From assembly GCA_902546615.1 (NCBI GenBank), contig CACCKE010000005.1, forward strand, positions 19 through 64,018: a DNA stretch of 64,000 nt. Direction: 5' to 3'. The position numbers were made by a program, and so were the translations under genes. The stretch comes from an uncultured Pelagibacteraceae bacterium. Lineage in GTDB: Bacteria; Pseudomonadota; Alphaproteobacteria; Pelagibacterales; AG-422-B15. Positions within the stretch are counted from its first letter, which is position 1. Each line of letters begins with the position of its first letter. Shown here piece after piece: positions 1 through 64,000 of the stretch. Under the pieces are notes generated by a model that did not search any database, was not told where the DNA came from, and saw only the letters and a program-made list of their open reading frames with translations.

Positions 1-1
1 A

Positions 2-820
2 GGTATTAATGCAACAATCTCAGGTTATGAAGAAACAATGGAACAAGCTATAAAGTTTATAAAAAATCAATTAAAAATAAAGAAACTTAATATAAAGAAA
101 AATAAAACTAACTTTCTGCCATTTAATAGAATGAAAGTTAGATTAAAAAAAGAAATTGTAAGTCTAGGTGTTGGAAAATTTAAATCAAAAGATTTTATTG
201 GCAAATATATTCCTCCGTCCGGTTGGGATGATACTATTTTAGATAAAAATATAAAGGTAATTGATGTCAGAAATATGTATGAAATAAAAATTGGCAAATT
301 TAATAAAAGTATAGATCCATTTACTAATACATTTAGAGAATTTCCTGGTAAAATTAAAAATCTAAATCTTTCTAAAAAAGATAAAATCGCAATTTATTGT
401 ACTGGAGGAATTAGATGTGAAAAAGCTTCTGCTTACCTTAAATATAGAGGTTATGAAAATATTTATCAACTTGAAGGAGGAATTCTTAACTATTTGCATT
501 ACAAAATGAATTCAGGCGAATCATCCCAATGGAAAGGAAGTTGTTTTGTATTTGATGACAGAGTGGCAATCGACAATAAACTAAATAAAAGTAAATACTC
601 GCAATGTTATGGCTGCAGAAGCCCTATTACAAAAAAAGATACTTTATCGAAATTTTACAAAAAAGGGGTAACTTGCCCATATTGCTACAATAAAAGATCA
701 ATCAAACAAAAAATGAGTTCGATGACAAGGCAAATCCAAATAGAAAAAGCTGAAAAGAAAAATATAGATCATACATTTAAAAAAATTACTAGAGACAAAT
801 CTAAAAATTCAATGATTTAA
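2..820 (+). CDS. trhO: rhodanese-domain tRNA uridine(34) hydroxylase, TrhO/YceA (UPF0176) family; 5' end cut by window edge
   Basis: The frame is open from nt 2: GINATISGYEET precedes the first listed Met. Rhodanese active-site loop YCTGGIRCEKAS. Cys-rich C-terminal tail (CYGC...CPYC). Confidence 0.8.
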   Translation, partial: GINATISGYEETMEQAIKFIKNQLKIKKLNIKKNKTNFLPFNRMKVRLKKEIVSLGVGKFKSKDFIGKYIPPSGWDDTILDKNIKVIDVRNMYEIKIGKFNKSIDPFTNTFREFPGKIKNLNLSKKDKIAIYCTGGIRCEKASAYLKYRGYENIYQLEGGILNYLHYKMNSGESSQWKGSCFVFDDRVAIDNKLNKSKYSQCYGCRSPITKKDTLSKFYKKGVTCPYCYNKRSIKQKMSSMTRQIQIEKAEKKNIDHTFKKITRDKSKNSMI

Positions 821-1298
821 TAAATTCAAAAAGATCTGTTCCATCAAACAAATAACCTTTAATTCGAAATTTATCGGCGCATTCTATATCTGTGATTTTA
901 TCACCTATAAGAAAACTTTTTGATTTATCTATATCCCATTTTTTTTCTGCTAATTCTAACATCCCTATATTAGGTTTTCTCAGGTGAGAAAGTTCTATGA
1001 ACTTATCTTTAAAATCTGGATGGTAAGGTGAATAAAAAAAATCATCAATCTGAGTTTCATTCTTTTTTAATTCCAAATTAATAAATTTATGCAAACTGTC
1101 AACATCACTTTCAGTATAATAACCTCTGGCAATACCAGATTGATTAGTTGCTACAAATACATAATAACCTCTATCTCTAATATATTTAATCGCTTCTTTT
1201 GAGCCTTTAATCCATTCAAAGTTTTCTATTTTATGCACATACCCCTTATCAACATTAAGTACTCCATCCCTATCAAAAAAAACTGCAGGTTTTGTCAT
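801..1298 (-). CDS. gmhB: D,D-heptose 1,7-bisphosphate phosphatase (HAD-IIIA, GmhB/HisB-N type)
   Basis: HAD motifs FFDRDGVLN, VATNQSGIARG and GDKITDIE. The 165-aa size is typical. The 3' end overlaps the trhO 3' end by 20 nt (convergent). Confidence 0.75.
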   Translation of the reverse strand: MTKPAVFFDRDGVLNVDKGYVHKIENFEWIKGSKEAIKYIRDRGYYVFVATNQSGIARGYYTESDVDSLHKFINLELKKNETQIDDFFYSPYHPDFKDKFIELSHLRKPNIGMLELAEKKWDIDKSKSFLIGDKITDIECADKFRIKGYLFDGTDLFEFIKSLNF

Positions 1299-1383
1299 AA
1301 TATATTTTAATCTTTTTAAAACAAAAAAATTACATAATTTTTAAATTACTTTTTTTATTTTTGGCTTAAAATTGTATTTTTAT

Positions 1384-2487
1384 TTAGGTAAGACTATCTT
1401 TTTGAGTTAAATTATATTGCACATAACCTGAGTATAAAAGAACAAATATAATTGAAGAAATAAATCCTATTAGAATTGATGCCAAAGTAACTTTAAAAAT
1501 ATTTAAAAAGTTTTCTGTTTTTTTATAATTAGATAAATCAATCGAAATCGAATAAAAAGGATCTATTTTTTTTATCTTTTCTATAACGATATCATCTGAT
1601 TTAATTTTATTTAACTGGTTATATAAAGAGTCCAAAATTACCTGCTCTCTAGAATAGTTTTCATCATATAATGATATGTCATTGTCATTTCTTTGATACA
1701 AGTTTTCTAATTCCGCTTCAAGTGCCGCATAACCTCTATAATACTCTGGAACTTTATGAAATACATTTGCATATATGCCATCTTTTATACCATCTTTCAG
1801 ATCTATTTTTCTTGCTATGTTTATTTGTTCTTGAAGATTAGTTATTTGAGTTTTTTTATCTTTTGAATATTTATTTTTTGCAATTTCAAGGTTACGTTCA
1901 GTATCAGCGATCCTATTAATTAATCTTGATTCTTTTATAGCCAATTTATTTTTTACTAGATCTATTAAGTCTTTCTTTATATTTAAGTTAATATTTCTAA
2001 TACTTTCTTCTATAACTTCATAGTGAAATGCTTGATCTTCAATATTAGAGGTAAAAATTATCTTATCTTCATTAATGAGGTAATTTTTAGATTGATTAAT
2101 CAAAAATCTGTTAATTTCATTTTCGTCGTTTAGACTGCCTTTATATTTTGCATTTAATACATTTAAAAATTCTTTATTGATTTTATATTTATCAATAAAC
2201 ATATCCTTTAATGTTTTTCTAGAAATTATTATATCTGACATATCTTCTTCTGCAATCTTGGAACCAAGTAAAAAATTATTAACCTCAAGAAACGAATAAA
2301 ATGATTTCTTTTCAATTAAAGTAATTTTATTTTCGAACGTATATGTTTTTTCTTGATTGTAATAAAAAAATAATCCCAGTAAAAATGACATTAAAGTAAT
2401 AATTAAAACAAAAACAGTCTTTTTACGAATTTCTTCAAAAAGATAAAAAAATGAAAACTCAATTTCTTTATTATTAATTTCACTCAT
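1384..2487 (-). CDS. polysaccharide chain-length determinant (Wzz / PCP-1-like)
   Basis: N-terminal TM (VFVLIITLMSFLLGLFFYY) and C-terminal TM (LASILIGFISSIIFVLLY) flank a long coiled-coil-like region. YYRGYAALEAELENL resembles the Wzz motif. Confidence 0.6.
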   Translation of the reverse strand: MSEINNKEIEFSFFYLFEEIRKKTVFVLIITLMSFLLGLFFYYNQEKTYTFENKITLIEKKSFYSFLEVNNFLLGSKIAEEDMSDIIISRKTLKDMFIDKYKINKEFLNVLNAKYKGSLNDENEINRFLINQSKNYLINEDKIIFTSNIEDQAFHYEVIEESIRNINLNIKKDLIDLVKNKLAIKESRLINRIADTERNLEIAKNKYSKDKKTQITNLQEQINIARKIDLKDGIKDGIYANVFHKVPEYYRGYAALEAELENLYQRNDNDISLYDENYSREQVILDSLYNQLNKIKSDDIVIEKIKKIDPFYSISIDLSNYKKTENFLNIFKVTLASILIGFISSIIFVLLYSGYVQYNLTQKDSLT

Positions 2488-2956
2488 TATTTAAAAATTT
2501 TTTTAATTTATAACGACTTTCACTCGATACAATAAAGCCAACACATTTTTTTGAACCACATTTGCACTGATGATCTTTAAAATCATCTTTATCAAAATCA
2601 TATCCATAATCATAACTTAATTCATCTCCTTCTTTAATATTTTTTTTTGCTATAACCCAAATTTTTCCTCGAATAATTTCTATTTCGCAATTAGGTGAAC
2701 AAGAATGATTTATATAACGAGCTTTATTGTAAGTAGGAGATCCATCAATATCATACCTGCTATTTAGCTCAAATATATAGACAGAACCATGAGTTTTTGA
2801 TTTTAAATATTTATTAATCCTCTTCTCTGATCTCAAATCTCCTTCTTTTTTTGTAATCTTTTCACCTATGTACTCAATTATTCTTTTTCCTTTTTTTATA
2901 TCCTCAGTTGCAAAGACACCTGAAGCATGTATTTTTGATTTTTTAACTTTCCACAT
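2480..2956 (-). CDS. SET-domain protein (putative protein-lysine methyltransferase) with post-SET Cys cluster
   Basis: GVFATEDIKKGKRIIEYIGE, RYINHSCSPNC (NHSC motif), GDELSYDYGYDF and post-SET CKCGSKKC. The 3' end overlaps the start of the Wzz-like gene by 8 nt. Confidence 0.85.
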   Translation of the reverse strand: MWKVKKSKIHASGVFATEDIKKGKRIIEYIGEKITKKEGDLRSEKRINKYLKSKTHGSVYIFELNSRYDIDGSPTYNKARYINHSCSPNCEIEIIRGKIWVIAKKNIKEGDELSYDYGYDFDKDDFKDHQCKCGSKKCVGFIVSSESRYKLKKFLNNE

Positions 2957-2962
2957 ATTTAT

Positions 2963-4249
2963 CTAATCTTCTTTTCTGCTTTGGAAATTATTGAAATTTA
3001 TTGAACCAAAATCATTTTTATAAAATTCATGCAAATAAAATCCAACAGGTAAATAATATATTATATTTATCCAATTATTGAATAAGTTTAAAGTTGGAAA
3101 AAATGGCCAAAAGGAAGAAAAGAAACATATTATTAAGCATATTTGGTAGTCATTAATAATATTTTTTTTGTACTTTAACTTAATAAATAAATGATATGAA
3201 AAAATTCTTAGTATATTTATAAATGCTAATATAAAAAATATTGATCCTACAATCCCTGTTTCAGCAAAAAGTTGAACTAGGTAATTATGCGGATGGGTTT
3301 GACAGGATTCACTTCCTTGACTGTACTTTTCATCATCACATTGATTCCTATAATTATTTGGACCAATTCCAATAAATGGATTTTGGATAAACATGGAATA
3401 TGATGTGAATATTAATTTTTCATGCTCAGGAGAAAATAAATGTATTTGCTCATCTTCATTATTCAAGCCTAACTGTTTAATTGTATAGTCAACATTTCTT
3501 TTTTTTGTTTCTGGAAAAGATAATGAAATAAAAATAATTATAATAATTGACAGTAAGATTGTTATTAATCTAAATAACTTGAATTTTGTTACAAAAATTA
3601 ATATTGCAATACTTGATATAAAAATTAAACCAAGCGCTGTTCTTTCTCCAGAAAAATATATTAAAATATCAGAAAGTATGAAAATAAAAAAAATTAAAAT
3701 ATAATCGATTAACCTTTTATTTTTTTGAATTAAAAAAAATGCCATCATAAATGGAAAAAGTCTAGCTAAATACTGTCCTAATACAGCATTGTCGGTGAAA
3801 GGTAGTTCAATTCTGTCAATTTGATAATTATTGCCAATTAAATTATCTTCGATCAAAATTTGATAAAAACCATATATTAATGCGATTATAATTGCTAAAT
3901 ATAAAAAACTTATAAAATTTTTTTTGAAATCATTATTATGGTCAATCACAAACCAAGTAGCTATAGCAAATATACCAAATCTGAAATATACCAAGCTTGA
4001 TTTTAGAGAGTGTAATGGTGTTTCAGATACTATAGAATTAAGTATTAAATAAATGCACAATAACAAAAAAATTATAAAAAATTTATTTTTTATATATTTG
4101 TAATCTTTACTTTGAACTAAATAAATAATAAATGTTAATGCTAATATTGATATCGCAAAGTCAGCTAAAAAAGGTCCTAATAAAATAGATAAAGGGAGCA
4201 AATAAATAATTTTACTTGAAATATTTACATAACGATCTTTACTAAACAT
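2963..4249 (-). CDS. O-antigen ligase family (Wzy_C domain) polytopic membrane protein; WaaL versus PglL-type O-oligosaccharyltransferase not distinguishable
   Basis: About 10-12 hydrophobic segments. GERTALGLIFIS and the periplasmic-loop motif HPHNYLVQLFAETGIVG are typical of Wzy_C proteins. Confidence 0.75.
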   Translation of the reverse strand: MFSKDRYVNISSKIIYLLPLSILLGPFLADFAISILALTFIIYLVQSKDYKYIKNKFFIIFLLLCIYLILNSIVSETPLHSLKSSLVYFRFGIFAIATWFVIDHNNDFKKNFISFLYLAIIIALIYGFYQILIEDNLIGNNYQIDRIELPFTDNAVLGQYLARLFPFMMAFFLIQKNKRLIDYILIFFIFILSDILIYFSGERTALGLIFISSIAILIFVTKFKLFRLITILLSIIIIIFISLSFPETKKRNVDYTIKQLGLNNEDEQIHLFSPEHEKLIFTSYSMFIQNPFIGIGPNNYRNQCDDEKYSQGSESCQTHPHNYLVQLFAETGIVGSIFFILAFINILRIFSYHLFIKLKYKKNIINDYQICLIICFFSSFWPFFPTLNLFNNWINIIYYLPVGFYLHEFYKNDFGSINFNNFQSRKED

Positions 4250-4310
4250 GAGATACTATAACATCTTCTAAATTCAAAAAATAGGTTCCTTTTAAGCTAA
4301 AAAAAAAGTA
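4250..4310. promoter_or_regulatory. divergent intergenic spacer (ligase operon on the - strand, capD-like gene on the + strand); presumed promoters
   Basis: This is one of only four divergent junctions in the window. No specific -35/-10 boxes can be singled out against the AT-rich background. Confidence 0.3.
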
Positions 4311-6170
4311 ATGAATAAATTAATTTTAAATTTAGGTAATTTAAATCGTAGATCAAAACAATTAATACAAATTATTTCTGATACTACCATTATAGTCTTG
4401 TCATATTATCTTTCTTTTTTAATAAGATTGATGGAATTCAATGACTTTTATGACTCTATAAACTTTGTATCAAATATAATATATCTCAATATTCTAGTTT
4501 TAATGGTTATATTTACTATTTCTGGTCTTTATATATCAGGTGTTTATAGATTAGTTTTAAGATTTTTAAGCAATAAAATAATAATTCAAATTGTTATCAT
4601 ATCTTTACTGTCAACAATATTTTTTTATGTTTGCTCAAATTTCACAAATGAAATTATTCCTCGTTCTGTTCCTATCTTATATGGCTTATTAATAATTTTA
4701 TTTTTTATTTCTTCCAGATTATTTGCAAAATCAATTTTAATTTTAAACAATTCAAATAAAACAAAAATATTGATTTATGGCGCTGGTGAAGGAGGACGAC
4801 AATTATTAAATTTTTTAAGTAAAGAAAGTATTTATGAGCCAATTGCATTTATTGACGATAACACATCTTTAGAAAATTTTGTAATTAATGGATTAAAAAT
4901 ACTTCAGCCTATATCAATTAATGATCTAATTATAAAAGAAAATGTAGACATGATATTACTTGCAATGCCTAGCATGAGTAGAAAGAGACGAAGGGAAGTA
5001 TTAATTTTTTTAGAAAAATTTAAAATTAAGGTAAGAACAATACCAAATCTGAATGATATTGTTTCTGGAAAATCAAAAATAAGTGAATTAAAAAATATAC
5101 CTTTTGAAGAACTTTTAGGAAGAGAGACAATCCCACCCATCAAAGAACTATTAATTAAAAATATTTACAATAAAAATGTGGTGGTTACGGGAGCTGGCGG
5201 ATCTATAGGTAGCGAGATGTGTATTCAAATTATGGAACAAAAGCCAGCCAGTCTTATTCTTCTTGATAACTCAGAATTTGCTTTGTATAAGATTTATTCT
5301 AAAATTTATAACAAATACTCAAGTAATAATGATTCAAAAGTAATCCCAATGCTGGGTAATGTCCAAGATGAATATTTAGTCAATGATATATTAAATAAAT
5401 ATAGTATTAATACAATATATCATACTGCAGCCTATAAACATGTCCCTCTAGTTGAGATTAATTCAATTGAGGCAGTAAAGAATAATATTATTGGAACTAA
5501 GAATATCCTTGATTGCGCAATAAATAATAAAGTATCTTCATTTACTCTTATATCAACAGATAAAGCGGTAAACCCGGTAAACATCATGGGTTATTCAAAA
5601 AGATTTTCAGAACTAGTATGTCAGGCTATATCTACTAGAAATAAAACAACAAAAGTAAGTATTGTTAGATTTGGAAACGTCCTTGGTTCTTCTGGATCAG
5701 TAATCCCATTATTTTCGAAACAAATAAACGATGGTGGGCCAATAACAGTTACACACCAGGATGTCGCAAGATATTTTATGACAATTAAAGAAGCATCAGA
5801 ACTAGTAATACAGGCTTCTGCTATGATGAATAAAGGTCAAGTTTTTATCTTAGACATGGGCGAACAAATTAAAATTTTAGATGTTGCAAAAAGAATGGCT
5901 TCGATTCAAGGTTATACACCATACATAAGTAACAAAGATGAAGCGGGCGACCTTGAAATAAAAATAATAGGCCTCAGAAAAGGTGAAAAACTTAGAGAGG
6001 AGTTATATTACACAAATGAAGTTAGCTCGACTAATCATCCAAGAATTATCTGTGCTCATGAGAATATAATTGATCTTATAGAAATAGAGAAAAAATTTAG
6101 AGAAATTCACTCTGCTTTAGAAAATAGAGATGAAAAAGAAATAAAAAATATTTTGACGAGTATCATTTAG
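4311..6170 (+). CDS. membrane-anchored UDP-N-acetylglucosamine 4,6-dehydratase, CapD/PglF/WbpM family
   Basis: Four N-terminal TM segments. Second Rossmann motif VVVTGAGGSIGSEMC, then YHTAAYKHVPLVE, STDKAVNPVNIMGYSKRFSE and RFGNVLGSSGSVIPLF. Confidence 0.85.
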   Translation: MNKLILNLGNLNRRSKQLIQIISDTTIIVLSYYLSFLIRLMEFNDFYDSINFVSNIIYLNILVLMVIFTISGLYISGVYRLVLRFLSNKIIIQIVIISLLSTIFFYVCSNFTNEIIPRSVPILYGLLIILFFISSRLFAKSILILNNSNKTKILIYGAGEGGRQLLNFLSKESIYEPIAFIDDNTSLENFVINGLKILQPISINDLIIKENVDMILLAMPSMSRKRRREVLIFLEKFKIKVRTIPNLNDIVSGKSKISELKNIPFEELLGRETIPPIKELLIKNIYNKNVVVTGAGGSIGSEMCIQIMEQKPASLILLDNSEFALYKIYSKIYNKYSSNNDSKVIPMLGNVQDEYLVNDILNKYSINTIYHTAAYKHVPLVEINSIEAVKNNIIGTKNILDCAINNKVSSFTLISTDKAVNPVNIMGYSKRFSELVCQAISTRNKTTKVSIVRFGNVLGSSGSVIPLFSKQINDGGPITVTHQDVARYFMTIKEASELVIQASAMMNKGQVFILDMGEQIKILDVAKRMASIQGYTPYISNKDEAGDLEIKIIGLRKGEKLREELYYTNEVSSTNHPRIICAHENIIDLIEIEKKFREIHSALENRDEKEIKNILTSII

Positions 6171-6180
6171 GTAAAATTTT

Positions 6181-6738
6181 TTAATGTAAAATATCCCTAA
6201 TAAAAACTACTTTTATTAGTGTCATTAATATTATTTTGATATCAAAAAATAAGTTTTTATTTTCTTCATAAAATGACTCTAAAATCACTTTTTTTTCAAT
6301 CGAGATAGTATCTCTTCCATTTACCTGCGCCCATCCTGTTAGACCGGGCTTGATATTATTTAATTTATATTTTCTTCTAAGTTTAATCAGATCTTTTTGA
6401 TTAAACAGCGCTGGCCTTGGACCTATTAAGTTCATATCTCCTTTTAAAATAGAATAAAGTTGAGGAATTTCATCAAGACTAAATTTTCTTAAAAATTTAC
6501 CAATTGCAGTGATTCTATCCTTATGATTATCTAATAAATGAGTAGCTAATTGAGGTGTATCAATTTTCATTGTTCTGAATTTAGGCATTAAAAATATTTC
6601 TTCATGTTGACCTACCCTTTTTGACCAAAATAATATTGGTCCTCTAGAATCAATTCTAATTAATATCATTATCAATAATAGAGGGATTACTAGAAATGGA
6701 ACTACTAGTAATAAAGTTAGCCTAAAAATATAATTCAT
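6181..6738 (-). CDS. small initiating phosphoglycosyl transferase (bacterial sugar transferase, PglC/WbaP-C type)
   Basis: One N-terminal re-entrant/TM helix, then PILFWSKRVGQHEEIFLMPKFRTM, DEIPQLYSILKGDMNLIGPRP and GLTGWAQVNGR. Confidence 0.85.
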   Translation of the reverse strand: MNYIFRLTLLLVVPFLVIPLLLIMILIRIDSRGPILFWSKRVGQHEEIFLMPKFRTMKIDTPQLATHLLDNHKDRITAIGKFLRKFSLDEIPQLYSILKGDMNLIGPRPALFNQKDLIKLRRKYKLNNIKPGLTGWAQVNGRDTISIEKKVILESFYEENKNLFFDIKIILMTLIKVVFIRDILH

Positions 6739-7700
6739 TTATTATAATAAGACCTATACCATTTTATAAATTCACTAAGACCTTCGCGTAAAGTATATTT
6801 GACTTTATAATTATATTGCTTCTCAATTCTTGTGTTTAGTGCAAGTGTATCCTTCACATCTCCTTTTTGCATAGGCAAAAATCTTTTCTTTGCTTTAATT
6901 TCCATTACATCTTCAAGAGTTTTAATAAATTTTTTTAAAGTGATAATTTTTCCAGAACCAATATTAAATATCTCATAATTAGTATTAATTTTCTTTTTTG
7001 ACAAAATAATTTTAATGACTGCTTCAACTACATCATCAATATATGTAAAATCTCTATTCATATCCCCGTGATTGTAGATATCAATTTTCTTTTTTTTGAA
7101 AATTGCATCTGTAAACTTAAATAATGCCATATCTGGCCTTCCCCATGGCCCATAAACCGTAAAGAACCTCAATCCAATTGTTGAAAGATTATGAATATGC
7201 GAATAGGTGTGAGCTATTAACTCATTAGCCTTCTTTGTTGCCCCATATATTGACGCAGGCTTTTCACATTTTTCACTTTCATCAGATGGTTTAGTTGTAT
7301 TTAGACCATAGACTGAGCTTGATGAAGCGTAAGCAAATTTTTTTATTTTATTTTTTGCCGACAACTCAATAATATTTCCAAATCCAACTATATTTGAATT
7401 AATAAATAACCCTGGCTTTTCAATAGAATCTCTCACTCCAGCTTGAGCTGCCATATGTACTACATGACTAAATTTTTCTTTTTTAAATAATTTTTCTAGA
7501 CTCAATTTATTTGTAATATCTAATTTATAAAATTTAAAATTTTTATTTTTAGCTAATATTTTCAATCTGCTTTTTTTAAGATCAAGGTCATAAGCTTGAT
7601 TTATATTATCTATTCCAATAACTATAGCGTTGTTATCTAATAATTTTTTGGCTAAATGAAAACCAATAAATCCTGCGGAGCCTGTAAGTAACACTTTCAT
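6735..7700 (-). CDS. NAD-dependent epimerase, UDP-glucuronate 4-epimerase-like (CapI/LpsL type)
   Basis: MKVLLTGSAGFIGFHL Rossmann motif, YASSSSVYG and the YGATKKANE catalytic YxxxK. 4-nt overlap with the downstream gene. Confidence 0.75.
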   Translation of the reverse strand: MKVLLTGSAGFIGFHLAKKLLDNNAIVIGIDNINQAYDLDLKKSRLKILAKNKNFKFYKLDITNKLSLEKLFKKEKFSHVVHMAAQAGVRDSIEKPGLFINSNIVGFGNIIELSAKNKIKKFAYASSSSVYGLNTTKPSDESEKCEKPASIYGATKKANELIAHTYSHIHNLSTIGLRFFTVYGPWGRPDMALFKFTDAIFKKKKIDIYNHGDMNRDFTYIDDVVEAVIKIILSKKKINTNYEIFNIGSGKIITLKKFIKTLEDVMEIKAKKRFLPMQKGDVKDTLALNTRIEKQYNYKVKYTLREGLSEFIKWYRSYYNK

Positions 7701-7702
7701 AT

Positions 7703-8656
7703 TTAATTAATATCTTGATGCTGATTTAGAGAAAAATGATTGAGCTTGAATTTTGTTATAAAACCTAAATTTCTAATTTTTTGTGATGAAAAGGTTGAAA
7801 CTGTAAATAATTTACGATAATCGGCTACAGTAAATGGGAATTTTATAATTAAGTTCATTAAGCTTCCGAGCATTGCTAATAATAAGAAAATAATTCTTGG
7901 AAAAACAATTTTTATTTTATTTTTTGTATGACCTACAGATAAATTTTCGTAAATTTCCCTGAAACTATAGTCGGTTCCATCTGTTACATTATAAATCTGA
8001 TTATTTGTACTTTCATTTATCGCAGCAAAAATTAAGGAATCAATAAGATCACTAACATGAATCATTGATTGACTTTTAATAGTTTCTTGCGGTATGGGAA
8101 AAAATCCAGTTGAAATTAATTGTAACATCTTTTTCAAGTTTCCTTTCATTTCTGGACCGTACACAAGAGAAGATCTAATGATTGATATATTCATATTAGA
8201 ATTACTTGAAATTTCAATTAGTTTTTTTTCTGCATCTCTTTTAAACTTACCGTATAAATCTATTTTACTACTGTAATCATCTTCCTTAAGTCTTTTTCCC
8301 TTTATATTTCCCGCTGCTTTTACACTACTTAAAAAGACAAATTTTTTTACTCCATTTTTTTCTGAGTATTTTGCAAGTTTTATTGTTGCGTCATAATTTA
8401 TTTTTTTACATTGAAATTTTAATTTTTTAGAATTCAGAGCTGTATGTGCTTGACCTGCTATATGAATTACAACATCGATATTTTTGAATATCTTATCGTC
8501 ATAATATTCATCAGCTAAATCTAGTTTTATATATTTTTTATTTTCTTTGAGGAGATTTCTATTTAAAAATACAAAATCATAATTATATTTTTTATGAAGA
8601 GAGAAAAAATTTGAGCCTATAAATCCTGTTGATGAGGTAACTAAAATTTTAGTCAT
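7703..8656 (-). CDS. NAD-dependent epimerase/dehydratase family (extended SDR)
   Basis: ILVTSSTGFIGSNF glycine-rich motif, SSVKA and YGKFKRDAE (YxxxK). Confidence 0.65.
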   Translation of the reverse strand: MTKILVTSSTGFIGSNFFSLHKKYNYDFVFLNRNLLKENKKYIKLDLADEYYDDKIFKNIDVVIHIAGQAHTALNSKKLKFQCKKINYDATIKLAKYSEKNGVKKFVFLSSVKAAGNIKGKRLKEDDYSSKIDLYGKFKRDAEKKLIEISSNSNMNISIIRSSLVYGPEMKGNLKKMLQLISTGFFPIPQETIKSQSMIHVSDLIDSLIFAAINESTNNQIYNVTDGTDYSFREIYENLSVGHTKNKIKIVFPRIIFLLLAMLGSLMNLIIKFPFTVADYRKLFTVSTFSSQKIRNLGFITKFKLNHFSLNQHQDIN

Positions 8657-8685
8657 TTTTTTTTAAAATATATCTAATTTTTAGC

Positions 8686-9540
8686 TTAGATATACTGAAT
8701 TGGAACATTTTTCCAATCTATTATATTGCTAGCTTCAGAAACACACTCGAATTTGAAATCATTTAGTAGTTTTACTAGCTTATTTTTTGAAGACTTAAGT
8801 CCGATATAAGATTTAATATATCTAATAAGACTAATATCTTTTAAAACTGGCTGGTCAGGATCAAAATCTCGTGGATGAAAATAAGTCATTACATAGCTAG
8901 ACTCTTTCATCATTTTTTTAATCATAAAATAAGGAAATATTCTAAAATACCCTCCTCCTGAAAATATTATATTTTTTCCAAATAGATTATAAAAATTAAT
9001 TGGAAATTCTTTAATTTCACAATTGTTTTTCGTTTTTATTAAACAAGGCGAAGGTGATACAAAGCTGGGAAATCCTCCATTTTCCCTTGTCGCGGGGAAT
9101 ATTGAACAATCATACTTTATTTCAAAATCTATTAGTTCCTCAATCATCCATGAATTTTTCTCTCCCAAACTGAAGCTTGGAGCTCTATATATATCAATTT
9201 TCTTACCAATAAGATCCTCAATTGAATTTTTTGATATTTTAATATCTTCCCTCAACTCTTCTCTATTTAGTTTAAATAATAGTTTATGGTTATTAGAATG
9301 AGAGCCAATTTCATGACCTAAACTATCAATTTTTTTAATTATTTTGGGATATTTTCTTGCAACCCAGCCCAAACAGAAAAAAGTTCCTTTCTTACCTGAA
9401 GAATCCAGAGCATCAAATATAAATTCCATGTTTTGATTTAATCTACTTTCATAATTTGAAAGTGACATCTCATCTTCAAGAAAATTATTATCAAATTTTA
9501 TATGGAACCATTCTTCAATATCAAATGTTAGAATATTCAT
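8686..9540 (-). CDS. polysaccharide deacetylase family protein (NodB fold with DUF3473-like C-terminus)
   Basis: NILTFDIEEWFH N-terminus, GHEIGSHSNNH metal-site motif, YRAPSFS. Layout resembles the deacetylases found in EPS loci. Confidence 0.7.
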   Translation of the reverse strand: MNILTFDIEEWFHIKFDNNFLEDEMSLSNYESRLNQNMEFIFDALDSSGKKGTFFCLGWVARKYPKIIKKIDSLGHEIGSHSNNHKLLFKLNREELREDIKISKNSIEDLIGKKIDIYRAPSFSLGEKNSWMIEELIDFEIKYDCSIFPATRENGGFPSFVSPSPCLIKTKNNCEIKEFPINFYNLFGKNIIFSGGGYFRIFPYFMIKKMMKESSYVMTYFHPRDFDPDQPVLKDISLIRYIKSYIGLKSSKNKLVKLLNDFKFECVSEASNIIDWKNVPIQYI

Positions 9541-9561
9541 AAAAATAAATGATGATAATTA

Positions 9562-10233
9562 TTAGAAAATAATTTCAACTAAATAGTCTCTTCCTAAGTC
9601 ATGGATATGATAATTACTAAGCGATAAATTGGTTAAGATATCATTTATTCTACTTTTATTATAAAACCACAAAGGACAATTTCTGAATTTATATCTTATC
9701 TTTCTTTGAGGCGTTAGCCAATGATTTTCTACAGGAACACTGAATAAAATTCTTTTACTAACAATATCCTTCAATACATTTATTAGACTTTCTGGATCTT
9801 CAAAATATTCAACAACTCCTAAGGCAAAAATTGTATCAAAATCTCGATCAAATTGATAATCCATTATATCGGCAATTATAAATTCTAATTTTGTATCCAT
9901 ATTATTTTCTGATGATAGCTTACGTGATATTTTTATCATATTAGGAGCTACATCAATTCCAGTAACATTAACATTGTTATATTTTGCTAATAAAAAATCA
10001 TGCCAACCTGGGCCACACCCTACATCAAGAACTTCAGAACTTGATGTTGATTTAATTATTTCAGAAACTTTTTGAAATCTTAAAAACATACTATATCGAA
10101 GGTAACGATCAATAAGCCTTATAAATGGATTTTTTTGATCCTCTAAATATATTGAATAGAATTTTTCAGCATATCCATCAAAAAAAAATTTGACCGCTTC
10201 AGCGCTTTCTTCATTTTTTTTAATTGAATTCAT
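9562..10233 (-). CDS. class I SAM-dependent methyltransferase
   Basis: Motif I VLDVGCGPGW, a post-I acidic residue (GIDVAP), then FDTIFALGVVEYF. Confidence 0.75.
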   Translation of the reverse strand: MNSIKKNEESAEAVKFFFDGYAEKFYSIYLEDQKNPFIRLIDRYLRYSMFLRFQKVSEIIKSTSSSEVLDVGCGPGWHDFLLAKYNNVNVTGIDVAPNMIKISRKLSSENNMDTKLEFIIADIMDYQFDRDFDTIFALGVVEYFEDPESLINVLKDIVSKRILFSVPVENHWLTPQRKIRYKFRNCPLWFYNKSRINDILTNLSLSNYHIHDLGRDYLVEIIF

Positions 10234-10317
10234 AAGATAATATCACTCATGTAATTAAGTTTTATTTAGCTCATAATTTATATATAATTTTTCTTTGAAA
10301 TCAATAACTTTAAAATT
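10234..10317. promoter_or_regulatory. divergent intergenic spacer; presumed promoters
   Basis: An 84-nt gap between the start of a minus-strand methyltransferase and the start of a plus-strand glycosyltransferase. No specific boxes assignable. Confidence 0.3.
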
Positions 10318-11433
10318 ATGAAGATTATCATAGTTGGTATTAATAGTTGGTACATTTACCATTTTTGGCTTCCGCTTATTAATGAATTAAAAAAAAAATA
10401 TAATCTATTTATTGTTACTGAATATGATGAGTACTCTAATAAATTAGAGGAAAAAGGGTTTAAATGTATTTATGTAAATTTTTCAAATAGATCTCTAAAC
10501 ATATTAAAAAATATTAAGGCAATTTATAAGATTTTTTCAATTTATAAAAAAATTAAGCCTGACTTAGTTCATCATTTTAATCCTAAGCCTGTAATTATTG
10601 GAAGTTTAGTGGCTCATATTTTAAAAATAAGATTCATAATTAATAGTTATCCTGGTTTAGGAAATTTATTTAGGAAAGATAAAATAAAATTTAATATAAT
10701 AAGGCCTTTTATTCTTTTAGCGTATATCGCAATAAATAGAAAGAATGTAAACTCAATATTTCAAGTTAAAAAAGATGAAGAATTGTTTATTAAAAAAAAA
10801 TTGATAAACAAGTCAAAAACTAACTATATTTCCAGTTCCGGTGTGGATACTATGAAGTTTAAAATGAGAGATTCCTTTAACATGAAGAATAAATTAAAAG
10901 TAGCGATGATTTCAAGGATAAACGTTGATAAGGGAATTGATACATATTTAAAAATAGCAAAAAAACTGAATGATAGATGTGATTTTTTTCTTGCTGGTCA
11001 GTTTTATCAATTTGAGAATACTAGATTTAGTGAAAGTCAACTTATTGAAAGTTGTAATGAAAATTCAATTACTTATTTATCTTTTGTTAAAGACATGAGT
11101 ACTTTTTTAAATCAAATTGATATATTAATTTTACCTACAAGAAGGCTTGAAGGTGTTCCGAAAATTATCTTGGAGTCATGTAGTTGTGGAGTAGTGCCAA
11201 TAGCTTCTGATATTGGTGGCTGTGGAGAAATAGTGCTTCCAGATATAAATGGATACTTAATTGAAATGAATAACATTGACATGTTCGTAAATAAGATAAA
11301 AGTTTTAGATAAAGATAGGCTTTTGATGTCTTATCTTGGAAAAAATGGAAGAAAGTTAGTAGAAAAGAATTTCGAGGTTTCAAATATTATTGCAAATTAC
11401 ATGCATTTATATAAATCAAAATCTATTTTATAA
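10318..11433 (+). CDS. glycosyltransferase, GT-B fold (GT4 / group 1-like)
   Basis: C-terminal signature LPTRRLEGVPKIILESCSCGVVPIASDIGGCGEIV...NGYL, typical of GT4 retaining transferases. Confidence 0.7.
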   Translation: MKIIIVGINSWYIYHFWLPLINELKKKYNLFIVTEYDEYSNKLEEKGFKCIYVNFSNRSLNILKNIKAIYKIFSIYKKIKPDLVHHFNPKPVIIGSLVAHILKIRFIINSYPGLGNLFRKDKIKFNIIRPFILLAYIAINRKNVNSIFQVKKDEELFIKKKLINKSKTNYISSSGVDTMKFKMRDSFNMKNKLKVAMISRINVDKGIDTYLKIAKKLNDRCDFFLAGQFYQFENTRFSESQLIESCNENSITYLSFVKDMSTFLNQIDILILPTRRLEGVPKIILESCSCGVVPIASDIGGCGEIVLPDINGYLIEMNNIDMFVNKIKVLDKDRLLMSYLGKNGRKLVEKNFEVSNIIANYMHLYKSKSIL

Positions 11434-11436
11434 GTT

Positions 11437-13362
11437 TTAAATATTATTATACTCTAACCAGGACTGAAATATTAGTATACTCCATAAAGGTCGATAAAGA
11501 TTTCTTCTCTCTGAAATGTGCTCTTTCCATATTGAGATAACTTTACTGTGGTCGAAATACGGACTTATTTTAAAGTTTTTAGAATAAATAATATCTTCTG
11601 ACCATTCTTTTAAAGGTCCTCTGAGCCAATGATCAATAGGTGCATTGAAACCCGATTTTTGATTATCAATAATATTTTTTGGCAAGTATTTACTTAATAT
11701 CTTTCTCAAAATTACTTTATTATTTTTTTTATCTATTTTTAGTCTCATGGGTATACCTGCGGCAAATTCAACTACATTTCTATCTAAAAATGGTACGCGC
11801 GTCTCTAATGATGACATCATTGCTGATCGGTCTAATTTAACAAGAATATCATCTGGTAAATAATTATTTTGATCTATATACATCATCAAATTTTCAATAC
11901 TTTTAGTTGCTGATCTGTTTATAATATTTTCCTCTATTAAATCTTTTGAAGTATTATTAATCAATATTGAATCTGATAAATTTGTATTTTGTAAAATATT
12001 GATATAACTTAAAACATCATCTTTAGAATTAAAAATATTAAAAACTTTTCTAAGCTTGTCTGAGCCTTGGTCAATATTTAATGATTTTCCAAATGAGTCC
12101 CATACGTTATCAGAAAATAGATTGTAAAAATTAAAAATTGGATTGTGTATTATCGATGGTATAACGCTTTTTATTTTTCGAATTGTGGGAAGCATTTTAT
12201 ATCTATTATAACCTCCAAAAATCTCATCACCACCATCTCCAGATAAGGCAACTGTAACTGACTTCCTTGCAATCTTAGAAATTAATATAGTTGGAAGCAT
12301 TGATGGATCAGCAAATGGTTCACTAAAAACTTTAGGAAGATCAGGTATTAAATCCTGAGCATCCTTAGAACTGAAATAAACTTCATTATGATTTGTATTT
12401 AAAAATTTGGATATTTCACCTGCCTTTTTTGCCTCATTAAACTCTTTTTCATGAAAACCTATTGTAAATGTATTAATAGGCATTCTTGATTGACTTTGTA
12501 GTATTGAAACTATTAATGATGAGTCTATCCCCCCAGACAAGAAGGCCCCCACAGGAACATCTGAAATTGTTTGTAATTTCACAGATTTTGTTAATAATTT
12601 CTCAAGTCTTTCATCTAAATGGTTATAGTTCTCAATTTCATGACTATAATTTTTGGGTAAAGACCAATATTTTTTATTTCTAATAGAATCTAATCCATTA
12701 TTTTTAAAATCATTTAAGTTGACAGTAAGAAATGACGAAGGTGGTAGTTTTTTAATATTTTTAAAAATACTAAGCTGTTGAGGTATATAATTGTATTGCA
12801 AGAGGTAATAAATAGATTTTTCATCAACTTCCATATCTATGTTCTTATATTCTTTAAGCACAACTAAATCAGATGAAAAAAATAAAACTTGACCAATTTG
12901 GCCATAGTAAAGTGGCTTTTCACCAAATCTGTCTCTTGCAAAAATTAAATTATTTTCTTTTTTATCGTAAATAACAAATGAAAACATCCCATTAATTTTA
13001 TCTAATGTTGTTTCAATACCGAATAATGAAATTGATTCAATTAAAGTCTCAGTATCAGATGTTGATTTCCAAATTATGGGGTCTTTACTTTTTTTTTCAA
13101 TTTGCTCTCTTATCTCTAAATGATTATATATCTCACCATTATAGACAATAACATATCTTTTATTTGACGATTGCATTGGTTGACTTCCTGATTTAGATGT
13201 ATCCAATACAGATAGTCTTCTATGACCTAAGAATAACTTTTTATCTAAATCGGCCCAATTTCCTGAATCATCTGGCCCACGATGTTCAAGAGTATTGATA
13301 GTTTTTTTAAAGCTTTCGATACTCAAATTATGATCGTTAAAGAAACCAACGAAACCACACAT
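11437..13362 (-). CDS. asparagine synthase (glutamine-hydrolysing) paralogue, WbpS/EPS-locus amidotransferase type
   Basis: N-terminal MCGF Cys nucleophile, PP-loop FLSGGIDSS, 641 aa. Its setting inside a glycan operon argues for sugar or uronate amidation, not Asn synthesis. Confidence 0.85.
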   Translation of the reverse strand: MCGFVGFFNDHNLSIESFKKTINTLEHRGPDDSGNWADLDKKLFLGHRRLSVLDTSKSGSQPMQSSNKRYVIVYNGEIYNHLEIREQIEKKSKDPIIWKSTSDTETLIESISLFGIETTLDKINGMFSFVIYDKKENNLIFARDRFGEKPLYYGQIGQVLFFSSDLVVLKEYKNIDMEVDEKSIYYLLQYNYIPQQLSIFKNIKKLPPSSFLTVNLNDFKNNGLDSIRNKKYWSLPKNYSHEIENYNHLDERLEKLLTKSVKLQTISDVPVGAFLSGGIDSSLIVSILQSQSRMPINTFTIGFHEKEFNEAKKAGEISKFLNTNHNEVYFSSKDAQDLIPDLPKVFSEPFADPSMLPTILISKIARKSVTVALSGDGGDEIFGGYNRYKMLPTIRKIKSVIPSIIHNPIFNFYNLFSDNVWDSFGKSLNIDQGSDKLRKVFNIFNSKDDVLSYINILQNTNLSDSILINNTSKDLIEENIINRSATKSIENLMMYIDQNNYLPDDILVKLDRSAMMSSLETRVPFLDRNVVEFAAGIPMRLKIDKKNNKVILRKILSKYLPKNIIDNQKSGFNAPIDHWLRGPLKEWSEDIIYSKNFKISPYFDHSKVISIWKEHISERRNLYRPLWSILIFQSWLEYNNI

Positions 13363-13380
13363 TTATTTTCCAATCGTAAA

Positions 13381-14298
13381 TTAGTTATTGTAAGTATTAA
13401 TTATTTCTTTTTTAGAGGATATTCTATTTATCTTTTCTGCTAAAACATATGTACATGATGCGCCATCTAGAGATTTTTTATTTATTTGGAAAAAATAATC
13501 AAAATATTTTAACCAAAAAAATAAAATTCTCGAAACTAGTATTGAAAAGTTCCTTAGTATGTTCTTGTTAAAAAAAGCTTTAATAAAATTTTCAATTGAC
13601 CACGCTAAAACGCTACCTGGGCCAGCAACTAATCCATAGTCAATTAATTTAAAGTGGTGAAATAATTTATTGTGACCAACCATAGAATATCTAGTAAAAT
13701 CATATGCCCCTTCATGAATTTGTTGCATGAATGGTATTTCAGAGTAGACAATACCATGGTCTTTTAAAACTCTATGAATATTTTTGACGACATCCTCTGG
13801 ATCATAAACATGCTCTAAAACTGCTGTTATTATTATGCCATCAAAAGACTTATCTTCAAATGGTATATTGTGACAATCAATTATAATATCACAATCAGAC
13901 TCTAAACTAATATCTGTAAAAATAATATTTTTATCTGAGTCAAAAATACTAAGTAGATCTTTTCTTTGATTTCCACATCCTAAAACTAATAATTTATAAT
14001 TTTTTCTCTTTTCAATTATTTTTTTAAATTTATATAACATTTTTTTTTGTGAGAGATTAACTGATATTTCTGGTACTGCGGATTTAATCTTTGAAAGTAA
14101 ATAATTATTTTTATTTTTGCTAGCATTTATATAATTTTCGACTGGAAATAATTCATTGTCCTTACTTACTAGTATTAATTTTTTACTTACGATGAGATAT
14201 TCCATATGACATTTTAAGCACTTAATTAAATTCATTTCACTTGTAAGTCTGGAGTAGCAATCCGGACATCGGATATTTTCAAATAAAAATTTATTCAT
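13381..14298 (-). CDS. SAM-dependent methyltransferase with N-terminal Trm112-like zinc ribbon
   Basis: CPDC...CLKC four-Cys ribbon, then LLVLGCGNQ (motif I) and FDGIIITAVLEHV. Confidence 0.65.
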   Translation of the reverse strand: MNKFLFENIRCPDCYSRLTSEMNLIKCLKCHMEYLIVSKKLILVSKDNELFPVENYINASKNKNNYLLSKIKSAVPEISVNLSQKKMLYKFKKIIEKRKNYKLLVLGCGNQRKDLLSIFDSDKNIIFTDISLESDCDIIIDCHNIPFEDKSFDGIIITAVLEHVYDPEDVVKNIHRVLKDHGIVYSEIPFMQQIHEGAYDFTRYSMVGHNKLFHHFKLIDYGLVAGPGSVLAWSIENFIKAFFNKNILRNFSILVSRILFFWLKYFDYFFQINKKSLDGASCTYVLAEKINRISSKKEIINTYNN

Positions 14299-15131
14299 CT
14301 TTGAATTAATTTATTATATTTTTTATTGCTTCCCCAAAAGGCCATTGGTTCATCTTTATTATATTTATAATAACCATAATTTGGCTTGATCGTCCATCCA
14401 TGCTCATTTATCCACTGTTGTACTAGATTTCTTATCTTTGTCGGCACACCACTACATAAATTTACAATTCCATTATCATTATTTAAATATGACAATTTTG
14501 CTATTTTAGAGACGATTTCTGAAACGTGCGAGTAATCTCTTTCTTGATTTCCCTCAGACATATCAAAGAATTTCTCTTTTTTTTTAGCTGCATTTTTTAA
14601 TTGTTCAAAAATAGAATTTCTACTTTGATTTTCACCATAAATATAAAAGATTCTCATCCAAGTGAGGTTAAAGTCTTTTTTAATTTTTAGAAACTCAATT
14701 TTTTTTCTCAGCTTATCTTTGGCTAAACTATAATTATTTATTGGTTTAGGACTAAAATCCTCTTTCACTTCACCTTCGATATTTCCGTATTCAAAACATG
14801 TTCCAGCAACTAGAATATTTTTTATACCATGTTCGATCGCCTCATTTATAAATTGAAAGCTAATTTTTAATTCTTCATCTAGGTGTCTCTTATCAGAGTA
14901 ATCGTCTAACTTACTCCATGCTAAATGGATTAAAGTATCTATTTGAGGTAAATCTCTGAACAGAGAGGCATTATCTAGAGAAATATTATGCAAAATATAT
15001 TTAACATTTTTAATTTCTTTTTTCTTTGGAAAATTTCTAACAATGCAGTTTACTGAGCCTTTTTGTTTCAACAGTTCATCCAGAAGATTTTTTCCAATAA
15101 AACCATTTGCACCAGACAATAAAAAATTCAT
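14295..15131 (-). CDS. NAD(P)-dependent sugar-nucleotide reductase/epimerase (SDR)
   Basis: FLLSGANGFIGKNL and YSLAKDKLR (YxxxK). 4-nt overlaps with both neighbouring genes. Confidence 0.7.
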   Translation of the reverse strand: MNFLLSGANGFIGKNLLDELLKQKGSVNCIVRNFPKKKEIKNVKYILHNISLDNASLFRDLPQIDTLIHLAWSKLDDYSDKRHLDEELKISFQFINEAIEHGIKNILVAGTCFEYGNIEGEVKEDFSPKPINNYSLAKDKLRKKIEFLKIKKDFNLTWMRIFYIYGENQSRNSIFEQLKNAAKKKEKFFDMSEGNQERDYSHVSEIVSKIAKLSYLNNDNGIVNLCSGVPTKIRNLVQQWINEHGWTIKPNYGYYKYNKDEPMAFWGSNKKYNKLIQR

Positions 15132-16354
15132 GATATATCTAATTTTGGTATTGCAGTTACAAATTTAGCTCCCCAATTTCTAACATATTTCAAATTAGAC
15201 TTAATTTCATCTTTGAGATTCCAAGGTAAAATAATAATGTAATCAGGTCTATATTCTTTTATTATTTTTTCTTCAAAAATAGGTATACCACTTCCAGGCA
15301 TAAATTTATTTTGCTTTGATGGATTTAAATCAACGACATATTTTATTACATCACTTTTGATCTCTGCATAGTTTAATAAAGTATTTCCTTTAGCTGCAGC
15401 ACCATAAGCAATAATTTTTTTGTTTTCAGCTGACGCCTTGTGTATAAATTTTTTAAACTTATTCGTAACACCGTCAATTTTTTCCTGAAATTTTAAATAT
15501 AATTTTAAATTATTTATTCCATTTTTTTTCTCAAAATCTATAAGATTTTTTACTCTGTTATTTATTTTTATTTTACTATTATCTTTTCGTTGTGCATATA
15601 TTCTTAAACTACCACCATGGGATTGAATCTTTTCGACATCAATAATTTTTAAACCACATTCTTTAAATATATTATTTACTGAAATAAATGAAAAGTATGA
15701 GAAATGCTCATGATAAATTGTATCAAACTGTTTATACTTAATTAAGTTGTACAAATGGGGGAATTCAAAACAAGCTACACCATTTGATTTTAACAATAGC
15801 GCAAATCCTTTAACAAAGTCTTTTACATCAGGTACATGCGCCAAAACATTATTGGCAATTATCAAATCAGCAAGGTACTTCTTCTTTCTTAATTTTTTTG
15901 CTAATGATTCAGTAAAGAATTCTTTTATTGTCATTATACCTTTTTCTTCTGATTTTGCCGCTGTATTTTTAGTAGGTTCAATCCCAAGACAAGGGATTGA
16001 ATGATTTTTAAAATATTGCAACAAATAGCCATCATTTGAGGCAACTTCCACAACAAAACTATTTTCATTAAGTTTAAAATTCTTGATTGCTTTATCAACA
16101 AATAACCTTGAGTGATTCAGCCAATACTTAGAAAATGAGCTAAAATAAACATAATCGTTATTAAAAATCTTGCTATGTTTTACTTGGTCAAGGGTTTGAA
16201 CCAGCCAACACTTGTTACAAATTAGTATTTTTAACTTATAGTGCTTTTCAGATTTAAGCTGTTTAATTGAACTTAAAAGACTATTTGCCAGTGGTGTACT
16301 TCCTAAATCTGCAAATTGATGATTTAACTGTGATTTACAGTTCCTACATTTCAT
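15128..16354 (-). CDS. NDP-hexose C-methyltransferase (zinc-ribbon + class I MT + C-methyltransferase C-terminal domain; TylCIII-like)
   Basis: MKCRNCKSQLNHQFADLGSTPLANSL N-terminus, VVEVASNDGYLL motif I and about 408 aa. This architecture is characteristic of sugar C-methyltransferases. Confidence 0.75.
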   Translation of the reverse strand: MKCRNCKSQLNHQFADLGSTPLANSLLSSIKQLKSEKHYKLKILICNKCWLVQTLDQVKHSKIFNNDYVYFSSFSKYWLNHSRLFVDKAIKNFKLNENSFVVEVASNDGYLLQYFKNHSIPCLGIEPTKNTAAKSEEKGIMTIKEFFTESLAKKLRKKKYLADLIIANNVLAHVPDVKDFVKGFALLLKSNGVACFEFPHLYNLIKYKQFDTIYHEHFSYFSFISVNNIFKECGLKIIDVEKIQSHGGSLRIYAQRKDNSKIKINNRVKNLIDFEKKNGINNLKLYLKFQEKIDGVTNKFKKFIHKASAENKKIIAYGAAAKGNTLLNYAEIKSDVIKYVVDLNPSKQNKFMPGSGIPIFEEKIIKEYRPDYIIILPWNLKDEIKSNLKYVRNWGAKFVTAIPKLDIS

Positions 16355-16356
16355 AT

Positions 16357-16926
16357 TTATTCTATTTTTAAACCTTTAAAATTATTATCGATATACTTAA
16401 ATCCTCTATCTCTCTTAGATATTTTATTAATTTTAATCGGCCACTTAACATTTAGTTTTTTGTCTAAGACATTTAAGCCACTCTCAGACTTTTTTTGATA
16501 AGAATTTGAATGTATGTATAAAATTATACAATTGTTTTCTAATGCTTGAAAACCATGGGCAAAGCCCTTTGGGATAATTAAACTTTTTTTATTTCTCTCA
16601 GATAACTTTTCAACATGATGACATAAAAAAGTTTTTGATGAAGACCTTAGATCAATAGCAACATCACTAATGCTACCTTTTATACAAGTTACAATCTTTA
16701 TTTCTGAGTGAGGTGGTTTTTGAAAATGAAAACCCTTTATAGTTCCTTTATTTTTTACTTCTGTTACATTAATTGAGTCAACTATTTCAGTATATCCTAA
16801 TTTATTAAATCCTTTTTTATTAAAAATTCTTAATAATGAACCTCTAGAATCTATAAAATTATTTCTATTAACTACAATTAAATCTTTAATTTTAGTATTT
16901 GATTTTTTAAATTTATCAAGTGACAT
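16357..16926 (-). CDS. cupin-fold NDP-4-keto-6-deoxyhexose 3,5-(or 3-/5-)epimerase, RmlC-like
   Basis: FIDSRGSLLRIF, GFHFQKPPHSE and IPKGFAHGFQAL. The ORF track starts it at 16983. I prefer ATG 16926 (MSLDKF...), which cuts the overlap with rfbG from 68 to 11 nt. Confidence 0.7.
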   Translation of the reverse strand: MSLDKFKKSNTKIKDLIVVNRNNFIDSRGSLLRIFNKKGFNKLGYTEIVDSINVTEVKNKGTIKGFHFQKPPHSEIKIVTCIKGSISDVAIDLRSSSKTFLCHHVEKLSERNKKSLIIPKGFAHGFQALENNCIILYIHSNSYQKKSESGLNVLDKKLNVKWPIKINKISKRDRGFKYIDNNFKGLKIE

Positions 16927-17980
16927 ATTTTTTTTTGAATAGTTGATTAATTTGTTTTCTTGAGAATTCATATAAATCAACATTATCTATCCATGCTTCA
17001 TACCAATTAGCTGTCATTTTCAAACTCTCTAAATAATTTATTTCTGGTTTCCATTTTAAACTTTTTGATACTTTGGATGTATTTAATGCCAAATAACTAG
17101 ACTCGTAAAATTTATCATTTTTTTCAACTTTTATTTTTATATTTGAGTTCCATAGTTTTAAAAAATCTTTCACAATTTTTTTTACATTTACTTCAGATGA
17201 AGACTTTGGACCAAAATTCCATGAAGAAGAATATTTATTTGGAAATTCATATAGTTTTTCCATTAATTTAATATAACCTATAAGTGGATCAATTACATGC
17301 TGCCAAGGCCTTACAGCTAGGGGATATCTAATTGTAATATTTCTATTTGCTTTCAAAGATCTAATAACATCTGGGATCAATCTATTATCAGACCAATCTC
17401 CTCCGCCAATAATATTTCCAGCTCTAACAGTAGCAATGCCCAGTCTGTCTTTTAGAAAAGAATTATAATAAGCGGTGGTGATGATTTCAGAGCATGCTTT
17501 ACTACTACTATAAGGGTCAAATCCTCCAAGAGGGTCTGTCTCTCTAAATTTATTTTTTTTATTTTTATTGTGGTAGCATTTATCAGAAGTAACATTAATA
17601 AGAGATTTTACTGATTTCAACTTTCTAACTGTTTCAAGCAAATTTATCATACCTATTATATTCGTCTCGTAGGTACCAACAGGATCTTTATAAGAGTTTA
17701 ACACTAAAGGTTGAGCCGCTAAATGAAAAATTATTTTAGGTCTTATTTTTTTTATTGATTTTTCTAAAAATTCTTTTTGGCGTATATCACCATATATACT
17801 TTCTTTAAGTTTTATTTTTTTTTTGATTGAGTTAAAAAAAATTTTATTTTTTTCAGGTTTCAAAGATATACCAGAAATATTAGCGCCTAATTCATTGAGC
17901 ATTAAAGAAAGCCAAGTTCCTTTGAAGCCAGTGTGACCAGTAATTAAAACATCTTTATTTTTCCAAAAAGCTCTATTCAT
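16916..17980 (-). CDS. rfbG: CDP-glucose 4,6-dehydratase
   Basis: WKNKDVLITGHTGFKGTWLSLML, YSSSKACSE and RAGNIIGGGDW. The preferred start ATG 17980 (MNRAFW) forms an ATGA overlap with the rfbF stop. Confidence 0.85.
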   Translation of the reverse strand: MNRAFWKNKDVLITGHTGFKGTWLSLMLNELGANISGISLKPEKNKIFFNSIKKKIKLKESIYGDIRQKEFLEKSIKKIRPKIIFHLAAQPLVLNSYKDPVGTYETNIIGMINLLETVRKLKSVKSLINVTSDKCYHNKNKKNKFRETDPLGGFDPYSSSKACSEIITTAYYNSFLKDRLGIATVRAGNIIGGGDWSDNRLIPDVIRSLKANRNITIRYPLAVRPWQHVIDPLIGYIKLMEKLYEFPNKYSSSWNFGPKSSSEVNVKKIVKDFLKLWNSNIKIKVEKNDKFYESSYLALNTSKVSKSLKWKPEINYLESLKMTANWYEAWIDNVDLYEFSRKQINQLFKKKYVT

Positions 17981-18747
17981 TTCCAATTTTTCCATGGCGC
18001 GATATTTTTTTTCCATAAATCTTCAAGTTTACGTTTCTCTCTTAACGTATCCATAGGTTGCCAAAATCCTGAGTGTTTATAAGCTATTAATTCTCCAATC
18101 TTTGATAAGTTTTCAACTGGTTGTTTTTCCCAAATAGTCATATCATCAGATATTAGTTCAATCACTTTTGGTGATAAAACAAAAAAGCCACCATTTATCC
18201 AATCATTTGAGTCCTCATCTTTTTCTTTAAAAGAATTTACAACATTATTATTATCTATTTTTAAGGCTCCAAATCTACTAGGTGGGTGAACAGCCGTTAT
18301 TGTTGCTAATTTCTTATGCTTTCTGTGGAAATTTATTTTATCTTTTATATCAATGTCAGAAACTCCATCCCCATAAGTAAAGCAAAAAAAATCCTCTTCT
18401 TTCACATAATTAGAAACTCTTTTTAATCTGCCACCTGTCATGGTTTCGTAGCCAGTATCAACTAAATTTACTTTCCAAATATTTGACTCAAATTTAACAA
18501 TTAATTGAGTACTTTCATATTTTTCATCAGTATTTTCAGAAATTGAGTGTGATAAGAAAAACTTTTTAATTACTTCCTTTTTATATCCACAACAAATAAT
18601 AAAATCTGTTATTTCTGCTTGTTCATAAAGTTTCATAATATGCCATAATATTGGATATTTGCCTATCAGTACCATTGGCTTAGGCTTGTCAGATGTTTCT
18701 TCACTAATTCTTGTACCTAACCCTCCTGCTAATATTACTGCTTTCAT
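17977..18747 (-). CDS. rfbF: glucose-1-phosphate cytidylyltransferase
   Basis: MKAVILAGGLGTRISEETSDKPKPMVLIGKYPILWHIM, TGGRLKR and GFWQPMDTLREK. These are near-canonical RfbF motifs. Confidence 0.9.
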   Translation of the reverse strand: MKAVILAGGLGTRISEETSDKPKPMVLIGKYPILWHIMKLYEQAEITDFIICCGYKKEVIKKFFLSHSISENTDEKYESTQLIVKFESNIWKVNLVDTGYETMTGGRLKRVSNYVKEEDFFCFTYGDGVSDIDIKDKINFHRKHKKLATITAVHPPSRFGALKIDNNNVVNSFKEKDEDSNDWINGGFFVLSPKVIELISDDMTIWEKQPVENLSKIGELIAYKHSGFWQPMDTLREKRKLEDLWKKNIAPWKNWK

Positions 18748-19790
18748 ATTGAAATAATTTTATCCCAAGTTTTAGATAATGCATTAGTACTATATTCATT
18801 CTTCAAAAAATTACTAATAGAGTAAATATATTTTAATCTTGCTTGCTTTTCTTTTATTAACAAACAAATTTTTGACTCCCATTCGTCTATTGAACTACAA
18901 AGCCAATTAGAGTTAATTGAATTCATTACCCTTAGATGACTATCTGTTTCAGTGGCTATGACAGGTAGTCCTAAAGACCACATAAGTATCATCTTATTTT
19001 CTGGCTTTAAAAGTAATCTTTTTTTATTTGGGATCGGAATAAGTCCAATATCACTTTTTTTTGCAGCTGATGTAAGATTTTCTTTATTCCAATCATAAAA
19101 AATTATTTCTATTCCAGTATTGTTGAATAGTTTTTGTAATAAATTTGGAGTAGAAAAACAAATATATTGACCGCCTAAAATACAATATTTTTTATCTGTT
19201 ACAATATGTAATTTAATTTTATAACCTTTTATCTTAGTTAATATTTTTTTTATTAATAAAAATATTTCAATATTTGAATGAGATTGACCTTCCCAGAAAA
19301 AATTAATTTCATTATTTTTAATTTCCCATTCAGTTTTTTTATCGTATATATCTTCTTCAAAATAATCTCTTAAAACAAAAATTTTTTTATTAAATTTTTC
19401 TAAAAGTTTTTTTTGCTCAGCACTAGCGCAAATAATTATATCAGAGTAATTAATCATTCTTTTAAAGCTTATTGCATAGCTAAAATCATAATACTTGGAT
19501 TTTCTAAATAAAAAAAAATATATACTTCTCACTATATTATGTAATATTGGATCACTAAGATAAGGATCTGAGGCATCAAAAATTATTTTTGTATCAAAAT
19601 ATTTATTTTTTTTTTTATAGTAGGGCCAATATGTCATATCTGTTTTTCCAGATAGATATAGGATATCATAATGTTTTTCGAAAACTGCTCTTTCTAAATT
19701 GATATTATTAATTTTACAATAATAATAAAATTTTCTTCTATCGCCCGGGTTTCTAAAATCATCAGAATTTGGAACAATGCCTACTTTCAT
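18744..19790 (-). CDS. hypothetical protein, possible GT-B glycosyltransferase
   Basis: The only hint is a C-terminal KPENKMILMWSLGLPVIATETDS segment that resembles the GT-B donor-binding half. 4-nt overlap with rfbF. Confidence 0.45.
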   Translation of the reverse strand: MKVGIVPNSDDFRNPGDRRKFYYYCKINNINLERAVFEKHYDILYLSGKTDMTYWPYYKKKNKYFDTKIIFDASDPYLSDPILHNIVRSIYFFLFRKSKYYDFSYAISFKRMINYSDIIICASAEQKKLLEKFNKKIFVLRDYFEEDIYDKKTEWEIKNNEINFFWEGQSHSNIEIFLLIKKILTKIKGYKIKLHIVTDKKYCILGGQYICFSTPNLLQKLFNNTGIEIIFYDWNKENLTSAAKKSDIGLIPIPNKKRLLLKPENKMILMWSLGLPVIATETDSHLRVMNSINSNWLCSSIDEWESKICLLIKEKQARLKYIYSISNFLKNEYSTNALSKTWDKIISI

Positions 19791-19847
19791 AAGTAAATCT
19801 CAAAATTAATTAATTTTTTGTATTTTCAAATTTTTCATCAAATATCT

Positions 19848-20675
19848 TCATTTTTTATAACTCAAACATACCCAATGTGGGACTCTGTCAGAAAATTCAA
19901 TGTTTTCAAATCCTGCATTAATTAGCATCTCAGTAATCTCCCTTTTACTAAATCTTTTTTCAATTCTTGTTCCAAATCGATCTAGAGAATCAGTTTTTAT
20001 AAAATAAAATGATTTATTTCTATAATCAGAAAGAGGTATATTGGATACATTCAATCCTATTTTTTCACTCAAAAGTGCTAATCTAGAGAATGGAAAATAA
20101 ATAAAAAAAGCAAACAAATAACTGATAAGTAGTTTTAGTGGGAAAGGGAACCTTGATGTTAATATTCTGATAATATTTGAAAGTTTCCACAAAAGTGAAT
20201 ACCAGTAGGGTTTATTTTCAAAGTTATAGTATAAATATAATAGAAAAGGTGCACCAGGTTTTAGAAGTTTGGAACAATTAACAATACCATCATAAGTATT
20301 TGGAACATGATGTAAAACACCTAGGCAATACCCAAAATCTTGAGATGACTCAGGAATATTTGTTTCATCAACTGAAGAACATATAAATTTAATGTTTGCT
20401 TTTTTAGAAAGATTATTTTTAGCGACTAAAATTGCAGCTTCACTCGGCTCAATACAGTTTAGTATTTTCACCCTATCAGAAAATATTTTTGCCCATCTTC
20501 CATTTCCACAACCCATATCAAAACCTATACTATTCTTATCAATACTATTGAATGGAAAAATATGAAAATATTGGTCAAAAGCTGATTTCAATTCATCAGC
20601 TGTAAGCGTAGATTGTGTAAAATGAGACCATTCATTCCCAAAATCTTCTACAACTTTTTTGTCAATATTTTTCAC
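19848..20675 (-). CDS. SAM-dependent methyltransferase with C-terminal hydrophobic insertion
   Basis: Motif I GFDMGCGNGRWA, then GYCLGVLHHV. A hydrophobic stretch (LLISYLFAFFIYFPF) is present. Confidence 0.7.
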   Translation of the reverse strand: MKNIDKKVVEDFGNEWSHFTQSTLTADELKSAFDQYFHIFPFNSIDKNSIGFDMGCGNGRWAKIFSDRVKILNCIEPSEAAILVAKNNLSKKANIKFICSSVDETNIPESSQDFGYCLGVLHHVPNTYDGIVNCSKLLKPGAPFLLYLYYNFENKPYWYSLLWKLSNIIRILTSRFPFPLKLLISYLFAFFIYFPFSRLALLSEKIGLNVSNIPLSDYRNKSFYFIKTDSLDRFGTRIEKRFSKREITEMLINAGFENIEFSDRVPHWVCLSYKK

Positions 20676-20682
20676 TTATTTA

Positions 20683-22032
20683 TCAAGATTTATTTTTTAA
20701 ATAGGCTAGATTTCGTTTATTGTTATTGAATATTAACACTAATAGTAATATCAAAAATAGTTCGGTAACATTTCTACTAAGTATATTCATATCTTTAAAA
20801 TCAAAAATGAACATAATCAATAATAAAGGTAAAATTAATGATTTAAATTCATTTTTATTAATATATGACAGAAATATTGAGGTTAGTTTTATATAAAAAA
20901 ATAGATGAAGAAATAATCCAATTAATCCAGTTGAAAATATCAGCTTTATAATTCCAGAGTCACTATGAGCTGATCTTATCATCGAGCCACCAAATAATAG
21001 TTCAAATATTGAGTCAGGAAATTTAAAAAAACTTATTATTTCTCTAAAGCTTCCAACCGCAAAACCTCTTCCATCAATACCAGCTTCATTGATACTTATT
21101 TTAGGATCTATTATATCACTAAAACCATACCTAATTGTTGCTTCGAGTATCGGATAGAAAGCAAGGACTATATAAATAAATGAAAATACGGCTGCTAAAA
21201 ATATTATAGAAGTATGTATAAAGTTTTTATTTTTTAAAACAATTTGTGTAGTTACAAATATACTTAATAAGGTCCCAACTATCATAAATGTTCTACCAGT
21301 ATAAATACCGCTTAAAAATGATATAAAAATTAGGAGCAAATAAATTAAATTTTTTTTATTTCCAGTTACATAAAGATAATAATTTATAATTATATTGAAG
21401 CATAAAAAAAGTGCCGCCTTATCATATGACCTTGCAATTCCAAAGCTCCTATCTTCAATCAGTCTTCCATAAGTACCTCCTTCCATCTTATATTTTAAAT
21501 TTTCAGAACCTATTAGAGTTGTCCATTCGCCATCAATTAAAACAGTGCTAGTATCAAAGATATAATTTAAATCAGATAAATTAGTATAAGATGCAAATAT
21601 AGGTATAAGTTCCTCATATGAAATTTGAAGGAATATGGATATTGAGTGAATTAAAATGCAAAAGGATGTTATTTTTAAAAATGTTCTAACTGATGGATTA
21701 AAAGATAAAATAATTAAAGGCATAAGAATTAAAGTTGACATAACTCTAACTATCCTGCCAATTAAATATAAATCAGATTGATTATGCAGTAATTGCAATA
21801 CAATTGCATAAATTAATATTAAAAATATTATTGATAATAATGAAATGTAGCCTTTTGGAAATACGAAGTTATATTTAGGATAACCAAATAAAATAGCGTA
21901 GCCTAGTAAAAATATAAAAGTAATATCAAAAACACCGTATCTATGCGTAAACAATTGAGAAAATATAAAAATTAAAAATAAAAACCATATAAGAATACTA
22001 TTTATTAGATTCTCTTTAAAATACATTTTCAC
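20683..22032 (-). CDS. polytopic membrane protein, O-antigen polymerase (Wzy)-like
   Basis: More than 10 hydrophobic segments and a large loop carrying RSAHSDSGIIKLIFSTGLIGL, which resembles the Wzy_C H-x-x-x...G motif. Confidence 0.55.
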   Translation of the reverse strand: MKMYFKENLINSILIWFLFLIFIFSQLFTHRYGVFDITFIFLLGYAILFGYPKYNFVFPKGYISLLSIIFLILIYAIVLQLLHNQSDLYLIGRIVRVMSTLILMPLIILSFNPSVRTFLKITSFCILIHSISIFLQISYEELIPIFASYTNLSDLNYIFDTSTVLIDGEWTTLIGSENLKYKMEGGTYGRLIEDRSFGIARSYDKAALFLCFNIIINYYLYVTGNKKNLIYLLLIFISFLSGIYTGRTFMIVGTLLSIFVTTQIVLKNKNFIHTSIIFLAAVFSFIYIVLAFYPILEATIRYGFSDIIDPKISINEAGIDGRGFAVGSFREIISFFKFPDSIFELLFGGSMIRSAHSDSGIIKLIFSTGLIGLFLHLFFYIKLTSIFLSYINKNEFKSLILPLLLIMFIFDFKDMNILSRNVTELFLILLLVLIFNNNKRNLAYLKNKS

Positions 22033-23231
22033 GACAAATATAATTCCAAATACTCTTTACTTGCTATCTTAATTGAAAAATATTTTTGTGAAAGATTAGC
22101 AATTTTTAATCTATTGTATTTTTTTTTAAAAAATATAGACAATTCTTTTGAGTTATTTTTTTTATTTTTTAAAATAATTCCTGCATTAAGCTTTTGAATA
22201 AATTCCTCAGCTCCTCCAACATTTTTTAAAATCACCGGAAGTCCGTATGCAAAATATTCTGCAACTTTAACACCAAATCTTGTTTTAAAATCTGGGCCTC
22301 TTGAAAGAAGATTGATTCCAGCGTCACATGCTTGAAAAATATTTTTGTTTAAACCCTCAATAAATATATAGCAATTTTTTGGTATAAGATAACTATCAAA
22401 AATTTTTTTAAAAAATGGCTCAATTTTTGGCACCACAAAAACAAATATTAATTCATTGTGAAGTATCTTTAATGAAGATATTAATTCTGCATAATTATAA
22501 ATATTGTTCCATATATTTGTTCCAAATGATCCTGTGTATAAGATTGCAAATTTATTTTCAAAATTGAATTGTTTCCTGATTTGTGCCCTCGTTTTTTTTG
22601 AAAAAGTTACCTTTTCTACCGAACCTATTAAATAGATATTTTTAATATTTGTTTTTTTGCATATATTTTTAATTTGGTTCTCCATTGTTTTAGAAACAGT
22701 GATTACAAAATTTGAATTCTTGATAGTTAAATATTCAATTTTTTTCCATAACTTGTATATATCTGACTCATAAGACCATGTCCCAATAGTTATATTTTCC
22801 TCAGGAAGCAAGCTTCTTACATCAAATATTGTTCGATATTTTTTTTCTTTTTTACTTTTTGATGAGACTATAAAACTTGAAATATATGAACGACAGTGGA
22901 CTATTTTAAAGCGGTTGAGATTCATAAATGAAAAAAGTAACTTTAAATATACGATAAGTATATTGAGAAGTGTCTTTTTAGTAAAAAAAAATCTGTTGGG
23001 TAAAGCAAAATAATAGTTTTCAGTTTTTATATTGGAAGCTTTTAGATCACTATTTAAAAGTGCTATTTTTTTATAATAGAAAAAATAAAAGAATGGCTGC
23101 CATATGAATAATAGTGTAATTTCAATGTTACTATTTTTTGCAATTTCTTTTAATAGTTCAATTACTTGATTATTTATGATTCCAGATTGAGGTCTTTCAT
23201 TATACAAAATATAAGCAATTTTATTTTTCAT
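22029..23231 (-). CDS. glycosyltransferase, GT-B (GT4-like)
   Basis: C-terminal GVKVAEYFAYGLPVILKNVGGAEEFI. 4-nt overlaps at both ends. Confidence 0.6.
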   Translation of the reverse strand: MKNKIAYILYNERPQSGIINNQVIELLKEIAKNSNIEITLLFIWQPFFYFFYYKKIALLNSDLKASNIKTENYYFALPNRFFFTKKTLLNILIVYLKLLFSFMNLNRFKIVHCRSYISSFIVSSKSKKEKKYRTIFDVRSLLPEENITIGTWSYESDIYKLWKKIEYLTIKNSNFVITVSKTMENQIKNICKKTNIKNIYLIGSVEKVTFSKKTRAQIRKQFNFENKFAILYTGSFGTNIWNNIYNYAELISSLKILHNELIFVFVVPKIEPFFKKIFDSYLIPKNCYIFIEGLNKNIFQACDAGINLLSRGPDFKTRFGVKVAEYFAYGLPVILKNVGGAEEFIQKLNAGIILKNKKNNSKELSIFFKKKYNRLKIANLSQKYFSIKIASKEYLELYLS

Positions 23232-24316
23232 TTTTTAAAATTAGTGACTGCATTACATACCTCAATAACTTCATCTTGACTCAAATGCTCTCCCATTGGC
23301 AAACTTAAGATTTCTTCGCATATTTTTGATGCATTCTTTATTAAGTTTTTTTGATTTTTATGAACATCTAAATCGGATAATGCTTTAGGGTAATGAATGG
23401 CAGTTTCAATCTCATGATTTTTAAGATGATCAATCAGTTCATTTCGATAATTATTTCTTATGACATAAAGGTGAAATGCATGAATTGAATTCTTATTTAC
23501 ATGTGGAAGGGCAATCGGACTATGATTTGACAAACGATTTATATACATTTTAGCTACTTCATTTCGTCTCTCAATCCAAGAGTCAAGATGTTTTAATTTA
23601 ACATTCAGGATAGCTGCTTGTATCCCATCTAATCTTGAATTACGTCCAATTATTAAATGCTTATGCTTTTCTATCTGGCCATGGTTTGCTATCATTCTAG
23701 CTTTCTTAGCTATTTCTGGATTATTAGTAACAATCGCTCCTCCATCCCCATATGCTCCTAAATTTTTTCCAGGATAAAAACTATAACATCCAACATCTCC
23801 AAAAGTTCCTGCTTTTTTTCCTTCATAAACAGCTCCATGCGCTTGAGCAGAGTCTTCAATTATTTTTAAATCATTTTCATTTGCAATTTTTACAATTTCA
23901 TTCATTTCACAAATCTGTCCGTATAAATGAACGGGCATTATTGCTGAGGTATTATCACTTATTTTTTCTTTAAGATCCTTTTTATCCATGAGATAGTCAT
24001 TTTTTACATCACAAAAAACAACATTATAGCCTAACCTAACTACCGACTCAGATGATGAAATCCAGGAGTTTGCTGGTACAATAATTTCTGATCCTTTTGG
24101 AAGATCGAGACATTCAATTGCTATTTCTAGAGCATCAGTACCATTGGCGACTCCAATGCAGAAATTGCAACCCACATATTTTGAAAAGTTTTCCTCAAAA
24201 AGAGATAAATACTTGCCGCCAACGAAAGCGGCATCATTGATTACAAAAGAAATAGCTTCGTCAATTTCTTTTTTGATTGATAAGTATTGTTTATTTAAAT
24301 CTAAAAATTTTACCAC
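23228..24316 (-). CDS. PLP-dependent sugar aminotransferase, DegT/DnrJ/EryC1 family (WbpE/WlbC-like)
   Basis: KFLDLNKQYLSIKKEIDEAI, GVANGTDALEIA and the SFYPGKNLGAYGDGG lysine motif. Confidence 0.85.
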   Translation of the reverse strand: MVKFLDLNKQYLSIKKEIDEAISFVINDAAFVGGKYLSLFEENFSKYVGCNFCIGVANGTDALEIAIECLDLPKGSEIIVPANSWISSSESVVRLGYNVVFCDVKNDYLMDKKDLKEKISDNTSAIMPVHLYGQICEMNEIVKIANENDLKIIEDSAQAHGAVYEGKKAGTFGDVGCYSFYPGKNLGAYGDGGAIVTNNPEIAKKARMIANHGQIEKHKHLIIGRNSRLDGIQAAILNVKLKHLDSWIERRNEVAKMYINRLSNHSPIALPHVNKNSIHAFHLYVIRNNYRNELIDHLKNHEIETAIHYPKALSDLDVHKNQKNLIKNASKICEEILSLPMGEHLSQDEVIEVCNAVTNFKK

Positions 24317-24322
24317 TGTAAT

Positions 24323-24907
24323 CTAAACCAATTTAAATTTTTTTGCAGGATTCCCAAAAACGATTGTATTACTCTGAATGTTTTTAGTAACTACGCTGCC
24401 AGCACCGATAATGGCATTTTTTCCAATTTTAATGTTTGGTAATATAGTAACATTTGCTCCAATGATACAATTTTCCATGAGCACTGGTGCGGATAAATTT
24501 TCTTTTGTTTCTTTTCTATTTGGATATTTAGCATTAGTTAATACAACATTTGGACCTATCCATACATTCGATTTTAAAATAGTAAATTCAGGTATAAAAA
24601 CATTTGAGTGAATTCTTACGTTATTTCCAATCTTTACATGATGTTCAATTACTGATTGTGTTCCAATGGATACATTATTTCCAATTTCATTTTCTTCTCT
24701 AATATTAACTTTATTGCCTGTTTGAAAATTTGAACCAATTTTATTGCCAGCATAAATATATGTACCGCTTCTCAAGAAAGAGTCTTTCCCTATAGATGTT
24801 GGCTTATTACAATTTTTTGTCTTAATTCCTATTAAACAAAATTCTTCTAATTTTGTATTTTTTCCAAGTTGAACATTGCTATAAATAATAGAGTTCTCAG
24901 ATTTCAT
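24323..24907 (-). CDS. left-handed beta-helix (hexapeptide) N-acetyltransferase, WbpD/WlbB-like
   Basis: Repeated [LIV]-G-x-x-x-x hexapeptides throughout (IGNNVSIGTQSVI, IGNNVRIHSNVFI, IGANVTILPNIKIGKNAIIGAGSVV). Confidence 0.8.
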   Translation of the reverse strand: MKSENSIIYSNVQLGKNTKLEEFCLIGIKTKNCNKPTSIGKDSFLRSGTYIYAGNKIGSNFQTGNKVNIREENEIGNNVSIGTQSVIEHHVKIGNNVRIHSNVFIPEFTILKSNVWIGPNVVLTNAKYPNRKETKENLSAPVLMENCIIGANVTILPNIKIGKNAIIGAGSVVTKNIQSNTIVFGNPAKKFKLV

Positions 24908-25965
24908 TAGTTGCCGAGCTTGATTTCATAATTTAAATCGTCTAAGTATACTTCACGTGAATTCATAGCTGACTCATATATTGCGTTTATTAGCTTCACG
25001 CTCCTACTCCCATGCTCTCCACTCAGAAAACTATTTTTATTATTTAGAATACAATCAACAACATGTTCGTAATACATTTTATGCCCATAACCATATACAT
25101 CTGGTGGATTTTCATTATAAAGTTCATTCATTTCAAGATTCAGTCCTTGATCGCTAAAAGTCCAAGTTTCCAATTTATTCATCGACATACCACTAACAAC
25201 CACAGCACCATTTTCGCCTAAAATCGAAATTGATCCCTCCAAATTTTGAGGTCTAGCACAATTTGTAGCTTCTATGATCCCAAGTGCTCCGTTTTTAAAT
25301 TTTAAATTACAAATTGCTGTATCTTCAGCCTCAATATTAACCAGAGTTTTATTAATTTTTGCATTTAGGCTTTGAACGTCACCGACCATCCAATCAAGCA
25401 TATCAACATGATGACTAGCTTGATTTGAAATTACTCCGCCATCATATTTCCAAGTTCCTCTCCATTCATTTTGATTGTAGTATTTTTGATCTCGTGCCCA
25501 TCTCACTCTGATTGTTGCTAAAATAATTTTGCCAAAAAAATTTTTATCTATTGCCTCTCTTAACTTTAAAATAGGTTTATTAAATCGATTTTGCTTAACT
25601 ACAAACAATCTTGATTTATTCTCGCTACATTTTTTTATCATTTTTTTAGCATCTAGATATTTTAGTGCCATTGGTTTTTCAACTACTATATCACATGAAT
25701 ATTTTGATAATTCTATTACATGGCTAGAATGTAATCCACTTGGGGTAAGGACAGAAACAACATCAATTTCTTCATTTTCCATCATTTTATGTAAATCAGT
25801 AAAGCAAGGAACATTATATAATTCGCCAAACTTTTTAGACTTTTCTTCATTTATATCGCAAACTGCAATTAATGATGCATTATTTATTAAGCTTGAACCA
25901 AGCAGCTTTGCATGTCTTTCTCCAATTCTTCCACATCCAATTATTGCAAATCTTAAATTTTTCAT
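24907..25965 (-). CDS. Gfo/Idh/MocA-family NAD-dependent sugar-nucleotide oxidoreductase, WbpB/WlbA-like
   Basis: RFAIIGCGRIGERH Rossmann motif and the EKPMA motif. The stop abuts the start of the acetyltransferase gene (1-nt overlap). Confidence 0.8.
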   Translation of the reverse strand: MKNLRFAIIGCGRIGERHAKLLGSSLINNASLIAVCDINEEKSKKFGELYNVPCFTDLHKMMENEEIDVVSVLTPSGLHSSHVIELSKYSCDIVVEKPMALKYLDAKKMIKKCSENKSRLFVVKQNRFNKPILKLREAIDKNFFGKIILATIRVRWARDQKYYNQNEWRGTWKYDGGVISNQASHHVDMLDWMVGDVQSLNAKINKTLVNIEAEDTAICNLKFKNGALGIIEATNCARPQNLEGSISILGENGAVVVSGMSMNKLETWTFSDQGLNLEMNELYNENPPDVYGYGHKMYYEHVVDCILNNKNSFLSGEHGSRSVKLINAIYESAMNSREVYLDDLNYEIKLGN

Positions 25966-25970
25966 GAAGT

Positions 25971-27092
25971 TTAATAGTTAGTTCTCTTAAAGATAGTCTT
26001 ATATAAGAATGACATAGGCTTTATATATATTTGATCTGTTTTGAATTCATCATGTGGAACAGGGTCATCTGACATTATTTTTTCAAATTCATTTTCTGAA
26101 AATCCTAATTTTTTTAAGACAAATTTCTTATCTCTTATTAAATCACTAATATCATAAGCAGAGTTATTGAGCTCGTTTTTTGCTTCATCGCGGCTAATTT
26201 CTTCATTTCTTATTAAACAAGACAAATGAGATCTACGTTTATCAACTTTGAATTTTTCTATAAGTACATATGCTTGATAAAACTTAGTAAAAACTGACTC
26301 GTAATGCTTACCACCATAGTATTCCCAATCAAAAAAATCTTTTAGAGTTTTCATAGCTTCTTTTTTACTATAGTTTACTAAATTTAAAGGCTCTTCAAAT
26401 ATACCACCCAAATTAAAATTTTTCATAATAAGCCACTTGAGATTGCTCATTTTAGGGTACGATTTAATTGGTAAGGTGCCAAACTTTTTATGAATTGATT
26501 TAATATTAGTGTAATCCATTTTAGGCCATATCCAGCTAAAAGGTAGGCCATGTTCTGTAACATAATTGGTTCCACTTAAAACAGTATCTAATTTATGTTC
26601 TTTCCTTATTTTAAAGAGTGCAGCAAAGATTGCATGATCTGTTAACATTTCTATATCGATTACTCCTGCTTTAAAAAATGATCTTTGTAAATCTCGAAAC
26701 TCTGGCCAGTCTATTACATAAGTTGTAAGATCAAATTTAGTTATATTAATTATCTTCTTGATATTTTTTACAGCTATTTCAGAATTCCAACCGTTGTCAA
26801 AATGAACACATAGTGGATTTAGACCTATTTTATATGCTAAGTAAGCAACATAAGAACTGTCCACACCTCCACTCAAACCTAAAATGGAATCATACTTAAT
26901 ATTTTTCTTTTTTCTTTTAATTACATTATCTTTTAATATTAAAAGATTTGATTTTTCTTCTTCTTCAGAAAATTTATATAGAGGAATTTTTTCTTTTGCT
27001 TCAATACAATAATTGCAAATACCTTTATGATTAAAATTTATTGATTTATCAGAGGTGTCCATAATACAATCTACACATTCTTGATAAGTCAC
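25971..27092 (-). CDS. N-acetyl sugar amidotransferase (PP-loop ATPase; WbpG/WbuX/PseA-like)
   Basis: N-terminal Cys ribbon (CVDC...CNYC), PP-loop LGLSGGVDSSY, about 373 aa. Confidence 0.8.
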   Translation of the reverse strand: MTYQECVDCIMDTSDKSINFNHKGICNYCIEAKEKIPLYKFSEEEEKSNLLILKDNVIKRKKKNIKYDSILGLSGGVDSSYVAYLAYKIGLNPLCVHFDNGWNSEIAVKNIKKIINITKFDLTTYVIDWPEFRDLQRSFFKAGVIDIEMLTDHAIFAALFKIRKEHKLDTVLSGTNYVTEHGLPFSWIWPKMDYTNIKSIHKKFGTLPIKSYPKMSNLKWLIMKNFNLGGIFEEPLNLVNYSKKEAMKTLKDFFDWEYYGGKHYESVFTKFYQAYVLIEKFKVDKRRSHLSCLIRNEEISRDEAKNELNNSAYDISDLIRDKKFVLKKLGFSENEFEKIMSDDPVPHDEFKTDQIYIKPMSFLYKTIFKRTNY

Positions 27093-27097
27093 AATAA

Positions 27098-27856
27098 TTA
27101 TATTAACTCTTTATTTAAAATATCTTGGGAGGGATAATTGATTAAAACTCCTTTTGTAGCTCCATGATAAACGAACATACTTCCAACTGCAATTCCTGAA
27201 AAGCCTAATAATGAGGCTTTTTTGAGATCATCGATGCTCTTTGCGCCACCGTTTATAACTATCGGTAGTTTAGTTTCCTTAATATGATTAGATGAACATT
27301 TTAATTCTAAACCATCTTGCGTGCCGTCTTTATCTATGTACGTAATTATAATTTCTCCTACTCCTAATTCAGTGCATTTAAGTAGAGCATCTGAAATCTT
27401 TAAACTAGAAAACTTTCTTGACGTGTAATCATATAATCTATTCTTACCAAATAAATCTTTTTTGATATTTATAGATACAACTATACTTTGAGAACCGAAA
27501 TTATTTGAAATCTCTCTAATTTTATCTGGATTATACAAAAATAATTTATTAAATAATACTTTCTCGACTCCAGAGCTAAGAATTTTTTCTACATCATTTA
27601 TACAACTTACTCCCCCACCTATCATCATTGGCATGAAAGCTTCACTAGCAATCTCTTTTATTAATTTAATATTAGGAGATGTTCCATTTTTTGTTGCATC
27701 AATATCGATAATTGCTATTTCATCCACTTCAAGATCATTAAACAATCTAATCGCATTGATTGGATCACCTATATACTTAGGATTTTTAAATTTCGTTGTT
27801 TTATACAAACCATTTTGATGCAGTAAAAGCAATGGCATAACTCTTGTTCTACGCAT
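27098..27856 (-). CDS. imidazole-glycerol-phosphate-synthase cyclase-subunit paralogue (HisF-like, WbuZ type)
   Basis: (beta/alpha)8 HisF-like motifs DEIAIIDIDA, GGGVSCINDV and INGGAKSIDD. It is located in a glycan operon next to a HisH-like gene. Confidence 0.8.
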   Translation of the reverse strand: MRRTRVMPLLLLHQNGLYKTTKFKNPKYIGDPINAIRLFNDLEVDEIAIIDIDATKNGTSPNIKLIKEIASEAFMPMMIGGGVSCINDVEKILSSGVEKVLFNKLFLYNPDKIREISNNFGSQSIVVSINIKKDLFGKNRLYDYTSRKFSSLKISDALLKCTELGVGEIIITYIDKDGTQDGLELKCSSNHIKETKLPIVINGGAKSIDDLKKASLLGFSGIAVGSMFVYHGATKGVLINYPSQDILNKELI

Positions 27857-27858
27857 AT

Positions 27859-28476
27859 TTAAATCTCAATAATATTTTCAAATAATTTGATGCCATACTT
27901 ATGACTTTTTTCAGGGTGAAATTGAATTCCTATTATATTTTCCTTCTCAATAATTGAGTTGAATGGATTTCCATAAAATGTTTCGGCCAAAACATTATTT
28001 TTAGTCTCCGAATCTATATAATATGAGTGTAAAAAATAGAACCTATTCTTAACATCTATTCCTTGAATTATTTTATGATCTCGTAAAATATTTATACTAT
28101 TCCAGCCCATATGTGGCACTCTCAAGTCGGTTTGATTTGAGAATTTAAATTTACAAACTTTAGAATCAAACCAATTTAAGCCATTAGAGTTACCTTCTTC
28201 ACTATAAGAACACATCAACTGAGCTCCTACACATACACCTATAATTGGCTTTCCAGTATCTTTAAACTCGTTAAGCAAATCAAAAAATCCATTTTTTTTC
28301 AATTTGTTTGCACAATGATCAAAAGATCCAACACCTGGTAGAATCAACATATCTATACTTTTTTTATCATTTGGATCTTTTAAAAATTTTGGTTCAGCGC
28401 CAACTTTTTGTAATATATTTGATATAGAACCTAAATTTCCCACACCATAGTCAATTATATAAATCTGTTTATTCAT
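27859..28476 (-). CDS. class I glutamine amidotransferase (HisH-like, WbuY type)
   Basis: IYIIDYGVGNLGS, the nucleophile elbow GVCVGAQLM and QFHPEKS. Confidence 0.85.
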   Translation of the reverse strand: MNKQIYIIDYGVGNLGSISNILQKVGAEPKFLKDPNDKKSIDMLILPGVGSFDHCANKLKKNGFFDLLNEFKDTGKPIIGVCVGAQLMCSYSEEGNSNGLNWFDSKVCKFKFSNQTDLRVPHMGWNSINILRDHKIIQGIDVKNRFYFLHSYYIDSETKNNVLAETFYGNPFNSIIEKENIIGIQFHPEKSHKYGIKLFENIIEI

Positions 28477-28478
28477 TC

Positions 28479-29519
28479 CTAATCTAACTTAATATTATTT
28501 AACTGTTCTTCATAAAAAAATCTTTTGTCAGCAATATCAACGTTAATTATATTTTCTTCTACTAATTTTTCTTTATAAATTTGATTAACGTAAGTAAAAT
28601 TTTTATATTTATAGAAATTGAATTCATGACTTATACCTTCTACTTCTGAAGCAATAATATGTTTACCTAAACACATATATTCAAACAATTTTGATGAAGC
28701 GCATAACTCTAAATTTTTAATTCTTTTATCATATAATGCAACTGCTGATCGACAATTCTTAACAAGTTGTAACACTTTTTGATTACTTATCAATCCAGTA
28801 GTAACAAGAGTCTTGGAAAACTCATTAGTAATTTTATTAGGTATTAAATTATTAGTACTTACGACAAACTTTAGTTTAAGACTTTTTGCAAATTCACAAA
28901 TTTTAATAAATTCATTGTAGTTATTTATATTTCCAGACAAATAGATATATGCATATTTATCAAAAATTAAATTTTCATCTATAATTGGTTTTGATTTTAA
29001 ACACTGAATAATGTCTATACGTAATGGCATATTTTTTATAAGTACTTTCTCAGATAGAACTTTCTTTTCAATATAATTCATCCTTGGAATTGAGGGCACA
29101 AGTAAAACAACATTAGTACTTTTTAAAATTTTGTTAACAAGATACAGTTTTTCAAATCTCATTAATAATATTATTAAAGATTTTAAAATCTTATAAAAAT
29201 TTTTTTGTTTTAAATTAAACAAAATATTTCTTACATAGTGATCAGATATTAAAGAAAATAGATTAATTGAATATAATTCAAGATTTAATAAATAAATTTT
29301 ATTTATTTTTTTTTCTTTATTTTTTTTTAATATTTCTTTTAAAATATTGTTAGGACTAATATCTGAAACTAAAAGAGTGTCTATCTCTTTATTATTTTCA
29401 AAAAAATTAGATTCATCGACTAATTTTAGGTCTAACTTAGAAGATAAAATTTTAATTCTCTCTATATCTGGTGATTGTAAATTTAAATCGATTAAAGAAA
29501 TTCTATTTTTAGAAATCAT
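28479..29519 (-). CDS. hypothetical protein, possible GT-B glycosyltransferase
   Basis: The C-terminal CASSKLFEYMCLGKHIIASEVEG resembles the GT4 E-x7-E region. The N-terminal half has no recognisable motif. Confidence 0.45.
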   Translation of the reverse strand: MISKNRISLIDLNLQSPDIERIKILSSKLDLKLVDESNFFENNKEIDTLLVSDISPNNILKEILKKNKEKKINKIYLLNLELYSINLFSLISDHYVRNILFNLKQKNFYKILKSLIILLMRFEKLYLVNKILKSTNVVLLVPSIPRMNYIEKKVLSEKVLIKNMPLRIDIIQCLKSKPIIDENLIFDKYAYIYLSGNINNYNEFIKICEFAKSLKLKFVVSTNNLIPNKITNEFSKTLVTTGLISNQKVLQLVKNCRSAVALYDKRIKNLELCASSKLFEYMCLGKHIIASEVEGISHEFNFYKYKNFTYVNQIYKEKLVEENIINVDIADKRFFYEEQLNNIKLD

Positions 29520-29531
29520 TGCTTATTTAAA

Positions 29532-30659
29532 TTATCTTTTGAAACGCTCTTTTAGAATTTTCAAGATCCTTCTTGAAGCCTTGCCGTCCCCATAAGGATT
29601 TTTTTTCTTCAAAAATTTCTTATAGTATCTCTCACTTTTTAATAATTGGCTAACCTCTTTAATAATTCTATTTTTGTTTGTCCCGACAAGCTTAACCAAG
29701 TTATCTTTAACTGCTTCAACTCTCTCAGTTTCTTCTCTTAGAACTATTATTGGCTTCTTAAATGATGGTGCTTCTTCTTGGATCCCTCCTGAATCAGTCA
29801 TTATAAGATATGATTTTTCCATCAGGTAAACAAAAGAATAGTAGTCAAGTGGTTTTAGTAAATGTATATTTTTTTTCTTAGATAAATATTTGTATCCAGG
29901 TTCTCTTATATTTGGATTTGAATGAATAGGATAAACAATATCTACATTGTCGTTTTTTTTAGCAATGCAAATTAATGCTTCACAAATATTTTTAAATGGA
30001 TTTCCAAAGTTTTCCCTTCTATGTGCAGTAACTAATATTAATTTTCTCTTTGGTGATAAAAAATCAAAATTTGCTTGAAGTGTTTTTTTTAAAGATTTAT
30101 CTTTATTTATTATTTTTTTGGTTAACAATAAAGTATCAATTACTGTATTTCCAGTTACAAAAAGTGACTTCTTATCAAATCCTTCTTCGATTAAATTGTT
30201 TTTTGATAATTTTGTAGGACAAAAATGTATTGATGAAATCGTATCAATTAACCTCCGACTTCCCTCTTCAGGCCATGGAGAAAATAAATTTTTAGTTCTC
30301 AAGCCAGCTTCAACATGTGCCACAGGTATCATCTTATAATAAGATGCAATAGAAGCAGCAAAGCTACTTATTGTATCTCCATGCACTAAAACTAATTCTG
30401 GATTTATTTTTTCAATTATTTTTGTTAATCCATTTATTACTCCTTCAGTAATATAAGAAAGAGATTGATTTTTTTTCATTAGATTAAGATTATAATGAGG
30501 TATAATTTTAAACTTTTTAAAAACGTCGTTCAGCATTTGCCTATGCTGACCAGTTGAACAAATAAACACTTTGAAGAATTTATCTTTTCTTAAGGTCTGT
30601 ATCACACTGACCATTTTAATGGCTTCCGGCCTTGTTCCAATCACAATTAATATTTTCAT
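29532..30659 (-). CDS. wecB: UDP-N-acetylglucosamine 2-epimerase (non-hydrolysing), WecB/WbpI type
   Basis: MKILIVIGTRPEAIKM, VHGDT, HVEAGLRT and DSGGIQEEAPSFKKP. Confidence 0.9.
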   Translation of the reverse strand: MKILIVIGTRPEAIKMVSVIQTLRKDKFFKVFICSTGQHRQMLNDVFKKFKIIPHYNLNLMKKNQSLSYITEGVINGLTKIIEKINPELVLVHGDTISSFAASIASYYKMIPVAHVEAGLRTKNLFSPWPEEGSRRLIDTISSIHFCPTKLSKNNLIEEGFDKKSLFVTGNTVIDTLLLTKKIINKDKSLKKTLQANFDFLSPKRKLILVTAHRRENFGNPFKNICEALICIAKKNDNVDIVYPIHSNPNIREPGYKYLSKKKNIHLLKPLDYYSFVYLMEKSYLIMTDSGGIQEEAPSFKKPIIVLREETERVEAVKDNLVKLVGTNKNRIIKEVSQLLKSERYYKKFLKKKNPYGDGKASRRILKILKERFKR

Positions 30660-30672
30660 ATTTTAATCTTAT

Positions 30673-30686
30673 TAGCTTTAAAGCTA
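30673..30686. repeat. perfect 14-bp palindrome TAGCTTTAAAGCTA
   Basis: Read directly from the sequence; it is its own reverse complement. Confidence 0.9.
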
Positions 30687-30690
30687 CTTG

Positions 30691-30712
30691 TTAATGAAAC
30701 AGTTTTCATTAA
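30691..30712. repeat. inverted repeat with 9-bp arms TTAATGAAA / TTTCATTAA and a 4-nt spacer
   Basis: Read directly from the sequence. It lies 32-53 nt upstream of the wecB-like start codon on the minus strand. Confidence 0.9.
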
Positions 30713-30773
30713 AAACTTCATTATATATAAAAAAGCTACTATAAATTAATTTTTAATATATAAAATAACTCTT

Positions 30774-31331
30774 ATGATTTGGAATGAAGTTATTTGTTTA
30801 GGTGACTCGCTAACCTACGGTGCGAGAGATGAATATGAAAGGTCTTATACGTCTGAGCTGCCGCCAATTTTAGAAAAAATAACAAATGAAATTTGGATTT
30901 GCCATAACTATGGCATAAATGGGGAAACTTCGTCAAATCTTTTAAGACGTTCTTGGAGAAATGTTTCTTCTCACCCTCAAGCTAAAATAGTTTGCTTAAT
31001 GATTGGAACTAATGATACTAAACTTCCAACACCTAGTGAAATATATAGAGATAATCTCAGACAAATAATAAATATATGTAAAATACAAAAAAAATTTGTA
31101 ATTCTTGGAACTTTACCAACACTAAAATTAAATCCAAACTATAGACACAATCTAGAGTATATTGATATATATAACACTATTGTTAGGGAATTAGTAAAAG
31201 AAAATAAAATTGAAATTTGTGAATTTGATAACTTAGAGTCATATTTAGTTGATGGTGTTCATTTTGGGAATGAAGGGTATAAAAAAATTGCTGAAATATG
31301 GTCAAAATCAATTTTGAAACTTCAAGAATAG
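30774..31331 (+). CDS. SGNH/GDSL-family hydrolase (possible glycan O-acetyl esterase/transferase)
   Basis: Block I ICLGDSLTYG, block III MIGTNDT and block V DGVHF. Confidence 0.75.
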   Translation: MIWNEVICLGDSLTYGARDEYERSYTSELPPILEKITNEIWICHNYGINGETSSNLLRRSWRNVSSHPQAKIVCLMIGTNDTKLPTPSEIYRDNLRQIINICKIQKKFVILGTLPTLKLNPNYRHNLEYIDIYNTIVRELVKENKIEICEFDNLESYLVDGVHFGNEGYKKIAEIWSKSILKLQE

Positions 31332-32074
31332 CAATAATAGGATCTACGATCCTTACTAAATCTCTCATATCTTATCTTCAAAATGTAAACAATCCAAAGA
31401 TTTTAATGGCTCTTCCTAAAGAAGAAATTAAGATCAAGGCTAATGGCGTTTCATTAGAACGTTTATGTAATAATCTTAAAATTAAATATATAGAAAATAA
31501 TTCATGGGATTATTTTGGAAAAGAATGTATTGCAAAAAAAATAAATCTAATTATCGAATTTGGAGATAGTAGAATAATACCTTCGAAAATTATTAAAAAT
31601 TTTTTTACTATTGGTAATCATGGTGCTTCTTTGCCTACAGTTAAAGGTGGGGCTTCTTTAGTTTGGGGAAGATTGGCAAATCTAAATGAATGGGGAGTAT
31701 CACTGATGAATATATCTAATGGCATAGATAATGGTGACATTATTGCAAAGAAAAAATTTATTTACTCAGATAACACTACAATGTCAGAATTTGTACAAAT
31801 CGCTGATAGAACGACATTAGAATGTCTTGAAGAATTAGTTATTGCTGGCACATATAATCCTATCAAAAATAGTTACGATAGTGAAATTAGAATTGAAAAG
31901 CATTACGACTCATTTCTGGCAGTAAAGAAAATGAAAGATTGCATAAACCAAGGGAAAACAATTTATATGCCACCCAGGACAATAAAAGACTCAAAAATTA
32001 ATTATGACTGGCCTGGAGAATTTATAGAGATTTTTAAAATCGCTAATAATGATCCTTATCCAAAATTTTACTAA
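31298..32074 (+). CDS. formyltransferase-fold protein (divergent)
   Basis: RIAIIGST N-terminus. GNHGASLPTVKGGASLVWGRL...GVSLMNISNGIDNGDII aligns with the H-x-S-L-L-P-x-x-R-G / D-x-G motif region of formyltransferases. 34-nt overlap with the SGNH gene. Confidence 0.55.
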   Translation: MVKINFETSRIAIIGSTILTKSLISYLQNVNNPKILMALPKEEIKIKANGVSLERLCNNLKIKYIENNSWDYFGKECIAKKINLIIEFGDSRIIPSKIIKNFFTIGNHGASLPTVKGGASLVWGRLANLNEWGVSLMNISNGIDNGDIIAKKKFIYSDNTTMSEFVQIADRTTLECLEELVIAGTYNPIKNSYDSEIRIEKHYDSFLAVKKMKDCINQGKTIYMPPRTIKDSKINYDWPGEFIEIFKIANNDPYPKFY

Positions 32075-32889
32075 AACAATTTAATTAGATTTGGATTTTT
32101 CATGATTTTCTTGTTGTATAGATAATAATCAACTATTTTGTTGTCAAATTCATTATAAATAAGGCGCAGGTGCTCTGGCCTAAAATCAGATGTAAGATAA
32201 TTTTTACCTGAGCTTTTTTGCTTATTAAATAGCAATTCTCTACCTTCTAAGGCATAGTTTATAATTTTATTTAATTCCATTTTAGCTTTCACAACAGTAT
32301 TTACTCCTACGTCATGTATTTTTTGACCTTTAGTAAGACTGGGCACACATTGATGCAATATATCTCCTGCATCTGGTTCATTCAAAATCTTATGAAAAGT
32401 TGCACCAGCAAATTGAGGTTCCAAATTATAAAAAGGCCAAAACAAAGTTGCCGAACCTCTATACCAAGGTGATAAACCAAGATGTAAATTTATAGTATTT
32501 TCTGGAAGTATGCTTGAAACAGGATTTTTTATGATATTTGTTCCAAAAATAAAAACAAAATCTGGGGAAAAGTTCTCAACAAAAACTTTCACACTTTCGG
32601 AATTTAATAACTCGGAGTCACATTCTAATATTTGACATTTATTAAATATTTTTTTTATTTGGTCATTGGAGTTAAATAAACCAAATTCATCTTCTTCCCT
32701 TATTGCTCTTTCAAAAAAATGCTTTTCAAAAATTTTTCTATCATTTTCTATTAGATTATTCGGTATTTTTGGTGTTAAATCTTCTCTTTTCATTAAAATA
32801 AGAGAAATTTCAAAATCATATTCAAGAAATAATTTATTAACATATATGTGTCTTGGATGATTACCAGAAAATATTAAAATTTTTTTCAT
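32071..32889 (-). CDS. formyltransferase family protein
   Basis: MKKILIFSG, INLHLGLSPWYRGSATLFWP and NEPDAGDIL (Formyl_trans_N motifs). Its stop codon overlaps the stop of the convergent gene (CTAA). Confidence 0.7.
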   Translation of the reverse strand: MKKILIFSGNHPRHIYVNKLFLEYDFEISLILMKREDLTPKIPNNLIENDRKIFEKHFFERAIREEDEFGLFNSNDQIKKIFNKCQILECDSELLNSESVKVFVENFSPDFVFIFGTNIIKNPVSSILPENTINLHLGLSPWYRGSATLFWPFYNLEPQFAGATFHKILNEPDAGDILHQCVPSLTKGQKIHDVGVNTVVKAKMELNKIINYALEGRELLFNKQKSSGKNYLTSDFRPEHLRLIYNEFDNKIVDYYLYNKKIMKNPNLIKLF

Positions 32890-32890
32890 T

Positions 32891-34192
32891 TTATATTTTT
32901 TTTAAAATATTCTTATTGACAAGAACTTTCAAAATCTTGTCGAGATTAGATTTTTTTATTCTAATTTTATCTAAAACTTCATCAATGCTTGTCTTTCCAT
33001 CACATAAAAAAATAAGCCATAAAATTATATCTAAAGATGAGTGCTTTCCTAAGGTTGGTTTAATTTTACCACCTACTTTTGGATAAAGATCATGTTTAGA
33101 TAACATTGGTTCGCAATATTTATTATTCAAGGAGTAAATTTCTAATCTTTCTAAATTATCAATAATCTTTTTATAAATCTTAAGACTTTTAAAAATATAT
33201 TCTGTTTTAATAAAGTTAAGATTATCCAAAGAAGTATGGTATTCCTTATAATCATAATACTTCGATTTAGATATACTAATTGTATTAATTCTAAATCCTT
33301 GTGATGAATACTGTCTCTCATCACTTCCATGTATATCGAATGGATAAGTTAAATAATTTTTTGATTCACTACTTAATACTTTTTTAGCTATTTGATTGAT
33401 ATAATGTTTGTTATTCCAACTTTCTTTTAAACTATATTTTCCTCTGCCTGCTACTGTAGTTACAACTAATCCAATATCAATATTTTTCATCTTTATTTGA
33501 TTTTTTTTACAGTAAGCAATGGCACCTATAGTTTCTGGTATGAATATAATTCTATAGCTATTAACTCTATTTCTGATTTTAAGAATTTCATTAGCCAATA
33601 AAACAGTCATTACAACACCACTCAGATTATCATTGGCCATAGAGGGATGGCAGATATACGTTGAAATCAAGATTTCTTTTTTTCTTTTACCTTTTAAAAT
33701 TAATTCACCATAATGCATATACCCTTTTGGGTTAAACTGACTTTTAATAAATACTTCGAGCTTATTTTTTGAACTCTCTAAATATTTATACTGGTGCCGA
33801 TTAACACAGAAGCCCCAAGTTTTTCTATAATAACTTGTTCGATAAGGTATCGATTTACTATTTTCATGGTCATAAAAAATATGTTTTTTAAGTTCTTTAA
33901 AACTAATAAATTTATGGATAGACTTGCTATAACTAACAAGATGTAAGTTATTAATTTTAAAATCTACTATTTTTTTTCCAGACGAATCTTTTATCCAAGC
34001 TTCTGATGCATTCCACTCATCTGGAACCTTCCAATCATAAACCTTTGTTCCTGATTTAAATTTTTTCACCTTTAAGGGTATGAACTCTTTTAGCGCAGAT
34101 AGAGTCTCTAGATTACCTTTACCTGTAATGCTTCTATTTATTGGAAAAAGGAATTTCAGTAATTCATTAACTTTTTTTTTAGAAATACTCAT
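32891..34192 (-). CDS. aminopeptidase-like (M28-fold) domain protein with C-terminal winged-helix-like tail, of the type found in polysaccharide loci
   Basis: 433 aa. CHPSMANDNLSGV and FIPETIGA resemble M28-like metal-site segments. The C-terminal LWLIFLCDGKTSIDEVLDKI...LVNKNILKKI looks wHTH-like. Family assignment is from memory (DUF4910/DUF2172-type). Confidence 0.55.
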   Translation of the reverse strand: MSISKKKVNELLKFLFPINRSITGKGNLETLSALKEFIPLKVKKFKSGTKVYDWKVPDEWNASEAWIKDSSGKKIVDFKINNLHLVSYSKSIHKFISFKELKKHIFYDHENSKSIPYRTSYYRKTWGFCVNRHQYKYLESSKNKLEVFIKSQFNPKGYMHYGELILKGKRKKEILISTYICHPSMANDNLSGVVMTVLLANEILKIRNRVNSYRIIFIPETIGAIAYCKKNQIKMKNIDIGLVVTTVAGRGKYSLKESWNNKHYINQIAKKVLSSESKNYLTYPFDIHGSDERQYSSQGFRINTISISKSKYYDYKEYHTSLDNLNFIKTEYIFKSLKIYKKIIDNLERLEIYSLNNKYCEPMLSKHDLYPKVGGKIKPTLGKHSSLDIILWLIFLCDGKTSIDEVLDKIRIKKSNLDKILKVLVNKNILKKI

Positions 34193-35256
34193 ATCAAATC
34201 TTTTTGATCGATCAATTCATCTTCAATTGCATTTTTTTTTAATTTTTTGCCTATGATTGAGTCTAATTCTTTTGGACCTATTCCTGTTCCTGGTCTTTTA
34301 GCAATAATGTCATTTTTCGTCAGAACACCTCCTTTATTAATGTTCTTATTATAATATAAACTCCTTCGAGCATTTGTTCTTGGAATCTCTTCTTCCTTAA
34401 TAGATTCTTTTTCAAAAGAACCTAAGCTCTCTAATAGCAAATCAAGTTTTTTTTGAAGTAAATATAAATCATCTCTATCCATAGCATGATAATGATCATT
34501 TCCAGGTAAAGTTTTGTCGTGTGTAAAGTGTTTTTCAATAACCTTAGCACCAAGAAGAGTGGCTGTTATGATATTTTCCATTTGACTTGGTAATGTATGA
34601 TCTGAATATCCTATTAAATTTTTAGGAAATTTATTTTGTAAATCTTTAATCATTCCAAGATTTGCATTTTTAATTTCAGTAGGATAATTAAGTATACAAT
34701 GCATGATTGAGAATTTAATTTTAAATTTACCGATCCAACCAGCTGCCTCTGTAATTTCATCAACATTTGAAGCACCTGTCGATATTAAAATAGGCTTTTT
34801 AAAACTACAAATATATTCAATGAATGGTTTATTAGTTATATCTGATGAGGATATTTTATAAACTTCCATCAGGTCATTTAAGAATTTAGCTGACTCAAAA
34901 TCAAAAGGTGTACTTAAAAATTCAATTTTAAAATCTTCGCACACTTTTTTTAATATTTCAAATTCGCTTTTCCAGAATTTATCATATTTACTAAATAACT
35001 CATGCTGGCTTTTAATTTTTTCTTTTGATGTATCCCAATATGATGGTGAATTTTTTGATGCTATCGTATCAGCTTTATATGTTTGAAATTTTATTGCATT
35101 AGCTCCAGCATTTGCAGCATCCTCAATTAATTTTTTAGCAAGATCAATATTACATTCATGATTTACCCCAGCTTCCGCAATAATGAAGGGTCTTTGAATT
35201 TGCTCATAATGTGAATTTTTAAAATTTTTAATTAAACTTGAGAGTTCACTTTTCAT
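34189..35256 (-). CDS. nonulosonic-acid synthase, NeuB family (PseI/SpsE-like) with SAF domain
   Basis: FIIAEAGVNHECNIDLAKKLIEDAANAGANAIKFQTY, GYSDHT, and the C-terminal SAF-like RRSLYYNKNINKGGVLTKNDIIAKRPGTGI. Confidence 0.85.
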   Translation of the reverse strand: MKSELSSLIKNFKNSHYEQIQRPFIIAEAGVNHECNIDLAKKLIEDAANAGANAIKFQTYKADTIASKNSPSYWDTSKEKIKSQHELFSKYDKFWKSEFEILKKVCEDFKIEFLSTPFDFESAKFLNDLMEVYKISSSDITNKPFIEYICSFKKPILISTGASNVDEITEAAGWIGKFKIKFSIMHCILNYPTEIKNANLGMIKDLQNKFPKNLIGYSDHTLPSQMENIITATLLGAKVIEKHFTHDKTLPGNDHYHAMDRDDLYLLQKKLDLLLESLGSFEKESIKEEEIPRTNARRSLYYNKNINKGGVLTKNDIIAKRPGTGIGPKELDSIIGKKLKKNAIEDELIDQKDLI

Positions 35257-35931
35257 CTATCTAAATTCCTCAACAATCATTTTGCCATCCATATCTATAT
35301 CAACTTTATGCTTAGATATTTCATTATAGTCTTTGATAGTATCAATATCTAGCTTTAGATTTGAACAAGCAATCTCATTGTCGGGGTCAAAAGTTTTTAT
35401 AGTATATTTTGTTTTATTATTCTTTACGTAATTAAATATATGTTCTTTTTCATCATCATTAAGATTTTTCTCAACCAGTTGTGATATAAGTTTTGATTTA
35501 CAAATTTCTGCACCTAACCCATCAGGATAATTATTTTTATGTGGTATGTTGTTAAATGCTAAATCACATTCATTATTACAAAAATAATTAATTAGTTTAT
35601 CTATCTCTTTATGACATATAAATGGATTATCGGCACAAACTCTTATAACGTTATCACAAGGAAATAATTTAATTGCATCATAAAATCTCTTTACAAGATT
35701 TTTCTCACTACCTCTAAATATTTCAACATCTAGAGACTGAAGATAATCATACAGCGGATCATTTTCAGAAGTATCAGGTATAACAAAAATTAATTTATTA
35801 AAATTACTTGTTTTTTTTACTCTATAATAAACCCAATAAATTACTGGTTTGTTATTTATCATTAGCATTAGTTTATTTTTTAATCTTTTGGAGTTTAATC
35901 TCGCTTGAATAAAAATATTATTGATACTCAT
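35257..35931 (-). CDS. cytidylyltransferase, SpsF/PseF-like (CMP-sugar forming)
   Basis: IFIQARLNSKRLKNK N-terminus (the R-x-x-S-x-R-L-x-x-K motif of the CTP_transf_3 family), 224 aa. Confidence 0.65.
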   Translation of the reverse strand: MSINNIFIQARLNSKRLKNKLMLMINNKPVIYWVYYRVKKTSNFNKLIFVIPDTSENDPLYDYLQSLDVEIFRGSEKNLVKRFYDAIKLFPCDNVIRVCADNPFICHKEIDKLINYFCNNECDLAFNNIPHKNNYPDGLGAEICKSKLISQLVEKNLNDDEKEHIFNYVKNNKTKYTIKTFDPDNEIACSNLKLDIDTIKDYNEISKHKVDIDMDGKMIVEEFR

Positions 35932-36925
35932 TGCACAAATTTGATATTAACTTAACAACCCTTTTTCTATTATTAAACTTTATCTTTTGAAGTTTCCTAT
36001 ATAGTTTTAACCTAAAATCTTTTTTCTGGACTAAATTTGTAAAACTTTTAAATAATAATTTTTTTGTTTTAGTTTTATCATACTTACCAATTGAAATTAC
36101 TCCATTCTTAGGATTACTAAAATTGTGAGTGAGTTCCCTAGTATGCTGTGATATTACAATCGAAGGGATATTCAGATGTGCTAATTCGTGAACAGTCCTG
36201 CCATTAGAGCATATAGCAATATCAGATTTTAACATATATTTTGAAATTACATTTGTACTGTGAGTAAGGGATATATTCTTCATATTCTTTTTTAAGATCA
36301 TATTTTGTAGTTCAGAATATTTGCGATAACCTGGCCCGGTTACTATATTTATGAAAATATTTGCCACATTACAATAATCATAGATATGTTCGAGAGTCTT
36401 TCTAGTTATACTTTTATTGTCTGTGCCACCAAAAGTAATTAATACACTTTTTACTTTCTTAGGAAAGTTTTTAGGCTTTATATTAAAAAATTCTTCTCTC
36501 AAAAGTGCATATTTGTGCCCCCAAACAATATTATTATATTTGAGTATTGGATTTTCATAAAGTTCATTAATTACTAAATCGGCATACTTAATACCTTTAC
36601 CAAGATCTTCAAAATTTATTACATTAATATTGTTTTGTTTTAAAGGATATACATCTGACTTACTTGTATTAAGTATGTCATTAATAACTAAATCAGGTTT
36701 TTGCTTAACTATATTTTTTATTATATTGATTCTACTTGAAATCGTACATTTTAAATTTTTTTTCAATAAGATTTTATACGCTAAAATATTTTGGTTATCA
36801 GTTATAAATTTGATATTAAAGTTGAAGTTTTTAAGTTCCTTTAAAATTGATAGTCCTCTATATACATGGCCAAGTCCTACAGTCTTATTGCCAATGACCC
36901 TAAAAATAATTAATTTTTTTTTCAT
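35918..36925 (-). CDS. PseG/SpsG-like UDP-sugar hydrolase (GT28-related fold)
   Basis: FRVIGNKTVGLGHVYRGLSILKEL matches the R-x-D...G-x-GH-x-x-R motif of PseG/SpsG. 14-nt overlap with the downstream cytidylyltransferase gene. Confidence 0.65.
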   Translation of the reverse strand: MKKKLIIFRVIGNKTVGLGHVYRGLSILKELKNFNFNIKFITDNQNILAYKILLKKNLKCTISSRINIIKNIVKQKPDLVINDILNTSKSDVYPLKQNNINVINFEDLGKGIKYADLVINELYENPILKYNNIVWGHKYALLREEFFNIKPKNFPKKVKSVLITFGGTDNKSITRKTLEHIYDYCNVANIFINIVTGPGYRKYSELQNMILKKNMKNISLTHSTNVISKYMLKSDIAICSNGRTVHELAHLNIPSIVISQHTRELTHNFSNPKNGVISIGKYDKTKTKKLLFKSFTNLVQKKDFRLKLYRKLQKIKFNNRKRVVKLISNLCNEYQ

Positions 36926-36933
36926 TAATTATT

Positions 36934-38109
36934 TTATATTTTTTTTAGTATTTTTTTTGTAGATGAAAGAATTTGATCAATTTCATTATCTGTTAATCTA
37001 TGATGAAATGGAAAGGAAACCATTCTATCAAAGAAATAATCAGCATTCTGGCATGAAGAATCAGAATATCCGAGTTTTCTATAAAAATCATATCGATTTA
37101 ATGGCAAGTATTGGACTGCGCATTGTATTCCTTCTTCATTAGCCATTAATTCTATAAACCTATCTCTTACTTCATGATTGTTAAAATATGCTGCTAAAAG
37201 ATGATAATTGTGTTGCAAACTATCTACTTTGTGAAAATTTAAAATATCAAATTCTTTTAATTCCTCAATAAATCTAATAGCACGTCTTCTTTTACTACTA
37301 TTTATATCATAAACCCTGTCTAATAAAATTGAGCCTAAAGCACACTGAACTTCAGTTATACAGTAATTGTTAGGAAAAAACATTTCATTATTAATAACAC
37401 TTATATCAAGATTTCCCATCGCGGGTTTCCAATATTCGTTACGTGAATAATCAAAGTCACAATGTCCATTATGCCTTAGCTTTGGTATTTCTTTTGAGAT
37501 TTCTTCATTATCTACAATTAACATTCCTCCTTCACCCAAGGTAGTAATATTTTTATGTGAATGAAAAGAAAAAATACTAAAGTCTCCAAACGTACCAACT
37601 TTATCATCTCCTATACTTGTTCCAATAGCTTGAGCGGCATCTTCAATTAAAAGTACATTCTTTGTATTTAAAATTTCTTTTAATGTCCTTACATCTTTAA
37701 AATACCCATATAAATGTGGAACTACAACAGCTTTGGTATTTTTAGTTAATTTATTTATAATAGATTCGTCACTTACTACTCTTGTATCAAGGTCAATATC
37801 AGCCCATACAATTTTGGCACCATTTTTAATGAATGGGTAACAACTAGATGTATAAGTGTGGGTTGGAATTATTACCTCGTCGTTTTTTTTAAAATTACAT
37901 AGTTGAGCAGTAAGTTCTAATGCAGATGTTGCACTATTTACAGCAAAGGCATTTTTTTTGCCAATGAAATTTTCAAACTTATTTTCAAACTCAGTAATTT
38001 TATTTCCCATCGTTAAAATATTTAAACTTGTTATTGTATCTTTAATTACTAGCATCTCTTCTTCAGTATAATCAATACTTTTACTAGAAAATGGAATACG
38101 ATATTTCAT
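36934..38109 (-). CDS. PLP-dependent sugar aminotransferase, DegT family (SpsC/PseC-like)
   Basis: NSATSALELT and the lysine motif FSFHSHKNITTLGEGG. Confidence 0.8.
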   Translation of the reverse strand: MKYRIPFSSKSIDYTEEEMLVIKDTITSLNILTMGNKITEFENKFENFIGKKNAFAVNSATSALELTAQLCNFKKNDEVIIPTHTYTSSCYPFIKNGAKIVWADIDLDTRVVSDESIINKLTKNTKAVVVPHLYGYFKDVRTLKEILNTKNVLLIEDAAQAIGTSIGDDKVGTFGDFSIFSFHSHKNITTLGEGGMLIVDNEEISKEIPKLRHNGHCDFDYSRNEYWKPAMGNLDISVINNEMFFPNNYCITEVQCALGSILLDRVYDINSSKRRRAIRFIEELKEFDILNFHKVDSLQHNYHLLAAYFNNHEVRDRFIELMANEEGIQCAVQYLPLNRYDFYRKLGYSDSSCQNADYFFDRMVSFPFHHRLTDNEIDQILSSTKKILKKI

Positions 38110-38849
38110 TAATTATTTCTTAATTTTATTTGTTCTTTTAATTCTCTTTCATATCTCTTCAATAAAAACTTATCTTTTTGAGATTTTTTACTTTTATACC
38201 GTAATGTTATTCCAACTCTTGAGGAATTACTTGTATTGCTTAAGCTTCCATGAGCAATTAAAGAATGGTGAATTAAACAATCCCCTGGCTTAAGTGAAGG
38301 GTAAACCTTGCTAAAAGCATCTAGGCCCATTGGAAATTTTAACTTCTGAGATGAACCTGGCACATTTGATGGAATATGCTCTAATAAGCCAAGTAAATGA
38401 CTTTTTTTATAATAATAAATTCCTCCATTTTCTTTATTAGCTTTATCCAAAGCTATCCATATAGTGATTGCGTTAGGATTATTTAAACACCAATAATAAT
38501 TATCTTGGTGCGTTGGAACTGATAAACCAGTTCTCTTAGGTTTATAAAAAAGTTCTGCTCCAAAATTTTCAATTTTTTCACCAATTATTTTTTTAGCAAT
38601 AGTCCTTATTGATTTCGAATTCTGCAACTCTGATATCCATTTCCATTTAGTTAAATCATGGACAGAATTAATTTTTTTATTTTTTGTAAAATTAATTTGT
38701 CTGGCACTAAGTTTTTTTTGATATCTTTGAAGAAATATTTCTAAGTCTTGTTTAATTTTTTTCGTATTTTTTTCATTGAGAAATTTTGGTATTTTAATAA
38801 AGCCATTACGATGAAATTCTTCGACTTTTTTTTTTGTTAACGACGTCAT
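38109..38849 (-). CDS. phytanoyl-CoA dioxygenase (PhyH) family Fe(II)/2-oxoglutarate oxygenase
   Basis: PTHQDNYYW (HxD) and the distal HHSLIAHGS...R. 1-nt overlap with the aminotransferase start. Confidence 0.7.
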   Translation of the reverse strand: MTSLTKKKVEEFHRNGFIKIPKFLNEKNTKKIKQDLEIFLQRYQKKLSARQINFTKNKKINSVHDLTKWKWISELQNSKSIRTIAKKIIGEKIENFGAELFYKPKRTGLSVPTHQDNYYWCLNNPNAITIWIALDKANKENGGIYYYKKSHLLGLLEHIPSNVPGSSQKLKFPMGLDAFSKVYPSLKPGDCLIHHSLIAHGSLSNTSNSSRVGITLRYKSKKSQKDKFLLKRYERELKEQIKLRNN

Positions 38850-38866
38850 TTACTGATAATATAAAC

Positions 38867-40060
38867 TTATTTAAGAAAATTTATCCATTTTTTTCTCAAA
38901 TCATTCGCATTTTCTAATGGAAATAATTTATTTGTATTTGATATTATTTTTGATTCATTAAGATTAGAGCATTCATTTATAAAATCATCTGGATTATCAC
39001 AAAAAGTTACATAGGGTTTTATCGTTTCTGATATAGTGTTTGAAGTGCCATATCTTATAAATATAGTATACTTACCTAGCATTAGGGCATCTATAGAGGC
39101 ACTTGATCCATAAAAAACACAGATATCACTCCACATTATTGCTTCAGTTAGAGATTCTTTAAATACTTTATATTTTCTAATATCTTTGAATAAATATTTT
39201 TCTTCCCAATCATTTAATTTTCCATTTCTAATATGGGGCCTAAATCCTATTTCCAAGTTATCATTTAATTCTACAATTCTAATACTTCTTCTTATTTCTT
39301 CTTGATTGATATTGGTTTTGAAATTACTGTGAAGAAATAAAACTCTTTTTTTTCTATATAAAAAATTTCTCTTACTAAATCTACGAGATATTAATTTCTG
39401 CCATTCTTTTGTATTTCGAAATGATTTCATAATTCTTATTTTATTCTCCCAAGAAATACCTATTTTCCTAAACTTATTTAAAGTAGTTTTAGAATTTAGA
39501 ATAAGTTGGTCACAATCATGAACAATAGAAATTGTTTTATTAAAATACCTATCTTCTCCCTGATGAATATAATTTCCTTTATCATGGTTAAGGTTACTCA
39601 ACGCTGGAATAGCTTCAGATATACCTATTACTTTACCTTTAAAACCATTTTTCTTAAAATCGTGAATTAATTGTTTAACTAGTAAATCATTTCCAGGTCT
39701 AACAAGTAAATATTTAAAATTTTTTATTGAGTGCAACGGAACAATTACACTTATAAATATTTTAGAAATTTCTTTAGTTCTAACGGTATGTATATATTTA
39801 TTGAGATATTCGTTATTAATTCTTAATTTTATTAGTAATCTTTGTATTAGAAATAACAACCTATAGTATGAAGTATTTTTTTGATCAAAAACAATTACTT
39901 CTAATTTTGATTTTATGTCTCTTGTAAGCTCAGAATTCTTAATTAAATTAAAGATATCAACAAGTACAAATTTTTTCCCTAGAAAATAACCCATAGGAGC
40001 CATCTCATTTAAAACTATTAGATCATGAACTATTGCTATAACATTTTCTTTTAACTTCAT
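38867..40060 (-). CDS. uncharacterised protein, possible GT-B transferase of TagF / capsule-synthesis type
   Basis: Weak motifs only: IGFRPHIRNG and IMWSDICVFYGSSASIDALMLGKYTIF. Confidence 0.45.
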   Translation of the reverse strand: MKLKENVIAIVHDLIVLNEMAPMGYFLGKKFVLVDIFNLIKNSELTRDIKSKLEVIVFDQKNTSYYRLLFLIQRLLIKLRINNEYLNKYIHTVRTKEISKIFISVIVPLHSIKNFKYLLVRPGNDLLVKQLIHDFKKNGFKGKVIGISEAIPALSNLNHDKGNYIHQGEDRYFNKTISIVHDCDQLILNSKTTLNKFRKIGISWENKIRIMKSFRNTKEWQKLISRRFSKRNFLYRKKRVLFLHSNFKTNINQEEIRRSIRIVELNDNLEIGFRPHIRNGKLNDWEEKYLFKDIRKYKVFKESLTEAIMWSDICVFYGSSASIDALMLGKYTIFIRYGTSNTISETIKPYVTFCDNPDDFINECSNLNESKIISNTNKLFPLENANDLRKKWINFLK

Positions 40061-40068
40061 TATCTTAT

Positions 40069-41595
40069 CTAATTTAAAATGGATTTTATTAATTTTTGAA
40101 AATAATTATTAAACCTTTTTAATTCGTTTTCTTTAAGTTTAAATAAAAATTGTTCTGATAAGAATCCTTTTCTCATAAGAAGATTCATTTTCTCTAATTT
40201 TACTGAATCTGAAGGAATCCCTTTATTTTTAGATTTTATCAGTGAATTAATATTTATTAAATTTTCAACATTGTTACAATCATATACATATGGTAATTCT
40301 TTCCAAATTGATTTTCCTATTGCAAAACTAGGAATATCGTTAAAAAAAGCCTCTAACATAATATTGCCCCTAACAGTAAGAACACCTTCTAATTTGGGAT
40401 GAAACAAAATATCTTTTATGGAAAAATTTTGATCTATAAAATAAACATTTTTTTGAGCTAGTAATTCTTTATAGAAAAATTCTGATCTATATGATTGATT
40501 TCGAGCAGAATTCATGGTGAATTGTCTCGGATGTTCTTTTATTAAAATAGAAATATCTTTATCAAGATAATCTCTTATTAACCTTAATAGTAAATATTGA
40601 TTTGAGTATTCCATGCCATCAGGGCAAGTTGATCTTTCAGGCTGATAATGCAAAGGGAAAAAAATAAATTGACGATTTTTGTCAATTTTTTTTATTGATT
40701 TTGATTTATAATAATTCAATAATTTTTTAGTTTTAAAATGAATAAGCTGCCGTGATAAATGAAAATTAAAATAAGTAATTTTTTTATCAATTTTACCTAT
40801 CTCGTCAGTAGAATAATTATTTGTATAAGTTTTTTGAAAAATAATATTTTTAAACAATGAAGCCCAAAGTATAGTTTTTTGTATAATATTTAGATTTATA
40901 GGTTTAATTAGATTTTTTAATTCTTCAATTGCATTTTCTTTCTCCAGTCCATTATATGAATTAGTTAAACTTGAAACTGAATTAATTTCTAGCAATGGCT
41001 CATCATCATTCAATAGACATTCTCTACTATCTAAGTCAGATATGGGGGTCGCTATTAATAATCTTTGTAATTTATTGTTAATATTCTTATGATAGAAATT
41101 ATGATGGTTAAAAATTATAATTTTTTTTTTAAAATATTTAAAAATTAAATAAATTATATAATCATAAACATCATGTGGAGTATCAAACTGAATATAAAGA
41201 TCAATTTTATTTTCTAATATATATTTATACCAATAGTATAATTGATTATAAATATAAGTTGTTTTATCACTATGTGAAAAATGTTTATAGGTTTCAAACC
41301 TGCCCATCATATCTACAATAATAGATAGATGCTTGTCAAAAAAATCTAATAGCTCTTTTTCAACTTGACTTTTTTCATCAAGGTTCTCTAATCTTTTTAA
41401 CCTTATAATGTCATAATTATTTAAAAATAAGGTATCTGAGAATTTCTTTATTAAATCCTCTTTTTCAGAATTTGAATGAACAATCCATGTACATACTTTA
41501 AAGAGATTATTTTTCTCACATTCAATAATTGCAGCATTAATAGATTCTGAAGAATGAATTACTATTGCATTATTGGTTACACTATTAACTGACAT
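40069..41595 (-). CDS. uncharacterised 508-aa protein, possible surface-carbohydrate (nonulosonate?) transferase
   Basis: FIFFPLHYQPERSTCPDG and ILIKEHPRQ...GVLTVRGNIMLEAFFNDIPSFAIG resemble capsule-synthesis / GT-B patterns. No firm family call. Confidence 0.45.
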   Translation of the reverse strand: MSVNSVTNNAIVIHSSESINAAIIECEKNNLFKVCTWIVHSNSEKEDLIKKFSDTLFLNNYDIIRLKRLENLDEKSQVEKELLDFFDKHLSIIVDMMGRFETYKHFSHSDKTTYIYNQLYYWYKYILENKIDLYIQFDTPHDVYDYIIYLIFKYFKKKIIIFNHHNFYHKNINNKLQRLLIATPISDLDSRECLLNDDEPLLEINSVSSLTNSYNGLEKENAIEELKNLIKPINLNIIQKTILWASLFKNIIFQKTYTNNYSTDEIGKIDKKITYFNFHLSRQLIHFKTKKLLNYYKSKSIKKIDKNRQFIFFPLHYQPERSTCPDGMEYSNQYLLLRLIRDYLDKDISILIKEHPRQFTMNSARNQSYRSEFFYKELLAQKNVYFIDQNFSIKDILFHPKLEGVLTVRGNIMLEAFFNDIPSFAIGKSIWKELPYVYDCNNVENLININSLIKSKNKGIPSDSVKLEKMNLLMRKGFLSEQFLFKLKENELKRFNNYFQKLIKSILN

Positions 41596-41616
41596 ATATC
41601 CTCTAAACTATCAAAA

Positions 41617-42396
41617 TCAAAAGCAAAGTAAATTTTCTTTAATACGTCTAAAATTGTAATTATTATTTTTTAATATATTAATCAAATCCTCTAAACCGTT
41701 TTTATAAGTATGTTCATGAATTTCAAAAAGAATTAATGGATGATAATTGATTTTATTTTTTATAAATAAATCTTGAATGACATCAACTTCAAATCCTTCA
41801 ATATCCATAACAATAATATCTGGTTTAAATACTATATTGTTTAGAAACTCTGAAATACGCATATTCTTCTGAACCTCGGCTTCTTTCATTTTTAATTTTT
41901 TTCGATCGTTGAGCCTTTTAATCGCATTATATGGATGCATGTCGTCTTTTGAAAAAATAACTTTATTATCTGAATTACTTATGAATAGGTTAAATATTTT
42001 AGTATTTTTTAACTTATTAATTTCAAAGTTTTTTTGCAAAATTTTAAAAATATTTGGAGTTCCCTCTACTGAAACTAGATTACCAGTCGGTCCAACGAGG
42101 TGATCGAGTAATACGGTAAATTCTCCGTAACATGCTCCCAGCTCCAAAACGTTCATACCCGGTCTTACCAATGACCTGTATACAGCTGTGGTTTCTGGTT
42201 CTCTTTTACCTTCAATTCTTTGAACGATTGCTGGACCTATCTTTTGATTCAAAAATGTTAACTTGTAATGAAAGCCATCTAAATTTATATCAAAAATATT
42301 ATCATTTTTTTTTGATAATCTTGAGTAAGATTTTATCTTAATCCAATAATATAGTTTCCAATATATTAAAGAAATTTTTTGGAAAAATTTGTGCAT
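41617..42396 (-). CDS. FkbM-family SAM-dependent methyltransferase
   Basis: MNVLELGACYGEFT motif I, VMDIEGFE, about 259 aa. Confidence 0.65.
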   Translation of the reverse strand: MHKFFQKISLIYWKLYYWIKIKSYSRLSKKNDNIFDINLDGFHYKLTFLNQKIGPAIVQRIEGKREPETTAVYRSLVRPGMNVLELGACYGEFTVLLDHLVGPTGNLVSVEGTPNIFKILQKNFEINKLKNTKIFNLFISNSDNKVIFSKDDMHPYNAIKRLNDRKKLKMKEAEVQKNMRISEFLNNIVFKPDIIVMDIEGFEVDVIQDLFIKNKINYHPLILFEIHEHTYKNGLEDLINILKNNNYNFRRIKENLLCF

Positions 42397-42404
42397 AAGA
42401 TTTT

Positions 42405-42968
42405 CTATAATTGATTAGATAACCATTGCATACAAATGTGACAAACTATAAGTTGAAGATCTTCAGAAATTTGCATATCATCAATTGAAAAATGAATGCA
42501 GTGCTTACTTATTTTTTTACATTCGCCTCCGTTAAATCCCAAAATGGAAAAAGTATTAACTTCTAATTTATTTGCAAATTTTATCGCCTCTATAACATTA
42601 GGTGAGTTACCACTTCCTGATAGCACAATTAACATATCGCCCTTGTCAGCTTTAACTCTAAGTTGTTCTGAATAGATTGAGTCATAAGAGACATCGTTTG
42701 CTAGACATGTAATGACAGAAGGATTAGCACTTAATGCCTCAATTCTAATCCCTCCATATTCCTTGTTATTGCATGCGACGCCATAAATAAAATCATTTGC
42801 TATATGAATCGCATTTCCTGCACTTCCACCATTACCACAGATAAATATATTTTTTTTACTCTTCCAGGCATGTAACAAACTTTGACATAGAATTTCTATA
42901 TTTTTGTTTATATCTTCATTGAATGCACTTAATAGTCTTGATTTATATTTTTCTATAAAATCTTTCAT
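42405..42968 (-). CDS. gmhA: SIS-domain sugar-phosphate isomerase, GmhA-like (sedoheptulose-7-P isomerase; a PtmF-like role is not excluded)
   Basis: IFICGNGGSAGNAIHIANDF, LSGSGNSPNVIEAI, 187 aa; collinear with GmhA. Confidence 0.7.
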   Translation of the reverse strand: MKDFIEKYKSRLLSAFNEDINKNIEILCQSLLHAWKSKKNIFICGNGGSAGNAIHIANDFIYGVACNNKEYGGIRIEALSANPSVITCLANDVSYDSIYSEQLRVKADKGDMLIVLSGSGNSPNVIEAIKFANKLEVNTFSILGFNGGECKKISKHCIHFSIDDMQISEDLQLIVCHICMQWLSNQL

Positions 42969-42989
42969 AACTTAATTTTAAATTAATAA

Positions 42990-43679
42990 TTATTTATTGA
43001 GTTTATTTTCTATATTTTGCCAATCTTCCAGATCATCAATATCAATACTTTCACTGCGAGACATTTCAGAGAATAATATTTTACCTCCAAATAATCCATA
43101 ATTTAATAAATTTCTTTTGGTTATATAAATTGCACCATTTCGAGCATAAAAAGTTTTTTTATCTTGTCTTCTTAAAATTGGGTTCTCTTGTTCTATAAAA
43201 TCTTCTAAGTACTTTTTGTCAACTAATTTCATTACAGAATAAGGATTCATATTATGAGGCACCTTTTCTACACTTAACAAACTATCAGCGTCCTGGTCTT
43301 TCATAAATATTGTTAAAGCTTCATCAATATGATCAGATGTACATAAAGGACTTGTTGCCTGTAATGTAACGATGATATCAGGATTATAAATATTTTTTTC
43401 TTCAAGTAACTTTACCATCTCTTGAATTACTGGCAAAGTAGGAGTATCGTCTCTGGCTAGATCTTTAGATCTCATGAAAGGTACTTCTAGACCAATCTTA
43501 AGTCCAATGTCCTTAATCTCTTTATTTTCAGTAGACAAAAATACTCTATCAATAAATTTTGATCCTAAAGCTGCTTTGGCAATATACTCTATCAATGGTC
43601 TACCTTTGAGACTTTTAATATTCTTTCCAGGAATGCTTTTTGACCCACCTCTTGCAGGAATAATGGCCATAATTTTCAT
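42990..43679 (-). CDS. neuA: acylneuraminate (nonulosonate) cytidylyltransferase
   Basis: MAIIPARGGSKSIPGKNIK, LQATSPL and RRQD. Confidence 0.85.
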   Translation of the reverse strand: MKIMAIIPARGGSKSIPGKNIKSLKGRPLIEYIAKAALGSKFIDRVFLSTENKEIKDIGLKIGLEVPFMRSKDLARDDTPTLPVIQEMVKLLEEKNIYNPDIIVTLQATSPLCTSDHIDEALTIFMKDQDADSLLSVEKVPHNMNPYSVMKLVDKKYLEDFIEQENPILRRQDKKTFYARNGAIYITKRNLLNYGLFGGKILFSEMSRSESIDIDDLEDWQNIENKLNK

Positions 43680-43691
43680 TAGCTTTGGACC

Positions 43692-44840
43692 CTAATACGC
43701 TATTTTCTTTTGGATATTAAGTTTACACTTACTTAATATTTTTGCAATTTGACTTCCTGCATTACCATTTCCATAAATGAATTCTCGATTATATTTGCCT
43801 CTTTTGACCTGTTTTAAAATTGATCTAAAGATCTTGTCTTCATTATGAGAAACATCAATAACATTCTTTCCTCTCTGTCTTTTATTCTGACGAGATCCAA
43901 TATTTATTACTGGTGTTCCTATAAATGCACCCTCTCTTATACCACTTGAAGAATTACCTATTAAGCAAGCTGTTTTTTTCATTAAATAAACATAATAATC
44001 AATCGGAAGATTCTTATAAAATTGCATTTTGTTATCAAGACCTTTTTCTCTCCATTTCCTTATTTCCCTTGAAATATCCTCTGTTCCTGCATCTGCATTT
44101 GGCCATAAAATGATAGCAGGTATATTAGATTTTTTTACAGCCTTTAATGTTTGAATAATCTGATTTTGAGCATCTTCATATTCAGTTGTAACAGGATGCT
44201 GAGAAACTAATAAAAAAGGCTTTTCGGTATTAATAGTATCCCCAACACCCGGGGGTAAATCTTTAAAGTCTTTTTTTGATTTCTTTAGATACTCTTTTAC
44301 TAAATCGATTCTAGGGCATCCAACTAAATGGACATCCTCTCTATTCTCTCCAAGCTTTATGATTCTCTTCTTTGCATCAATACTGGCAGGAAAGTGAATA
44401 TTTGCAAACTTAGTTATAGCGTGCCTTATACTCTCGTCAATTGTGCCAGTAACTTCCCCACCCATGGTATGGGCTAGAGTAATATTCATATAACTTGCTG
44501 CTAAAACAGTAGACATTGTTTCAAACCTATCGCCTACAGTAATAACTATATGTGGTTTTAGATTCGAAAATGCACTTGAAATATCAATTAGACCAATACC
44601 AGTCGACTTAGCCATTGTAAGAGGGCTTGATCCCTCAATAAGGGTATTTAATTCAAAATTAATTTTAAAGCCATCTTTTTTAATTAGCTTGCTTACATTT
44701 CCATATCGTTCAAGAACAGCTGATGCACCAAGAACAACTTGGAGTTCAAGATGACGATTTCTCTTAATTTCAGACATAACGCTCTTTATGCTACTATAAT
44801 TAGCGCGACTCCCAATAAATATGCATACTCTTCTTCGCAT
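43692..44840 (-). CDS. neuC: UDP-N-acetylglucosamine 2-epimerase (hydrolysing), NeuC/LegG type
   Basis: RRVCIFIGSRANYSSIKSVM, GDRFE, HTMGGEVTGTIDESIRHAITK and GNSSSGIREG. Confidence 0.8.
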   Translation of the reverse strand: MRRRVCIFIGSRANYSSIKSVMSEIKRNRHLELQVVLGASAVLERYGNVSKLIKKDGFKINFELNTLIEGSSPLTMAKSTGIGLIDISSAFSNLKPHIVITVGDRFETMSTVLAASYMNITLAHTMGGEVTGTIDESIRHAITKFANIHFPASIDAKKRIIKLGENREDVHLVGCPRIDLVKEYLKKSKKDFKDLPPGVGDTINTEKPFLLVSQHPVTTEYEDAQNQIIQTLKAVKKSNIPAIILWPNADAGTEDISREIRKWREKGLDNKMQFYKNLPIDYYVYLMKKTACLIGNSSSGIREGAFIGTPVINIGSRQNKRQRGKNVIDVSHNEDKIFRSILKQVKRGKYNREFIYGNGNAGSQIAKILSKCKLNIQKKIAY

Positions 44841-44869
44841 AGGTTTATATATCTCTTAATACAATTTAA

Positions 44870-45877
44870 TCACAGTAAATTATCGAATTTAATTTGATCA
44901 TTATATTTAATTGCTTTCTTTAATTTTTTCCCAATGACACTCTTATAATTAGCCGCAGAAATACCATTACCAGGCTTTTTAAATGCTAAATCTTCAAAAG
45001 TTATTATTTTGCCTTTATCTAAATTACCAGCAGCTACAATTGACTTTTCGAAAGTTTTTTTCATTTTAACTAATTTTTTTGATAATTTATTTTTATCTAT
45101 ATGAGAGTTCTTAATAATCTCTATATTTCGAATTTGATTTACTAAATTTTTAAATTCGTGAGGTTCCATAGAATTTTTTGCATCACTTCCATACATGTCT
45201 TTAGATAAAGTAATATGTTTTTCAATAACTACTGCACCTTCCATAACAGCAGCAATAGGAGCAGATATTCCATTTGTATGATCACTAAATCCAATATTAA
45301 GATTTTTATATTTTTCTTTAAACTCCGTTATGACATTAATACCGCTATATTTAAGATCACAAGGATACATTGAAGTACATTGCATTAGCGTCAGATTAAT
45401 CTTTTTATTCTTTTTAATAACTTTGATCGCATTATTTATTTCAATCCAGCTACTCATTCCTGTAGAAAGGTAAACTTTGTTAAATAGCTTTGAAATTCTC
45501 TCCAATAATGGAATATTTGTTACCTCGCCAGAAGGTACTTTAATTGCTTTAATGCCTAATTTTTTAAGCCTATCTACTGCTACAATTGAGAATGGGGAAT
45601 TTAAAAAATCTAAATTATATTTTTCTGCATATTTTTTTAATGATTTCCATTCTATATCAGAAAATGAAGTGCGCTTAAAATATTGCTCTCTACTTTCACT
45701 TTTAAAATATGGTGGGTTTGGAGCATTTGGAAGGCTTTCCTCATCAAATATATGCATTTGAAATTTCACTGCATCAGCTCCACAGTCAGCGGCAACTTCT
45801 ATAAATTTCTTTGCTAAACCAAGACTTCCATCATGGGTATTTCCTATTTCAGCAATTATATAAATTTTTTTAGTCAC
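44870..45877 (-). CDS. neuB: N-acetylneuraminate/legionaminate synthase
   Basis: IYIIAEIGNTHDGSLGLAKKFIEVAADCGADAVKFQMH, GFSDHT, and the C-terminal SAF-like IVAAGNLDKGKIITFEDLAFKKPGNGI. Confidence 0.9.
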   Translation of the reverse strand: MTKKIYIIAEIGNTHDGSLGLAKKFIEVAADCGADAVKFQMHIFDEESLPNAPNPPYFKSESREQYFKRTSFSDIEWKSLKKYAEKYNLDFLNSPFSIVAVDRLKKLGIKAIKVPSGEVTNIPLLERISKLFNKVYLSTGMSSWIEINNAIKVIKKNKKINLTLMQCTSMYPCDLKYSGINVITEFKEKYKNLNIGFSDHTNGISAPIAAVMEGAVVIEKHITLSKDMYGSDAKNSMEPHEFKNLVNQIRNIEIIKNSHIDKNKLSKKLVKMKKTFEKSIVAAGNLDKGKIITFEDLAFKKPGNGISAANYKSVIGKKLKKAIKYNDQIKFDNLL

Positions 45878-45883
45878 CTATTT

Positions 45884-46888
45884 TTAATCTTTCTTCTTTG
45901 CTATTAATCTAAGATTCTTACCATAACCACCTGCATTTATAAAAAATTGAAGATTGTTACTAATCTTTTGGATTACCTCAGTATTCTGTTCATTTATATT
46001 CTCTTGCCACCAAATATAATCAAAAATATCTAAACCTTCAGTTTTTATCTCAAGTATTTCAAAGCTTCTTTTTTGAAGAAAGTCTGAAATTGTTTTAATT
46101 GTAAAATAGGTTAGATGATGAGATGGCCAAATAAAGTGGGCATCTTTACCCATTAAAACTCTTGATGCTGAGTCATATTTTGGTACGTACATTGAAATCA
46201 AACCATAATTAGTTAATCTTTCCCTTACTTGTTTTATGATATCACTAGGATCAACCAAGTGTTCTAAAACGTCATATAAAGTGATAACATCATACTTGTT
46301 TTTACTACTAAGCTTAGAAAGCTCTACTTGTTCCAAATTTAATCCTCTTGATTGTCCAAAATCTATTGCACTTGGGTTTAAATCAATTCCTTTCGCATCC
46401 CACTTTAATTCATTAGCTGCTTCAACAAAAAAACCTGTACTACATCCGACATCAAGTAATGATACATCACTATTTTTATTTGTTAGATACCTTTCTATAG
46501 CTTTTACTCTCTCTCTACCGAATCTTTTAACTCTATATTCGTGACTTTTTTCACCAAGATCTCTAACTACTTCTTGATATTCAGCCGCCTTATAAATTTC
46601 TAGGTAATGCTCCTCATCAAAAATAGGATTTGTATAAACCAAATCACAATTGTTACACTTCACAATATCTAAATGATCTTTATTTAATTCTTTTTTAAAA
46701 TTATTACTGTTGCAATTAGGACAGTTCCTTAATCTTAAATAATCTTTAGGTATTTCTCCAAATTCGGATATGAGCTTATCTATGGGATAGGATCTTTTAT
46801 CAATAAGTTTTTTGTACGATCCTTTAGGCCTTAGCTGTTCTACATCGACTTCTAAGTATTCTGAAATAACTCTATATTCTATTTTCAT
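45884..46888 (-). CDS. class I SAM-dependent methyltransferase with internal zinc ribbon
   Basis: CPNC...CNNC ribbon, motif I LLDVGCSTGFF, then YDVITLYDVLEHL. Confidence 0.7.
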   Translation of the reverse strand: MKIEYRVISEYLEVDVEQLRPKGSYKKLIDKRSYPIDKLISEFGEIPKDYLRLRNCPNCNSNNFKKELNKDHLDIVKCNNCDLVYTNPIFDEEHYLEIYKAAEYQEVVRDLGEKSHEYRVKRFGRERVKAIERYLTNKNSDVSLLDVGCSTGFFVEAANELKWDAKGIDLNPSAIDFGQSRGLNLEQVELSKLSSKNKYDVITLYDVLEHLVDPSDIIKQVRERLTNYGLISMYVPKYDSASRVLMGKDAHFIWPSHHLTYFTIKTISDFLQKRSFEILEIKTEGLDIFDYIWWQENINEQNTEVIQKISNNLQFFINAGGYGKNLRLIAKKKD

Positions 46889-46910
46889 ATATTAATACCA
46901 ATGAATTTGA

Positions 46911-47963
46911 TTAAGTACGATTTTTTATATACCAATCAATAGTGTTTTCTAGTGAAACTCGAAAATTAACCTCTGGTTGATAATCAAAAAATTTTTTTGC
47001 CTTATCAATATTTGCCTGAGAATGTGTTATATCGCCTACTCTAAAATCAAGAAATTCTGGATCAGGAATAATTATGTCCATTTTTTCCTTAATAATATCT
47101 CTTATCAAGGTATAAAGTTCATTTAATGATGTTCTTGCATTAACTGCTACATTAAAAACTTGCTTTATCTGAGGATTAAAAGCACAGAAGGAAGCTTGCA
47201 AATTAGCTTGAATTGCATTTTCAATATAACAGAAATCTCTACTGGTATTTCCATCTCCATAAATTTCAATTTTTGAATTTGAAAGCGCTCCTAAAATCCA
47301 CTTAGGAATAACAGCAGCGTAAGCTCCATTTGGATCCTGCCTTTTACCAAAAATATTAAAATATCTTAATCCAATTGACTCCAGTTTATAAATTTTTCTG
47401 TATACATCAGAATATAATTCATTAACAAATTTTGTAACAGAGTATGGACTCAAGGGATTGCCTGTAACTTCTTCTACTTTTGGAAGGGAAGGGTGATCTC
47501 CATAAACTGAAGAAGAAGATGCATAGACAAACCTTTTAACATTTTCCTCATAAGCAGCGATTAACATATTTAACATACCATTTATATTTATTGAATTTGT
47601 CTTTTCAGGCATTTGAATGGATCTAGGCACTGAACCTAAGGCAGCCTGATGCAAAACATATTCTACACCTTTAATTGCTCGACGACATATATCAAGGTCT
47701 TCAATACTACCTTCTATGAGTTCAAATTTATCATTAAGGTCTTTATTGCTTATAGATTTGCCATGGTTTTTGCTCGCACAACTAAGTGCATCATCGATAT
47801 TTGATTGACTCCCAGTAATAAAATTATCTAATCCAACAACTTTTTGATTTAGATTAAGTAATCTCTCTACTAAATTAGAACCAATGAAACCTGCAGCGCC
47901 TGTAACAAGCCAAGTGTGCTCATTATCTTTTAAGTATTTTTCTAGCGATTTATAATCTCTCAT
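46911..47963 (-). CDS. NAD-dependent UDP-N-acetylhexosamin(uron)ate 4-epimerase, WbpP/TviC-like
   Basis: WLVTGAAGFIGSNLVERLL, YASSSSVYG and YSVTKFVNE. Confidence 0.8.
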   Translation of the reverse strand: MRDYKSLEKYLKDNEHTWLVTGAAGFIGSNLVERLLNLNQKVVGLDNFITGSQSNIDDALSCASKNHGKSISNKDLNDKFELIEGSIEDLDICRRAIKGVEYVLHQAALGSVPRSIQMPEKTNSININGMLNMLIAAYEENVKRFVYASSSSVYGDHPSLPKVEEVTGNPLSPYSVTKFVNELYSDVYRKIYKLESIGLRYFNIFGKRQDPNGAYAAVIPKWILGALSNSKIEIYGDGNTSRDFCYIENAIQANLQASFCAFNPQIKQVFNVAVNARTSLNELYTLIRDIIKEKMDIIIPDPEFLDFRVGDITHSQANIDKAKKFFDYQPEVNFRVSLENTIDWYIKNRT

Positions 47964-49257
47964 CTACAATCTTATTTGGAAGAATTTTTTTTATGTCATA
48001 AATAACCGATTTCTTTTTTACATAACTAAGAATTTTTTCATTACTCATGCTTTTAAACTGTTTATGCGCTACTGCTGAAATGACTACATCATAAAATCTT
48101 TTTCTTGGAATATTTAAAAACCTACATTTTTTGTCTATTTTTATACTTGCACTATCCACCCACGGATCAACAATATGAATTATATTACTAAATTTTTTAA
48201 GTGAAGAAACGATATCTACAACTCGGGTATTCCTGACATCAGGGCAATTTTCTTTGAATGTAAAACCTAATATCAACACGTTTATTTTTTTTGATTTGAT
48301 TTTTTTTTGCTTAAGTAATTTTTTTATCCTTTGAGTAATAAAAAATCCCATAGAATCATTAATTCTTCTTCCAGAGAGTATTACTTTAGGAATATAACCT
48401 TTCTTAGCTGATTGATAAGTTAAATAATATGGATCTACACCAATACAGTGACCGCCAACAAGGCCTGGACTAAAAGGCATAAAATTCCATTTCGTACTAG
48501 CGGCTTCAATTACTTCACTTGTATCAATATTTAATTTTTTAAATATGATTGCTAATTCATTTACTAAAGCAATATTAATGTCTCTTTGAGTATTTTCAAT
48601 TACCTTTGCAGCCTCTGCAGTTTTTATATCTTTAGTCAAATAAGTACCTGCTTTGATAATTGATAAATATAATAAATTTATCAATTTTGCTGATTTAGTT
48701 GTAGATCCAGAAACTAATTTTTTTATGTTTTTAAGATTATGATTGCTATCACCAGTATTGATTCTTTCTGGACTATATCCAACATAAAAGCCTCTAGTGG
48801 TAAATTTTTGGTTACTTTGATTAATATAATTTAAAGATGAATTACTTTCCAAAATAGGTACACATACCTCTTCTGTAGCACCAGGAAAAACTGTTGATTC
48901 ATAAATTACTATATCTTGATCATCTAACAGTTTGCCAACTAATTGACTTGCATATTTCAAGTTTCTTAAATCTGGAATTTTGTTTCTAAATATGGGAGTT
49001 GGAACTGTGATTATATATATATTACAATTTTTAAGTTTATTAATATCATCTGAAAAAAATAATTTTTTTGAATTTTTTAAGTCACTTTTGGATATCTCCA
49101 ATGTATCATCATAGCCAATATTTAACCTATTAACTCTTTGCTTATTTGTATCAAAAGCAATAGTTTTGTATATTTTACCAAATTCTACAGCTAGAGGTAA
49201 ACCTACATATCCGATACCAATAATTCCTATATTAAAATTTAATTTTTTAGTTTTCAT
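47950..49257 (-). CDS. UDP-N-acetylhexosamine 6-dehydrogenase (UDP-glucose/GDP-mannose dehydrogenase family; TviB/WbpO/WbpA-like)
   Basis: NIGIIGIGYVGLPLAVEF and the catalytic-Cys region GLVGGHCIGVDPYYL. The preferred start is ATG 49257 (MKTKKL), which removes the overlap with the ABC gene. Confidence 0.85.
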   Translation of the reverse strand: MKTKKLNFNIGIIGIGYVGLPLAVEFGKIYKTIAFDTNKQRVNRLNIGYDDTLEISKSDLKNSKKLFFSDDINKLKNCNIYIITVPTPIFRNKIPDLRNLKYASQLVGKLLDDQDIVIYESTVFPGATEEVCVPILESNSSLNYINQSNQKFTTRGFYVGYSPERINTGDSNHNLKNIKKLVSGSTTKSAKLINLLYLSIIKAGTYLTKDIKTAEAAKVIENTQRDINIALVNELAIIFKKLNIDTSEVIEAASTKWNFMPFSPGLVGGHCIGVDPYYLTYQSAKKGYIPKVILSGRRINDSMGFFITQRIKKLLKQKKIKSKKINVLILGFTFKENCPDVRNTRVVDIVSSLKKFSNIIHIVDPWVDSASIKIDKKCRFLNIPRKRFYDVVISAVAHKQFKSMSNEKILSYVKKKSVIYDIKKILPNKIVDERL

Positions 49258-50971
49258 TAACCAATTGACCATTACTTATTTTGATTATTTTGTCACAACT
49301 ACGAAAGGACTCCTCTCGATGAGAAACTATTACCACCGTCAATCCATTTAGAGAAGTAACTAAATCAATTATATTTTTTTCAGTTTTAACATCAAGAAAA
49401 CTTGAAGCTTCATCAAAAACAAGTACTTCAGGATTATTATATAAAGATCTAGCAATAGCAATTCTTTGCTTCTGTCCTCCTGATAATCTTATTCCATCCT
49501 CACCAACAATAGTATCTAAGCCATTAGGTAGTTGATTAATAAATTCATCTAACTCAGTTTTTTTTATTACTTTTTGGATATCGTTCTCATTAATATTAAT
49601 TTCTGCAATACCAAGTGCTATATTATTTCTGATTGTATCATCAATTAAATATATATTTTGAGAAACATAGCCAATAATATTTTGCCAGGATCTTATATTA
49701 TTATCCTCAATTTTTTTTCCATCAACATATACGGCCCCCTGACTCGGTTTAATAAGACCTAATAAAATATCTAGGAATGTACTTTTTCCAGAACCATTTG
49801 CTCCTTGAATAGCAATGCATTGATTTTTTTTTATATCTACATTTATATTACTTAAACTAGTTTTTTTAGAGTTCGGATAAGAATAATAAACATGTTTGAA
49901 TTGAATTGATTCAACAAATTTAAATTTTTCATTATTTAAATTCACTGACTGATTTGAAGATAGATTTAATTCATTATGAAGATTATCAATAACTGGGGAA
50001 ATAAATCTTAAACTTTGTAAACTATAAAGTATTCTATTTACAGATGGCATTAACCTAAAGGATGCAGCAGCAAAAATTCCTAAAATAGGGATTAGAGAAT
50101 TTATATCTTCGCCGTTATGATTTAAGATTATAATTACAATAGAAAAAACGCAAACGGCCATAAACTCTATAAATTGTCTTGGTACTGACTGAAGCAAAGT
50201 ATTAAATTTACTCATATTTGCACTTTGCTGAGTATGATATGAATAATGAGAAATTGTGTTATTTTCTCTTCCCATCAATTTTATATCTTTAATTCCTCTA
50301 ATACCTTGTTGGAAATACTTTACTTTTAAACCTTCATGATACTGTCTTTTAAAGCCCCAATTCTTCAGTCTGTTTCTCAGGGAAAGATAAAAAATAGCAG
50401 CAAAAAAGGAAAGTAAAGATAAAACAACAATAGATGTTAACGGTTGATAGTAAAATAATAGTAGAGAAATACCCAATACTACCAAAACTTCAGCTATTAA
50501 GTTTGCAAGAGCCATAATGCTGGCGCTAAACTGATTAACTTCGCCATTTGTATTTCTAAATAGCTCAGCTGAATTTCGATTAAAAAAAAATGCATAATCT
50601 TGCTTGATATAGTTCTCATAAAGCCTTGAAGACATTTGCGCGCACAAATTCCAAACATAATTTGACTGTTTCCAAGATATGAATGATAAAAATGTAAATT
50701 TGAGAAAAAATACAAAAACTACAAGAATTACTAATAAAATAAATATATCTGAAAAGTTATTTAATAAATAATAATCAAAATAATTTCTAAGATTAATATT
50801 ATTTTTCAGATATTCTGGGTCTGTTAAAAAAGAAAATAATGGTATTAATGTTCCAATACTAAGTACTTCGAGAATCATCCCTATTGTCATAAGAAAGATT
50901 AAGAGAATTGCATCTTTTTTTTGTTTAGAATTTAATAATTTTATTATTTTGGTTACCATACTCTCATACAT
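49247..50971 (-). CDS. fused TMD-NBD ABC exporter (MsbA/PglK-like; candidate lipid-linked glycan flippase)
   Basis: Six predicted TM helices, Walker A GANGSGKST, signature LSGGQKQRIAIARS and Walker B VLVFDEASS. The preferred start ATG 50971 (MYESMV) lies 4 nt after the upstream stop. Confidence 0.85.
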   Translation of the reverse strand: MYESMVTKIIKLLNSKQKKDAILLIFLMTIGMILEVLSIGTLIPLFSFLTDPEYLKNNINLRNYFDYYLLNNFSDIFILLVILVVFVFFLKFTFLSFISWKQSNYVWNLCAQMSSRLYENYIKQDYAFFFNRNSAELFRNTNGEVNQFSASIMALANLIAEVLVVLGISLLLFYYQPLTSIVVLSLLSFFAAIFYLSLRNRLKNWGFKRQYHEGLKVKYFQQGIRGIKDIKLMGRENNTISHYSYHTQQSANMSKFNTLLQSVPRQFIEFMAVCVFSIVIIILNHNGEDINSLIPILGIFAAASFRLMPSVNRILYSLQSLRFISPVIDNLHNELNLSSNQSVNLNNEKFKFVESIQFKHVYYSYPNSKKTSLSNINVDIKKNQCIAIQGANGSGKSTFLDILLGLIKPSQGAVYVDGKKIEDNNIRSWQNIIGYVSQNIYLIDDTIRNNIALGIAEININENDIQKVIKKTELDEFINQLPNGLDTIVGEDGIRLSGGQKQRIAIARSLYNNPEVLVFDEASSFLDVKTEKNIIDLVTSLNGLTVVIVSHREESFRSCDKIIKISNGQLVNEN

Positions 50972-50975
50972 TTCA

Positions 50976-52211
50976 TCATGAATTAGATTTGATCCATGCG
51001 GGTGATACTCTACATTTATATTTAAGAATATCACTTTTTTTATTTAAAATTATCTCATTAGAAAAATCCTGGTTAATTTGATGATTTTCGGAATATTCTA
51101 AAAATTCTTTTATTATTTCTAAAATTAAATCCTCATTATGGTTTTCAGTTTTAAATCCATCAATTTCATATCTATCATAATAGTCATTAAGTAATTTTAC
51201 TGCCGGAATAAGTTTTCCATTTTGATCTCTAGCGTTTTTATAAGAATATGTACAATTATATGTAGCAGAGTTATATGGCAATGCATTTAATACTAATATG
51301 TGTGGAGGCGGGACAGTTGATAAAGGAAATTGAATCCCTCCCCCATTTGATCCAACAAAATATTTACAATTTAATGCAGAATAAATACATAATTCATCTT
51401 TGTTAACATTTAATATTTCAGCGCAAACTATATTCAACTCTTTAATATCATTTTTAACTTTTTCAAAACAGTAATCTCCATATAAAAAAATTTTAAATCC
51501 CTTATTATTTAAGTATTTAAAAGATTTAATATACTCTTTCCAATCTGAAGATGATCTTAAAAACTCGTCAGGATAATCTTTATCAACTCCTTTATACCTC
51601 AAATAAAAACAAATTATTTTTTCTTTAATTTCATTTATCTCTTTTTTGTAAAATTCTCTAATTTTTTTATCTAAATTTAATTTTATTTTTTGATTTAATT
51701 TGATAGATGGCCTCCTGACCTCAATTGGATAACACTTTCTAATAATAGATGCTTGAGTATCATTAACACCATAGTCTAATTTTATTTTCTTGATATGATC
51801 TTCAGCTGTAAGAATTTTTTTCTTTTTAAAGAGATATTTAATTAATTTTAAAAAGAACTGATAGAACTTAATTGAGTCATGTTTATTTAAACATAAATTT
51901 TTATTTTTGACTTTGATCAGATTACTAGAAATATTTATAAATCTCAGAGTGATATCTGTAAATGCTTGTTGAAGCAAATAATTATGCTTGCCGTTATTAA
52001 AAAAAATTACAATTGTACTTGCTGGATCAAATTTTCTTCTAATATATTCTGTATCAGAAAGTGCAACTCCTGCACCCCATCCGTGATGAAATATAAATAT
52101 ATTTTTCTTATTAATTGATAAAACAATGGTGTTTATGCAATTTAAAGTAAATATAGGAATTATAATAATTTTTTTTATTAAAGATATAAAGCTCTGAGTT
52201 AAGGGATGCAT
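50976..52211 (-). CDS. uncharacterised 411-aa protein (possible glycosyltransferase)
   Basis: Long intact ORF in operon context. No motif I can assign; FVGSNGGGIQFPL is the only conserved-looking segment. Confidence 0.45.
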   Translation of the reverse strand: MHPLTQSFISLIKKIIIIPIFTLNCINTIVLSINKKNIFIFHHGWGAGVALSDTEYIRRKFDPASTIVIFFNNGKHNYLLQQAFTDITLRFINISSNLIKVKNKNLCLNKHDSIKFYQFFLKLIKYLFKKKKILTAEDHIKKIKLDYGVNDTQASIIRKCYPIEVRRPSIKLNQKIKLNLDKKIREFYKKEINEIKEKIICFYLRYKGVDKDYPDEFLRSSSDWKEYIKSFKYLNNKGFKIFLYGDYCFEKVKNDIKELNIVCAEILNVNKDELCIYSALNCKYFVGSNGGGIQFPLSTVPPPHILVLNALPYNSATYNCTYSYKNARDQNGKLIPAVKLLNDYYDRYEIDGFKTENHNEDLILEIIKEFLEYSENHQINQDFSNEIILNKKSDILKYKCRVSPAWIKSNS

Positions 52212-52252
52212 AATCCAATTGTTTTCTACTGTTAAATGTAATATTTGAGTTA

Positions 52253-52960
52253 TTAAATTTTTTGCATATTGTTTGCTAAATTATAATTTTCAATTGTGCC
52301 TATATCTATTACTTTGCTTGAAATTTCATAAGTATATATTCTATCCATAAAATTTGGTATTACATCATTACTAAAATCAGAAACATTATGAAAATCATTT
52401 TTTAATATTCTTAAAAACTCTTTTGAAAGAATATAAATGGCAGCATTGGCTAAGTTTGAAGGAGGGTTATTTTTTTTTTCATAAAAATCGTATACTACTT
52501 TATCTTTATCTACCTTGACAACACCACAAGTTTCAGGATTGTTTGTCCGGAAAACAAGCATAGTTAACAAGCATTTTTTTGGTCTTTCTTTGTGAGCTTT
52601 ATGAAATAAATCAAAATCTATCGTGCAATAGTTATCACTATGCAGCATTAAAATATCTTCGTCATCATCTTCAATAAATGTATTAATGTTGTTAATTAAA
52701 GTTCCAGCTGTTCCTAGTAATTCATTTTCATATAATAGGTTAATCTTTTCTTTATACACGGTGTTATTAAAAAAAGATTTGAATCTTTCAGGTAAGTAAT
52801 GATAATTTATGAATAAGGGACCAAAATTAAATTTTAATAACATTTCAATCCAAATTTCTAATAACGGCTTACCATTTATAGTTAACAATGGTTTGGGAAT
52901 GTCATTAGTCAGCGGTCTTAATCTCTTTCCATATCCAGCTGATAGTAATAAAACTTTCAT
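52253..52960 (-). CDS. sugar-1-phosphate nucleotidyltransferase (HddC/RmlA-superfamily)
   Basis: MKVLLLSAGYGKRLRPLTNDIPKPLL (GxGxRL motif), 235 aa. 4-nt overlap with the upstream fusion gene. Confidence 0.8.
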   Translation of the reverse strand: MKVLLLSAGYGKRLRPLTNDIPKPLLTINGKPLLEIWIEMLLKFNFGPLFINYHYLPERFKSFFNNTVYKEKINLLYENELLGTAGTLINNINTFIEDDDEDILMLHSDNYCTIDFDLFHKAHKERPKKCLLTMLVFRTNNPETCGVVKVDKDKVVYDFYEKKNNPPSNLANAAIYILSKEFLRILKNDFHNVSDFSNDVIPNFMDRIYTYEISSKVIDIGTIENYNLANNMQKI

Positions 52961-54420
52961 ATGGCTTGTTTTTTTATAGCTCTTATTAATTGTTTTTGAT
53001 CTATTGGCAGGTTACCTAATTGTCCAACTTGTATGGATGCCATGAACATACCAAGAAGACTAGAAAGCCATATATTTGAGCCGCAGGCCAACGCAAGAGA
53101 ACTGGCAACAAGCATAGAGTCTCCTGCACCGGCAATATCTCTTGGATTATTATTAAAAGAAGGGACTTTATCAGTGACAATTTTAGACCCACTTTTTTTT
53201 GCCAAATTTATAAGAAGTCCGTCTGCACCAAGTTTCATTAAAATGTATTGTACTTTTGACCTTTCAAAAAGCTTATCAGCTATAACAACAAGTCCATCCT
53301 GCTGGTTTTTAACACTTATCCTTGCTTCTTTTTCTGTAGGAGTGATTAAGTTAACATCTTTATATTTTCCTATATCACCAATTTGTGAAGAACTTTGGCA
53401 ATCTGCAGTCATAATGCATTTATTTTTTTTTCCTAAATTTATTAACCTCCCTAATAACTCATTAGGTAGGCACCCATAATTAAAATCAGAAAAAATTATT
53501 AAATCTATATTTTTAATCATACTCTTTAAGGCTAGAAAAATTTTATTTTGTGTTTCTATTGAAGCTGAAGTTTGCTGTATTTTCGATACTTTTAATAATG
53601 TCTTATTTTCACATCTAAATCTTTGCTTAAGAGTTGTTGGACGCGATTCTTCGATTATAAGATTGTATTTAACATCATTATTATCTAATTCATGAGTAGC
53701 AAAATTATAATTTTCATCTTGACCTGCAATAGATATTAAATTTACTTTTGCTCCAAGTTTAGATGCATGAGCAGCTACAATTCCTGCTCCGCCAATAAAT
53801 CTTTTTTCTTCTTGGGGCGAAATAACCATCACTGGCTCTTCACTTGACATGCCTAATGGTTGACAAGAAATATATTCATCAATTATTAAATCGCCGACAA
53901 CGGCAATTTTTAAGTTTTTAAATTTATGAATGGTGTTAATAAGGTCATCTTTTGTTAAACCATGTCTCTCTAAAAAGTTATCCGAAATTTTACTATTGTC
54001 TAAGCTATTAAGATCAAGTTCTTTTCTTATTAATAGTGAAGATGAGTAACCTGTATCTCCAGAGTTATAAACCAACTTTCCTCCGTATTTGGAAACAATT
54101 TTTTCTTCCGAATTGAAAAGAGATTCATGCTCTTTACCTTTAACAATAATGTCTGGTTTAATTTTTAGTATTGTGTCACTAAGAGATTTTTCTATTAAAG
54201 ATACTTCATCAACTAGTGAACAATTTTTGATAGAATCAATTCTTGATATTTCATCAATATAAGCTTTTGTACCTAATAGGTTATCAGAAAAAACTCCAAC
54301 AAATAATTTTCCACCGAGTGATTTAGCATATTTAAATAGTCTTAGATGGCCAGCATGAAGAATATTAAAATTTCCTGAGATAAAAATTCTTTGAATTTTT
54401 TTTTTATTTTTCATAATCAA
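52957..54420 (-). CDS. bifunctional cytidylyltransferase-like / PfkB sugar kinase fusion (HldE/RfaE-like domains in reversed order)
   Basis: The N-terminal part has IFISGNFNILHAGHLRLFKYA (HxGH nucleotidyltransferase). The C-terminal part has KIAVVGDLIIDEYISCQPLGMSSEEPVMV (RfaE domain I-like) and DIAGAGDSM (PfkB). Confidence 0.8.
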   Translation of the reverse strand: MIMKNKKKIQRIFISGNFNILHAGHLRLFKYAKSLGGKLFVGVFSDNLLGTKAYIDEISRIDSIKNCSLVDEVSLIEKSLSDTILKIKPDIIVKGKEHESLFNSEEKIVSKYGGKLVYNSGDTGYSSSLLIRKELDLNSLDNSKISDNFLERHGLTKDDLINTIHKFKNLKIAVVGDLIIDEYISCQPLGMSSEEPVMVISPQEEKRFIGGAGIVAAHASKLGAKVNLISIAGQDENYNFATHELDNNDVKYNLIIEESRPTTLKQRFRCENKTLLKVSKIQQTSASIETQNKIFLALKSMIKNIDLIIFSDFNYGCLPNELLGRLINLGKKNKCIMTADCQSSSQIGDIGKYKDVNLITPTEKEARISVKNQQDGLVVIADKLFERSKVQYILMKLGADGLLINLAKKSGSKIVTDKVPSFNNNPRDIAGAGDSMLVASSLALACGSNIWLSSLLGMFMASIQVGQLGNLPIDQKQLIRAIKKQAI

Positions 54421-54516
54421 TAAGCTTTGTATTTTTTATGTTAATGCATTATACATATTAATGATGTCATCTAAAAATCTAATAAATTTAGATTTAATTT
54501 TTTGTAAGTTAATACA
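54421..54516. promoter_or_regulatory. divergent intergenic spacer between the kinase/nucleotidyltransferase operon (-) and the transketolase-led operon (+); presumed promoters
   Basis: A 96-nt non-coding gap at a divergent junction. The downstream gene appears to use a TTG start at 54517. Confidence 0.35.
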
Positions 54517-55347
54517 TTGGATAAGTATAATAAACTAAAAAAAACCTCTTATAAGCTAAGAAAAGATATTTTTACATCTATTTATAAGGGTGGAGGCGGT
54601 CATGTAGGAGGTTCATTTTCAATAATTGATGCTCTCACATATTTATATTCTGAAATATTAAATATAGACCCAAAAAATCCAGAAGACATTAATAGAGATA
54701 GATTAATCTTTTCAAAAGGACATTCATGCCAAGCGTTATATTGGGTTTTATGTCACTTTGGTTTCTACAGTAAGTCATACTTAGAAGATTACGGTAAAGA
54801 TGGAGCTCGTTTTGCTGGACATCCTGAATTTGAAAAAGCTCCTGGTATAGAAATATCTAGTGGTTCATTGGGACATGGTCCTTCAATAGGAGCTGGAATT
54901 GCACATGCATGTGTACTTAATAATCAAGAGTCTAAAATATTTGTTATTGTAGGCGATGGAGAGACTAATGAAGGATCAGTGTGGGAAGCAATTTTGTGTG
55001 CATCGCAACTAAAACTAAATAATTTTTACTTAGTGATTGATAATAATCAATTTGAGTCATTGGATAAAACTAGCAATATTCTTGGGATCGAACCAATAGA
55101 CGAAAAGCTTAAATCTTTTGGGTTCGATGTAATTAGATGTAATGGTCATGATTTTGAAGAATTAGATTTATCATTCAAAAAAATTATTAATTTAGATAGC
55201 GAAAAACCAAAAGCAATTATATTAGATACTATAAAAGCTCATGGAATTAGTTTTACTACTGGTATAACAAAGTGGCATTATAGGTCCCCGACGGAGAAAG
55301 AATTAAAAATAGGTTTAGAAGAATTGGATAAAATAATAAATGCGTAA
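54517..55347 (+). CDS. transketolase, N-terminal (TPP-binding) subunit
   Basis: GGGGHVGGSFSIIDALTYLY, and the TPP motif VGDGETNEGSVWEAILCA. TTG start. Confidence 0.85.
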   Translation: MDKYNKLKKTSYKLRKDIFTSIYKGGGGHVGGSFSIIDALTYLYSEILNIDPKNPEDINRDRLIFSKGHSCQALYWVLCHFGFYSKSYLEDYGKDGARFAGHPEFEKAPGIEISSGSLGHGPSIGAGIAHACVLNNQESKIFVIVGDGETNEGSVWEAILCASQLKLNNFYLVIDNNQFESLDKTSNILGIEPIDEKLKSFGFDVIRCNGHDFEELDLSFKKIINLDSEKPKAIILDTIKAHGISFTTGITKWHYRSPTEKELKIGLEELDKIINA

Positions 55348-56260
55348 TTCACTAAGAGATGCTCTTTTAGAAATTAAAAAACCTGGAGATAAAATATATT
55401 TAATTGTTGGAGATATTGGATTTGGAGTATTTGAGGAATATTCGAAAAAATTTAAAGAAGATTATCTAAACATAGGTATATGTGAGTCTAACATGATAGG
55501 ATTTTCCTCTGGAATGTCGATGAATGGATTTTTGCCGATTGTATATACCATTGTTCCTTTTTTAACAATGAGACCATTTGAACAAATTAGAATTGACTTA
55601 GCTCTTCATAAAAGAAAAGTAATCCTTGTGGGTGTCGGAGGAGGATTAGCGTATGGTAATTTGGGCCCTACTCATCATAGTTTTGAGGATTTAACATTAA
55701 TGACCATTCTCCCAAATTTTGCTGTTTTCTCGCCTTCTCAACCTTCAGAAAGTAAAGAGGCTCTCACAGCAGCGCTTAATCATAATGGCCCAAGCTATAT
55801 AAGACTCGGTAAAAATGGAGAACCTGATCTATCTAAATTTATGCTTAAAGGTAATTCAAATCTTAAAAATTATTGCTATGATTATAAGAAGGCCGATGTA
55901 ACCATTCTAACGTATGGAGCTATAACTTATGAATGTATTATTGCTGCAAAAGAATTAATCAAAGATAAAGTAAATGTTGCTGTTGTCTCATTTTTTAAGA
56001 TAAAACCGCTTCCAAAAGATATATTAGAAGTATGTTTTGAAAGTAAAGCTTCATTAATTGTTGAAGAACATACTACATATCATTCGATTGGCACACACAT
56101 AGCTTCTAAAATCATGCAAAGAGGTTTAAGAGGAAAGCTAAAGATATTAGGAATAAATGATAAATTTACTGAAGAGGTAGGAAGTAGAGACTTTCTATTA
56201 AAAGCTCATAAAATAGATTCTAATTCAATTGTTAAAACAATTAGAGAAATGATTACATGA
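55340..56260 (+). CDS. transketolase, C-terminal (pyrimidine-binding + C-terminal domain) subunit
   Basis: GICESNMIGFSSGMSMNG and GPTHHSFEDLTLM. 8-nt overlap with the N-subunit gene. Confidence 0.85.
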   Translation: MRNSLRDALLEIKKPGDKIYLIVGDIGFGVFEEYSKKFKEDYLNIGICESNMIGFSSGMSMNGFLPIVYTIVPFLTMRPFEQIRIDLALHKRKVILVGVGGGLAYGNLGPTHHSFEDLTLMTILPNFAVFSPSQPSESKEALTAALNHNGPSYIRLGKNGEPDLSKFMLKGNSNLKNYCYDYKKADVTILTYGAITYECIIAAKELIKDKVNVAVVSFFKIKPLPKDILEVCFESKASLIVEEHTTYHSIGTHIASKIMQRGLRGKLKILGINDKFTEEVGSRDFLLKAHKIDSNSIVKTIREMIT

Positions 56261-57246
56261 AAAGGATATTAATAACAGGAGGAGGGGGATATGTTGGTTC
56301 TGCGCTAGTACCCCATTTAATTAATAAAGGTTATCACGTCACTGTATTAGATTGGTTTTTATATAAAAAAAATATTTTCGATCAATACAGTAAAGATAAG
56401 TTTAATAAGATTGTTGGCGATTTAAGAAATCTCGAAGATTTAAAAAAATCACTTAGTTCAGTTGATGCTGTAATTCATTTAGCATGCATATCAAATGATC
56501 CTTCAGCTGAGCTTAACCCAAAATTATCAATAGATATTAATCAAAATGCATTTAAATTACTCTTAGAAGAATCTAGAAAAGCAAAACTAAAAAGATTTAT
56601 TTTTGCATCTTCATCAAGTATTTACGGTATATCTGACTCACCTCAAGTTTATGAAGATCACCCTAGAGTTCCTGTTTCCCTCTACAATATATCAAAGGCG
56701 TGGTGTGAAGATCTGCTATACAATGAATATAAAGATATTCCATTTACAATTATTAGACCTGCAACTATTTGTGGTTATGCTGAAAGACTAAGATTAGACC
56801 TTGCAGTAAACTTACTTACCTCACACTGCATTCAAAACAAAAAAATAAGCATATTTGGAGGTGATCAATACAGACCTAACCTTCATATAAAAGATATGGT
56901 AAACTTATATTCATACTTTTTAGAAATAGAAGAAGAAAAAGTACTACACCAAGTATTTAATGCTTCATACAATAATTTTACTATTAATGAAATAGCTGAA
57001 GAAATAATTAATGAACTTAAGCCCAAGATAGGCAATATCTTAGTTGAAAATATTAAATCTAACGACCCAAGATCTTATCGAGTAAATACAGATAAGCTGA
57101 ATTCTATTGGATTTAAACCAAAATATACAATTAAACATGCTTCAAGAGATTTACTCGAAGCTTTCAATAGTGGAAAGGTAGAAGAATCTGTAACTAGTCC
57201 AATATATAACAATGTTTTAATGATGAAATCTCAAAATATATCATGA
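56257..57246 (+). CDS. NAD-dependent epimerase/dehydratase (extended SDR)
   Basis: ILITGGGGYVGSAL, ASSSSIYG and YNISKAWCE. ATGA overlap with the upstream gene. Confidence 0.75.
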   Translation: MKRILITGGGGYVGSALVPHLINKGYHVTVLDWFLYKKNIFDQYSKDKFNKIVGDLRNLEDLKKSLSSVDAVIHLACISNDPSAELNPKLSIDINQNAFKLLLEESRKAKLKRFIFASSSSIYGISDSPQVYEDHPRVPVSLYNISKAWCEDLLYNEYKDIPFTIIRPATICGYAERLRLDLAVNLLTSHCIQNKKISIFGGDQYRPNLHIKDMVNLYSYFLEIEEEKVLHQVFNASYNNFTINEIAEEIINELKPKIGNILVENIKSNDPRSYRVNTDKLNSIGFKPKYTIKHASRDLLEAFNSGKVEESVTSPIYNNVLMMKSQNIS

Positions 57247-58118
57247 AAAGAAAAAATGTTCTGATTACTGGGGCCAATAGTCCATTTGGTAAATATATTT
57301 GTTCATATTTAAAAAATAAAAATAATTTTAAAATATACGGTATCTCCAGAAGAGATGAAAATTTAGAAGAATTTGATGAGGTGTTCATTTTTGATATTAG
57401 AAAAAATATTATTCCAATTGAGTGTGAATTTGATTATATATTCCATGTTGCCTCTGCTGTTCCTAGCAAATATAATATTGACCAGGATTTTTTTGACATA
57501 AATGTTAATGGGTCTTTATCTCTTTTTAGATCAATCAAAATTTCTAATAAAGCTGTTATAATTAATATGTCATCAACTTCAGTTTATGATGATCCTGATA
57601 ATGAATTCATAAATGAAGAATCAAAAAAAGAGGTAAAAAAAGCTTACGGCCTATCTAAATTAACTTTTGAAAATGAATTACATAAACTTTTTTTTAACAA
57701 AGAATGCATGCTTATTACCTTGAGAATCCCTGTGTTACTTGTTCCTGAAATTAAGGGAAATTTTATCTCTTCATGGGCAAGTAAAATTATTAATGGTCAA
57801 CAAATAACTCTTTATAATCCCAACTCACTACTAAATGCAGTAATCAGTGGAAAATCTATTATTCAGTATGCTTTATATGCGGATTACCAAAATAAAAAAA
57901 TTACAATGAATTTAGCAAGTAAAAATGCAATTAAAATAATTGAGGTTGCTAAAATAATGTCTAAGATATTAGATAAGAAACTAATTTATATTGAAGAGAA
58001 AAATGATAGGTTAAATCAGCAAATTGTAACAAATTTAGCTGAAGATAATGGTTTTAAGATCCCAGATTTAAAAACAATAATTAAGGATTTTACCTCCACT
58101 TGTAAAAACTATGTTTAG
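57243..58118 (+). CDS. SDR-family sugar-nucleotide reductase/epimerase (divergent)
   Basis: VLITGANSPFGKY, MSSTSVY and YGLSKLTFE. ATGA overlap with the upstream gene. Confidence 0.6.
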   Translation: MKRKNVLITGANSPFGKYICSYLKNKNNFKIYGISRRDENLEEFDEVFIFDIRKNIIPIECEFDYIFHVASAVPSKYNIDQDFFDINVNGSLSLFRSIKISNKAVIINMSSTSVYDDPDNEFINEESKKEVKKAYGLSKLTFENELHKLFFNKECMLITLRIPVLLVPEIKGNFISSWASKIINGQQITLYNPNSLLNAVISGKSIIQYALYADYQNKKITMNLASKNAIKIIEVAKIMSKILDKKLIYIEEKNDRLNQQIVTNLAEDNGFKIPDLKTIIKDFTSTCKNYV

Positions 58119-58905
58119 TAAATACATTGAAGATCAATCTTCTGATGCCATCGAGTTAATTAATAAAGGATACAAAATAATTAACGTCGAAAACCTGGAA
58201 CTCCTAAGCAATATTCTAGCTCAGTTTAAGAATTACTTAAAAGAACAGAATAATATTGTAGTAAAAGACTTATCAGAATTACATAATCATTTAGATATAA
58301 AAAATCTAAACTCTATACGTCATGGTTTTTATGAAAAATTAAATAAGGAAAGCTCTTTTTCTAAAACATACCTGGAATTAGCCTTTAAAACTATAAACGA
58401 TGTTGTTGGATCTGAATTAGCAGCAAATAGATCTGTAAACTTTTCAATACAAATACCTAATGACACAACTTCAAAACTTGGTATTCACAGTGATTGTTTT
58501 AGCGGAGAAAGTGAATTCCAAATTAATTTATGGGTGCCCCTAACAGATGCGAGAGATACAAACTCCATGTTTATTTTTAATCCAGATTTTTCAAGAGACG
58601 TCATTAATAATATTAGTAAATTTGAGAAATTAGGTATTGAAAATTTATTAAATGAGCATGAAGATCAGTATGAGTTTGTAAATTTAAGTTTTGGAGAAGC
58701 ATTAGTATTTACACCTACTTGTCTTCATGGCAATGTAATAAATACTACTCAAAAAACTAGAATTTCTTTTAATTGTAGATACAAAAATTTATTTTCTCCA
58801 TATTGTAAAAATGAAGAAAATGAAAAGAAATTAGGAACATTTTATATTCCTATTACTCCTAAAGCCGCAACAATTATTGGTTTAAAAAATAAAATTAAAT
58901 ACTAA
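58111..58905 (+). CDS. putative Fe(II)/2-oxoglutarate oxygenase (carbohydrate-cluster type)
   Basis: Candidate facial triad GIHSDCF (HxD) plus the distal TCLHGN, and an R in RISFNCRY. Assignment is tentative. Confidence 0.5.
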   Translation: MFSKYIEDQSSDAIELINKGYKIINVENLELLSNILAQFKNYLKEQNNIVVKDLSELHNHLDIKNLNSIRHGFYEKLNKESSFSKTYLELAFKTINDVVGSELAANRSVNFSIQIPNDTTSKLGIHSDCFSGESEFQINLWVPLTDARDTNSMFIFNPDFSRDVINNISKFEKLGIENLLNEHEDQYEFVNLSFGEALVFTPTCLHGNVINTTQKTRISFNCRYKNLFSPYCKNEENEKKLGTFYIPITPKAATIIGLKNKIKY

Positions 58906-59315
58906 TGAAATATCTCAATGGATATGTCACCGTAAGACGTTTTAAAGGATTTGCTTTACCTGTTCCAGTACAAAATAGATTACTTAGAGAGTATGCAAAT
59001 AAATTAGATATGGTTTATGTCTTACCTCAATGTGAAATGGTGACAAATAAAAATTATATGATGTTGTTTGAAACATTAGATAAAATGAAAGAAAATAGTG
59101 ATTTAGGAATGTGCAGTGTTTTTATGTTTCCTGAAGACCAAAAGAAAGCTATGGATATTATGGAAATAATAATAAAAAAAAATATTACATTACATTTTGT
59201 TTTCAATGAAAGCTCTGTTAAACCTAATGAAATAAAGGAGTATTACATTAATAGTAATATCGATACTATTTTAGGAATACAGAATAAAGATAGTTTTATA
59301 AGCCTTTTTGAATAA
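58905..59315 (+). CDS. uncharacterised 136-aa protein (possibly the LIC12192-like 'sporadic carbohydrate cluster' family)
   Basis: Operon-embedded: TAATG junction with the upstream gene. GYVTVRRFKGFALPVPVQNRLLREYA at the N-terminus. The family recollection is unverified. Confidence 0.45.
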   Translation: MKYLNGYVTVRRFKGFALPVPVQNRLLREYANKLDMVYVLPQCEMVTNKNYMMLFETLDKMKENSDLGMCSVFMFPEDQKKAMDIMEIIIKKNITLHFVFNESSVKPNEIKEYYINSNIDTILGIQNKDSFISLFE

Positions 59316-59335
59316 AAATTTTAAAAAAAATTAAA

Positions 59336-59527
59336 ATGAATTGTATCAATTGCAAAACTAAATTCAAAAAAATTGATTTAGATAATAACCAGATAAAATG
59401 CGTGTACTGTGAGAGTATTTACTTCATAATTGAAAAAATTCCAGTAATGCTCAATAAAGAAAATGATTTCTATAATTACAATAGAATATTTAAAAGATAT
59501 ATCGGTATGAAAAATGAAACGTCTTAG
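59336..59527 (+). CDS. Trm112-like zinc-ribbon protein (63 aa)
   Basis: CINC...CVYC four-Cys ribbon followed by YFIIEKIPVML, matching the Trm112/UPF0434 pattern. Its 3' end overlaps the next methyltransferase gene by 14 nt. Confidence 0.6.
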   Translation: MNCINCKTKFKKIDLDNNQIKCVYCESIYFIIEKIPVMLNKENDFYNYNRIFKRYIGMKNETS

Positions 59528-60176
59528 TCTCAATTTTAATGAAAAAAGAGAAATTAAGTCTCATGAGACAAATGATATATCTCCTATGGATTGGATGAAA
59601 ATTTGGAAGGTAGATGATACATATTTTGATAGTGATAGAAAATTTGGCTATGGTGGGTATAAATATGACGGAAGATGGAAAGACGTTGTTGAACAATTGA
59701 TCCTAAAATTTAACCTAAATAAGAACTCAAACCTACTTGATCTTGGTTGTGCAAAAGGCTATTTGGTTAATGATTTCAATAATAATGCTAATGTAGGATC
59801 AGCAAGTGGAGTAGATATAAGCATATACGCTCTTCTAGAGGGATACAAAGAAAATATTAATGGAAATCTTTATTGTGCAAATTTTACTCATCTACCATTT
59901 GAAAATAAAGAATTTGAAATAGTATTTTGTAAAGATAGCTTACATAATATTCTTCTAAAAAAAGAAGTAGAAAATTCTTTACGGGAAATAAATAGAGTTG
60001 GCAAAATATCTTGGATAAGAGTTGGGGCATATAAGTCAAACCATCAAAAAAAAATTATTGACAATTGGGCTACTTTTGCGACAACTTATTTGCATGTTGA
60101 TGAATGGTTAGAACTTTTTGATAAAGTAAACTACGATGGTTACTATGACTGGTTCCATCCATCAGAGGAAGTATAA
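59514..60176 (+). CDS. class I SAM-dependent methyltransferase
   Basis: Motif I LLDLGCAKGYL, GVDIS and FEIVFCKDSLHN. Confidence 0.7.
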   Translation: MKRLSLNFNEKREIKSHETNDISPMDWMKIWKVDDTYFDSDRKFGYGGYKYDGRWKDVVEQLILKFNLNKNSNLLDLGCAKGYLVNDFNNNANVGSASGVDISIYALLEGYKENINGNLYCANFTHLPFENKEFEIVFCKDSLHNILLKKEVENSLREINRVGKISWIRVGAYKSNHQKKIIDNWATFATTYLHVDEWLELFDKVNYDGYYDWFHPSEEV

Positions 60177-60178
60177 GC

Positions 60179-60814
60179 TTGACTACACTATTTTTTGGAA
60201 CAACCGGTGGATGTTTAGATGCTTTCTATTTATTTAAAGAATTATATCCAGATGATGCTGATATGGCATTCTTATCTGATAGCCACCGTGTAAACGATAT
60301 AGTTTGTGGAGTCAAAATAGTAGGTGGGTTTAATGATATAAAAAACTCGCAATTTAAAAATTCTAATTTTGTTTTTCAGTGTGGCTCGGTAACTAACCAT
60401 ATCAATAGAAATTTTTGGTTTGAGTTGGCCATCAGAAATGGCATGAAACCTGTAAAGCTTGTATCAAAATTTGCTTATGTTCATGAAACTGCTGTTGTAG
60501 GCTTTGGTTCAATAATTTATCCAGGGGTAAAAATAATGGCTAACGTTAAAATTGGATCAAACTGTATTATTTTACCAAATACTGTAATAAATCATGATAG
60601 CTTGATAGAAGACTACTCAATTATAAATAGCTCATGTGTAATCAATGGAAACGTTAATATCGGAAATAAATCCTACATAGGTTCAATGTCCTCAATTAAA
60701 GAAAAAATTAATATTACTCCAAAAACTACAATTGGTATGTCTTCCTCAGTATTATCAGATATAAAAGAACCAGGTATTTATTTTGGCTCTCCAGCAAAAA
60801 AGAATAAAAGTTAA
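60179..60814 (+). CDS. sugar N-/O-acyltransferase, hexapeptide-repeat (PglD/NeuD family)
   Basis: N-terminal Rossmann-like half, then hexapeptide repeats (VGFGSIIYPGVKIMANVKIGSNCIILPNTVINHDSLI...). TTG start. Confidence 0.75.
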   Translation: MTTLFFGTTGGCLDAFYLFKELYPDDADMAFLSDSHRVNDIVCGVKIVGGFNDIKNSQFKNSNFVFQCGSVTNHINRNFWFELAIRNGMKPVKLVSKFAYVHETAVVGFGSIIYPGVKIMANVKIGSNCIILPNTVINHDSLIEDYSIINSSCVINGNVNIGNKSYIGSMSSIKEKINITPKTTIGMSSSVLSDIKEPGIYFGSPAKKNKS

Positions 60815-60818
60815 ATTT

Positions 60819-62009
60819 TTATTTTAAATTAGGATTTATATCATCAATCTTTTGCCATTTCTCAATAGGTACTGGATGATGGTTTTCAAAACCCTCTTTT
60901 ACTATTCGTTTTAGCTCAAATGCTTGCTCAATACAGTCATCTATATCAACTAAATATCTGTAACTACCTGCCCTCCCTAATGAAAAAACTCCGTCTGGCA
61001 TCAGTTTATGATATTCTCTAGCAATCAACATTTGTTCTTTCATCGGTACTGGATAATGGCGACCATTTTTTGAAGGAACTTCCATGCCTATCAAAGAATT
61101 TTTGTCTACATGCTGTGTGAATTTTTTATATTCAACGAGCCTCGTGTGTTTTTCTTTATTCGCATAATACAAGAAATAGACGTGATCTGGAAATACAAAT
61201 TCAGACGGAAAAACCATAAGATGAATATCTCTTCCAATATATGGAAGTTCGCCAAGACAATTATTAAATAAAATATCTGGTGATATAGTACTTATGATTA
61301 AATCGTAAGTATATTTTTCATCATCAATATAAACAGATTTATTTGGTATATCAAAACTCTGGATATTTGTTTTTAATTTAACTGAACATTTATCTACTAT
61401 ACTGTCAAAAAATTTATTGTAACCGTCCTTTGCTATAGGATAAGCAGACATGAGTGTATCATGAAATGCTGCTCTGGGGCCTTCTTGAATTTTTACACCT
61501 TTAGGAGACCATTTAAAAGTATCAATTTGATTTGCGTTACTAACTTGCCACATTTTTTCAGTATAGTTTTTTATTATTTTTTTATATAATGTAGGTCCTA
61601 TAGATCTTATCCAATATTCTTCAAAATCTTTGGCGTGCTCTACACCAGATGCATTTTCTAACTCTGATAATATTTTATCTGAGTCTGGCATAGAACGAAC
61701 ATCATCCATATGAATAGGAAAATTATAAAAGTTATTATCTTGCTCTACATAACTTAAAAATTGGTGATCCCCACAATCTCGGAGTGGCACTATTGAGTTA
61801 AGATAGTTATATATTTCGATGTTTTTTGTAATAAAATGTCGTGGACCAAAAGTATAAGGATGGCCACCATAGTAATGAGTCCTTACTCCTGCCCCAAGTT
61901 GATTTGCATTATCGACAAGAGTTATGTTCCAACCCCCTATCTCATTTAATTTATGAACAGATGCACAGCCTGCGGGACCTCCTCCTATAATTAAAGCTTT
62001 TTTACTCAT
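60819..62009 (-). CDS. glf: UDP-galactopyranose mutase (FAD-dependent)
   Basis: MSKKALIIGGGPAGCAS dinucleotide motif, YTEKMWQ and GRAGSYRYLVDIDD. The start is set at ATG 62009, not the ORF-track 62042, because of the upstream small ORF. Confidence 0.8.
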   Translation of the reverse strand: MSKKALIIGGGPAGCASVHKLNEIGGWNITLVDNANQLGAGVRTHYYGGHPYTFGPRHFITKNIEIYNYLNSIVPLRDCGDHQFLSYVEQDNNFYNFPIHMDDVRSMPDSDKILSELENASGVEHAKDFEEYWIRSIGPTLYKKIIKNYTEKMWQVSNANQIDTFKWSPKGVKIQEGPRAAFHDTLMSAYPIAKDGYNKFFDSIVDKCSVKLKTNIQSFDIPNKSVYIDDEKYTYDLIISTISPDILFNNCLGELPYIGRDIHLMVFPSEFVFPDHVYFLYYANKEKHTRLVEYKKFTQHVDKNSLIGMEVPSKNGRHYPVPMKEQMLIAREYHKLMPDGVFSLGRAGSYRYLVDIDDCIEQAFELKRIVKEGFENHHPVPIEKWQKIDDINPNLK

Positions 62010-62013
62010 TATC

Positions 62014-62166
62014 CTAGAAGATAGTATAGATAAATGGTGCAATTATAGAACTTTCACCAAGTATTATTAAAAAACCAAAAATAACTGAAAAAATAATTAT
62101 AGGAATTAACCAAAACTTTTTTCGCTCAATTGCAAAGCTCCATAAATCTGATATTAATTCTTTCAT
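62014..62166 (-). CDS. small (50-aa) single-TM protein, SxtK/DUF5989-like; not in the supplied ORF track
   Basis: Hand translation: MKELISDLWSFAIERKKFWLIPIIIFSVIFGFLIILGESSIIAPFIYTIF*. ATG at 62166, TAG at 62016..62014. It sits 3 nt after the upstream stop and 4 nt before the glf start. Confidence 0.6.
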   Translation of the reverse strand: MKELISDLWSFAIERKKFWLIPIIIFSVIFGFLIILGESSIIAPFIYTIF

Positions 62167-62169
62167 CCC

Positions 62170-62406
62170 TTAAAATGGTCTTTCATAATCTTTAATTGTT
62201 TTTACTATACTTTGTTTAACATCGCTTTGTTTATAGTATGTTTGAACATTTTTATCAAAACCTAAGAAATTACTTTTTTTTAGTATTTTTCTTAATATAC
62301 CAATGGGGATAAATATAAATATAAATAAAATTAACATAAGAATAGTTGTATTAACAACATTTAGAAAAGAAGATATTTTTTTTAAGTTTATATATATTAA
62401 ATTCAT
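62170..62406 (-). CDS. small (78-aa) membrane protein, possibly SxtJ-like
   Basis: One TM (ILMLILFIFIFIPIGIL) followed by a basic, conserved-looking tail LRKILKKSNFLGFDKNVQTYYKQ. It starts 2 nt after the carbamoyltransferase stop. Confidence 0.5.
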   Translation of the reverse strand: MNLIYINLKKISSFLNVVNTTILMLILFIFIFIPIGILRKILKKSNFLGFDKNVQTYYKQSDVKQSIVKTIKDYERPF

Positions 62407-62408
62407 GA

Positions 62409-64000
62409 TTAATCAGGGTTAATATTACTATAATCTTTTTTGAACGATTCAATTTTACTACTGTTCTGCCATAGTTTATCAAGAAAAATATTTTCTAATA
62501 CTAAAATATTCATACCTGTTTTCATAAAACACTCATAAGCTTCTTTAGGATTGCATACGATGGGTTCTCCTCTTACATTAAAAGAAGTATTTACAAGAAT
62601 TGGACAGTCTGTAATTTCTTCAAAATGAGACAGTAAACTATGGAGCTTATAGTTTTGATCCTTTGTAACAGTTTGAATTCTGGCACTATAATCAACATGT
62701 GTAACGGCGGGTATTTTTGATATTTTTATACTTAGTTTTTTAAACCCCGAGATATTCTTATTATTTATAATGTTTACTTTCTTTTCATCAGTTACTTCAG
62801 AAACAATTAACATGTAAGGACTTTCTATATTTAATTTAAACCAATCTGTAAGTTTCTCATATTTAATAACTGGAGCAAAAGGTCTAAATGACTCTCGATT
62901 TTTTATTTTAATATTCATTAAATGTTGCATATCTTTATTAAGAGGACTTCCAATTATAGATCTATTTCCAAGTGCGCGGGGGCCGAACTCCATCCTTCCT
63001 TGAAACCATCCAACAACACTGTCATTTTTTATCTCTAATGCTACTCTTTTAAAAATCTCTTTTTCAGTAAGTTCTCTATAATTTGCACCAACTAAGTCTA
63101 GGTAATTCTTTATTTCTTCATTGCTATATTTATTTCCCAAGTAAGAATATTTCATTTTGTCTTTATTGCTTATTTCTCTCTTTTTGCCCAAATACTCATA
63201 CCATGCAAGAAGACTAGCACCCAATGACCCCCCTGCATCTCCGGCGGCAGGCTGTATCCAGATATTTTTAAATTTTCCTTTGTTAACAATCTTGCCGTTT
63301 AAAACACAATTAAGAGCTACACCTCCCGCTAAACATAAATTATTTATTTCAAATTCTTCATATAATTTGTCTAAAATTTTCAAAACAATTTCCTCCAAAA
63401 CAACTTGAATAGATTTAGCAAGATCCATTTCCTTTTGTGTAATCTCTGTTTCAGGTTTTCTTGGTTTACCGCCGAAAAGATTATCAAATTTTTTACTTGT
63501 CATTTTCAATCCTGTGGCAAAATCAAAATAACTCATATCAAGCCTAAAAGAGCCATCATCTTTAATATCAATCAGATTATTTTTGATATCATTTACATAA
63601 GTAGCATTGCCATAAGGGGCCAAACCCATTAACTTGTATTCACCTGAATTGACTTTAAAACCTGCATAATACGTAAATGCTGAATATAATAATCCTAAAC
63701 TATGTGGGAATTCTAAAGATCGAATTTTCTTAATCGTATTTTTTTTACCAACCCAAATACTGCTTGTATCCCACTCTCCAACACCATCTAATGTTAATAT
63801 TAATGCTTCCTCAAAAGGACTTGGGAAAAACGCAGATGCAGCGTGAGATTTATGATGATCACTAAATAGCAGATTTGGTAACTTATTATTATCTTTTTTA
63901 TGAGCAATTTTTTTGAGTTCCTTAATAATATTTTGTTTAGTAAATAATTTATTTTTTATCCAAATCGGTAAGGCTCTTGCAAATGAAGAAAAGCCTCTAG
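62409..64000 (-). CDS. carbamoyltransferase, NodU/CmcH family; 5' end beyond the window
   Basis: My hand translation found no in-frame stop from 63630 to 64000 (...DHHKSHAASAFFPSPFEEALILTLDGVGEWDTSSIWVG...PHSLGLLYSAFTYYAGFKVNSGEYKLMGLAPYG...). Further motifs: LAGGVALNCV, QPAAGDAGGSLGA and NTSFNVRGEPIV. Confidence 0.85.
   Translation of the reverse strand, partial: RGFSSFARALPIWIKNKLFTKQNIIKELKKIAHKKDNNKLPNLLFSDHHKSHAASAFFPSPFEEALILTLDGVGEWDTSSIWVGKKNTIKKIRSLEFPHSLGLLYSAFTYYAGFKVNSGEYKLMGLAPYGNATYVNDIKNNLIDIKDDGSFRLDMSYFDFATGLKMTSKKFDNLFGGKPRKPETEITQKEMDLAKSIQVVLEEIVLKILDKLYEEFEINNLCLAGGVALNCVLNGKIVNKGKFKNIWIQPAAGDAGGSLGASLLAWYEYLGKKREISNKDKMKYSYLGNKYSNEEIKNYLDLVGANYRELTEKEIFKRVALEIKNDSVVGWFQGRMEFGPRALGNRSIIGSPLNKDMQHLMNIKIKNRESFRPFAPVIKYEKLTDWFKLNIESPYMLIVSEVTDEKKVNIINNKNISGFKKLSIKISKIPAVTHVDYSARIQTVTKDQNYKLHSLLSHFEEITDCPILVNTSFNVRGEPIVCNPKEAYECFMKTGMNILVLENIFLDKLWQNSSKIESFKKDYSNINPD

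Follow-up and report, generated by a model that had tools for sequence, protein, structure and literature searches.

The nearest characterized relatives of the protein reported here are the eukaryotic KMT2/SET1 methyltransferases, which include MLL1-4 and yeast Set1. COMPASS-type KMT2/SET1 enzymes depend on WDR5-RbBP5-ASH2L-DPY30 partners, and the SET domains of this type have only weak activity when the partners are missing. Ribosomal proteins and eEF1A are also methylated by eukaryotic SET enzymes. Rkm1, which acts on uL14, is a eukaryotic ribosomal-protein case (PMC11248248). Among prokaryotes, small SET proteins of two organisms methylate DNA-binding proteins of their own cells: Go1-SET of Methanosarcina mazei acts on MC1-alpha and cpnSET of Chlamydia pneumoniae acts on Hc1, and these chromatin proteins are the only endogenous prokaryotic SET substrates reported (PMC3980110, PMC10117894). 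Of the bacterial SET proteins characterized so far, nearly all target the histones of a host (PMC10117894). A further small stand-alone bacterial SET fold is BurB of Burkholderia thailandensis, a methionine S-methyltransferase which works within a biosynthetic gene cluster and uses a small molecule, free methionine (PMC12542666).

We analyzed a stretch of 64,000 nucleotides (the window) from an uncultured Pelagibacteraceae bacterium of the SAR11 group. SAR11 bacteria are among the most abundant organisms of the ocean, and their genome is among the most streamlined of free-living cells. The window contains a gene for a SET and post-SET protein (2480..2956, minus strand, identified by ORF calling and Pfam SET), which has an ATG start, encodes 158 amino acids with a pI of 9.3, and is the only SET gene in this genome. 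In the literature we searched, no function or substrate was assigned to the SAR11 SET protein; one published phylogeny includes the sequence from P. ubique (PMC9018016). The reading we favor, with a probability of roughly 60%, is that the gene codes for a soluble, cytoplasmic, stand-alone protein-lysine methyltransferase which acts on a conserved cellular protein and which lies at a core/flexible junction as a matter of position.

SET was the sole Pfam domain in the 158-residue protein, and the profile search gave a full-length match to PF00856 (91.2 bits with a cut-off of 22.4 bits, E 6.7e-26, profile positions 3-105 of 105). Three motifs were read from the DNA, all on the minus strand. The NHSC motif (residues 83-86; 2699..2710) includes the Asn-His pair of the SAM-binding pseudoknot and the Cys that would complete the post-SET zinc site, the ELSYDY motif (residues 112-117; 2606..2623) aligned with ELTYDY of KMT2 and includes the active-site Tyr, Y117, and CKCGSKKC (residues 131-138; 2543..2566) represents the post-SET CxCx4C zinc-cluster motif. 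Multiple alignment of 52 homologs from several phyla showed that N83, H84, C86, N89, C90, E112, Y117, C131, C133 and C138 are invariant, and that position 115 alternates between Tyr and Phe. The Cys of NHSC and those of CxCx4C (C86, C131, C133 and C138) make up the predicted post-SET zinc site. Y115 is aligned with Y3942 of MLL1, the Phe/Tyr switch for product specificity. The initial annotation, made from the DNA alone, had described a complete, active-looking SET enzyme; the intact domain and motifs agree with this, the conservation of NHSC and of the catalytic Tyr, on which that description depended, held across all 52 homologs, and activity can be predicted from the sequence.

The best sequence matches in PDB were the SET domains of KMT2D, KMT2C, KMT2A and SET1 (E 9e-25 to 1e-20), and ASH1L was also detected. 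An AF2 model based on the 52-sequence cross-phylum alignment had a pLDDT of 90.6 and a pTM of 0.82, while 30 close homologs alone yielded a poor model (pLDDT 56.6). When the former was compared with PDB by Foldseek, 356 matches were obtained at E<=0.001, with the SET domains of MLL1-4 in first place (TM 0.72-0.74), and the best 50 of the 356 were all eukaryotic protein-lysine SET methyltransferases. The protein is modeled as a SET beta-fold, and its predicted catalytic core is most like that of the KMT2/SET1 (MLL) type, with 33-37% identity over ~135-145 residues and with NHSCxPNC, ELxYDY, CxCx4C and the Tyr at the Phe/Tyr switch in common. The protein itself falls outside the KMT2 family: unlike KMT2/SET1 proteins, it has 158 residues in total and contains no N-SET, WIN motif or other domains. 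To our knowledge, bacteria lack the partners WDR5, RbBP5 and ASH2L, and the SAR11 cell has no histones, unlike the setting in which KMT2 enzymes work. Stand-alone activity of the 158-residue protein is an assumption, which we counted against the favored reading.

SET orthologs were detected in 272 of 301 SAR11/Pelagibacterales genomes, as single copies, and were near-universal in four genera (designated g1, g2, g3 and g8), whereas elsewhere in Alphaproteobacteria only 15 of 401 genomes contained one. Most SAR11 lineages keep a eukaryote-like KMT2-type SET protein which most other alphaproteobacteria lack. Within the genus of the window, the median pairwise identity was 71% for SET, 55% for TrhO and 44% for Wzy_C. 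SET divergence was close to uncorrelated with divergence of the core flank (rho 0.01) and of Wzy_C (rho 0.10); vertical co-inheritance of SET with the flank is therefore not demonstrated. The gene is dispensable. Genus g4, probably the freshwater LD12 lineage, cleanly lacks it from the site where the HDAC-like gene is followed by truA, and none was detected in g7, g9 and g10. The SAR11 genera cleanly without it offer a natural comparison with SET-positive cultures such as HTCC1062 and HTCC7211. Close homologs with 41-61% identity were present in Verrucomicrobiota, Omnitrophota, Planctomycetes, HIMB59-like alphaproteobacteria and DPANN archaeal MAGs. In most SAR11 lineages, SET is core-like: it is conserved and present once per genome.

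In the window, the SET gene is surrounded by genes of surface-glycan assembly. Upstream of it is a Wzy_C-family polytopic membrane protein of the O-antigen ligase, polymerase or O-oligosaccharyltransferase type (2963..4249, minus strand), which matched PF04932 with 63.5 bits (cut-off 31.7) and has at least 10 hydrophobic segments. The downstream gene (1384..2487, minus strand) codes for a Wzz-like protein with PCP-1-type topology; its Pfam Wzz score of 21.4 bits is under the cut-off of 25.5, which makes it a weaker call than Wzy_C, and its two transmembrane segments (residues 24-42 and 333-351) represent the typical two-TM architecture. The glycan gene nearest the core flank codes for a GmhB-like heptose-bisphosphate phosphatase (801..1298, minus strand, NCBIfam), with ~145 bits for PRK08942/TIGR00213, just below the cut-offs, and a HAD-IIIA subfamily match that exceeds its cut-off. 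The first core-flank gene, which is convergent and cut by the contig start, is trhO (38..820, plus strand), a rhodanese-type tRNA U34 hydroxylase with 210.9 bits for NCBIfam NF001133 TrhO. On the other side of Wzy_C, the island includes a PglF/CapD-type membrane-anchored sugar 4,6-dehydratase (4311..6170, plus strand; Pfam Polysacc_synt_2, 376 bits).

The gap between the Wzy_C stop (TAG, 2963-2965) and the SET ATG (2954-2956) is 6 nt, and the end of SET (2480..2956) overlaps the start of the Wzz-like ORF (1384..2487) by 8 nt. The complete 158-residue gene, the gap and the overlap, and with them the co-directional, tight packing of SET among glycan genes, were all as first annotated. The spacing and overlap make it probable that SET is co-transcribed with its neighbors, as for every gene in the tightly packed run, though such packing is generic in the window, where 39 of 54 same-strand gene pairs are at most 10 nt apart, 23 of 54 overlap and the median gap is 2 nt. 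Scans for promoters and terminators in this window, at 27% GC, gave counts at or below the shuffled expectation, and no Rfam families were found in it. The GC content of SET (26.8%) is near that of the whole window (27.3%) and is of core-genome type, in contrast to 22.7-22.8% for the island genes on its two sides; in agreement with the first annotation, SET is not a recent insertion.

We further compared the SET locus among lineages. In the family of the window, SET is located within a hypervariable surface-glycan island, one or two genes from its border on the trhO side, and in the genus itself it lies at the trhO edge, flanked to either side by glycan genes in almost all genomes. Downstream of SET, trhO was present at a distance of 0-2 genes in all 24 genus loci which reach that far, and acyltransferase, HhH-GPD and SCP2 genes came after it. 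Between SET and trhO lies a variable slot, which may contain GmhA, GalE-like, Wzz-like, GmhB or Wzy_C genes; a Wzz-like homolog occupied the downstream slot in only 4 of 25 loci. A Wzy_C homolog, 31-86% identical between genomes of the genus, adjoined SET on one side or the other in 14 of 25 loci, and the exact Wzy_C-SET-Wzz trio was limited to 2 of 25. SET of a sister genus within the family is three core genes beyond trhO, and in other genera Wzy_C genes are 70-1300 kb away from it. SET of Pelagibacter (g3/g8) is between dapE/HDAC-like genes and truA, with no glycan gene near it in cultured-type genomes, and in some Pelagibacter sublineages the gene that immediately follows SET is a variable GT1 or GT2 gene, among surroundings otherwise made up of housekeeping genes. 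In g2, SET adjoins gcrA and a phosphate-type flexible region. HIMB59-like genomes have a GT4 gene two genes from SET and an adjoining phosphate-related flexible region, and a SET gene is drawn beside a phosphate island in a paper on HIMB59 (PMC10734472). Outside SAR11 and HIMB59, one of 40 immediate SET neighbors was a glycosyltransferase, and the neighbors, which include tRNA-modification and DNA-repair genes, were unrelated between phyla. We found no gene neighbor of SET that is conserved across lineages.

The initial annotation had taken the tight coupling of SET as functional wiring into glycan assembly, with an envelope or glycan-assembly protein, or a glycoprotein, as candidate substrates. 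Under this alternative, SET would methylate the cytoplasmic part of Wzy_C, Wzz or a glycosyltransferase, a glycoprotein, or an amino group carried by a sugar or by a glycan-linked residue. The glycan genes to either side of SET within the genus, the frequent adjacency of Wzy_C, the glycan genes that fill the SET-trhO slot, the GT1/GT2 slot 3' of SET in Pelagibacter sublineages (whose contents are interleaved on the SET tree) and the nearby GT4 gene in HIMB59-like genomes are consistent with such a role, and BurB illustrates that SET enzymes can use non-protein substrates (PMC12542666). The comparative evidence argues against it. Tight spacing is generic in the window, the trio is rare even within the genus, and the contexts in g2 and g3/g8 are unrelated, so that linkage of SET with Wzy_C and Wzz is not conserved among ortholog carriers. 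SET and Wzy_C did not co-occur either: SET domains were entirely absent from five complete genomes of g4 and g7, four of which nevertheless retained Wzy_C. SET stays 71% identical whereas the glycan genes beside it are exchanged or share only 44% identity, cultured-type Pelagibacter have Wzy_C far from SET, the flexible regions beside SET in g2 and HIMB59-like genomes are related to phosphate (PMC10734472), and glycosyltransferases are rare beside SET in other phyla. In addition, the SET enzyme is predicted to be located in the cytoplasm, whereas most of Wzz and Wzy_C lies in the periplasm or the membrane. We consider a surface-glycan role unlikely, although it survives better than the other alternatives, and the adjoining glycan-assembly proteins are not likely targets. 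Of the first interpretation of the locus, the completeness of the enzyme, its packing, the absence of a recent insertion and a probable role other than that of an effector stand, and the wiring into glycan assembly does not. The location beside glycan genes is best read as the outcome of a place at a core/flexible junction, and the apparent wiring as positional.

The recurring GT genes next to SET in Pelagibacter sublineages may exceed mere position. A related alternative, which ranks next and is likewise improbable in our view, is that the position is non-accidental, with SET as a marker of the border between core and flexible regions in four or more streamlined marine lineages, tied either to remodeling of the surface or envelope or to nucleoid-protein control of AT-rich islands. 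The junctions in question would be the glycan island in the family of the window, the GT1/GT2 slot in Pelagibacter sublineages and the phosphate-type islands in g2 and HIMB59-like genomes. Under the remodeling version, the methyl group may be placed on a protein of envelope assembly or on an amino group of a glycan or glycan precursor.

For the favored reading, a protein-lysine methyltransferase acting on a conserved cellular protein, the mechanism can be proposed by homology. SAM would bind at the pocket formed by the Asn-His pair and Y117, the zinc cluster of the three post-SET Cys residues and C86 would close the lysine channel, and a lysine of the substrate protein would be mono- or di-methylated; these products are predicted because a Tyr is present at the Phe/Tyr switch position (Y115). 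By analogy with the known SET substrates, and in view of the tRNA-modification and DNA-repair genes beside SET in other phyla, the most likely substrate is an abundant and conserved protein of the cell which should be present in every SET-carrying lineage. Within this reading, the rough odds may be put at about one in three each for a nucleoid or DNA-associated protein, the translation apparatus and some other protein. Go1-SET and cpnSET offer what may be the best functional analogy for a free-living SET carrier, a likeness by function; cpnSET/NUE is also secreted, unlike the picture for the SAR11 protein. If the SAR11 substrate is shown, a SET enzyme of a free-living bacterium would for the first time have a known endogenous role.

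A BurB-like SET-fold enzyme that methylates a small molecule and yields a methylated metabolite appears quite improbable. Methylated compounds are abundant in SAR11 metabolism, BurB sets a precedent as a stand-alone bacterial SET-domain enzyme, and no protein partner gene is conserved beside SET, all of which would fit. However, BurB was not among the best 50 of the 356 structural matches, which were all protein-lysine methyltransferases; BurB is set apart here as far as this list and its published description go. The post-SET zinc cluster and the tyrosines of the lysine-methyltransferase channel are invariant in the SAR11 family, whereas zinc is unmentioned in the BurB structure paper (PMC12542666), and no burI/D/E-like pathway genes of the kind BurB works with were present among the SET neighbors.

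The SAR11 protein has the SET core in common with Legionella RomA/LegAS4, Burkholderia BtSET and Bacillus anthracis BaSET. Secretion-system context was absent from the SAR11 locus, which belongs to a streamlined free-living host, unlike the loci of such nucleomodulin effectors, and we know of no protein-injection system in free-living SAR11. That SET targets eukaryotic histones, for example those of protist grazers, is highly improbable, as the first annotation had also implied in suggesting a different substrate: the nearest characterized relatives are eukaryotic H3K4/H3K36 methyltransferases and a weak NCBIfam match to LegAS4 (NF043024) was observed, but this match covered the SET core only with 31.9 bits against a cut-off of 550, which places the protein outside the LegAS4/RomA type, the scan of all 158 residues revealed no signal peptide, hydrophobic or transmembrane segment, ankyrin repeat or targeting domain, and the family also occurs in DPANN archaea and free-living Verrucomicrobiota.

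Several other candidates were rejected. A marine-phage mini-SET (phrog_28741), which has a SET fold, gave a marginal match (E 3.5e-4, 21.6 bits, residues 80-119) and represents a different family; with this match only, and no tblastn match to SET in 50,697 phage records, a phage origin was rejected. The HDAC-like gene, directly upstream of SET in Pelagibacter, was dismissed as a conserved partner: it is present in all genera including the SET-less g4, is ~60 kb from SET in the genus of the window and is far away in g2. Replacement of PrmA, the uL11 methyltransferase, by SET was also rejected, as no complementary pattern was observed over 61 genomes with or without SET. All 61 genomes had partial class-I-methyltransferase matches to Pfam PrmA (24-42 bits, profile positions ~150-260).

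The SET gene of the window is a 158-aa ORF with an ATG start (2956 to 2480, minus strand). It gave a full-length match to the Pfam SET profile (91.2 bits, E 6.7e-26, profile positions 3-105 of 105), and the NHSC (2699-2710), ELSYDY (2606-2623) and post-SET CKCGSKKC (2543-2566) motifs could be read from the DNA, all on the minus strand. Directly upstream is a gene for a Wzy_C-family membrane protein (2963-4249, minus strand; Pfam, 63.5 bits), whose TAG is separated by 6 nt from the ATG of SET, and directly downstream is an ORF (1384-2487, minus strand) that overlaps the end of SET, starting 8 nt ahead of its stop. The label Wzz-like for this ORF is reasonable but weak: it has the two-TM topology seen in chain-length regulators, and its Pfam Wzz score of 21.4 bits is below the cut-off of 25.5. 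Beyond it are a GmhB-like phosphatase gene (801-1298, minus strand) and, at the contig start, the convergent trhO gene (38-820, plus strand). The initial annotation had described the ORF, its SET and post-SET motifs, the spacing and the flanking genes, and all of these were confirmed. It had also claimed that SET was wired into glycan assembly by its position between the Wzy_C and Wzz-like genes.

The spacing around SET was generic for the window, which is 27% GC and 98% coding. Among its 54 same-strand neighbour pairs the median gap was 2 nt, with gaps of at most 10 nt in 39 pairs and overlaps in 23, so a 6-nt gap and an 8-nt overlap are nothing special here; co-transcription of SET with its neighbours is therefore likely, yet uninformative on specific function. 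We also observed a near-continuous minus-strand series of approximately 50 glycan-related genes (801-54420, median gap 2 nt). GC content was 26.8% for SET, 26.1% for trhO and 27.3% for the window; the two genes flanking SET had 22.8% and 22.7%.

Comparison of 25 SET loci within the genus showed that SET is the constant element and that the surrounding glycan genes turn over. A core flank composed of trhO, an acyltransferase, an HhH-GPD glycosylase and SCP2 genes was located 0-2 genes from SET in all 24 loci that reached that far, and a variable glycan island was present upstream of SET in every locus. The Wzy_C homologue was directly upstream of SET in 10 loci, directly downstream in 4; it lay 2-3 genes off in another 3, and none was seen in the remaining 8. 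The slot between SET and trhO contained GmhA (SIS), a GalE-like epimerase, a Wzz-like protein (4/25 loci), GmhB, Wzy_C or a 445-aa protein without assignment, or was empty. Median pairwise identity was 71% for SET, 55-76% for core-flank genes and 44% for Wzy_C.

Other lineages had different arrangements. A sister genus within the family (locus L066) had SET past trhO, HhH-GPD and SCP2, outside the island. In Pelagibacter and genus g8, the order was yidC-argB-HAD-dapD-dapE-(HDAC-like)-SET, convergent with truA-fmt-def, and in genus g2 a flexible region was followed by SET and gcrA-ABC2-argD-argF-trkH. In these three lineages Wzy_C genes were 70-1300 kb from SET and trhO was elsewhere, and Wzy_C was kept in four of five genomes lacking SET. 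Outside SAR11 and HIMB59, 40 immediate neighbours of SET homologues were annotated, and a single glycosyltransferase (MGDG-synthase-like) was present among the 24 with a Pfam match; the other neighbours were unrelated and included Na/H exchanger, NUDIX, QueH, SpoU, MnmA, IleRS, GyrA, RuvC, Fur, TerC and proteases, and those seen at the lineage level included ExoIII, CinA, an Ogt-like protein and CrcB. These neighbours lean mildly to tRNA modification and DNA repair/topology, a category picked post hoc and usable as a lead only. The exact Wzy_C-SET-Wzz trio, whose recurrence in relatives had been proposed as a check, was found in 2 of the 25 loci of the genus and was replaced by unrelated contexts in other genera. 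With neighbours that change by lineage and generic spacing, the proposed wiring of SET into glycan assembly is largely not supported.

A functional tie of SET to glycan assembly is thus improbable, with two observations in its favor. In some Pelagibacter and g8 sublineages, the SET-truA interval, in otherwise housekeeping surroundings, forms a flexible one-gene slot for glycosyltransferases immediately behind SET: it held a GT1-like gene in five loci (L143:6459-7598; also L148, L157, L170 and L173), a GT2 gene in five (L151:6417-7166 and L065:7393-8166; also L154, L158 and L169), or was empty, and these states were interleaved among close SET relatives. In HIMB59-like genomes, GT4 and metallophosphoesterase genes were found divergent beside SET. 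However, the flexible region upstream of SET in g2 carries phosphate-related genes. Its contents were different in each of three genomes (L022:9363-11583, L023:9377-14292 and L024:9248-16471), with the gcrA, ABC-2, argD, argF and trkH side conserved: two genomes had LMW phosphatase/ArsC, MIP, a PhoR-like kinase, Ppx and Ppk, and the third had EamA, Fe-ADH, aldehyde dehydrogenase, phosphodiesterase, LysR, PHO4 and a PhoU-like protein. This region is similar to the HIMB59 phosphate island, with which a SET-domain gene is among those drawn according to a figure legend (PMC10734472). Since the islands beside SET differ in content, their common denominator is the core/flexible junction, at which SET sits whatever the island cargo. 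One candidate explanation is that SET was acquired long ago as part of an island, became fixed and is now an anchor for homologous recombination; another is that it is genuinely tied by function to the remodelling of the envelope or the regulation of the island. SET was also at a synteny breakpoint in three Pelagibacter (g3) loci: in L029 another gene block stands in for truA-fmt-def downstream of SET, and in L070 and L072 this block instead takes the place of the upstream dapE/HDAC run.

Among solved structures, the best sequence matches to the protein were the SET and post-SET domains of KMT2D, KMT2C, KMT2A and yeast Set1 (E 9e-25 to 1e-20), with ASH1L, NSD and SETD2 next. A model built on 30 close homologues had low confidence (pLDDT 56.6); the final model, based on a cross-phylum alignment of 52 sequences, was confident (pLDDT 90.6, pTM 0.82). 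Its closest PDB structures were MLL1-4 SET domains (TM 0.72-0.74, ~145 residues aligned), and all of the best 50 PDB matches were eukaryotic protein-lysine methyltransferases. Residues G13, A16, Y29, G31, A79, I82, N83, H84, C86, P88, N89, C90, I107, E112, Y117, C131, C133 and C138 were invariant across the 52 homologues; among them are the Asn-His pair that binds SAM, the Tyr of the active site and the four predicted zinc-site cysteines. Position 115 aligns with Y3942 of MLL1, where a Phe/Tyr switch sets product specificity. The window protein and SAR11 have Tyr here, which predicts a mono- or di-methylating enzyme, and many members from Verrucomicrobiota have Phe. The pI of 9.3 and the absence of any hydrophobic segment point to a predicted soluble cytoplasmic enzyme. 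The catalytic core is KMT2-like, but the protein has no further domain and COMPASS partners are absent, and it is not a KMT2-family member. In our SET alignment, Pelagibacter/g2-type proteins (e.g., L141 and L155) lacked ~7-9 residues of the SET-domain insert helix (approximately residues 40-57, window numbering), which forms part of the substrate groove wall in other SET enzymes; the helix was kept in the window's family, Verrucomicrobiota and archaeal members. A BurB-type small-molecule role (PMC12542666) is very unlikely, as the post-SET cluster is invariant and the structural neighbours are protein-lysine methyltransferases. A LegAS4/RomA-type effector was rejected (31.9 bits vs a cut-off of 550). 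The mini-SET family of marine phages showed no more than a marginal relationship to the protein. A stop codon interrupts the reading frame of two SET homologues, that of a Lacunisphaera MAG (L123:6001-6450) and, as TGA, that of a complete Pelagibacter genome (G167:C1:73703-74101); both may be pseudogenes or reflect errors in sequencing.

The intact, strongly conserved SET/post-SET catalytic core established here in a soluble protein would carry out SAM-dependent mono- or di-methylation of a protein lysine. SET travels by itself, and no partner gene is conserved beside it; its substrate would therefore be a protein existing in every recipient lineage. Eukaryotic SET enzymes have ribosomal proteins and eEF1A among their targets. 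For example, Rkm1 modifies uL14 (PMC11248248); known endogenous prokaryotic substrates are DNA-binding chromatin proteins only, Hc1 (cpnSET) and MC1-alpha (Go1-SET) (PMC10117894, PMC3980110). In Pelagibacter-type genomes, a gene of the histone-deacetylase family (HDAC-like; 309 aa, PF00850, 321 bits) immediately preceded SET in the same orientation (L027:9434-10363, minus strand; equivalent position in g3/g8 loci L025-L038, L062-L064 and L071-L079). SET-less genera carry this gene as well, and in g1 and g2 it is not linked to SET; it was rejected as a conserved partner and is probably not an obligate one. A PrmA-linked role was also rejected: no complete PrmA, the methyltransferase of ribosomal protein uL11, was found in 61 SAR11 genomes, with or without SET, where all matches were partial (24-42 bits) and fell in the generic methyltransferase core of the profile. 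The gene is annotated in public databases as SET domain-containing protein-lysine N-methyltransferase, and a P. ubique sequence is among those used in a SET phylogeny (PMC9018016); no function assigned to the SAR11 SET protein was found in the literature searched.

SET orthologues were detected in 272 of 301 genomes of the order, including 15/16 in g1, 7/7 in g2, 223/231 in g3 and 24/25 in g8, and in none of the genomes of g4 (0/8), g7 (0/3), g9 (0/5) and g10 (0/1). The window's genome (879-kb assembly, 58% complete), which is that of a SAR11 bacterium, had one SET gene. No SET domain was found with the Pfam model (E 0.01) in five complete g4/g7 genomes. In two complete g4 genomes, the HDAC-like gene and truA were directly adjacent (~10-nt gap; L177:4894-4905 and L178:5390-5401), and no SET remnant was found between them. 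Across the whole class, 15 of 401 genomes (11 of 295 genera) had a SET match at E<=1e-10, and Methanosarcina was the only one of 14 model genomes with a profile match. A search of 1.84 billion cluster representatives returned 67 matches at E<=1e-30 and 4,014 at E<=1e-10. Full-length homologues (41-61% identity) occurred in HIMB59-like alphaproteobacteria, many Verrucomicrobiota, Omnitrophota, one planctomycete and Woese-, Pace- and Nanoarchaeota MAGs. The family thus consists of patchy prokaryotic stand-alone SET/post-SET proteins and is kept nearly throughout SAR11. In SAR11, SET is a near-universal, eukaryote-like lysine methyltransferase, and natural SET-less relatives are on hand as controls for the tractable question of its target. 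A quick tree grouped SAR11 and HIMB59-like SETs with a few DPANN sequences, away from Verrucomicrobiota, with modest support. Mis-binning or lateral transfer may lie behind the labels of certain MAGs: one labelled Woesearchaeota (L109:4672-6486), in which a SET homologue (56% identical) adjoins a TrhO-like gene (39% identical to that of the window) and an Ogt/ATL-like DNA-binding-domain gene, and two labelled Methanosarcinales (L100 and L104), with SET up to 61% identical.

Follow-up and report, generated by a model that had tools for sequence, protein, structure and literature searches.

Gene organization of the locus

The 64,000-nucleotide stretch of DNA analyzed here (the window) is part of a hypervariable surface-glycan island in a Pelagibacterales (SAR11) bacterium whose genome is 58% complete. 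It encodes a sialic-acid-like sugar pathway in which a formyl group is probably added instead of an acetyl group. Nine open reading frames lie in positions 30774-38849, and their families and junction overlaps are as described in the first-pass annotation, which was made from the sequence alone. On the plus strand, an SGNH hydrolase gene (30774-31331) overlaps the gene for formyltransferase-fold protein A (FT-A; 31298-32074) by 34 nt. FT-A converges with formyltransferase B (32071-32889, minus strand), and the tetranucleotide CTAA at 32071-32074 is common to the stops of both genes. The remainder of the minus-strand run consists of a DUF4910 gene (32891-34192), a NeuB-family synthase (34189-35256), an SpsF-type cytidylyltransferase (35257-35931), a PseG-fold hydrolase (35918-36925), a DegT-family aminotransferase (36934-38109) and, as the first gene of the run, a PhyH-family oxygenase (38109-38849). 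The PhyH and DegT genes overlap by 1 nt. The synthase and DUF4910 genes overlap by 4 nt and formyltransferase B starts 1 nt past the DUF4910 stop, with these three genes in one operon. Gene content and gene order are both matched in a metagenomic relative (L021), with protein identities of 50-78%, so the arrangement is not due to chance.

The unusual genes of this module form three separately conserved pairs, which are DUF4910 followed by formyltransferase B, PhyH followed by the aminotransferase, and SGNH followed by FT-A. The first-pass annotation treated the two formyltransferase genes as one bordering feature, but each sits in its own conserved pair and the similarity between the two proteins is not significant by BLAST (E 3.9). 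Because these two pairs are conserved separately, the converging formyltransferase genes come from two different cassettes. The module is assembled from conserved gene pairs that are widespread and whose chemistry is predicted.

Core nonulosonic acid genes

The minus-strand run is a nonulosonic acid (NulO) branch of the Sps/legionaminic type. The aminotransferase (391 aa) is a DegT/PseC/SpsC-type PLP sugar aminotransferase (PF01041, 272 bits) with its PLP lysine, K186, in an SFHSHK motif, and its top NCBIfam match is PseC (224 bits, cut-off 423.5). The nucleotide-sugar hydrolase (335 aa) has the PseG/SpsG fold (TIGR03590 PseG, 138.8 bits, cut-off 153.55), matches C. jejuni PseG (PDB 3hbm) at E 4.3e-7 and has a counterpart at the equivalent position in L021 with 50% identity. 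The 224-aa cytidylyltransferase (CTP_transf_3; PF02348, 75.9 bits) matches the cytidylyltransferase of PDB 6oew at E 2.5e-22. It had no PseF or NeuA equivalog match in the profile search and is presumed to be the CMP-NulO synthetase of this branch. The synthase (355 aa; PF03102, 239 bits) carries a SAF domain (PF08666), and its top PDB match is B. subtilis SpsE (1vli, E 1.9e-42). It scored 311 bits with NeuB_NnaB (cut-off 399.65) and 237 bits with PseI (cut-off 340.25), and is 32% identical to a second synthase in the window at 44870-45877.

The Sps/Pse-like logic proposed earlier is supported. As a label, Pse-like is weaker than Sps/Leg-like, since the synthase scores higher as NeuB/SpsE than as PseI and no PseB, PseH or PseF equivalog was found with NCBIfam-type models in this 58% complete genome. 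Every NulO equivalog model scored below its own cut-off in the module, so any assignment of the sugar's identity and stereochemistry is tentative. The Sps route itself has been defined by genetics (PMC7439481).

A dehydratase is missing from the module itself. The one candidate in the window for supplying the aminotransferase's 4-keto sugar is a PglF/WbpM-type membrane-anchored UDP-GlcNAc 4,6-dehydratase (4311-6170, plus strand; 619 aa) located 25 kb away. This protein is the top match to the PseB model in the genome, at 172 bits and far under the cut-off of 407.75. In the B. subtilis Leg pathway, SpsM can be replaced by PglF (PMC7439481). As the first-pass annotation had observed, an acetyltransferase is missing inside the module, where neither a GNAT nor a hexapeptide type was found. 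However, two are present elsewhere in the island, so this pathway may use one of them. One is a hexapeptide acetyltransferase at 24323-24907, and the other is a NeuD/PglD/LegH-family hexapeptide enzyme at 60179-60814 on the plus strand (TIGR03570, 139.2 bits, cut-off 160.8, E 5e-41; PF00132 Hexapep), which could acetylate a 4-amino sugar.

The DUF4910 protein and formyltransferase B

The 433-aa DUF4910/DUF2172/HTH_47 protein (PF16254, 281 bits; PF09940, 101 bits; PF16221, 34 bits) belongs to the Cj1295/CA_C2195 family and matches Peptidase_M28 weakly. Aligned with PDB 3k9t (E 2.5e-90), its H182, D188 and H319 are the counterparts of the single-zinc ligands, and S184 and P219 stand at the positions of the M28 peptidase Asp and Glu. 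Each of these five residues is at least 97% conserved among 110 homologues. The protein has an M28-like zinc-hydrolase fold that lacks the peptidase catalytic residues, and it is proposed to be an N-deacylase or acyl-editing enzyme; amidase activity of DUF4910 has been hypothesized in the literature. The first-pass annotation overstated its case in describing a peptidase-fold protein with no known NulO link. Genetic evidence connects Cj1295 with the modification of pseudaminic acid by a 5-N-(di-O-methylglyceroyl) group (PMC3068675), and the protein is required for replacing the N5-acetyl group, for which N5 deacetylation was proposed (PMC3068675). The 2014 structure paper on CA_C2195 also described an spsE/spsF neighborhood and a non-peptidase active site (PMC4000134).

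A survey of gene neighborhoods across many genomes bore out the expected synteny of the DUF4910 gene with neuB and spsF. When loci were fetched by DUF4910 alone, neuB was within 10 kb in 14 of 23. Additionally, relatives of about 670 aa have an N-terminal SpsF-type domain fused to a C-terminal DUF4910, and these fusions place DUF4910 beside CMP activation. In Kuenenia, Chroococcidiopsis and Streptomyces, DUF4910 is found in CDP-hexose/C-methyltransferase clusters without neuB, which suggests that the role of the family may exceed NulO N-editing. A CDP-hexose/C-methyl gene set is also present in the window at 14295-18747.

Formyltransferase B (272 aa; PF00551, 27.0 bits, gathering score 26.1) is a predicted ArnA-N/WbkC-like sugar N-formyltransferase. 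Its N134-x-H136...D173 corresponds to the catalytic triad of ArnA in the alignment and does not vary among 50 homologues. The formyltransferase fold assigned earlier to both genes was confirmed with confident AlphaFold2 models, which match ArnA-N and WbkC, with VioF also matched. For formyltransferase B (pLDDT 95.1), Foldseek returned ArnA-N (5j63, E 4.9e-12, TM 0.63) followed by WbkC, VioF and WbtJ, and the nearest structures were all nucleotide-sugar N-formyltransferases.

Formyltransferase B is a conserved downstream partner of DUF4910. Of 301 Pelagibacterales genomes, 56 carry DUF4910 and 13 carry formyltransferase B. In 8 of these 13 the formyltransferase gene directly follows a DUF4910 gene of the same orientation, and in 2 more the two are within 5 kb of each other. 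DUF4910 is lacking only for the three weakest matches. The same adjacency occurs in a Bacteroidetes MAG and other metagenome contigs (46-49% identity) and in 6 of 15 viral-contig loci, and on the DUF4910 tree it is clustered (6 changes, against 11.5 with shuffled labels).

The two other conserved gene pairs

The PhyH-family Fe(II)/2-oxoglutarate oxygenase (246 aa; PF05721, 95.7 bits) keeps its H114-x-D116...H200 triad, and its nearest solved relatives are MysH, EvdO2, SnoK and EctD. PhyH and DegT form a conserved gene pair, with a DegT-family gene directly after PhyH on the same strand in 7 of 13 strong SAR11 homologues and within 1.5 kb in 10 of them. The oxygenase probably tailors the substrate or product of the aminotransferase, either hydroxylating it or generating a keto group.

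The SGNH/GDSL hydrolase (185 aa; PF13472, 83.4 bits) has the blocks GDS (S12), GTND (N80) and DGVH (D160, H163). FT-A (258 aa) matches PF00551 at 24.3 bits, short of the 26.1-bit gathering score, and its predicted structure (pLDDT 96.5) matches the FDH hydrolase domain, ArnA-N and WbkC at TM 0.72-0.76. Its motif G106-N107-H108-G109-A110...D144 is invariant, with the His and Asp kept and the Asn shifted by one position. An SGNH gene is immediately upstream of the FT-A homologue in all 19 other loci, of which 16 are viral contigs, and the two genes overlap as they do here in all three other loci with called genes. The SGNH gene's divergent neighbor in the window is a WecB-type non-hydrolyzing UDP-GlcNAc 2-epimerase (29532-30659, minus strand; TIGR00236, 465.8 bits, cut-off 210). 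Elsewhere, an Epimerase_2 homologue is downstream of FT-A in 11 of the 19 loci and directly after it in 8; this cassette is common on marine viral contigs and travels with a WecB-like epimerase. It is a third, independent cassette on the opposite strand and probably edits another sugar.

Proposed pathway and alternative explanations

The explanation that we favor, at a little better than an even chance, is a branch for a CMP-activated 5,7-diamino NulO of the Sps/legionaminic type whose N-acyl pattern is set by DUF4910 and formyltransferase B. The substrates and order of steps that we infer would begin with UDP-4-keto-6-deoxy-HexNAc, probably formed by the PglF-like dehydratase and then aminated by the DegT enzyme. 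The hexose would be released by the PseG-fold hydrolase, joined to phosphoenolpyruvate by the SpsE-like synthase and activated with CMP by the SpsF-type enzyme. The N-acyl pattern would be set by this pair and not by a PseH, SpsD or LegH acetyltransferase. Formyltransferase B, whose Asn-His-Asp triad is intact, would add the formyl group as a sugar N-formyltransferase of the folate type. DUF4910, a one-zinc M28-like hydrolase and not a peptidase, most likely cleaves a sugar N-acyl group (acetyl or formyl) at or next to CMP activation. The NulO produced would most likely be N-formylated or have a free amine, so that N-formyl would replace N-acetyl or one formyl would accompany one free amine.

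A simpler possibility, unlikely but to be taken seriously, is that formyltransferase B merely replaces PseH/SpsD as PseJ does, formylating the 4-amino group of the UDP-hexose to give a 5-acetamido-7-formamido NulO, and that DUF4910 is not an amidase (for example a transacylase, an SpsF partner or a scaffold). The nearest structures to formyltransferase B all use NDP-amino sugars, PseJ itself is a precedent, and transacylation was among the options proposed by Das et al. (PMC4000134). In one locus (L033) a dehydratase and a DegT gene adjoin the pair, and on viral contigs (L069, L071, L072 and L080) homologues without DUF4910 adjoin PseB/PglF-like dehydratases, which is easier to reconcile with a simple PseJ-like step than with editing. 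However, such a step does not explain the adjacency of DUF4910 and formyltransferase B, which persists in loci with no aminotransferase, dehydratase or neuB within 10 kb (L026, L031 and L035). The Cj1295 phenotype also concerns N5 (PMC3068675), and N5 derives from the GlcNAc acetamido group, so deacylation is needed before re-acylation.

It is improbable that formylation is transient, with formyltransferase B capping the new amine to pull a reversible transamination forward, as in the Arn pathway, and DUF4910 later removing the formyl group to leave a free-amine NulO. In favor of this reading, the closest structure is that of ArnA-N, there is a free amine on the Kuenenia CMP-NulOs, and several distant loci (L023, L024 and L025) have a small GT2 gene alongside the cassette. 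However, no ArnC-like GT2 adjoins the pair in the window, one formyl group is retained on the Kuenenia sugar, and the published Campylobacter and C. acetobutylicum DUF4910 clusters name acetyltransferases and acyl carrier proteins but no formyltransferase. We give equally little credence to the proposal that the formyltransferase pairs serve other island sugars (a 2,3-diamino uronic acid, a GalNAcA-type sugar or a CDP-linked C-methyl hexose) while the NeuD/PglD-like enzyme acetylates the NulO. The presence of that acetyltransferase in the window, the ties of DUF4910 to CDP-hexose/C-methyl clusters in other phyla together with the set found here, and the association of SGNH and FT-A with WecB rather than neuB are all consistent with it. 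However, the acetyltransferase is the end gene of another operon, which is divergent and 21 kb distant. DUF4910 and formyltransferase B are joined to neuB in one operon by the junctions described above. The SpsF::DUF4910 fusions and the frequency of neuB near DUF4910 also argue against this proposal.

Comparison with known systems

The N-formyl NulO suggested by the first-pass annotation is a plausible product of the favored branch, given the precedents of PseJ (structures 6ci2 and 6ci4) and the Kuenenia CMP-NulOs. PseJ yields Pse5Ac7Fo (PMC11040635) and is a precedent for an acetyl group replaced by a formyl group. Additionally, 5-N-formyl-legionaminic acid is present in Halorubrum, and the Kuenenia CMP-NulOs, made from a cluster that includes a deacetylase and a formyltransferase, have a single N-formyl group together with a single free amine.

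Genomic setting and organization of the module

The window (G+C 23-32%) is contig 5 of a 58%-complete assembly (879 kb, 31 contigs), and from ~1.4 kb to ~62 kb it is occupied by a single very large surface-glycan island. The island encodes an O-antigen-ligase-like protein, a PglF-type dehydratase, a polyprenyl-phosphate sugar transferase, a CE4 deacetylase, a CDP-hexose C-methyl pathway, a WbpB/D/E trio, a WbuX/HisH/HisF amidotransferase set, two NeuB-type synthases, an ABC exporter and a split-transketolase operon.

The nine open reading frames that the first-pass annotation placed at 30774-38849 were recovered there, and their domain assignments were confirmed. The minus strand carries genes for a PhyH oxygenase, a DegT aminotransferase, a PseG-like hydrolase, an SpsF-like cytidylyltransferase, a NeuB synthase, a DUF4910 protein (32891-34192) and formyltransferase B (32071-32889), and the plus strand carries genes for an SGNH protein and formyltransferase A (31298-32074). 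The gene overlaps read from the sequence also held: the stop codons of the convergent formyltransferase-fold genes share CTAA at 32071-32074 (read as TAA on the plus and TAG on the minus strand), neuB and the DUF4910 gene overlap by 4 nt, and the PhyH and DegT genes by 1 nt. The SGNH and formyltransferase A genes overlap by 34 nt. The same genes were found in the same order and orientation on a metagenome scaffold (L021) at protein identities of 50-78%, where PhyH, DegT, PseG-like, SpsF-like, NeuB, DUF4910 and formyltransferase B are followed by the convergent formyltransferase A and SGNH genes, WecB and the amidotransferase set. The module is a real, conserved variant of a nonulosonic acid (NulO) pathway, with the functions of its enzymes predicted from their sequences.

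A domain search agreed with the first-pass annotation that there is no acetyltransferase within 30774-38849. The only hexapeptide acetyltransferases of the island lie outside the module, a WbpD-like protein at 24323-24907 and a NeuD/PglD/LegH-family protein at 60179-60814 on the plus strand (TIGR03570, 139 bits, E 5e-41). The latter is encoded by the last gene of the split-transketolase operon and is, judged by its family, the best candidate in the window to acetylate a 4-amino sugar. The CE4 polysaccharide deacetylase at 8686-9540 on the minus strand (230 bits to TIGR03006, whose cut-off is 276) is a further possible de-N-acetylase of the island. Between the module and the second NulO module of the window, two minus-strand open reading frames of 397 and 508 aa (38867-41595) had no match in Pfam or NCBIfam, and the equivalent position of L021 is occupied by a PseB-like dehydratase and an epimerase instead. 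Promoter and terminator scans of 29500-42500 were uninformative because sites in this AT-rich DNA were no more numerous than in shuffled sequence.

The core pathway is Sps/Leg-like

The core of the module, as judged by sequence comparison, is Sps/Leg-like rather than Pse-like. The NeuB synthase scored 311 bits against NeuB_NnaB and 237 bits against PseI (cut-off 340.25), under the respective cut-off in both cases, and among solved structures it was best matched by B. subtilis SpsE (1vli, E 1.9e-42), with meningococcal NeuB and a PseI structure ranking lower. The cytidylyltransferase is of the SpsF type, with CTP_transf_3 as its sole profile match and 6oew as its PDB relative; it did not match the PseF equivalog and had no BLAST similarity to the NeuA-like protein of the second module. 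The hydrolase has the PseG fold (3hbm, E 4.3e-7) and scored just under the TIGR03590 cut-off (138.8 bits against 153.55). Enzymes of the SpsC, SpsG, SpsE and SpsF types (the DegT, PseG-fold, NeuB and CTP_transf_3 proteins) are encoded contiguously, and no SpsD-type N-acetyltransferase is found in 30774-38849.

A true CMP-pseudaminic acid pathway (PseB-C-H-G-I-F) was rejected, as four of its six equivalogs (PseB, PseH, PseI and PseF) were not matched above cut-off. In the assembled genome the top match to the PseB equivalog was the PglF-like protein at 4311-6170 (172 bits; cut-off 407.75), and the sole match to the PseH equivalog was on another contig (40 bits; cut-off 93.1) with none in the window, though the absence of PseB and PseH from the genome is not proven because the assembly is 58% complete. 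This 619-aa PglF-like protein is the only candidate dehydratase of the window. In L021 and a further relative, L030, a soluble dehydratase lies nearer to the module than in the window.

The DUF4910 protein and formyltransferase B

The DUF4910 protein consists of PF16254 (281 bits), an inserted DUF2172 domain (PF09940, 101.5 bits) and a C-terminal permuted wHTH (PF16221, HTH_47, 33.8 bits), and it aligned over residues 8-409 with the structure of CA_C2195 (3k9t, E 2.5e-90). The zinc ligands H182, D188 and H319 are kept, and S184 and P219 occupy the positions of the catalytic Asp and Glu of M28 enzymes, each of these five residues being at least 97% conserved in 110 homologues. Because of these replacements, a role as a peptidase on proteins was rejected. 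Of 8,000 candidate clusters that were scored, 7,998 matched, so that the family is very large.

The claim that no characterised nonulosonate pathway has a role for this peptidase-fold protein proved too strong, because the family has already been described and linked to such pathways through Cj1295 and CA_C2195 (PMC3068675, PMC4000134). CA_C2195 has His/Asp/His ligands for a single zinc and is without the catalytic Asp and Glu of M28 peptidases, genes of its family lie within sugar-modification operons that include spsE and spsF and are sometimes fused, and a role as a transacylase or amidase was proposed (Das et al. 2014, PMC4000134). The word 'formyl' is absent from the main text of that study, and its supplementary tables name a few formyltransferase neighbours (PMC4000134). 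In C. jejuni, Cj1295 is needed for 5-N-(2,3-di-O-methylglyceroyl) pseudaminic acid, and removal of the N5-acetyl group was its hypothesized role (Hitchen et al. 2010, PMC3068675).

Fusions of SpsF to DUF4910 place the DUF4910 reaction next to CMP activation. DUF4910 was also found in two longer open frames of 767 and 839 aa (L049 8697-11000 in genome G044, and G225:C18:819-1838), whose N-terminal extensions had no match among the module proteins and may represent fusion partners other than SpsF. The DUF4910 genes of Kuenenia, Chroococcidiopsis and Streptomyces lie in CDP-hexose/C-methyltransferase clusters (PMC4000134 supplement), and the set that flanks them there (RfbF, RfbG, an RmlC-like protein and a C-methyltransferase) is also present in the window at 14295-18747. 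Because this set flanks DUF4910 elsewhere and the window holds it too, a broader role is hinted at, and the family may act generally on cytidine-nucleotide-linked sugars.

Formyltransferase B scored 27.0 bits against PF00551, just over the gathering score of 26.1. Its N134, H136 and D173 align with NLHGSLLP...DAG of ArnA and do not vary among 50 homologues. An AlphaFold2 model (pLDDT 95.1) matched ArnA-N in Foldseek (E 4.9e-12, TM 0.63), and the closest structures, ArnA-N, WbkC, VioF, WbtJ and WlaRD, are all nucleotide-sugar N-formyltransferases.

Gene neighborhoods identify formyltransferase B as the partner of DUF4910. A scan of named genomes with DUF4910 gave 12 loci, several of them on short contigs, and whole-genome searches of 301 Pelagibacterales genomes (E <=1e-20 for formyltransferase B) and look-ups on metagenome contigs were used instead. 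DUF4910 was present in 56 of the 301 genomes and formyltransferase B in 13; these figures are counts and not a test because related genomes are not independent. The formyltransferase B gene was directly downstream of DUF4910 on the same strand in 8 of the 13 and within 5 kb of it in another 2, and the remaining 3 were the weakest matches, in genomes without DUF4910. Adjacency to DUF4910 was also seen for 46-49%-identical homologues in a Bacteroidetes MAG and two JGI contigs, and a fourth homologue lies at a contig edge beside neuB. On IMG/VR contigs, 6 of 15 homologues directly follow DUF4910, and some come after neuB or a PseB/PglF-like dehydratase.

The pair also occurs by itself. In L026 it stands alone next to the mraZ-ftsI division genes, which are oriented divergently from it, and in L031 and L035 it lies near an NAD kinase gene with no neuB within 10 kb. 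These last two loci (L031 12657-13424 and L035 11240-12004) come from two genomes of the other Pelagibacterales family, and the pair is upstream of the NAD kinase gene, directly in L035 and with one gene between in L031, so that this site outside the core of the glycan island recurs. A DUF4910 tree of 39 rows showed the formyltransferase adjacency to be clustered (6 changes, as opposed to 11.5 on average after shuffling), with at least five gains or losses, the change count being biased in that some rows were gathered through formyltransferase B. A single origin of the adjacency within DUF4910 was rejected, as the tree forces these changes. Three distant loci (L023, L024 and L025) share a recurrent cassette that encodes, in this order, an Fe-ADH, an aminotransferase, a small GT2, NeuB, SpsF, DUF4910, a formyltransferase and a LIC12162-family protein. 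We take their Fe-ADH and aminotransferase pair to recall the KdnB/KdnA route to 8-amino-Kdo, and if that likeness is true, amination would come after formation of the ulosonic acid.

The SGNH and formyltransferase A cassette

The SGNH protein (PF13472, 83.4 bits) has the GDS (S12), GTND (N80) and DGVH (D160, H163) motifs. Formyltransferase A scored under the gathering score of PF00551 (24.3 bits), and the formyltransferase fold assigned to it from the sequence was borne out by an AlphaFold2 model (pLDDT 96.5) with a complete fold, at TM 0.72-0.76 against ArnA-N, WbkC and the FDH hydrolase domain. In its family GNHGA...D is invariant, with His108 and Asp144 kept and the Asn one position later than usual. 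The two formyltransferases are not a duplicated pair (BLASTP E 3.9), and formyltransferase A belongs to a different cassette from formyltransferase B. Another 19 loci were examined, 16 on IMG/VR viral contigs (the longest 123 kb) and 3 on metagenome contigs, and in every one an SGNH gene was directly before the formyltransferase A homologue. In the 3 gene-called loci the two genes overlap as they do in the window. An Epimerase_2 gene was downstream of formyltransferase A in 11 of the 19 and directly after it in 8. In the window, the divergent neighbor of the SGNH gene encodes WecB (TIGR00236, 466 bits).

Genes for a PhoH-like protein (phrog_2765, 376 bits) and a phage-type exonuclease are among the neighbors of the cassette. 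No cultured-phage homologue of formyltransferase A was found among 50,697 phage-collection records; its viral link rests on the uncultivated IMG/VR contigs and on these phage-like neighbors. On the viral and marine metagenome contigs (L027-L029, L050-L065), the cassette lies within large glycan blocks on putative marine viral genomes. These blocks contain GT4 genes and genes for Epimerase_2, GNAT, short DegT, methyltransferase and carbamoyltransferase proteins, and they adjoin the PhoH and exonuclease genes. One of these contigs (L028) also carries a RuBisCO-large-like gene at 16369-17553.

The PhyH and aminotransferase pair

The third pair of the module is formed by the PhyH protein and the aminotransferase. 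The PhyH protein (PF05721, 95.7 bits) has an intact iron triad (H114, D116, H200), and its solved relatives include the sugar-tailoring enzymes EvdO2 and SnoK/SnoN. Among 13 strong homologues in the SAR11 sample, a DegT-family gene was directly next on the same strand for 7 and within 1.5 kb for 10, and for 6 of them neuA, neuB, neuC or spsF was in the 1.5-kb flanks. The weaker PhyH paralogues of the sample had none of these. Among the top-ranked literature matches, no papers were found that name PhyH or phytanoyl-CoA dioxygenase alongside NulO pathways.

Discussion

The pathway type, the formyl precedent and the neighborhood of DUF4910 were already published. The present analysis contributes the split of the module into three conserved pairs, the tight link from DUF4910 to a formyltransferase, and the viral distribution of the SGNH-formyltransferase cassette. 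The families, folds, catalytic residues, operon structure, pairings and fusions are observations, and from them we infer the enzymatic steps. The DegT enzyme would aminate UDP-4-keto-6-deoxy-HexNAc, formyltransferase B would give the N-acyl group normally given by PseH, SpsD or LegH, and DUF4910 would remove an N-acyl group close to or at the CMP-activation step. The predicted product is a NulO that is N-formylated or that bears one formyl group together with a free amine.

SAR11 is the ocean's most abundant bacterial group, and its hypervariable glycan island is thought to decide phage infection of the cell. The unusual genes of the module can now be read as three conserved enzyme pairs that are separately testable and that would explain the origin of NulOs with N-formyl and free-amine groups. 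The biochemical function of the Cj1295/CA_C2195 family, which has been sought since 2010-2014, also bears on variation of the Campylobacter flagellin glycan, and the presence of the SGNH-formyltransferase cassette on viral contigs suggests that genes move between viruses and the glycan islands of their hosts. A bolder proposal, which we consider possible but unlikely, is that DUF4910 proteins are the long-sought (CMP-)NulO N-deacylases and form with formyltransferase B a portable two-gene editor of acetyl to formyl or free amine, and that SGNH and formyltransferase A (often with WecB) are a non-homologous second version that marine viruses carry and exchange with the glycan islands of SAR11. 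If so, hosts and phages would both rewrite the N-acyl pattern of surface sugars.

The module resembles the B. subtilis Sps pathway (SpsM, SpsC, SpsD, SpsG, SpsE, SpsF; PMC7439481) in its DegT, PseG-fold, NeuB-type and SpsF-type enzymes. A PglF dehydratase can stand in for SpsM in the B. subtilis Leg pathway and so start the Sps route (PMC7439481), and the window encodes such a dehydratase. However, that gene is 25 kb from the module, and where the Sps pathway has the SpsD acetyltransferase, the module encodes DUF4910, a formyltransferase and a PhyH oxygenase. Cj1295 and CA_C2195 share with the window DUF4910 protein the three-domain architecture, the zinc ligands and the M28 residue replacements, and the window gene too stands among spsE/spsF-type genes. 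The partners named in Campylobacter and Clostridium, however, are acetyltransferase-family, acyl-carrier and HAD/FkbH-like genes, in keeping with glyceroyl chemistry, whereas the partner in the window is a formyltransferase.

PseJ (6ci2, 6ci4), which makes Pse5Ac7Fo, is likewise a formyltransferase-fold enzyme of a NulO cluster in the place of an acetyltransferase, and formyltransferase B could act in a single step of this kind, merely replacing the acetyltransferase. Homologues of formyltransferase B beside dehydratases without DUF4910 favor this simpler reading. The similarity to PseJ is distant (E 8e-5 for formyltransferase B, 4.5e-6 for formyltransferase A), and ArnA-N and WbkC are nearer to formyltransferase B. 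We know of no DUF4910 partner of PseJ. Editing, in which deacylation is followed by formylation, is favored over this simple step by the pairs that persist far from any aminotransferase. Transient formylation may also be considered, as in the formylation and deformylation of UDP-Ara4N by the N-terminal domain of ArnA and by ArnD, where a formyltransferase is again paired with a metal-dependent amide hydrolase and ArnA-N is the solved structure closest to formyltransferase B. In contrast to that system, ArnD has the CE4 fold and the window DUF4910 protein an M28-like fold, the module is without ArnC and ArnT, and the substrate here would come from the NulO pathway.

The editing of an N-acyl group by deacylation and formylation has a parallel in Ca. 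Kuenenia stuttgartiensis, in which the CMP-NulOs that were measured carry a single N-formyl group and a free amine and a deacetylase and a formyltransferase lie between leg-like genes (bioRxiv 10.64898/2026.04.20.719630). Those CMP-NulOs show that such editing takes place on the nucleotide sugar. Like the putative deacylase and the formyltransferase of the window, to which they are likened by description, the deacylase and formyltransferase there are embedded among NulO genes; the Kuenenia cluster has two cytidylyltransferase-like genes and, unlike in the window, the DUF4910 gene of that organism lies in a CDP-hexose cluster. [quoted passage not shown]

Follow-up and report, generated by a model that had tools for sequence, protein, structure and literature searches.

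A widely conserved marine gene set for an unusual cell-surface sugar, centred on a non-standard split transketolase

E1 alpha/beta enzymes (alphaKADH2) add acetyl C2 branches to keto-sugars, as established by knockouts and in vitro work (PMC12247030). For the hydroxyacetyl branches of miharamycin and amipurimycin, split transketolases (TKs) are the proposed enzymes; a 2025 review credits split-gene TKs with keto-sugar branching by proposal only, each of them from a Streptomyces antibiotic cluster, and acceptance of a ketone is still unproven for any TK (PMC12247030). We found no paper that describes a TK in any cell-surface glycan pathway, in agreement with an earlier note on this DNA, which knew of no characterised O-antigen pathway using a TK pair. 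Our search also returned no paper on the NCBI “sporadic carbohydrate cluster” families TIGR04324 and TIGR04323. Here, we describe a real and widely conserved set of biochemically uncharacterised genes that abundant marine bacteria carry for the synthesis of an unusual cell-surface sugar. The non-standard split TK at its centre probably has no part in central metabolism and instead attaches a two-carbon unit to a sugar.

The locus lies in the window, the whole 64,000-nt stretch of uncultured Pelagibacteraceae DNA that was analysed, and its features are summarized in Table 1. The genes were present where previously placed, and the coordinates bear out the 96-nt divergent spacer, the plus-strand overlaps of 8, 4, 4, 8, 1, and 14 nt and the gaps of 20 and 2 nt. 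The spacer becomes 102 nt if TKN starts at the ATG two codons downstream, which is the gene caller's choice on an identical SAG contig. A promoter scan of it gave 60 sites against 67 expected, the AT-rich DNA making such a scan uninformative. The earlier note counted ten genes and nine junctions in the plus-strand operon; there are nine and eight, and the third short spacer listed in the note is absent, the next gene being on the minus strand. The minus-strand operon had been given as two genes, which overlap by 4 nt; the unit extends past them into a glycosyltransferase, an ABC exporter, and a TviB-like dehydrogenase, with junctions that are 41-nt or overlapping. The module as first drawn was also too narrow, since it omitted the GLF mutase homologue, the GmhA-like isomerase, and the linked glycosyltransferase.

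Table 1. Coordinates of the module and its linked genes, with the match or motif supporting each assignment
Feature	Position	Strand	Match
Candidate dedicated glycosyltransferase, 411 aa	50976-52211	-	TIGR04372 domain, 39.7 bits
Nucleotidyltransferase (sugar-1-phosphate), 235 aa	52253-52960	-	NTP_transferase PF00483, 119.6 bits
Cytidylyltransferase-like/PfkB kinase fusion (CTase-PfkB), 487 aa	52957-54420	-	CTP_transf_like + PfkB
Divergent intergenic spacer, 96 nt, 17% GC	54421-54516
TKN, TK-like subunit N (ThDP/PP domain), 276 aa	54517-55347	+	PF00456, 122.6 bits
TKC, TK-like subunit C (Pyr + C-terminal domains), 306 aa	55340-56260	+	PF02779, 109.7 bits; PF02780, 62.3 bits
Extended SDR (SDR329), 329 aa	56257-57246	+	PF01370, 127.8 bits
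Second SDR, 291 aa	57243-58118	+	PF01370, 73 bits
Fe(II)/2-oxoglutarate oxygenase, 264 aa	58111-58905	+	TIGR04324
LIC12192-family protein, 136 aa	58905-59315	+	TIGR04323
CxxC...CxxC zinc ribbon, 63 aa	59336-59527	+	motif pattern
Class I SAM methyltransferase, 220 aa	59514-60176	+	PF08241, 45.4 bits
Hexapeptide acyltransferase, NeuD/PglD-like, 211 aa	60179-60814	+	TIGR03570, 139.7 bits
GLF-domain flavoenzyme, 407 aa	60819-62042	-	PF03275, 119.6 bits
GmhA-like SIS isomerase, 187 aa	42405-42968	-	PF13580, 75 bits

About 20 marine loci carry the module; they come from Pelagibacteraceae, Prochlorococcus, and a Legionellales MAG. The TK pair is accompanied by the oxygenase and 136-aa genes in 14 distinct loci, most of which also have the GLF gene, SDR329, the methyltransferase, and CTase-PfkB. 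The conserved set often includes a GmhA-like SIS isomerase too, which co-occurs with TK in 9 of the 14. Thus, linkage of the pair to the downstream tailoring genes, which the earlier note allowed might be conserved in no other genome, is conserved in 14 independent loci, with the gene order shuffled from one to the next. Two loci, L009 and L021, are of a different type: a pyruvate-dehydrogenase-type E1 alpha/beta pair and a Zn-ADH occupy the TK slot, adjoining orthologues of SDR329, the oxygenase, the 136-aa protein, and the methyltransferase. L021 also has orthologues of CTase-PfkB and the nucleotidyltransferase, L009 retains the GLF mutase, and no SIS gene was found in the visible DNA of either. 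A further variant, L019, has an HpcH aldolase and a HAD protein, with the oxygenase, 136-aa protein, and methyltransferase but no TK.

Pfam detects all three transketolase domains in TKN and TKC. The TPP motif noted previously, GDGETNEGSVWEA, was confirmed in TKN, whose best PDB match is the N chain of a split TK (6yak, 1.6e-55). TKN keeps H29, H69, H102, H254, and the GDGE...N Mg site, all invariant in 9 other aligned cluster-linked TKN subunits. Because these His and Mg ligands, the cofactor Glu, and the His equivalent to H481 are kept, the pair looks catalytically competent. TKC retains E49, H112, R2, and K158; the last two belong to the four canonical phosphate ligands. In canonical TKs, a His binds the phosphate and an Asp reads the acceptor C2 hydroxyl. 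Three TKC positions are substituted (human TK numbering): S345 to G29, H416 to G100, and D424 to L108, and the same changes are present in 10 cluster-linked copies. Among the 150 nearest cluster representatives, 146 have Gly at the His416 position and only 2 retain the acceptor-binding Asp, which Leu or Ala replaces across cluster copies. The acceptor pocket is remodelled, and this exchange of bulky polar for small or apolar residues fits a bulkier acceptor other than a canonical sugar phosphate.

The best PDB match of SDR329 is full length, to 6vo6/6vo8 (1.3e-38), which we take to be C. jejuni Cj1427, a GDP-D-glycero-D-manno-heptose C4 dehydrogenase that releases the 4-keto sugar. It carries the motif SSSSIYG...YNISK and no dehydratase Asp/Glu, and is a candidate NDP-sugar C4 oxidoreductase. 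Its orthologues (38-48% identity) adjoin the ThDP enzyme in TK-type and E1-type loci alike. The 291-aa SDR, a candidate ketoreductase or epimerase, has weak PDB matches to UDP-GlcNAc 4-epimerase and GDP-6-deoxy-D-lyxo-4-hexulose reductase and has homologues (26-34% identity) in most loci.

The oxygenase scores 264.3 bits against TIGR04324 (cut-off 150) and the 136-aa protein 113.5 bits against TIGR04323 (cut-off 55), so the family resemblance proposed in the earlier note held up in the HMM run. The expected HxD...H motif of an Fe/2OG oxygenase is present as H126-x-D128...H206, and H126, D128, H206, and R217 are invariant in 20 homologues. Foldseek with the AF2 model of the oxygenase (pLDDT 90.7) returned PhyH-like oxygenases such as SptF, SyrB2, PtlH, HygX, and EvdO1 (E ~1e-9). 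The 136-aa gene lies directly downstream of the oxygenase gene in every locus examined, and its product is fused to the methyltransferase in L009. The AF2 model of this protein (pLDDT 86.6) suggests a resolvase-like alpha/beta fold, with weak likeness in Foldseek to serine-recombinase catalytic domains (E ~1e-3, TM 0.5-0.66).

Methyltransferase homologues (30-45% identity) occur in 12 loci. The zinc-ribbon gene overlaps the methyltransferase gene by 14 nt, a syntenic zinc ribbon precedes the orthologous methyltransferase in L012, and the gene is also called on Tara scaffold L024; the ribbon is possibly a partner of the methyltransferase. It gave no significant HMM match, only a weak one to the PyrI_C zinc domain, so the label “Trm112-like” draws no HMM support, although the CxxC...CxxC...IPVML pattern is compatible with it. 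The acyltransferase, called PglD/NeuD-type in the earlier note, resembles NeuD/PglB/VioB but falls under the cut-off of 160.8 bits; its homologues occur only in L012 and L015, and it is accessory, not core.

Based on the observed gene content, family memberships, conserved linkage, and active-site changes, we infer all of the substrates and the step order of a pathway. We tentatively read the region as an instance of the “sporadic carbohydrate cluster,” in which an NDP-heptose-like sugar is oxidised, hydroxyacetyl-branched by TK, then tailored and ring-contracted. Synthesis of the NDP-heptose-like sugar would fall to the GmhA-like isomerase together with the kinase domain of CTase-PfkB and either of the two nucleotidyltransferases, and SDR329 would oxidise this sugar to a keto-sugar. 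With hydroxypyruvate or a ketose phosphate as ketol donor, the TK-like pair would place a C2 unit, hydroxyacetyl (glycolaldehyde), on the carbonyl, giving a C-branched sugar whose keto group the 291-aa SDR would reduce. Hydroxylation by the oxygenase and its 136-aa partner, methylation by the methyltransferase with the zinc ribbon, and contraction to a furanose by the GLF homologue would follow. The neighbouring glycosyltransferase would then install this nucleotide-activated, heavily tailored higher-carbon sugar in a surface glycan.

Transfer onto an NDP-keto-sugar was one of two roles raised in the earlier note, and we favour it because an E1 alpha/beta pair fills the TK slot in two syntenic loci and because SDR329, encoded beside the pair, is similar to a heptose C4 dehydrogenase. 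The other role, formation of sedoheptulose-7-P, is disfavoured because the cell already makes this compound and the ordinary sugar-phosphate-binding residues are lost. Several points speak against branching. TKs normally take aldehydes, whereas the proposed acceptor is a ketone; a tertiary C4 branch is awkward with GLF ring contraction; and the proposal gives no account of two nucleotidyltransferases. The co-occurrence of TK with a ketose/aldose isomerase would suit a sugar-phosphate route equally, and the HpcH aldolase and HAD protein of L019 resemble backbone assembly.

Such a route is the strongest competitor, though we consider it the less probable one. Here an unusual aldose phosphate (hexose-6-P, or a 2-deoxy or 2-amino acceptor) would receive a C2 ketol unit from the TK-like pair, and the GmhA-like isomerase would turn the resulting heptulose or octulose phosphate, itself non-standard, into an aldose. 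PfkB and the nucleotidyltransferases would activate it, and the SDRs, oxygenase, methyltransferase, and GLF homologue would tailor it. The acceptor would be a natural one for a TK, the retained R2 and K158 could still bind phosphate, and the Asp-to-Leu change could mean an acceptor without a C2 hydroxyl. The presence of an isomerase in TK-type loci and of Zn-ADH in E1-type loci also agrees, since an isomerase suits a hydroxymethyl ketone and a reductase a methyl ketone. However, the E1-type loci would then yield a 1-deoxy-ketose and, by reduction, a polyol without an anomeric carbon, despite which L021 keeps the kinase/nucleotidyltransferase pair and L009 the GLF mutase. Merely accommodating a longer acceptor would not require the His and Ser phosphate ligands to go, and the route does not explain why the ThDP enzyme sits so close to an extended SDR of the NDP-sugar type.

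It is unlikely that the TK, isomerase, and kinase serve one sugar while the oxygenase, 136-aa protein, methyltransferase, SDRs, and GLF homologue tailor another, as neighbours only because islands pack many sugar pathways. The window is indeed a dense glycan island in which independent pathways lie side by side, among them those for CDP-glucose, nonulosonic acid, and an acetamidino modification, and both L019 and the shuffled gene order would agree with such a mosaic. Against it, the association outlasts extensive rearrangement in 14 loci and several phyla-level lineages, the genes here are translationally coupled via 1-14 nt overlaps, and where TK is absent another C-C bond-forming enzyme fills its place.

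Finally, an ordinary pentose-phosphate TK, housekeeping or spare, landed in the island by chance is very unlikely: despite the Pfam assignments, an active split TK as nearest solved structure, and a 2025 paper reading an island-borne TK in Planktophila as pentose-phosphate enhancement (PMC12817590), the pair is unlike ordinary transketolase, as had been argued, in scoring far under the NCBIfam equivalog cut-off (217.6 and 132 bits against 488) and in its substituted substrate-site His and Asp throughout the clade, it is sporadic, island-borne, and always beside glycan genes, and the non-oxidative pentose phosphate pathway is reportedly encoded by a Fonsibacter genome whose hypervariable region has four partial TK genes (PMC6811365).

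The C2 branching of an NDP-keto-sugar that we prefer also draws on a linked heptose-type toolkit: the GmhA-like isomerase, two HldE-like domains, and an HddC-like nucleotidyltransferase, to which other loci add HAD and APH-like proteins. Every match to heptose-pathway equivalogs is under its curated cut-off, and no GmhB-type phosphatase was found within the window. The isomerase (TIGR00441 gmhA, 105.6 bits; cut-off 209.45) sits 10 kb from the operon, is 55.6% identical to an SIS gene within the L017 module, has homologues in L002, L008, L011, L014, L015, L022, and the P0052 contig, and is a probable pathway member. The nucleotidyltransferase best matches Arch_glmU (108), HddC (80.9), and MurU (80.3), all under cut-off, and its orthologues follow CTase-PfkB in L004 (44%), L021 (35%), and the P0052 contig. 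CTase-PfkB, with homologues (24-41% identity) in 11 related loci, has domains similar to those of HldE in reversed order (rfaE_dom_I, 187.6 bits, residues 164-482, cut-off 345; rfaE_dom_II, 59.3 bits, residues 6-133, cut-off 181.5). The glycosyltransferase, under its cut-off of 45 bits, has homologues beside the module in L004 and weaker ones in L003 and L005. The GLF flavoenzyme is the best-conserved module member (43-70% identity in 14 loci); it is an NDP-sugar pyranose/furanose mutase homologue, similar to UDP-galactopyranose mutase (UGM), that scores under the TIGR00031 cut-off (96.9 against 303.75 bits) and keeps the K. pneumoniae UGM residues Y155, T156, W160, R280, Y314, R343, Y349, and D351. 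The genuine split TK 6yaj, in contrast, keeps the very His and Asp that the cluster pair has lost.

Using an ORF map of the window, we reproduced the coordinates of a divergent module that an earlier note had proposed from the sequence alone (table below). On the minus strand, the nucleotidyltransferase gene and the gene for a cytidylyltransferase-PfkB fusion (CTase-PfkB) share 4 nt, and past these two genes the unit runs on into a glycosyltransferase, a PglK-like ABC exporter, and a TviB-like dehydrogenase. The divergent spacer is 96 nt long with a GC content of 17%, or 102 nt with the fusion start at an ATG two codons in, the start called on an identical SAG contig. On the plus strand, the gene order is TKN and TKC (the N and C subunit genes of a split transketolase-like pair), two SDRs, an oxygenase, a 136-aa protein, a 63-aa zinc ribbon, a methyltransferase, and a hexapeptide acyltransferase. 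This makes nine genes and eight junctions, where ten and nine had been counted; six junctions are overlaps (8, 4, 4, 8, 1, and 14 nt), and the only gaps are of 20 and 2 nt, so that the third short spacer described before is absent. The window has a GC content of about 27%, and nearly all of its genes lie on the minus strand. GC skew is negative across most of it and positive over the plus-strand block, a switch of sign that fits the changed coding strand. Promoter and terminator scans of the window, whose DNA is AT-rich, performed no better than on shuffled sequences, and Rfam and tRNA scans found no Rfam families or tRNAs across its 64 kb.

Positions of the module genes and of other features discussed in the text; L009, L019, L021, and L022 are related loci from the genome and metagenome scans
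Feature	Sequence	Coordinates	Strand	Size	Basis
Further independent sugar pathway	window	16357-18747			
SDR-like ORF	window	16916-18016			
Further independent sugar pathway	window	27098-28476			
Second PhyH-family Fe/2OG oxygenase	window	38109-38849			
GmhA-like SIS isomerase	window	42405-42968			
Nonulosonic-acid set	window	42990-45877			
Nucleotidyltransferase	window	52253-52960	minus	235 aa	ORF map
CTase-PfkB fusion	window	52957-54420	minus	487 aa	ORF map
Divergent spacer	window	54421-54516			
136-aa protein	window	58905-59315			
GLF homologue	window	60819-62042	minus		
DUF5989 mini-protein, hydrophobic ORF, and carbamoyltransferase	window	62014-64000			
E1 alpha/beta pair and zinc alcohol dehydrogenase	L009	5992-7992			
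136-aa family domain fused to SAM methyltransferase	L009	10743-11807		354 aa	
E1 alpha/beta pair and zinc alcohol dehydrogenase	L021	2339-4364			
HpcH/HpaI aldolase and HAD hydrolase	L019	5855-7289			
Broken SIS, CTase-PfkB, and TK genes	L022	11207-14806			

The split pair belongs to the transketolase (TK) family. Pfam places Transketolase_N in TKN and Transket_pyr with Transketolase_C in TKC, and TKN scores 122.6 bits against PF00456 versus 38 bits against E1_dh. Both subunits miss the canonical TK equivalog (NF004559), with 217.6 bits for TKN and 132 for TKC against a cut-off of 488. The nearest solved structure for both is the active split TK of Carboxydothermus hydrogenoformans, 6YAK/6YAJ (1.6e-55 and 1.1e-36). 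We mapped residues by alignment to this enzyme and to human TK, and found that the pair retains the GDGE...N Mg motif, H29, H69, H102, H254, the cofactor Glu (E49), and H112. The catalytic His and the Mg site of the N subunit are invariant across ten cluster-linked N subunits.

The substrate site of TKC is altered. Human Ser345, His416, and Asp424 are replaced by Gly29, Gly100, and Leu108, so that no canonical residue remains at these three positions. In TKs, Ser345 and His416 are part of the phosphate site, and Asp424 reads the C2 hydroxyl of the acceptor. Every full-length cluster-linked C subunit in the alignment (10 cluster copies) has the His-to-Gly and Asp-to-Leu changes. We searched 1.84 billion representatives in full with HMMER and obtained 906 relatives at E <= 1e-30; among the best 150 of these 906, the His position is Gly in 146, and the acceptor Asp is kept in 2, with Leu in 89 and Ala in 24. 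Judged by these alignments, the pair belongs to a large unnamed TK-like clade that keeps the ketol-transfer machinery and differs in its acceptor site.

The earlier note had likened the oxygenase and the 136-aa protein to the “sporadic carbohydrate cluster” TIGRFAMs, and NCBIfam bears this out. The oxygenase scores 264.3 bits with TIGR04324 (curated cut-off 150), and the 136-aa protein scores 113.5 bits with TIGR04323, the LIC12192 family (curated cut-off 55). Their genes overlap by 1 nt and are adjacent in every related locus with downstream DNA visible, the 136-aa gene always coming after that of the oxygenase. Both families were named by curators and are uncharacterised; searching the literature for their names, their accessions, and LIC12192 turned up no paper. 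The window is a new member of a named, uncharacterised gene cluster.

We scanned one genome per species with an alignment of oxygenase homologues, which yielded 16 loci, mostly in Pelagibacteraceae single-cell genomes, with one in Prochlorococcus and one in a Legionellales MAG. Metagenome contigs gave further loci, and the window proteins served as tblastn and blastp queries to identify homologues; six loci were too short to judge gene content. In 14 distinct loci, the TK pair accompanies the genes for the oxygenase and the 136-aa protein, so that its linkage to the downstream tailoring genes is conserved; absence of the linkage from other genomes had been named beforehand as evidence against the module, and this objection falls. 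The best-conserved partner is the GLF homologue, which is present in 14 loci with 43-70% identity. Orthologues of the 329-aa SDR that follows TKC (SDR329) are 38-48% identical and usually adjoin the ThDP enzyme, and most loci carry the methyltransferase, the second SDR, and the CTase-PfkB fusion. A GmhA-like SIS isomerase lies within the module in L017, L008, L022, and the P0052 contig, and the window copy, 10 kb away, is 55.6% identical. An HAD phosphatase-like protein and an APH-like kinase are extra in some loci. With these linked partners, the GLF homologue and the SIS isomerase among them, the module is larger than the boundaries first drawn around it.

Several further observations concern copies of the module. 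Contigs of up to 201 kb carry identical copies of four window proteins, the oxygenase and TKC among them. The identical oxygenase gene lies on the 201-kb CACIHI010000001.1 of single-cell genome GCA_902586415.1, and that contig ends inside the 136-aa gene. In metagenomic locus L022, the SIS, CTase-PfkB, and TK genes are each split into several short ORFs, either because this copy of the module is decaying or because a low-coverage assembly introduced frameshifts. A tblastn search with the oxygenase against plasmids and phages gave no match.

The position occupied by the TK pair is filled by other enzymes in three loci. L009 and L021 have a pyruvate-dehydrogenase-type E1 alpha/beta pair (E1_dh 195 bits) with a zinc alcohol dehydrogenase, adjoining orthologues of the SDR, the oxygenase, the 136-aa protein, and the methyltransferase. 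L009 has an extra TylC3-type C-methyltransferase domain, and L021 also has the orthologous CTase-PfkB and nucleotidyltransferase pair. Strict co-variation of the TK with the kinase/nucleotidyltransferase fusion is weakened, because in L021 it is the E1 pair that sits with the fusion. The slot in L019 holds an HpcH/HpaI aldolase and an HAD hydrolase. Together, these variants describe one tailoring cassette with three different C-C bond-forming enzymes. The TK-like clade is thereby tied to a defined cassette in which it is interchangeable with E1 alpha/beta enzymes, which are known branchers of keto-sugars.

The proteins which would supply the sugar are of heptose type and divergent. The CTase-PfkB fusion carries its domains in the reverse of the HldE order (kinase N-terminal, adenylyltransferase C-terminal), and its two HldE-type domains score 187.6 bits against an NCBIfam cut-off of 345 and 59.3 against 181.5. 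The window SIS protein scores 105.6 bits with the GmhA equivalog (cut-off 209.45) and is by this score a divergent relative rather than the equivalog. We sought a GmhB-type phosphatase in the partly annotated window with the HAD proteins of L017 and L019, and neither had a homologue there. The best solved relative of SDR329 is 6vo6/6vo8 (1.3e-38, full length), which we take to be Campylobacter jejuni Cj1427. Cj1427 oxidises GDP-D-glycero-D-manno-heptose at C4 and releases a keto-sugar, with recycling of NADH that depends on 2-oxoglutarate. SDR329 has the motif SSSSIYG...YNISK and lacks the dehydratase acid/base pair. The split TK adjoins an extended SDR, whose putative oxidase role is drawn from its similarity to 6vo6.

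The oxygenase is modeled with a pLDDT of 90.7 in a PhyH-like Fe/2OG fold, and its HxD...H triad and an Arg are invariant among its homologues, which argues for a hydroxylase-type enzyme; a halogenase, a reading raised by SyrB2 and CurA Hal among the Foldseek matches, was rejected because no residue of the HxD triad is missing. The window encodes a second, unrelated PhyH-family Fe/2OG oxygenase (95.7 bits), adjoining two proteins of 397 and 508 aa without a Pfam match. The model of the 136-aa protein (pLDDT 86.6) shows weak similarity to serine recombinase (resolvase) catalytic domains, and its family invariably has G6, Y7, G15, P19, Q23, N24, E44, L54, S71, and F98. We rejected a recombinase function because the family has no conserved nucleophile Ser near the N terminus and no DNA-binding domain; sugar metabolism may here have taken over a fold of resolvase type. 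In L009, its domain and the SAM methyltransferase are fused in one reading frame, a Rosetta-stone arrangement suggesting that the 136-aa protein has the methyltransferase as a partner in addition to the oxygenase. The simplest reading of this protein is an accessory or bridging subunit.

The 63-aa protein had been called Trm112-like; it has no Pfam or NCBIfam match except a weak one to the PyrI_C zinc domain, and fits Trm112 only by its CxxC...CxxC...IPVML pattern and its place upstream of the methyltransferase. A homology search with it gave one weak syntenic match only. The acyltransferase is NeuD/PglD-like, as suggested before, at a score under the cut-off for that type. The GLF homologue, encoded on the minus strand directly after the plus-strand block, contains a GLF domain (PF03275, 119.6 bits) and keeps most of the UGM substrate-binding residues (Y155, T156, W160, R280, Y314, R343, Y349, and D351), with the mobile-loop Arg ambiguous. 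It reaches 96.9 bits on the Glf equivalog (TIGR00031), far short of the cut-off of 303.75.

The most economical model, to which we give a little less than an even chance, is that the TK-like pair branches a keto-sugar made from a heptose-type NDP-sugar. A heptose-type toolkit (GmhA-like isomerase, PfkB kinase, and a nucleotidyltransferase) would make the NDP-sugar, which the Cj1427-like SDR would turn into a keto-sugar. The TK-like pair would add a hydroxyacetyl branch, and the E1 pair in the sister loci would add an acetyl branch. Reduction, hydroxylation, methylation, and a pyranose-to-furanose contraction would then follow, and the linked glycosyltransferase would transfer the finished sugar. 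The presence of two nucleotidyltransferases and the lack of a GmhB-type phosphatase in the window are not accounted for. More tentatively, and as something rather less likely than not, we propose that the clade with GGG...LGxTHH (Gly for His, Leu or Ala for Asp) consists of ketone-accepting TKs adding hydroxyacetyl branches to NDP-keto-heptoses, and that the product is a C-branched, methylated, nine-carbon furanose on marine cell surfaces.

The main alternative, less likely in our estimate, is that the TK acts at the sugar-phosphate stage, building an unusual ketose phosphate for the isomerase to convert. This would agree with the pairing of the TK with the SIS isomerase and of the E1 pair with the zinc alcohol dehydrogenase, with the usual preference of TKs for aldehyde acceptors, and with the aldolase in the TK slot of L019. 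We consider it improbable that the genes are a mosaic of unrelated pathways, and this reading, like the next, is disfavoured. That the pair is a housekeeping TK is contradicted by its active site, its scores, and its context, and is very improbable.

Other pathways are encoded in the same island. The nonulosonic-acid set adjoins the GmhA-like isomerase gene and comprises a PseF-like cytidylyltransferase (151 bits, under the cut-off of 205.7), a protein like the hydrolysing UDP-GlcNAc 2-epimerase, and NeuB. Two further independent sugar pathways are listed in the table; a glucose-1-P cytidylyltransferase (372.7 bits, above its cut-off) is accompanied by the SDR-like ORF and an RmlC-like protein, and a WbuZ/HisF-like and HisH pair points to acetamidino modification. 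Near the window end are a 50-aa DUF5989 mini-protein, a 78-aa hydrophobic ORF, and a NodU-like carbamoyltransferase. We considered and dropped a pseudogene for the latter: its frame runs off the window end, with the C-terminal 406 aa within the window.

Hypervariable glycan islands in SAR11 and Prochlorococcus are believed to influence how phages and grazers recognise these most abundant of marine bacteria, and to our knowledge almost none of the islands' sugars are known. If our proposal is true, SAR11, Prochlorococcus, and other marine bacteria would carry the nine-carbon furanose, and the pair would be the first TK in surface-glycan synthesis and a tractable system for TK ketone acceptance. 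Partial TK genes of uncertain function were reported in a Fonsibacter hypervariable region (PMC6811365), and a distinct TK in a Planktophila replacement island was ascribed to the pentose phosphate pathway (PMC12817590). Our alignments place such island-borne split TKs, earlier unexplained or ascribed in this way, in a large clade whose substrate site has been remodelled. Our analysis also offers a testable function for two orphan NCBIfam families, and may supply the first experimentally accessible ketone-accepting TK, an enzyme that enzymologists have called for (PMC12247030).

Our literature search for TKs tied to O-antigen, Leptospira rfb, cps/glf, or phosphoheptose isomerase plus mutase found nothing relevant. 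We compare the module here with the closest known systems. The oxygenase and the 136-aa protein of the window belong to the “sporadic carbohydrate cluster” families and are adjacent inside a carbohydrate biosynthesis island, whereas the definitions of TIGR04324 and TIGR04323 are silent on the TK, GLF, SDR, and kinase partners found here. Like NDP-heptose pathways (GmhA, HldE/HddA, GmhB, and HldC/HddC), including that of Cj1427, the module has a GmhA-like isomerase, both HldE-like domains, an HddC-like nucleotidyltransferase, and an SDR closest to 6vo6. Unlike them, every one of its matches is below the equivalog cut-off, and the L017 and L019 HAD proteins revealed no GmhB in the window. We know of no heptose pathway with a TK, a 2OG oxygenase, or a GLF of this clade. 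The GLF homologue largely shares the flavin, diphosphate, and uridine-binding residues of UDP-galactopyranose mutase (Glf), but it stands apart in its own module-linked clade.

The C. hydrogenoformans TK has the same split architecture, but keeps the Ser, His, and Asp where the window pair has Gly, Gly, and Leu. YerE-type enzymes branch keto-sugars in LPS pathways (PMC12247030). YerE (yersiniose A) and YerE-like lyases show how ThDP enzymes C-branch nucleotide-activated keto-sugars destined for surface glycans; however, YerE is a single polypeptide of the decarboxylase (acetolactate-synthase-like) superfamily with 2-keto acid donors, and its homology with the TK pair does not go beyond the cofactor fold. 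The alphaKADH2 enzymes (E1 alpha/beta-type) add acetyl C2 branches to keto-sugars, as supported by knockout, feeding, and in vitro evidence (PMC12247030). Those of aldgarose and kibdelomycin (KbDH) are also two-subunit ThDP enzymes that place a C2 branch on NDP-keto-sugars, and the branch ketone is often reduced or methylated afterwards; they use pyruvate, whereas the donor of the TK-family window pair would be a ketol or hydroxypyruvate. For split-gene TKs, a hydroxyacetyl branch on a keto-sugar, giving a C-branched high-carbon sugar, has been proposed, not shown, in miharamycin and amipurimycin biosynthesis, 13 further candidates were predicted, all from Streptomyces, and ketone acceptor use or a branched product is yet to be shown for any TK (PMC12247030). 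Compared by description, the miharamycin and amipurimycin TKs are likewise encoded by two genes beside an oxidoreductase thought to form the keto-sugar, but they belong to actinomycete antibiotic clusters, and the window pair to surface-glycan islands of marine Alphaproteobacteria and cyanobacteria. ThDP-dependent sugar branching is known chemistry; what would be new here is its performance by a TK-family enzyme, in a surface-glycan island, in marine oligotrophs.
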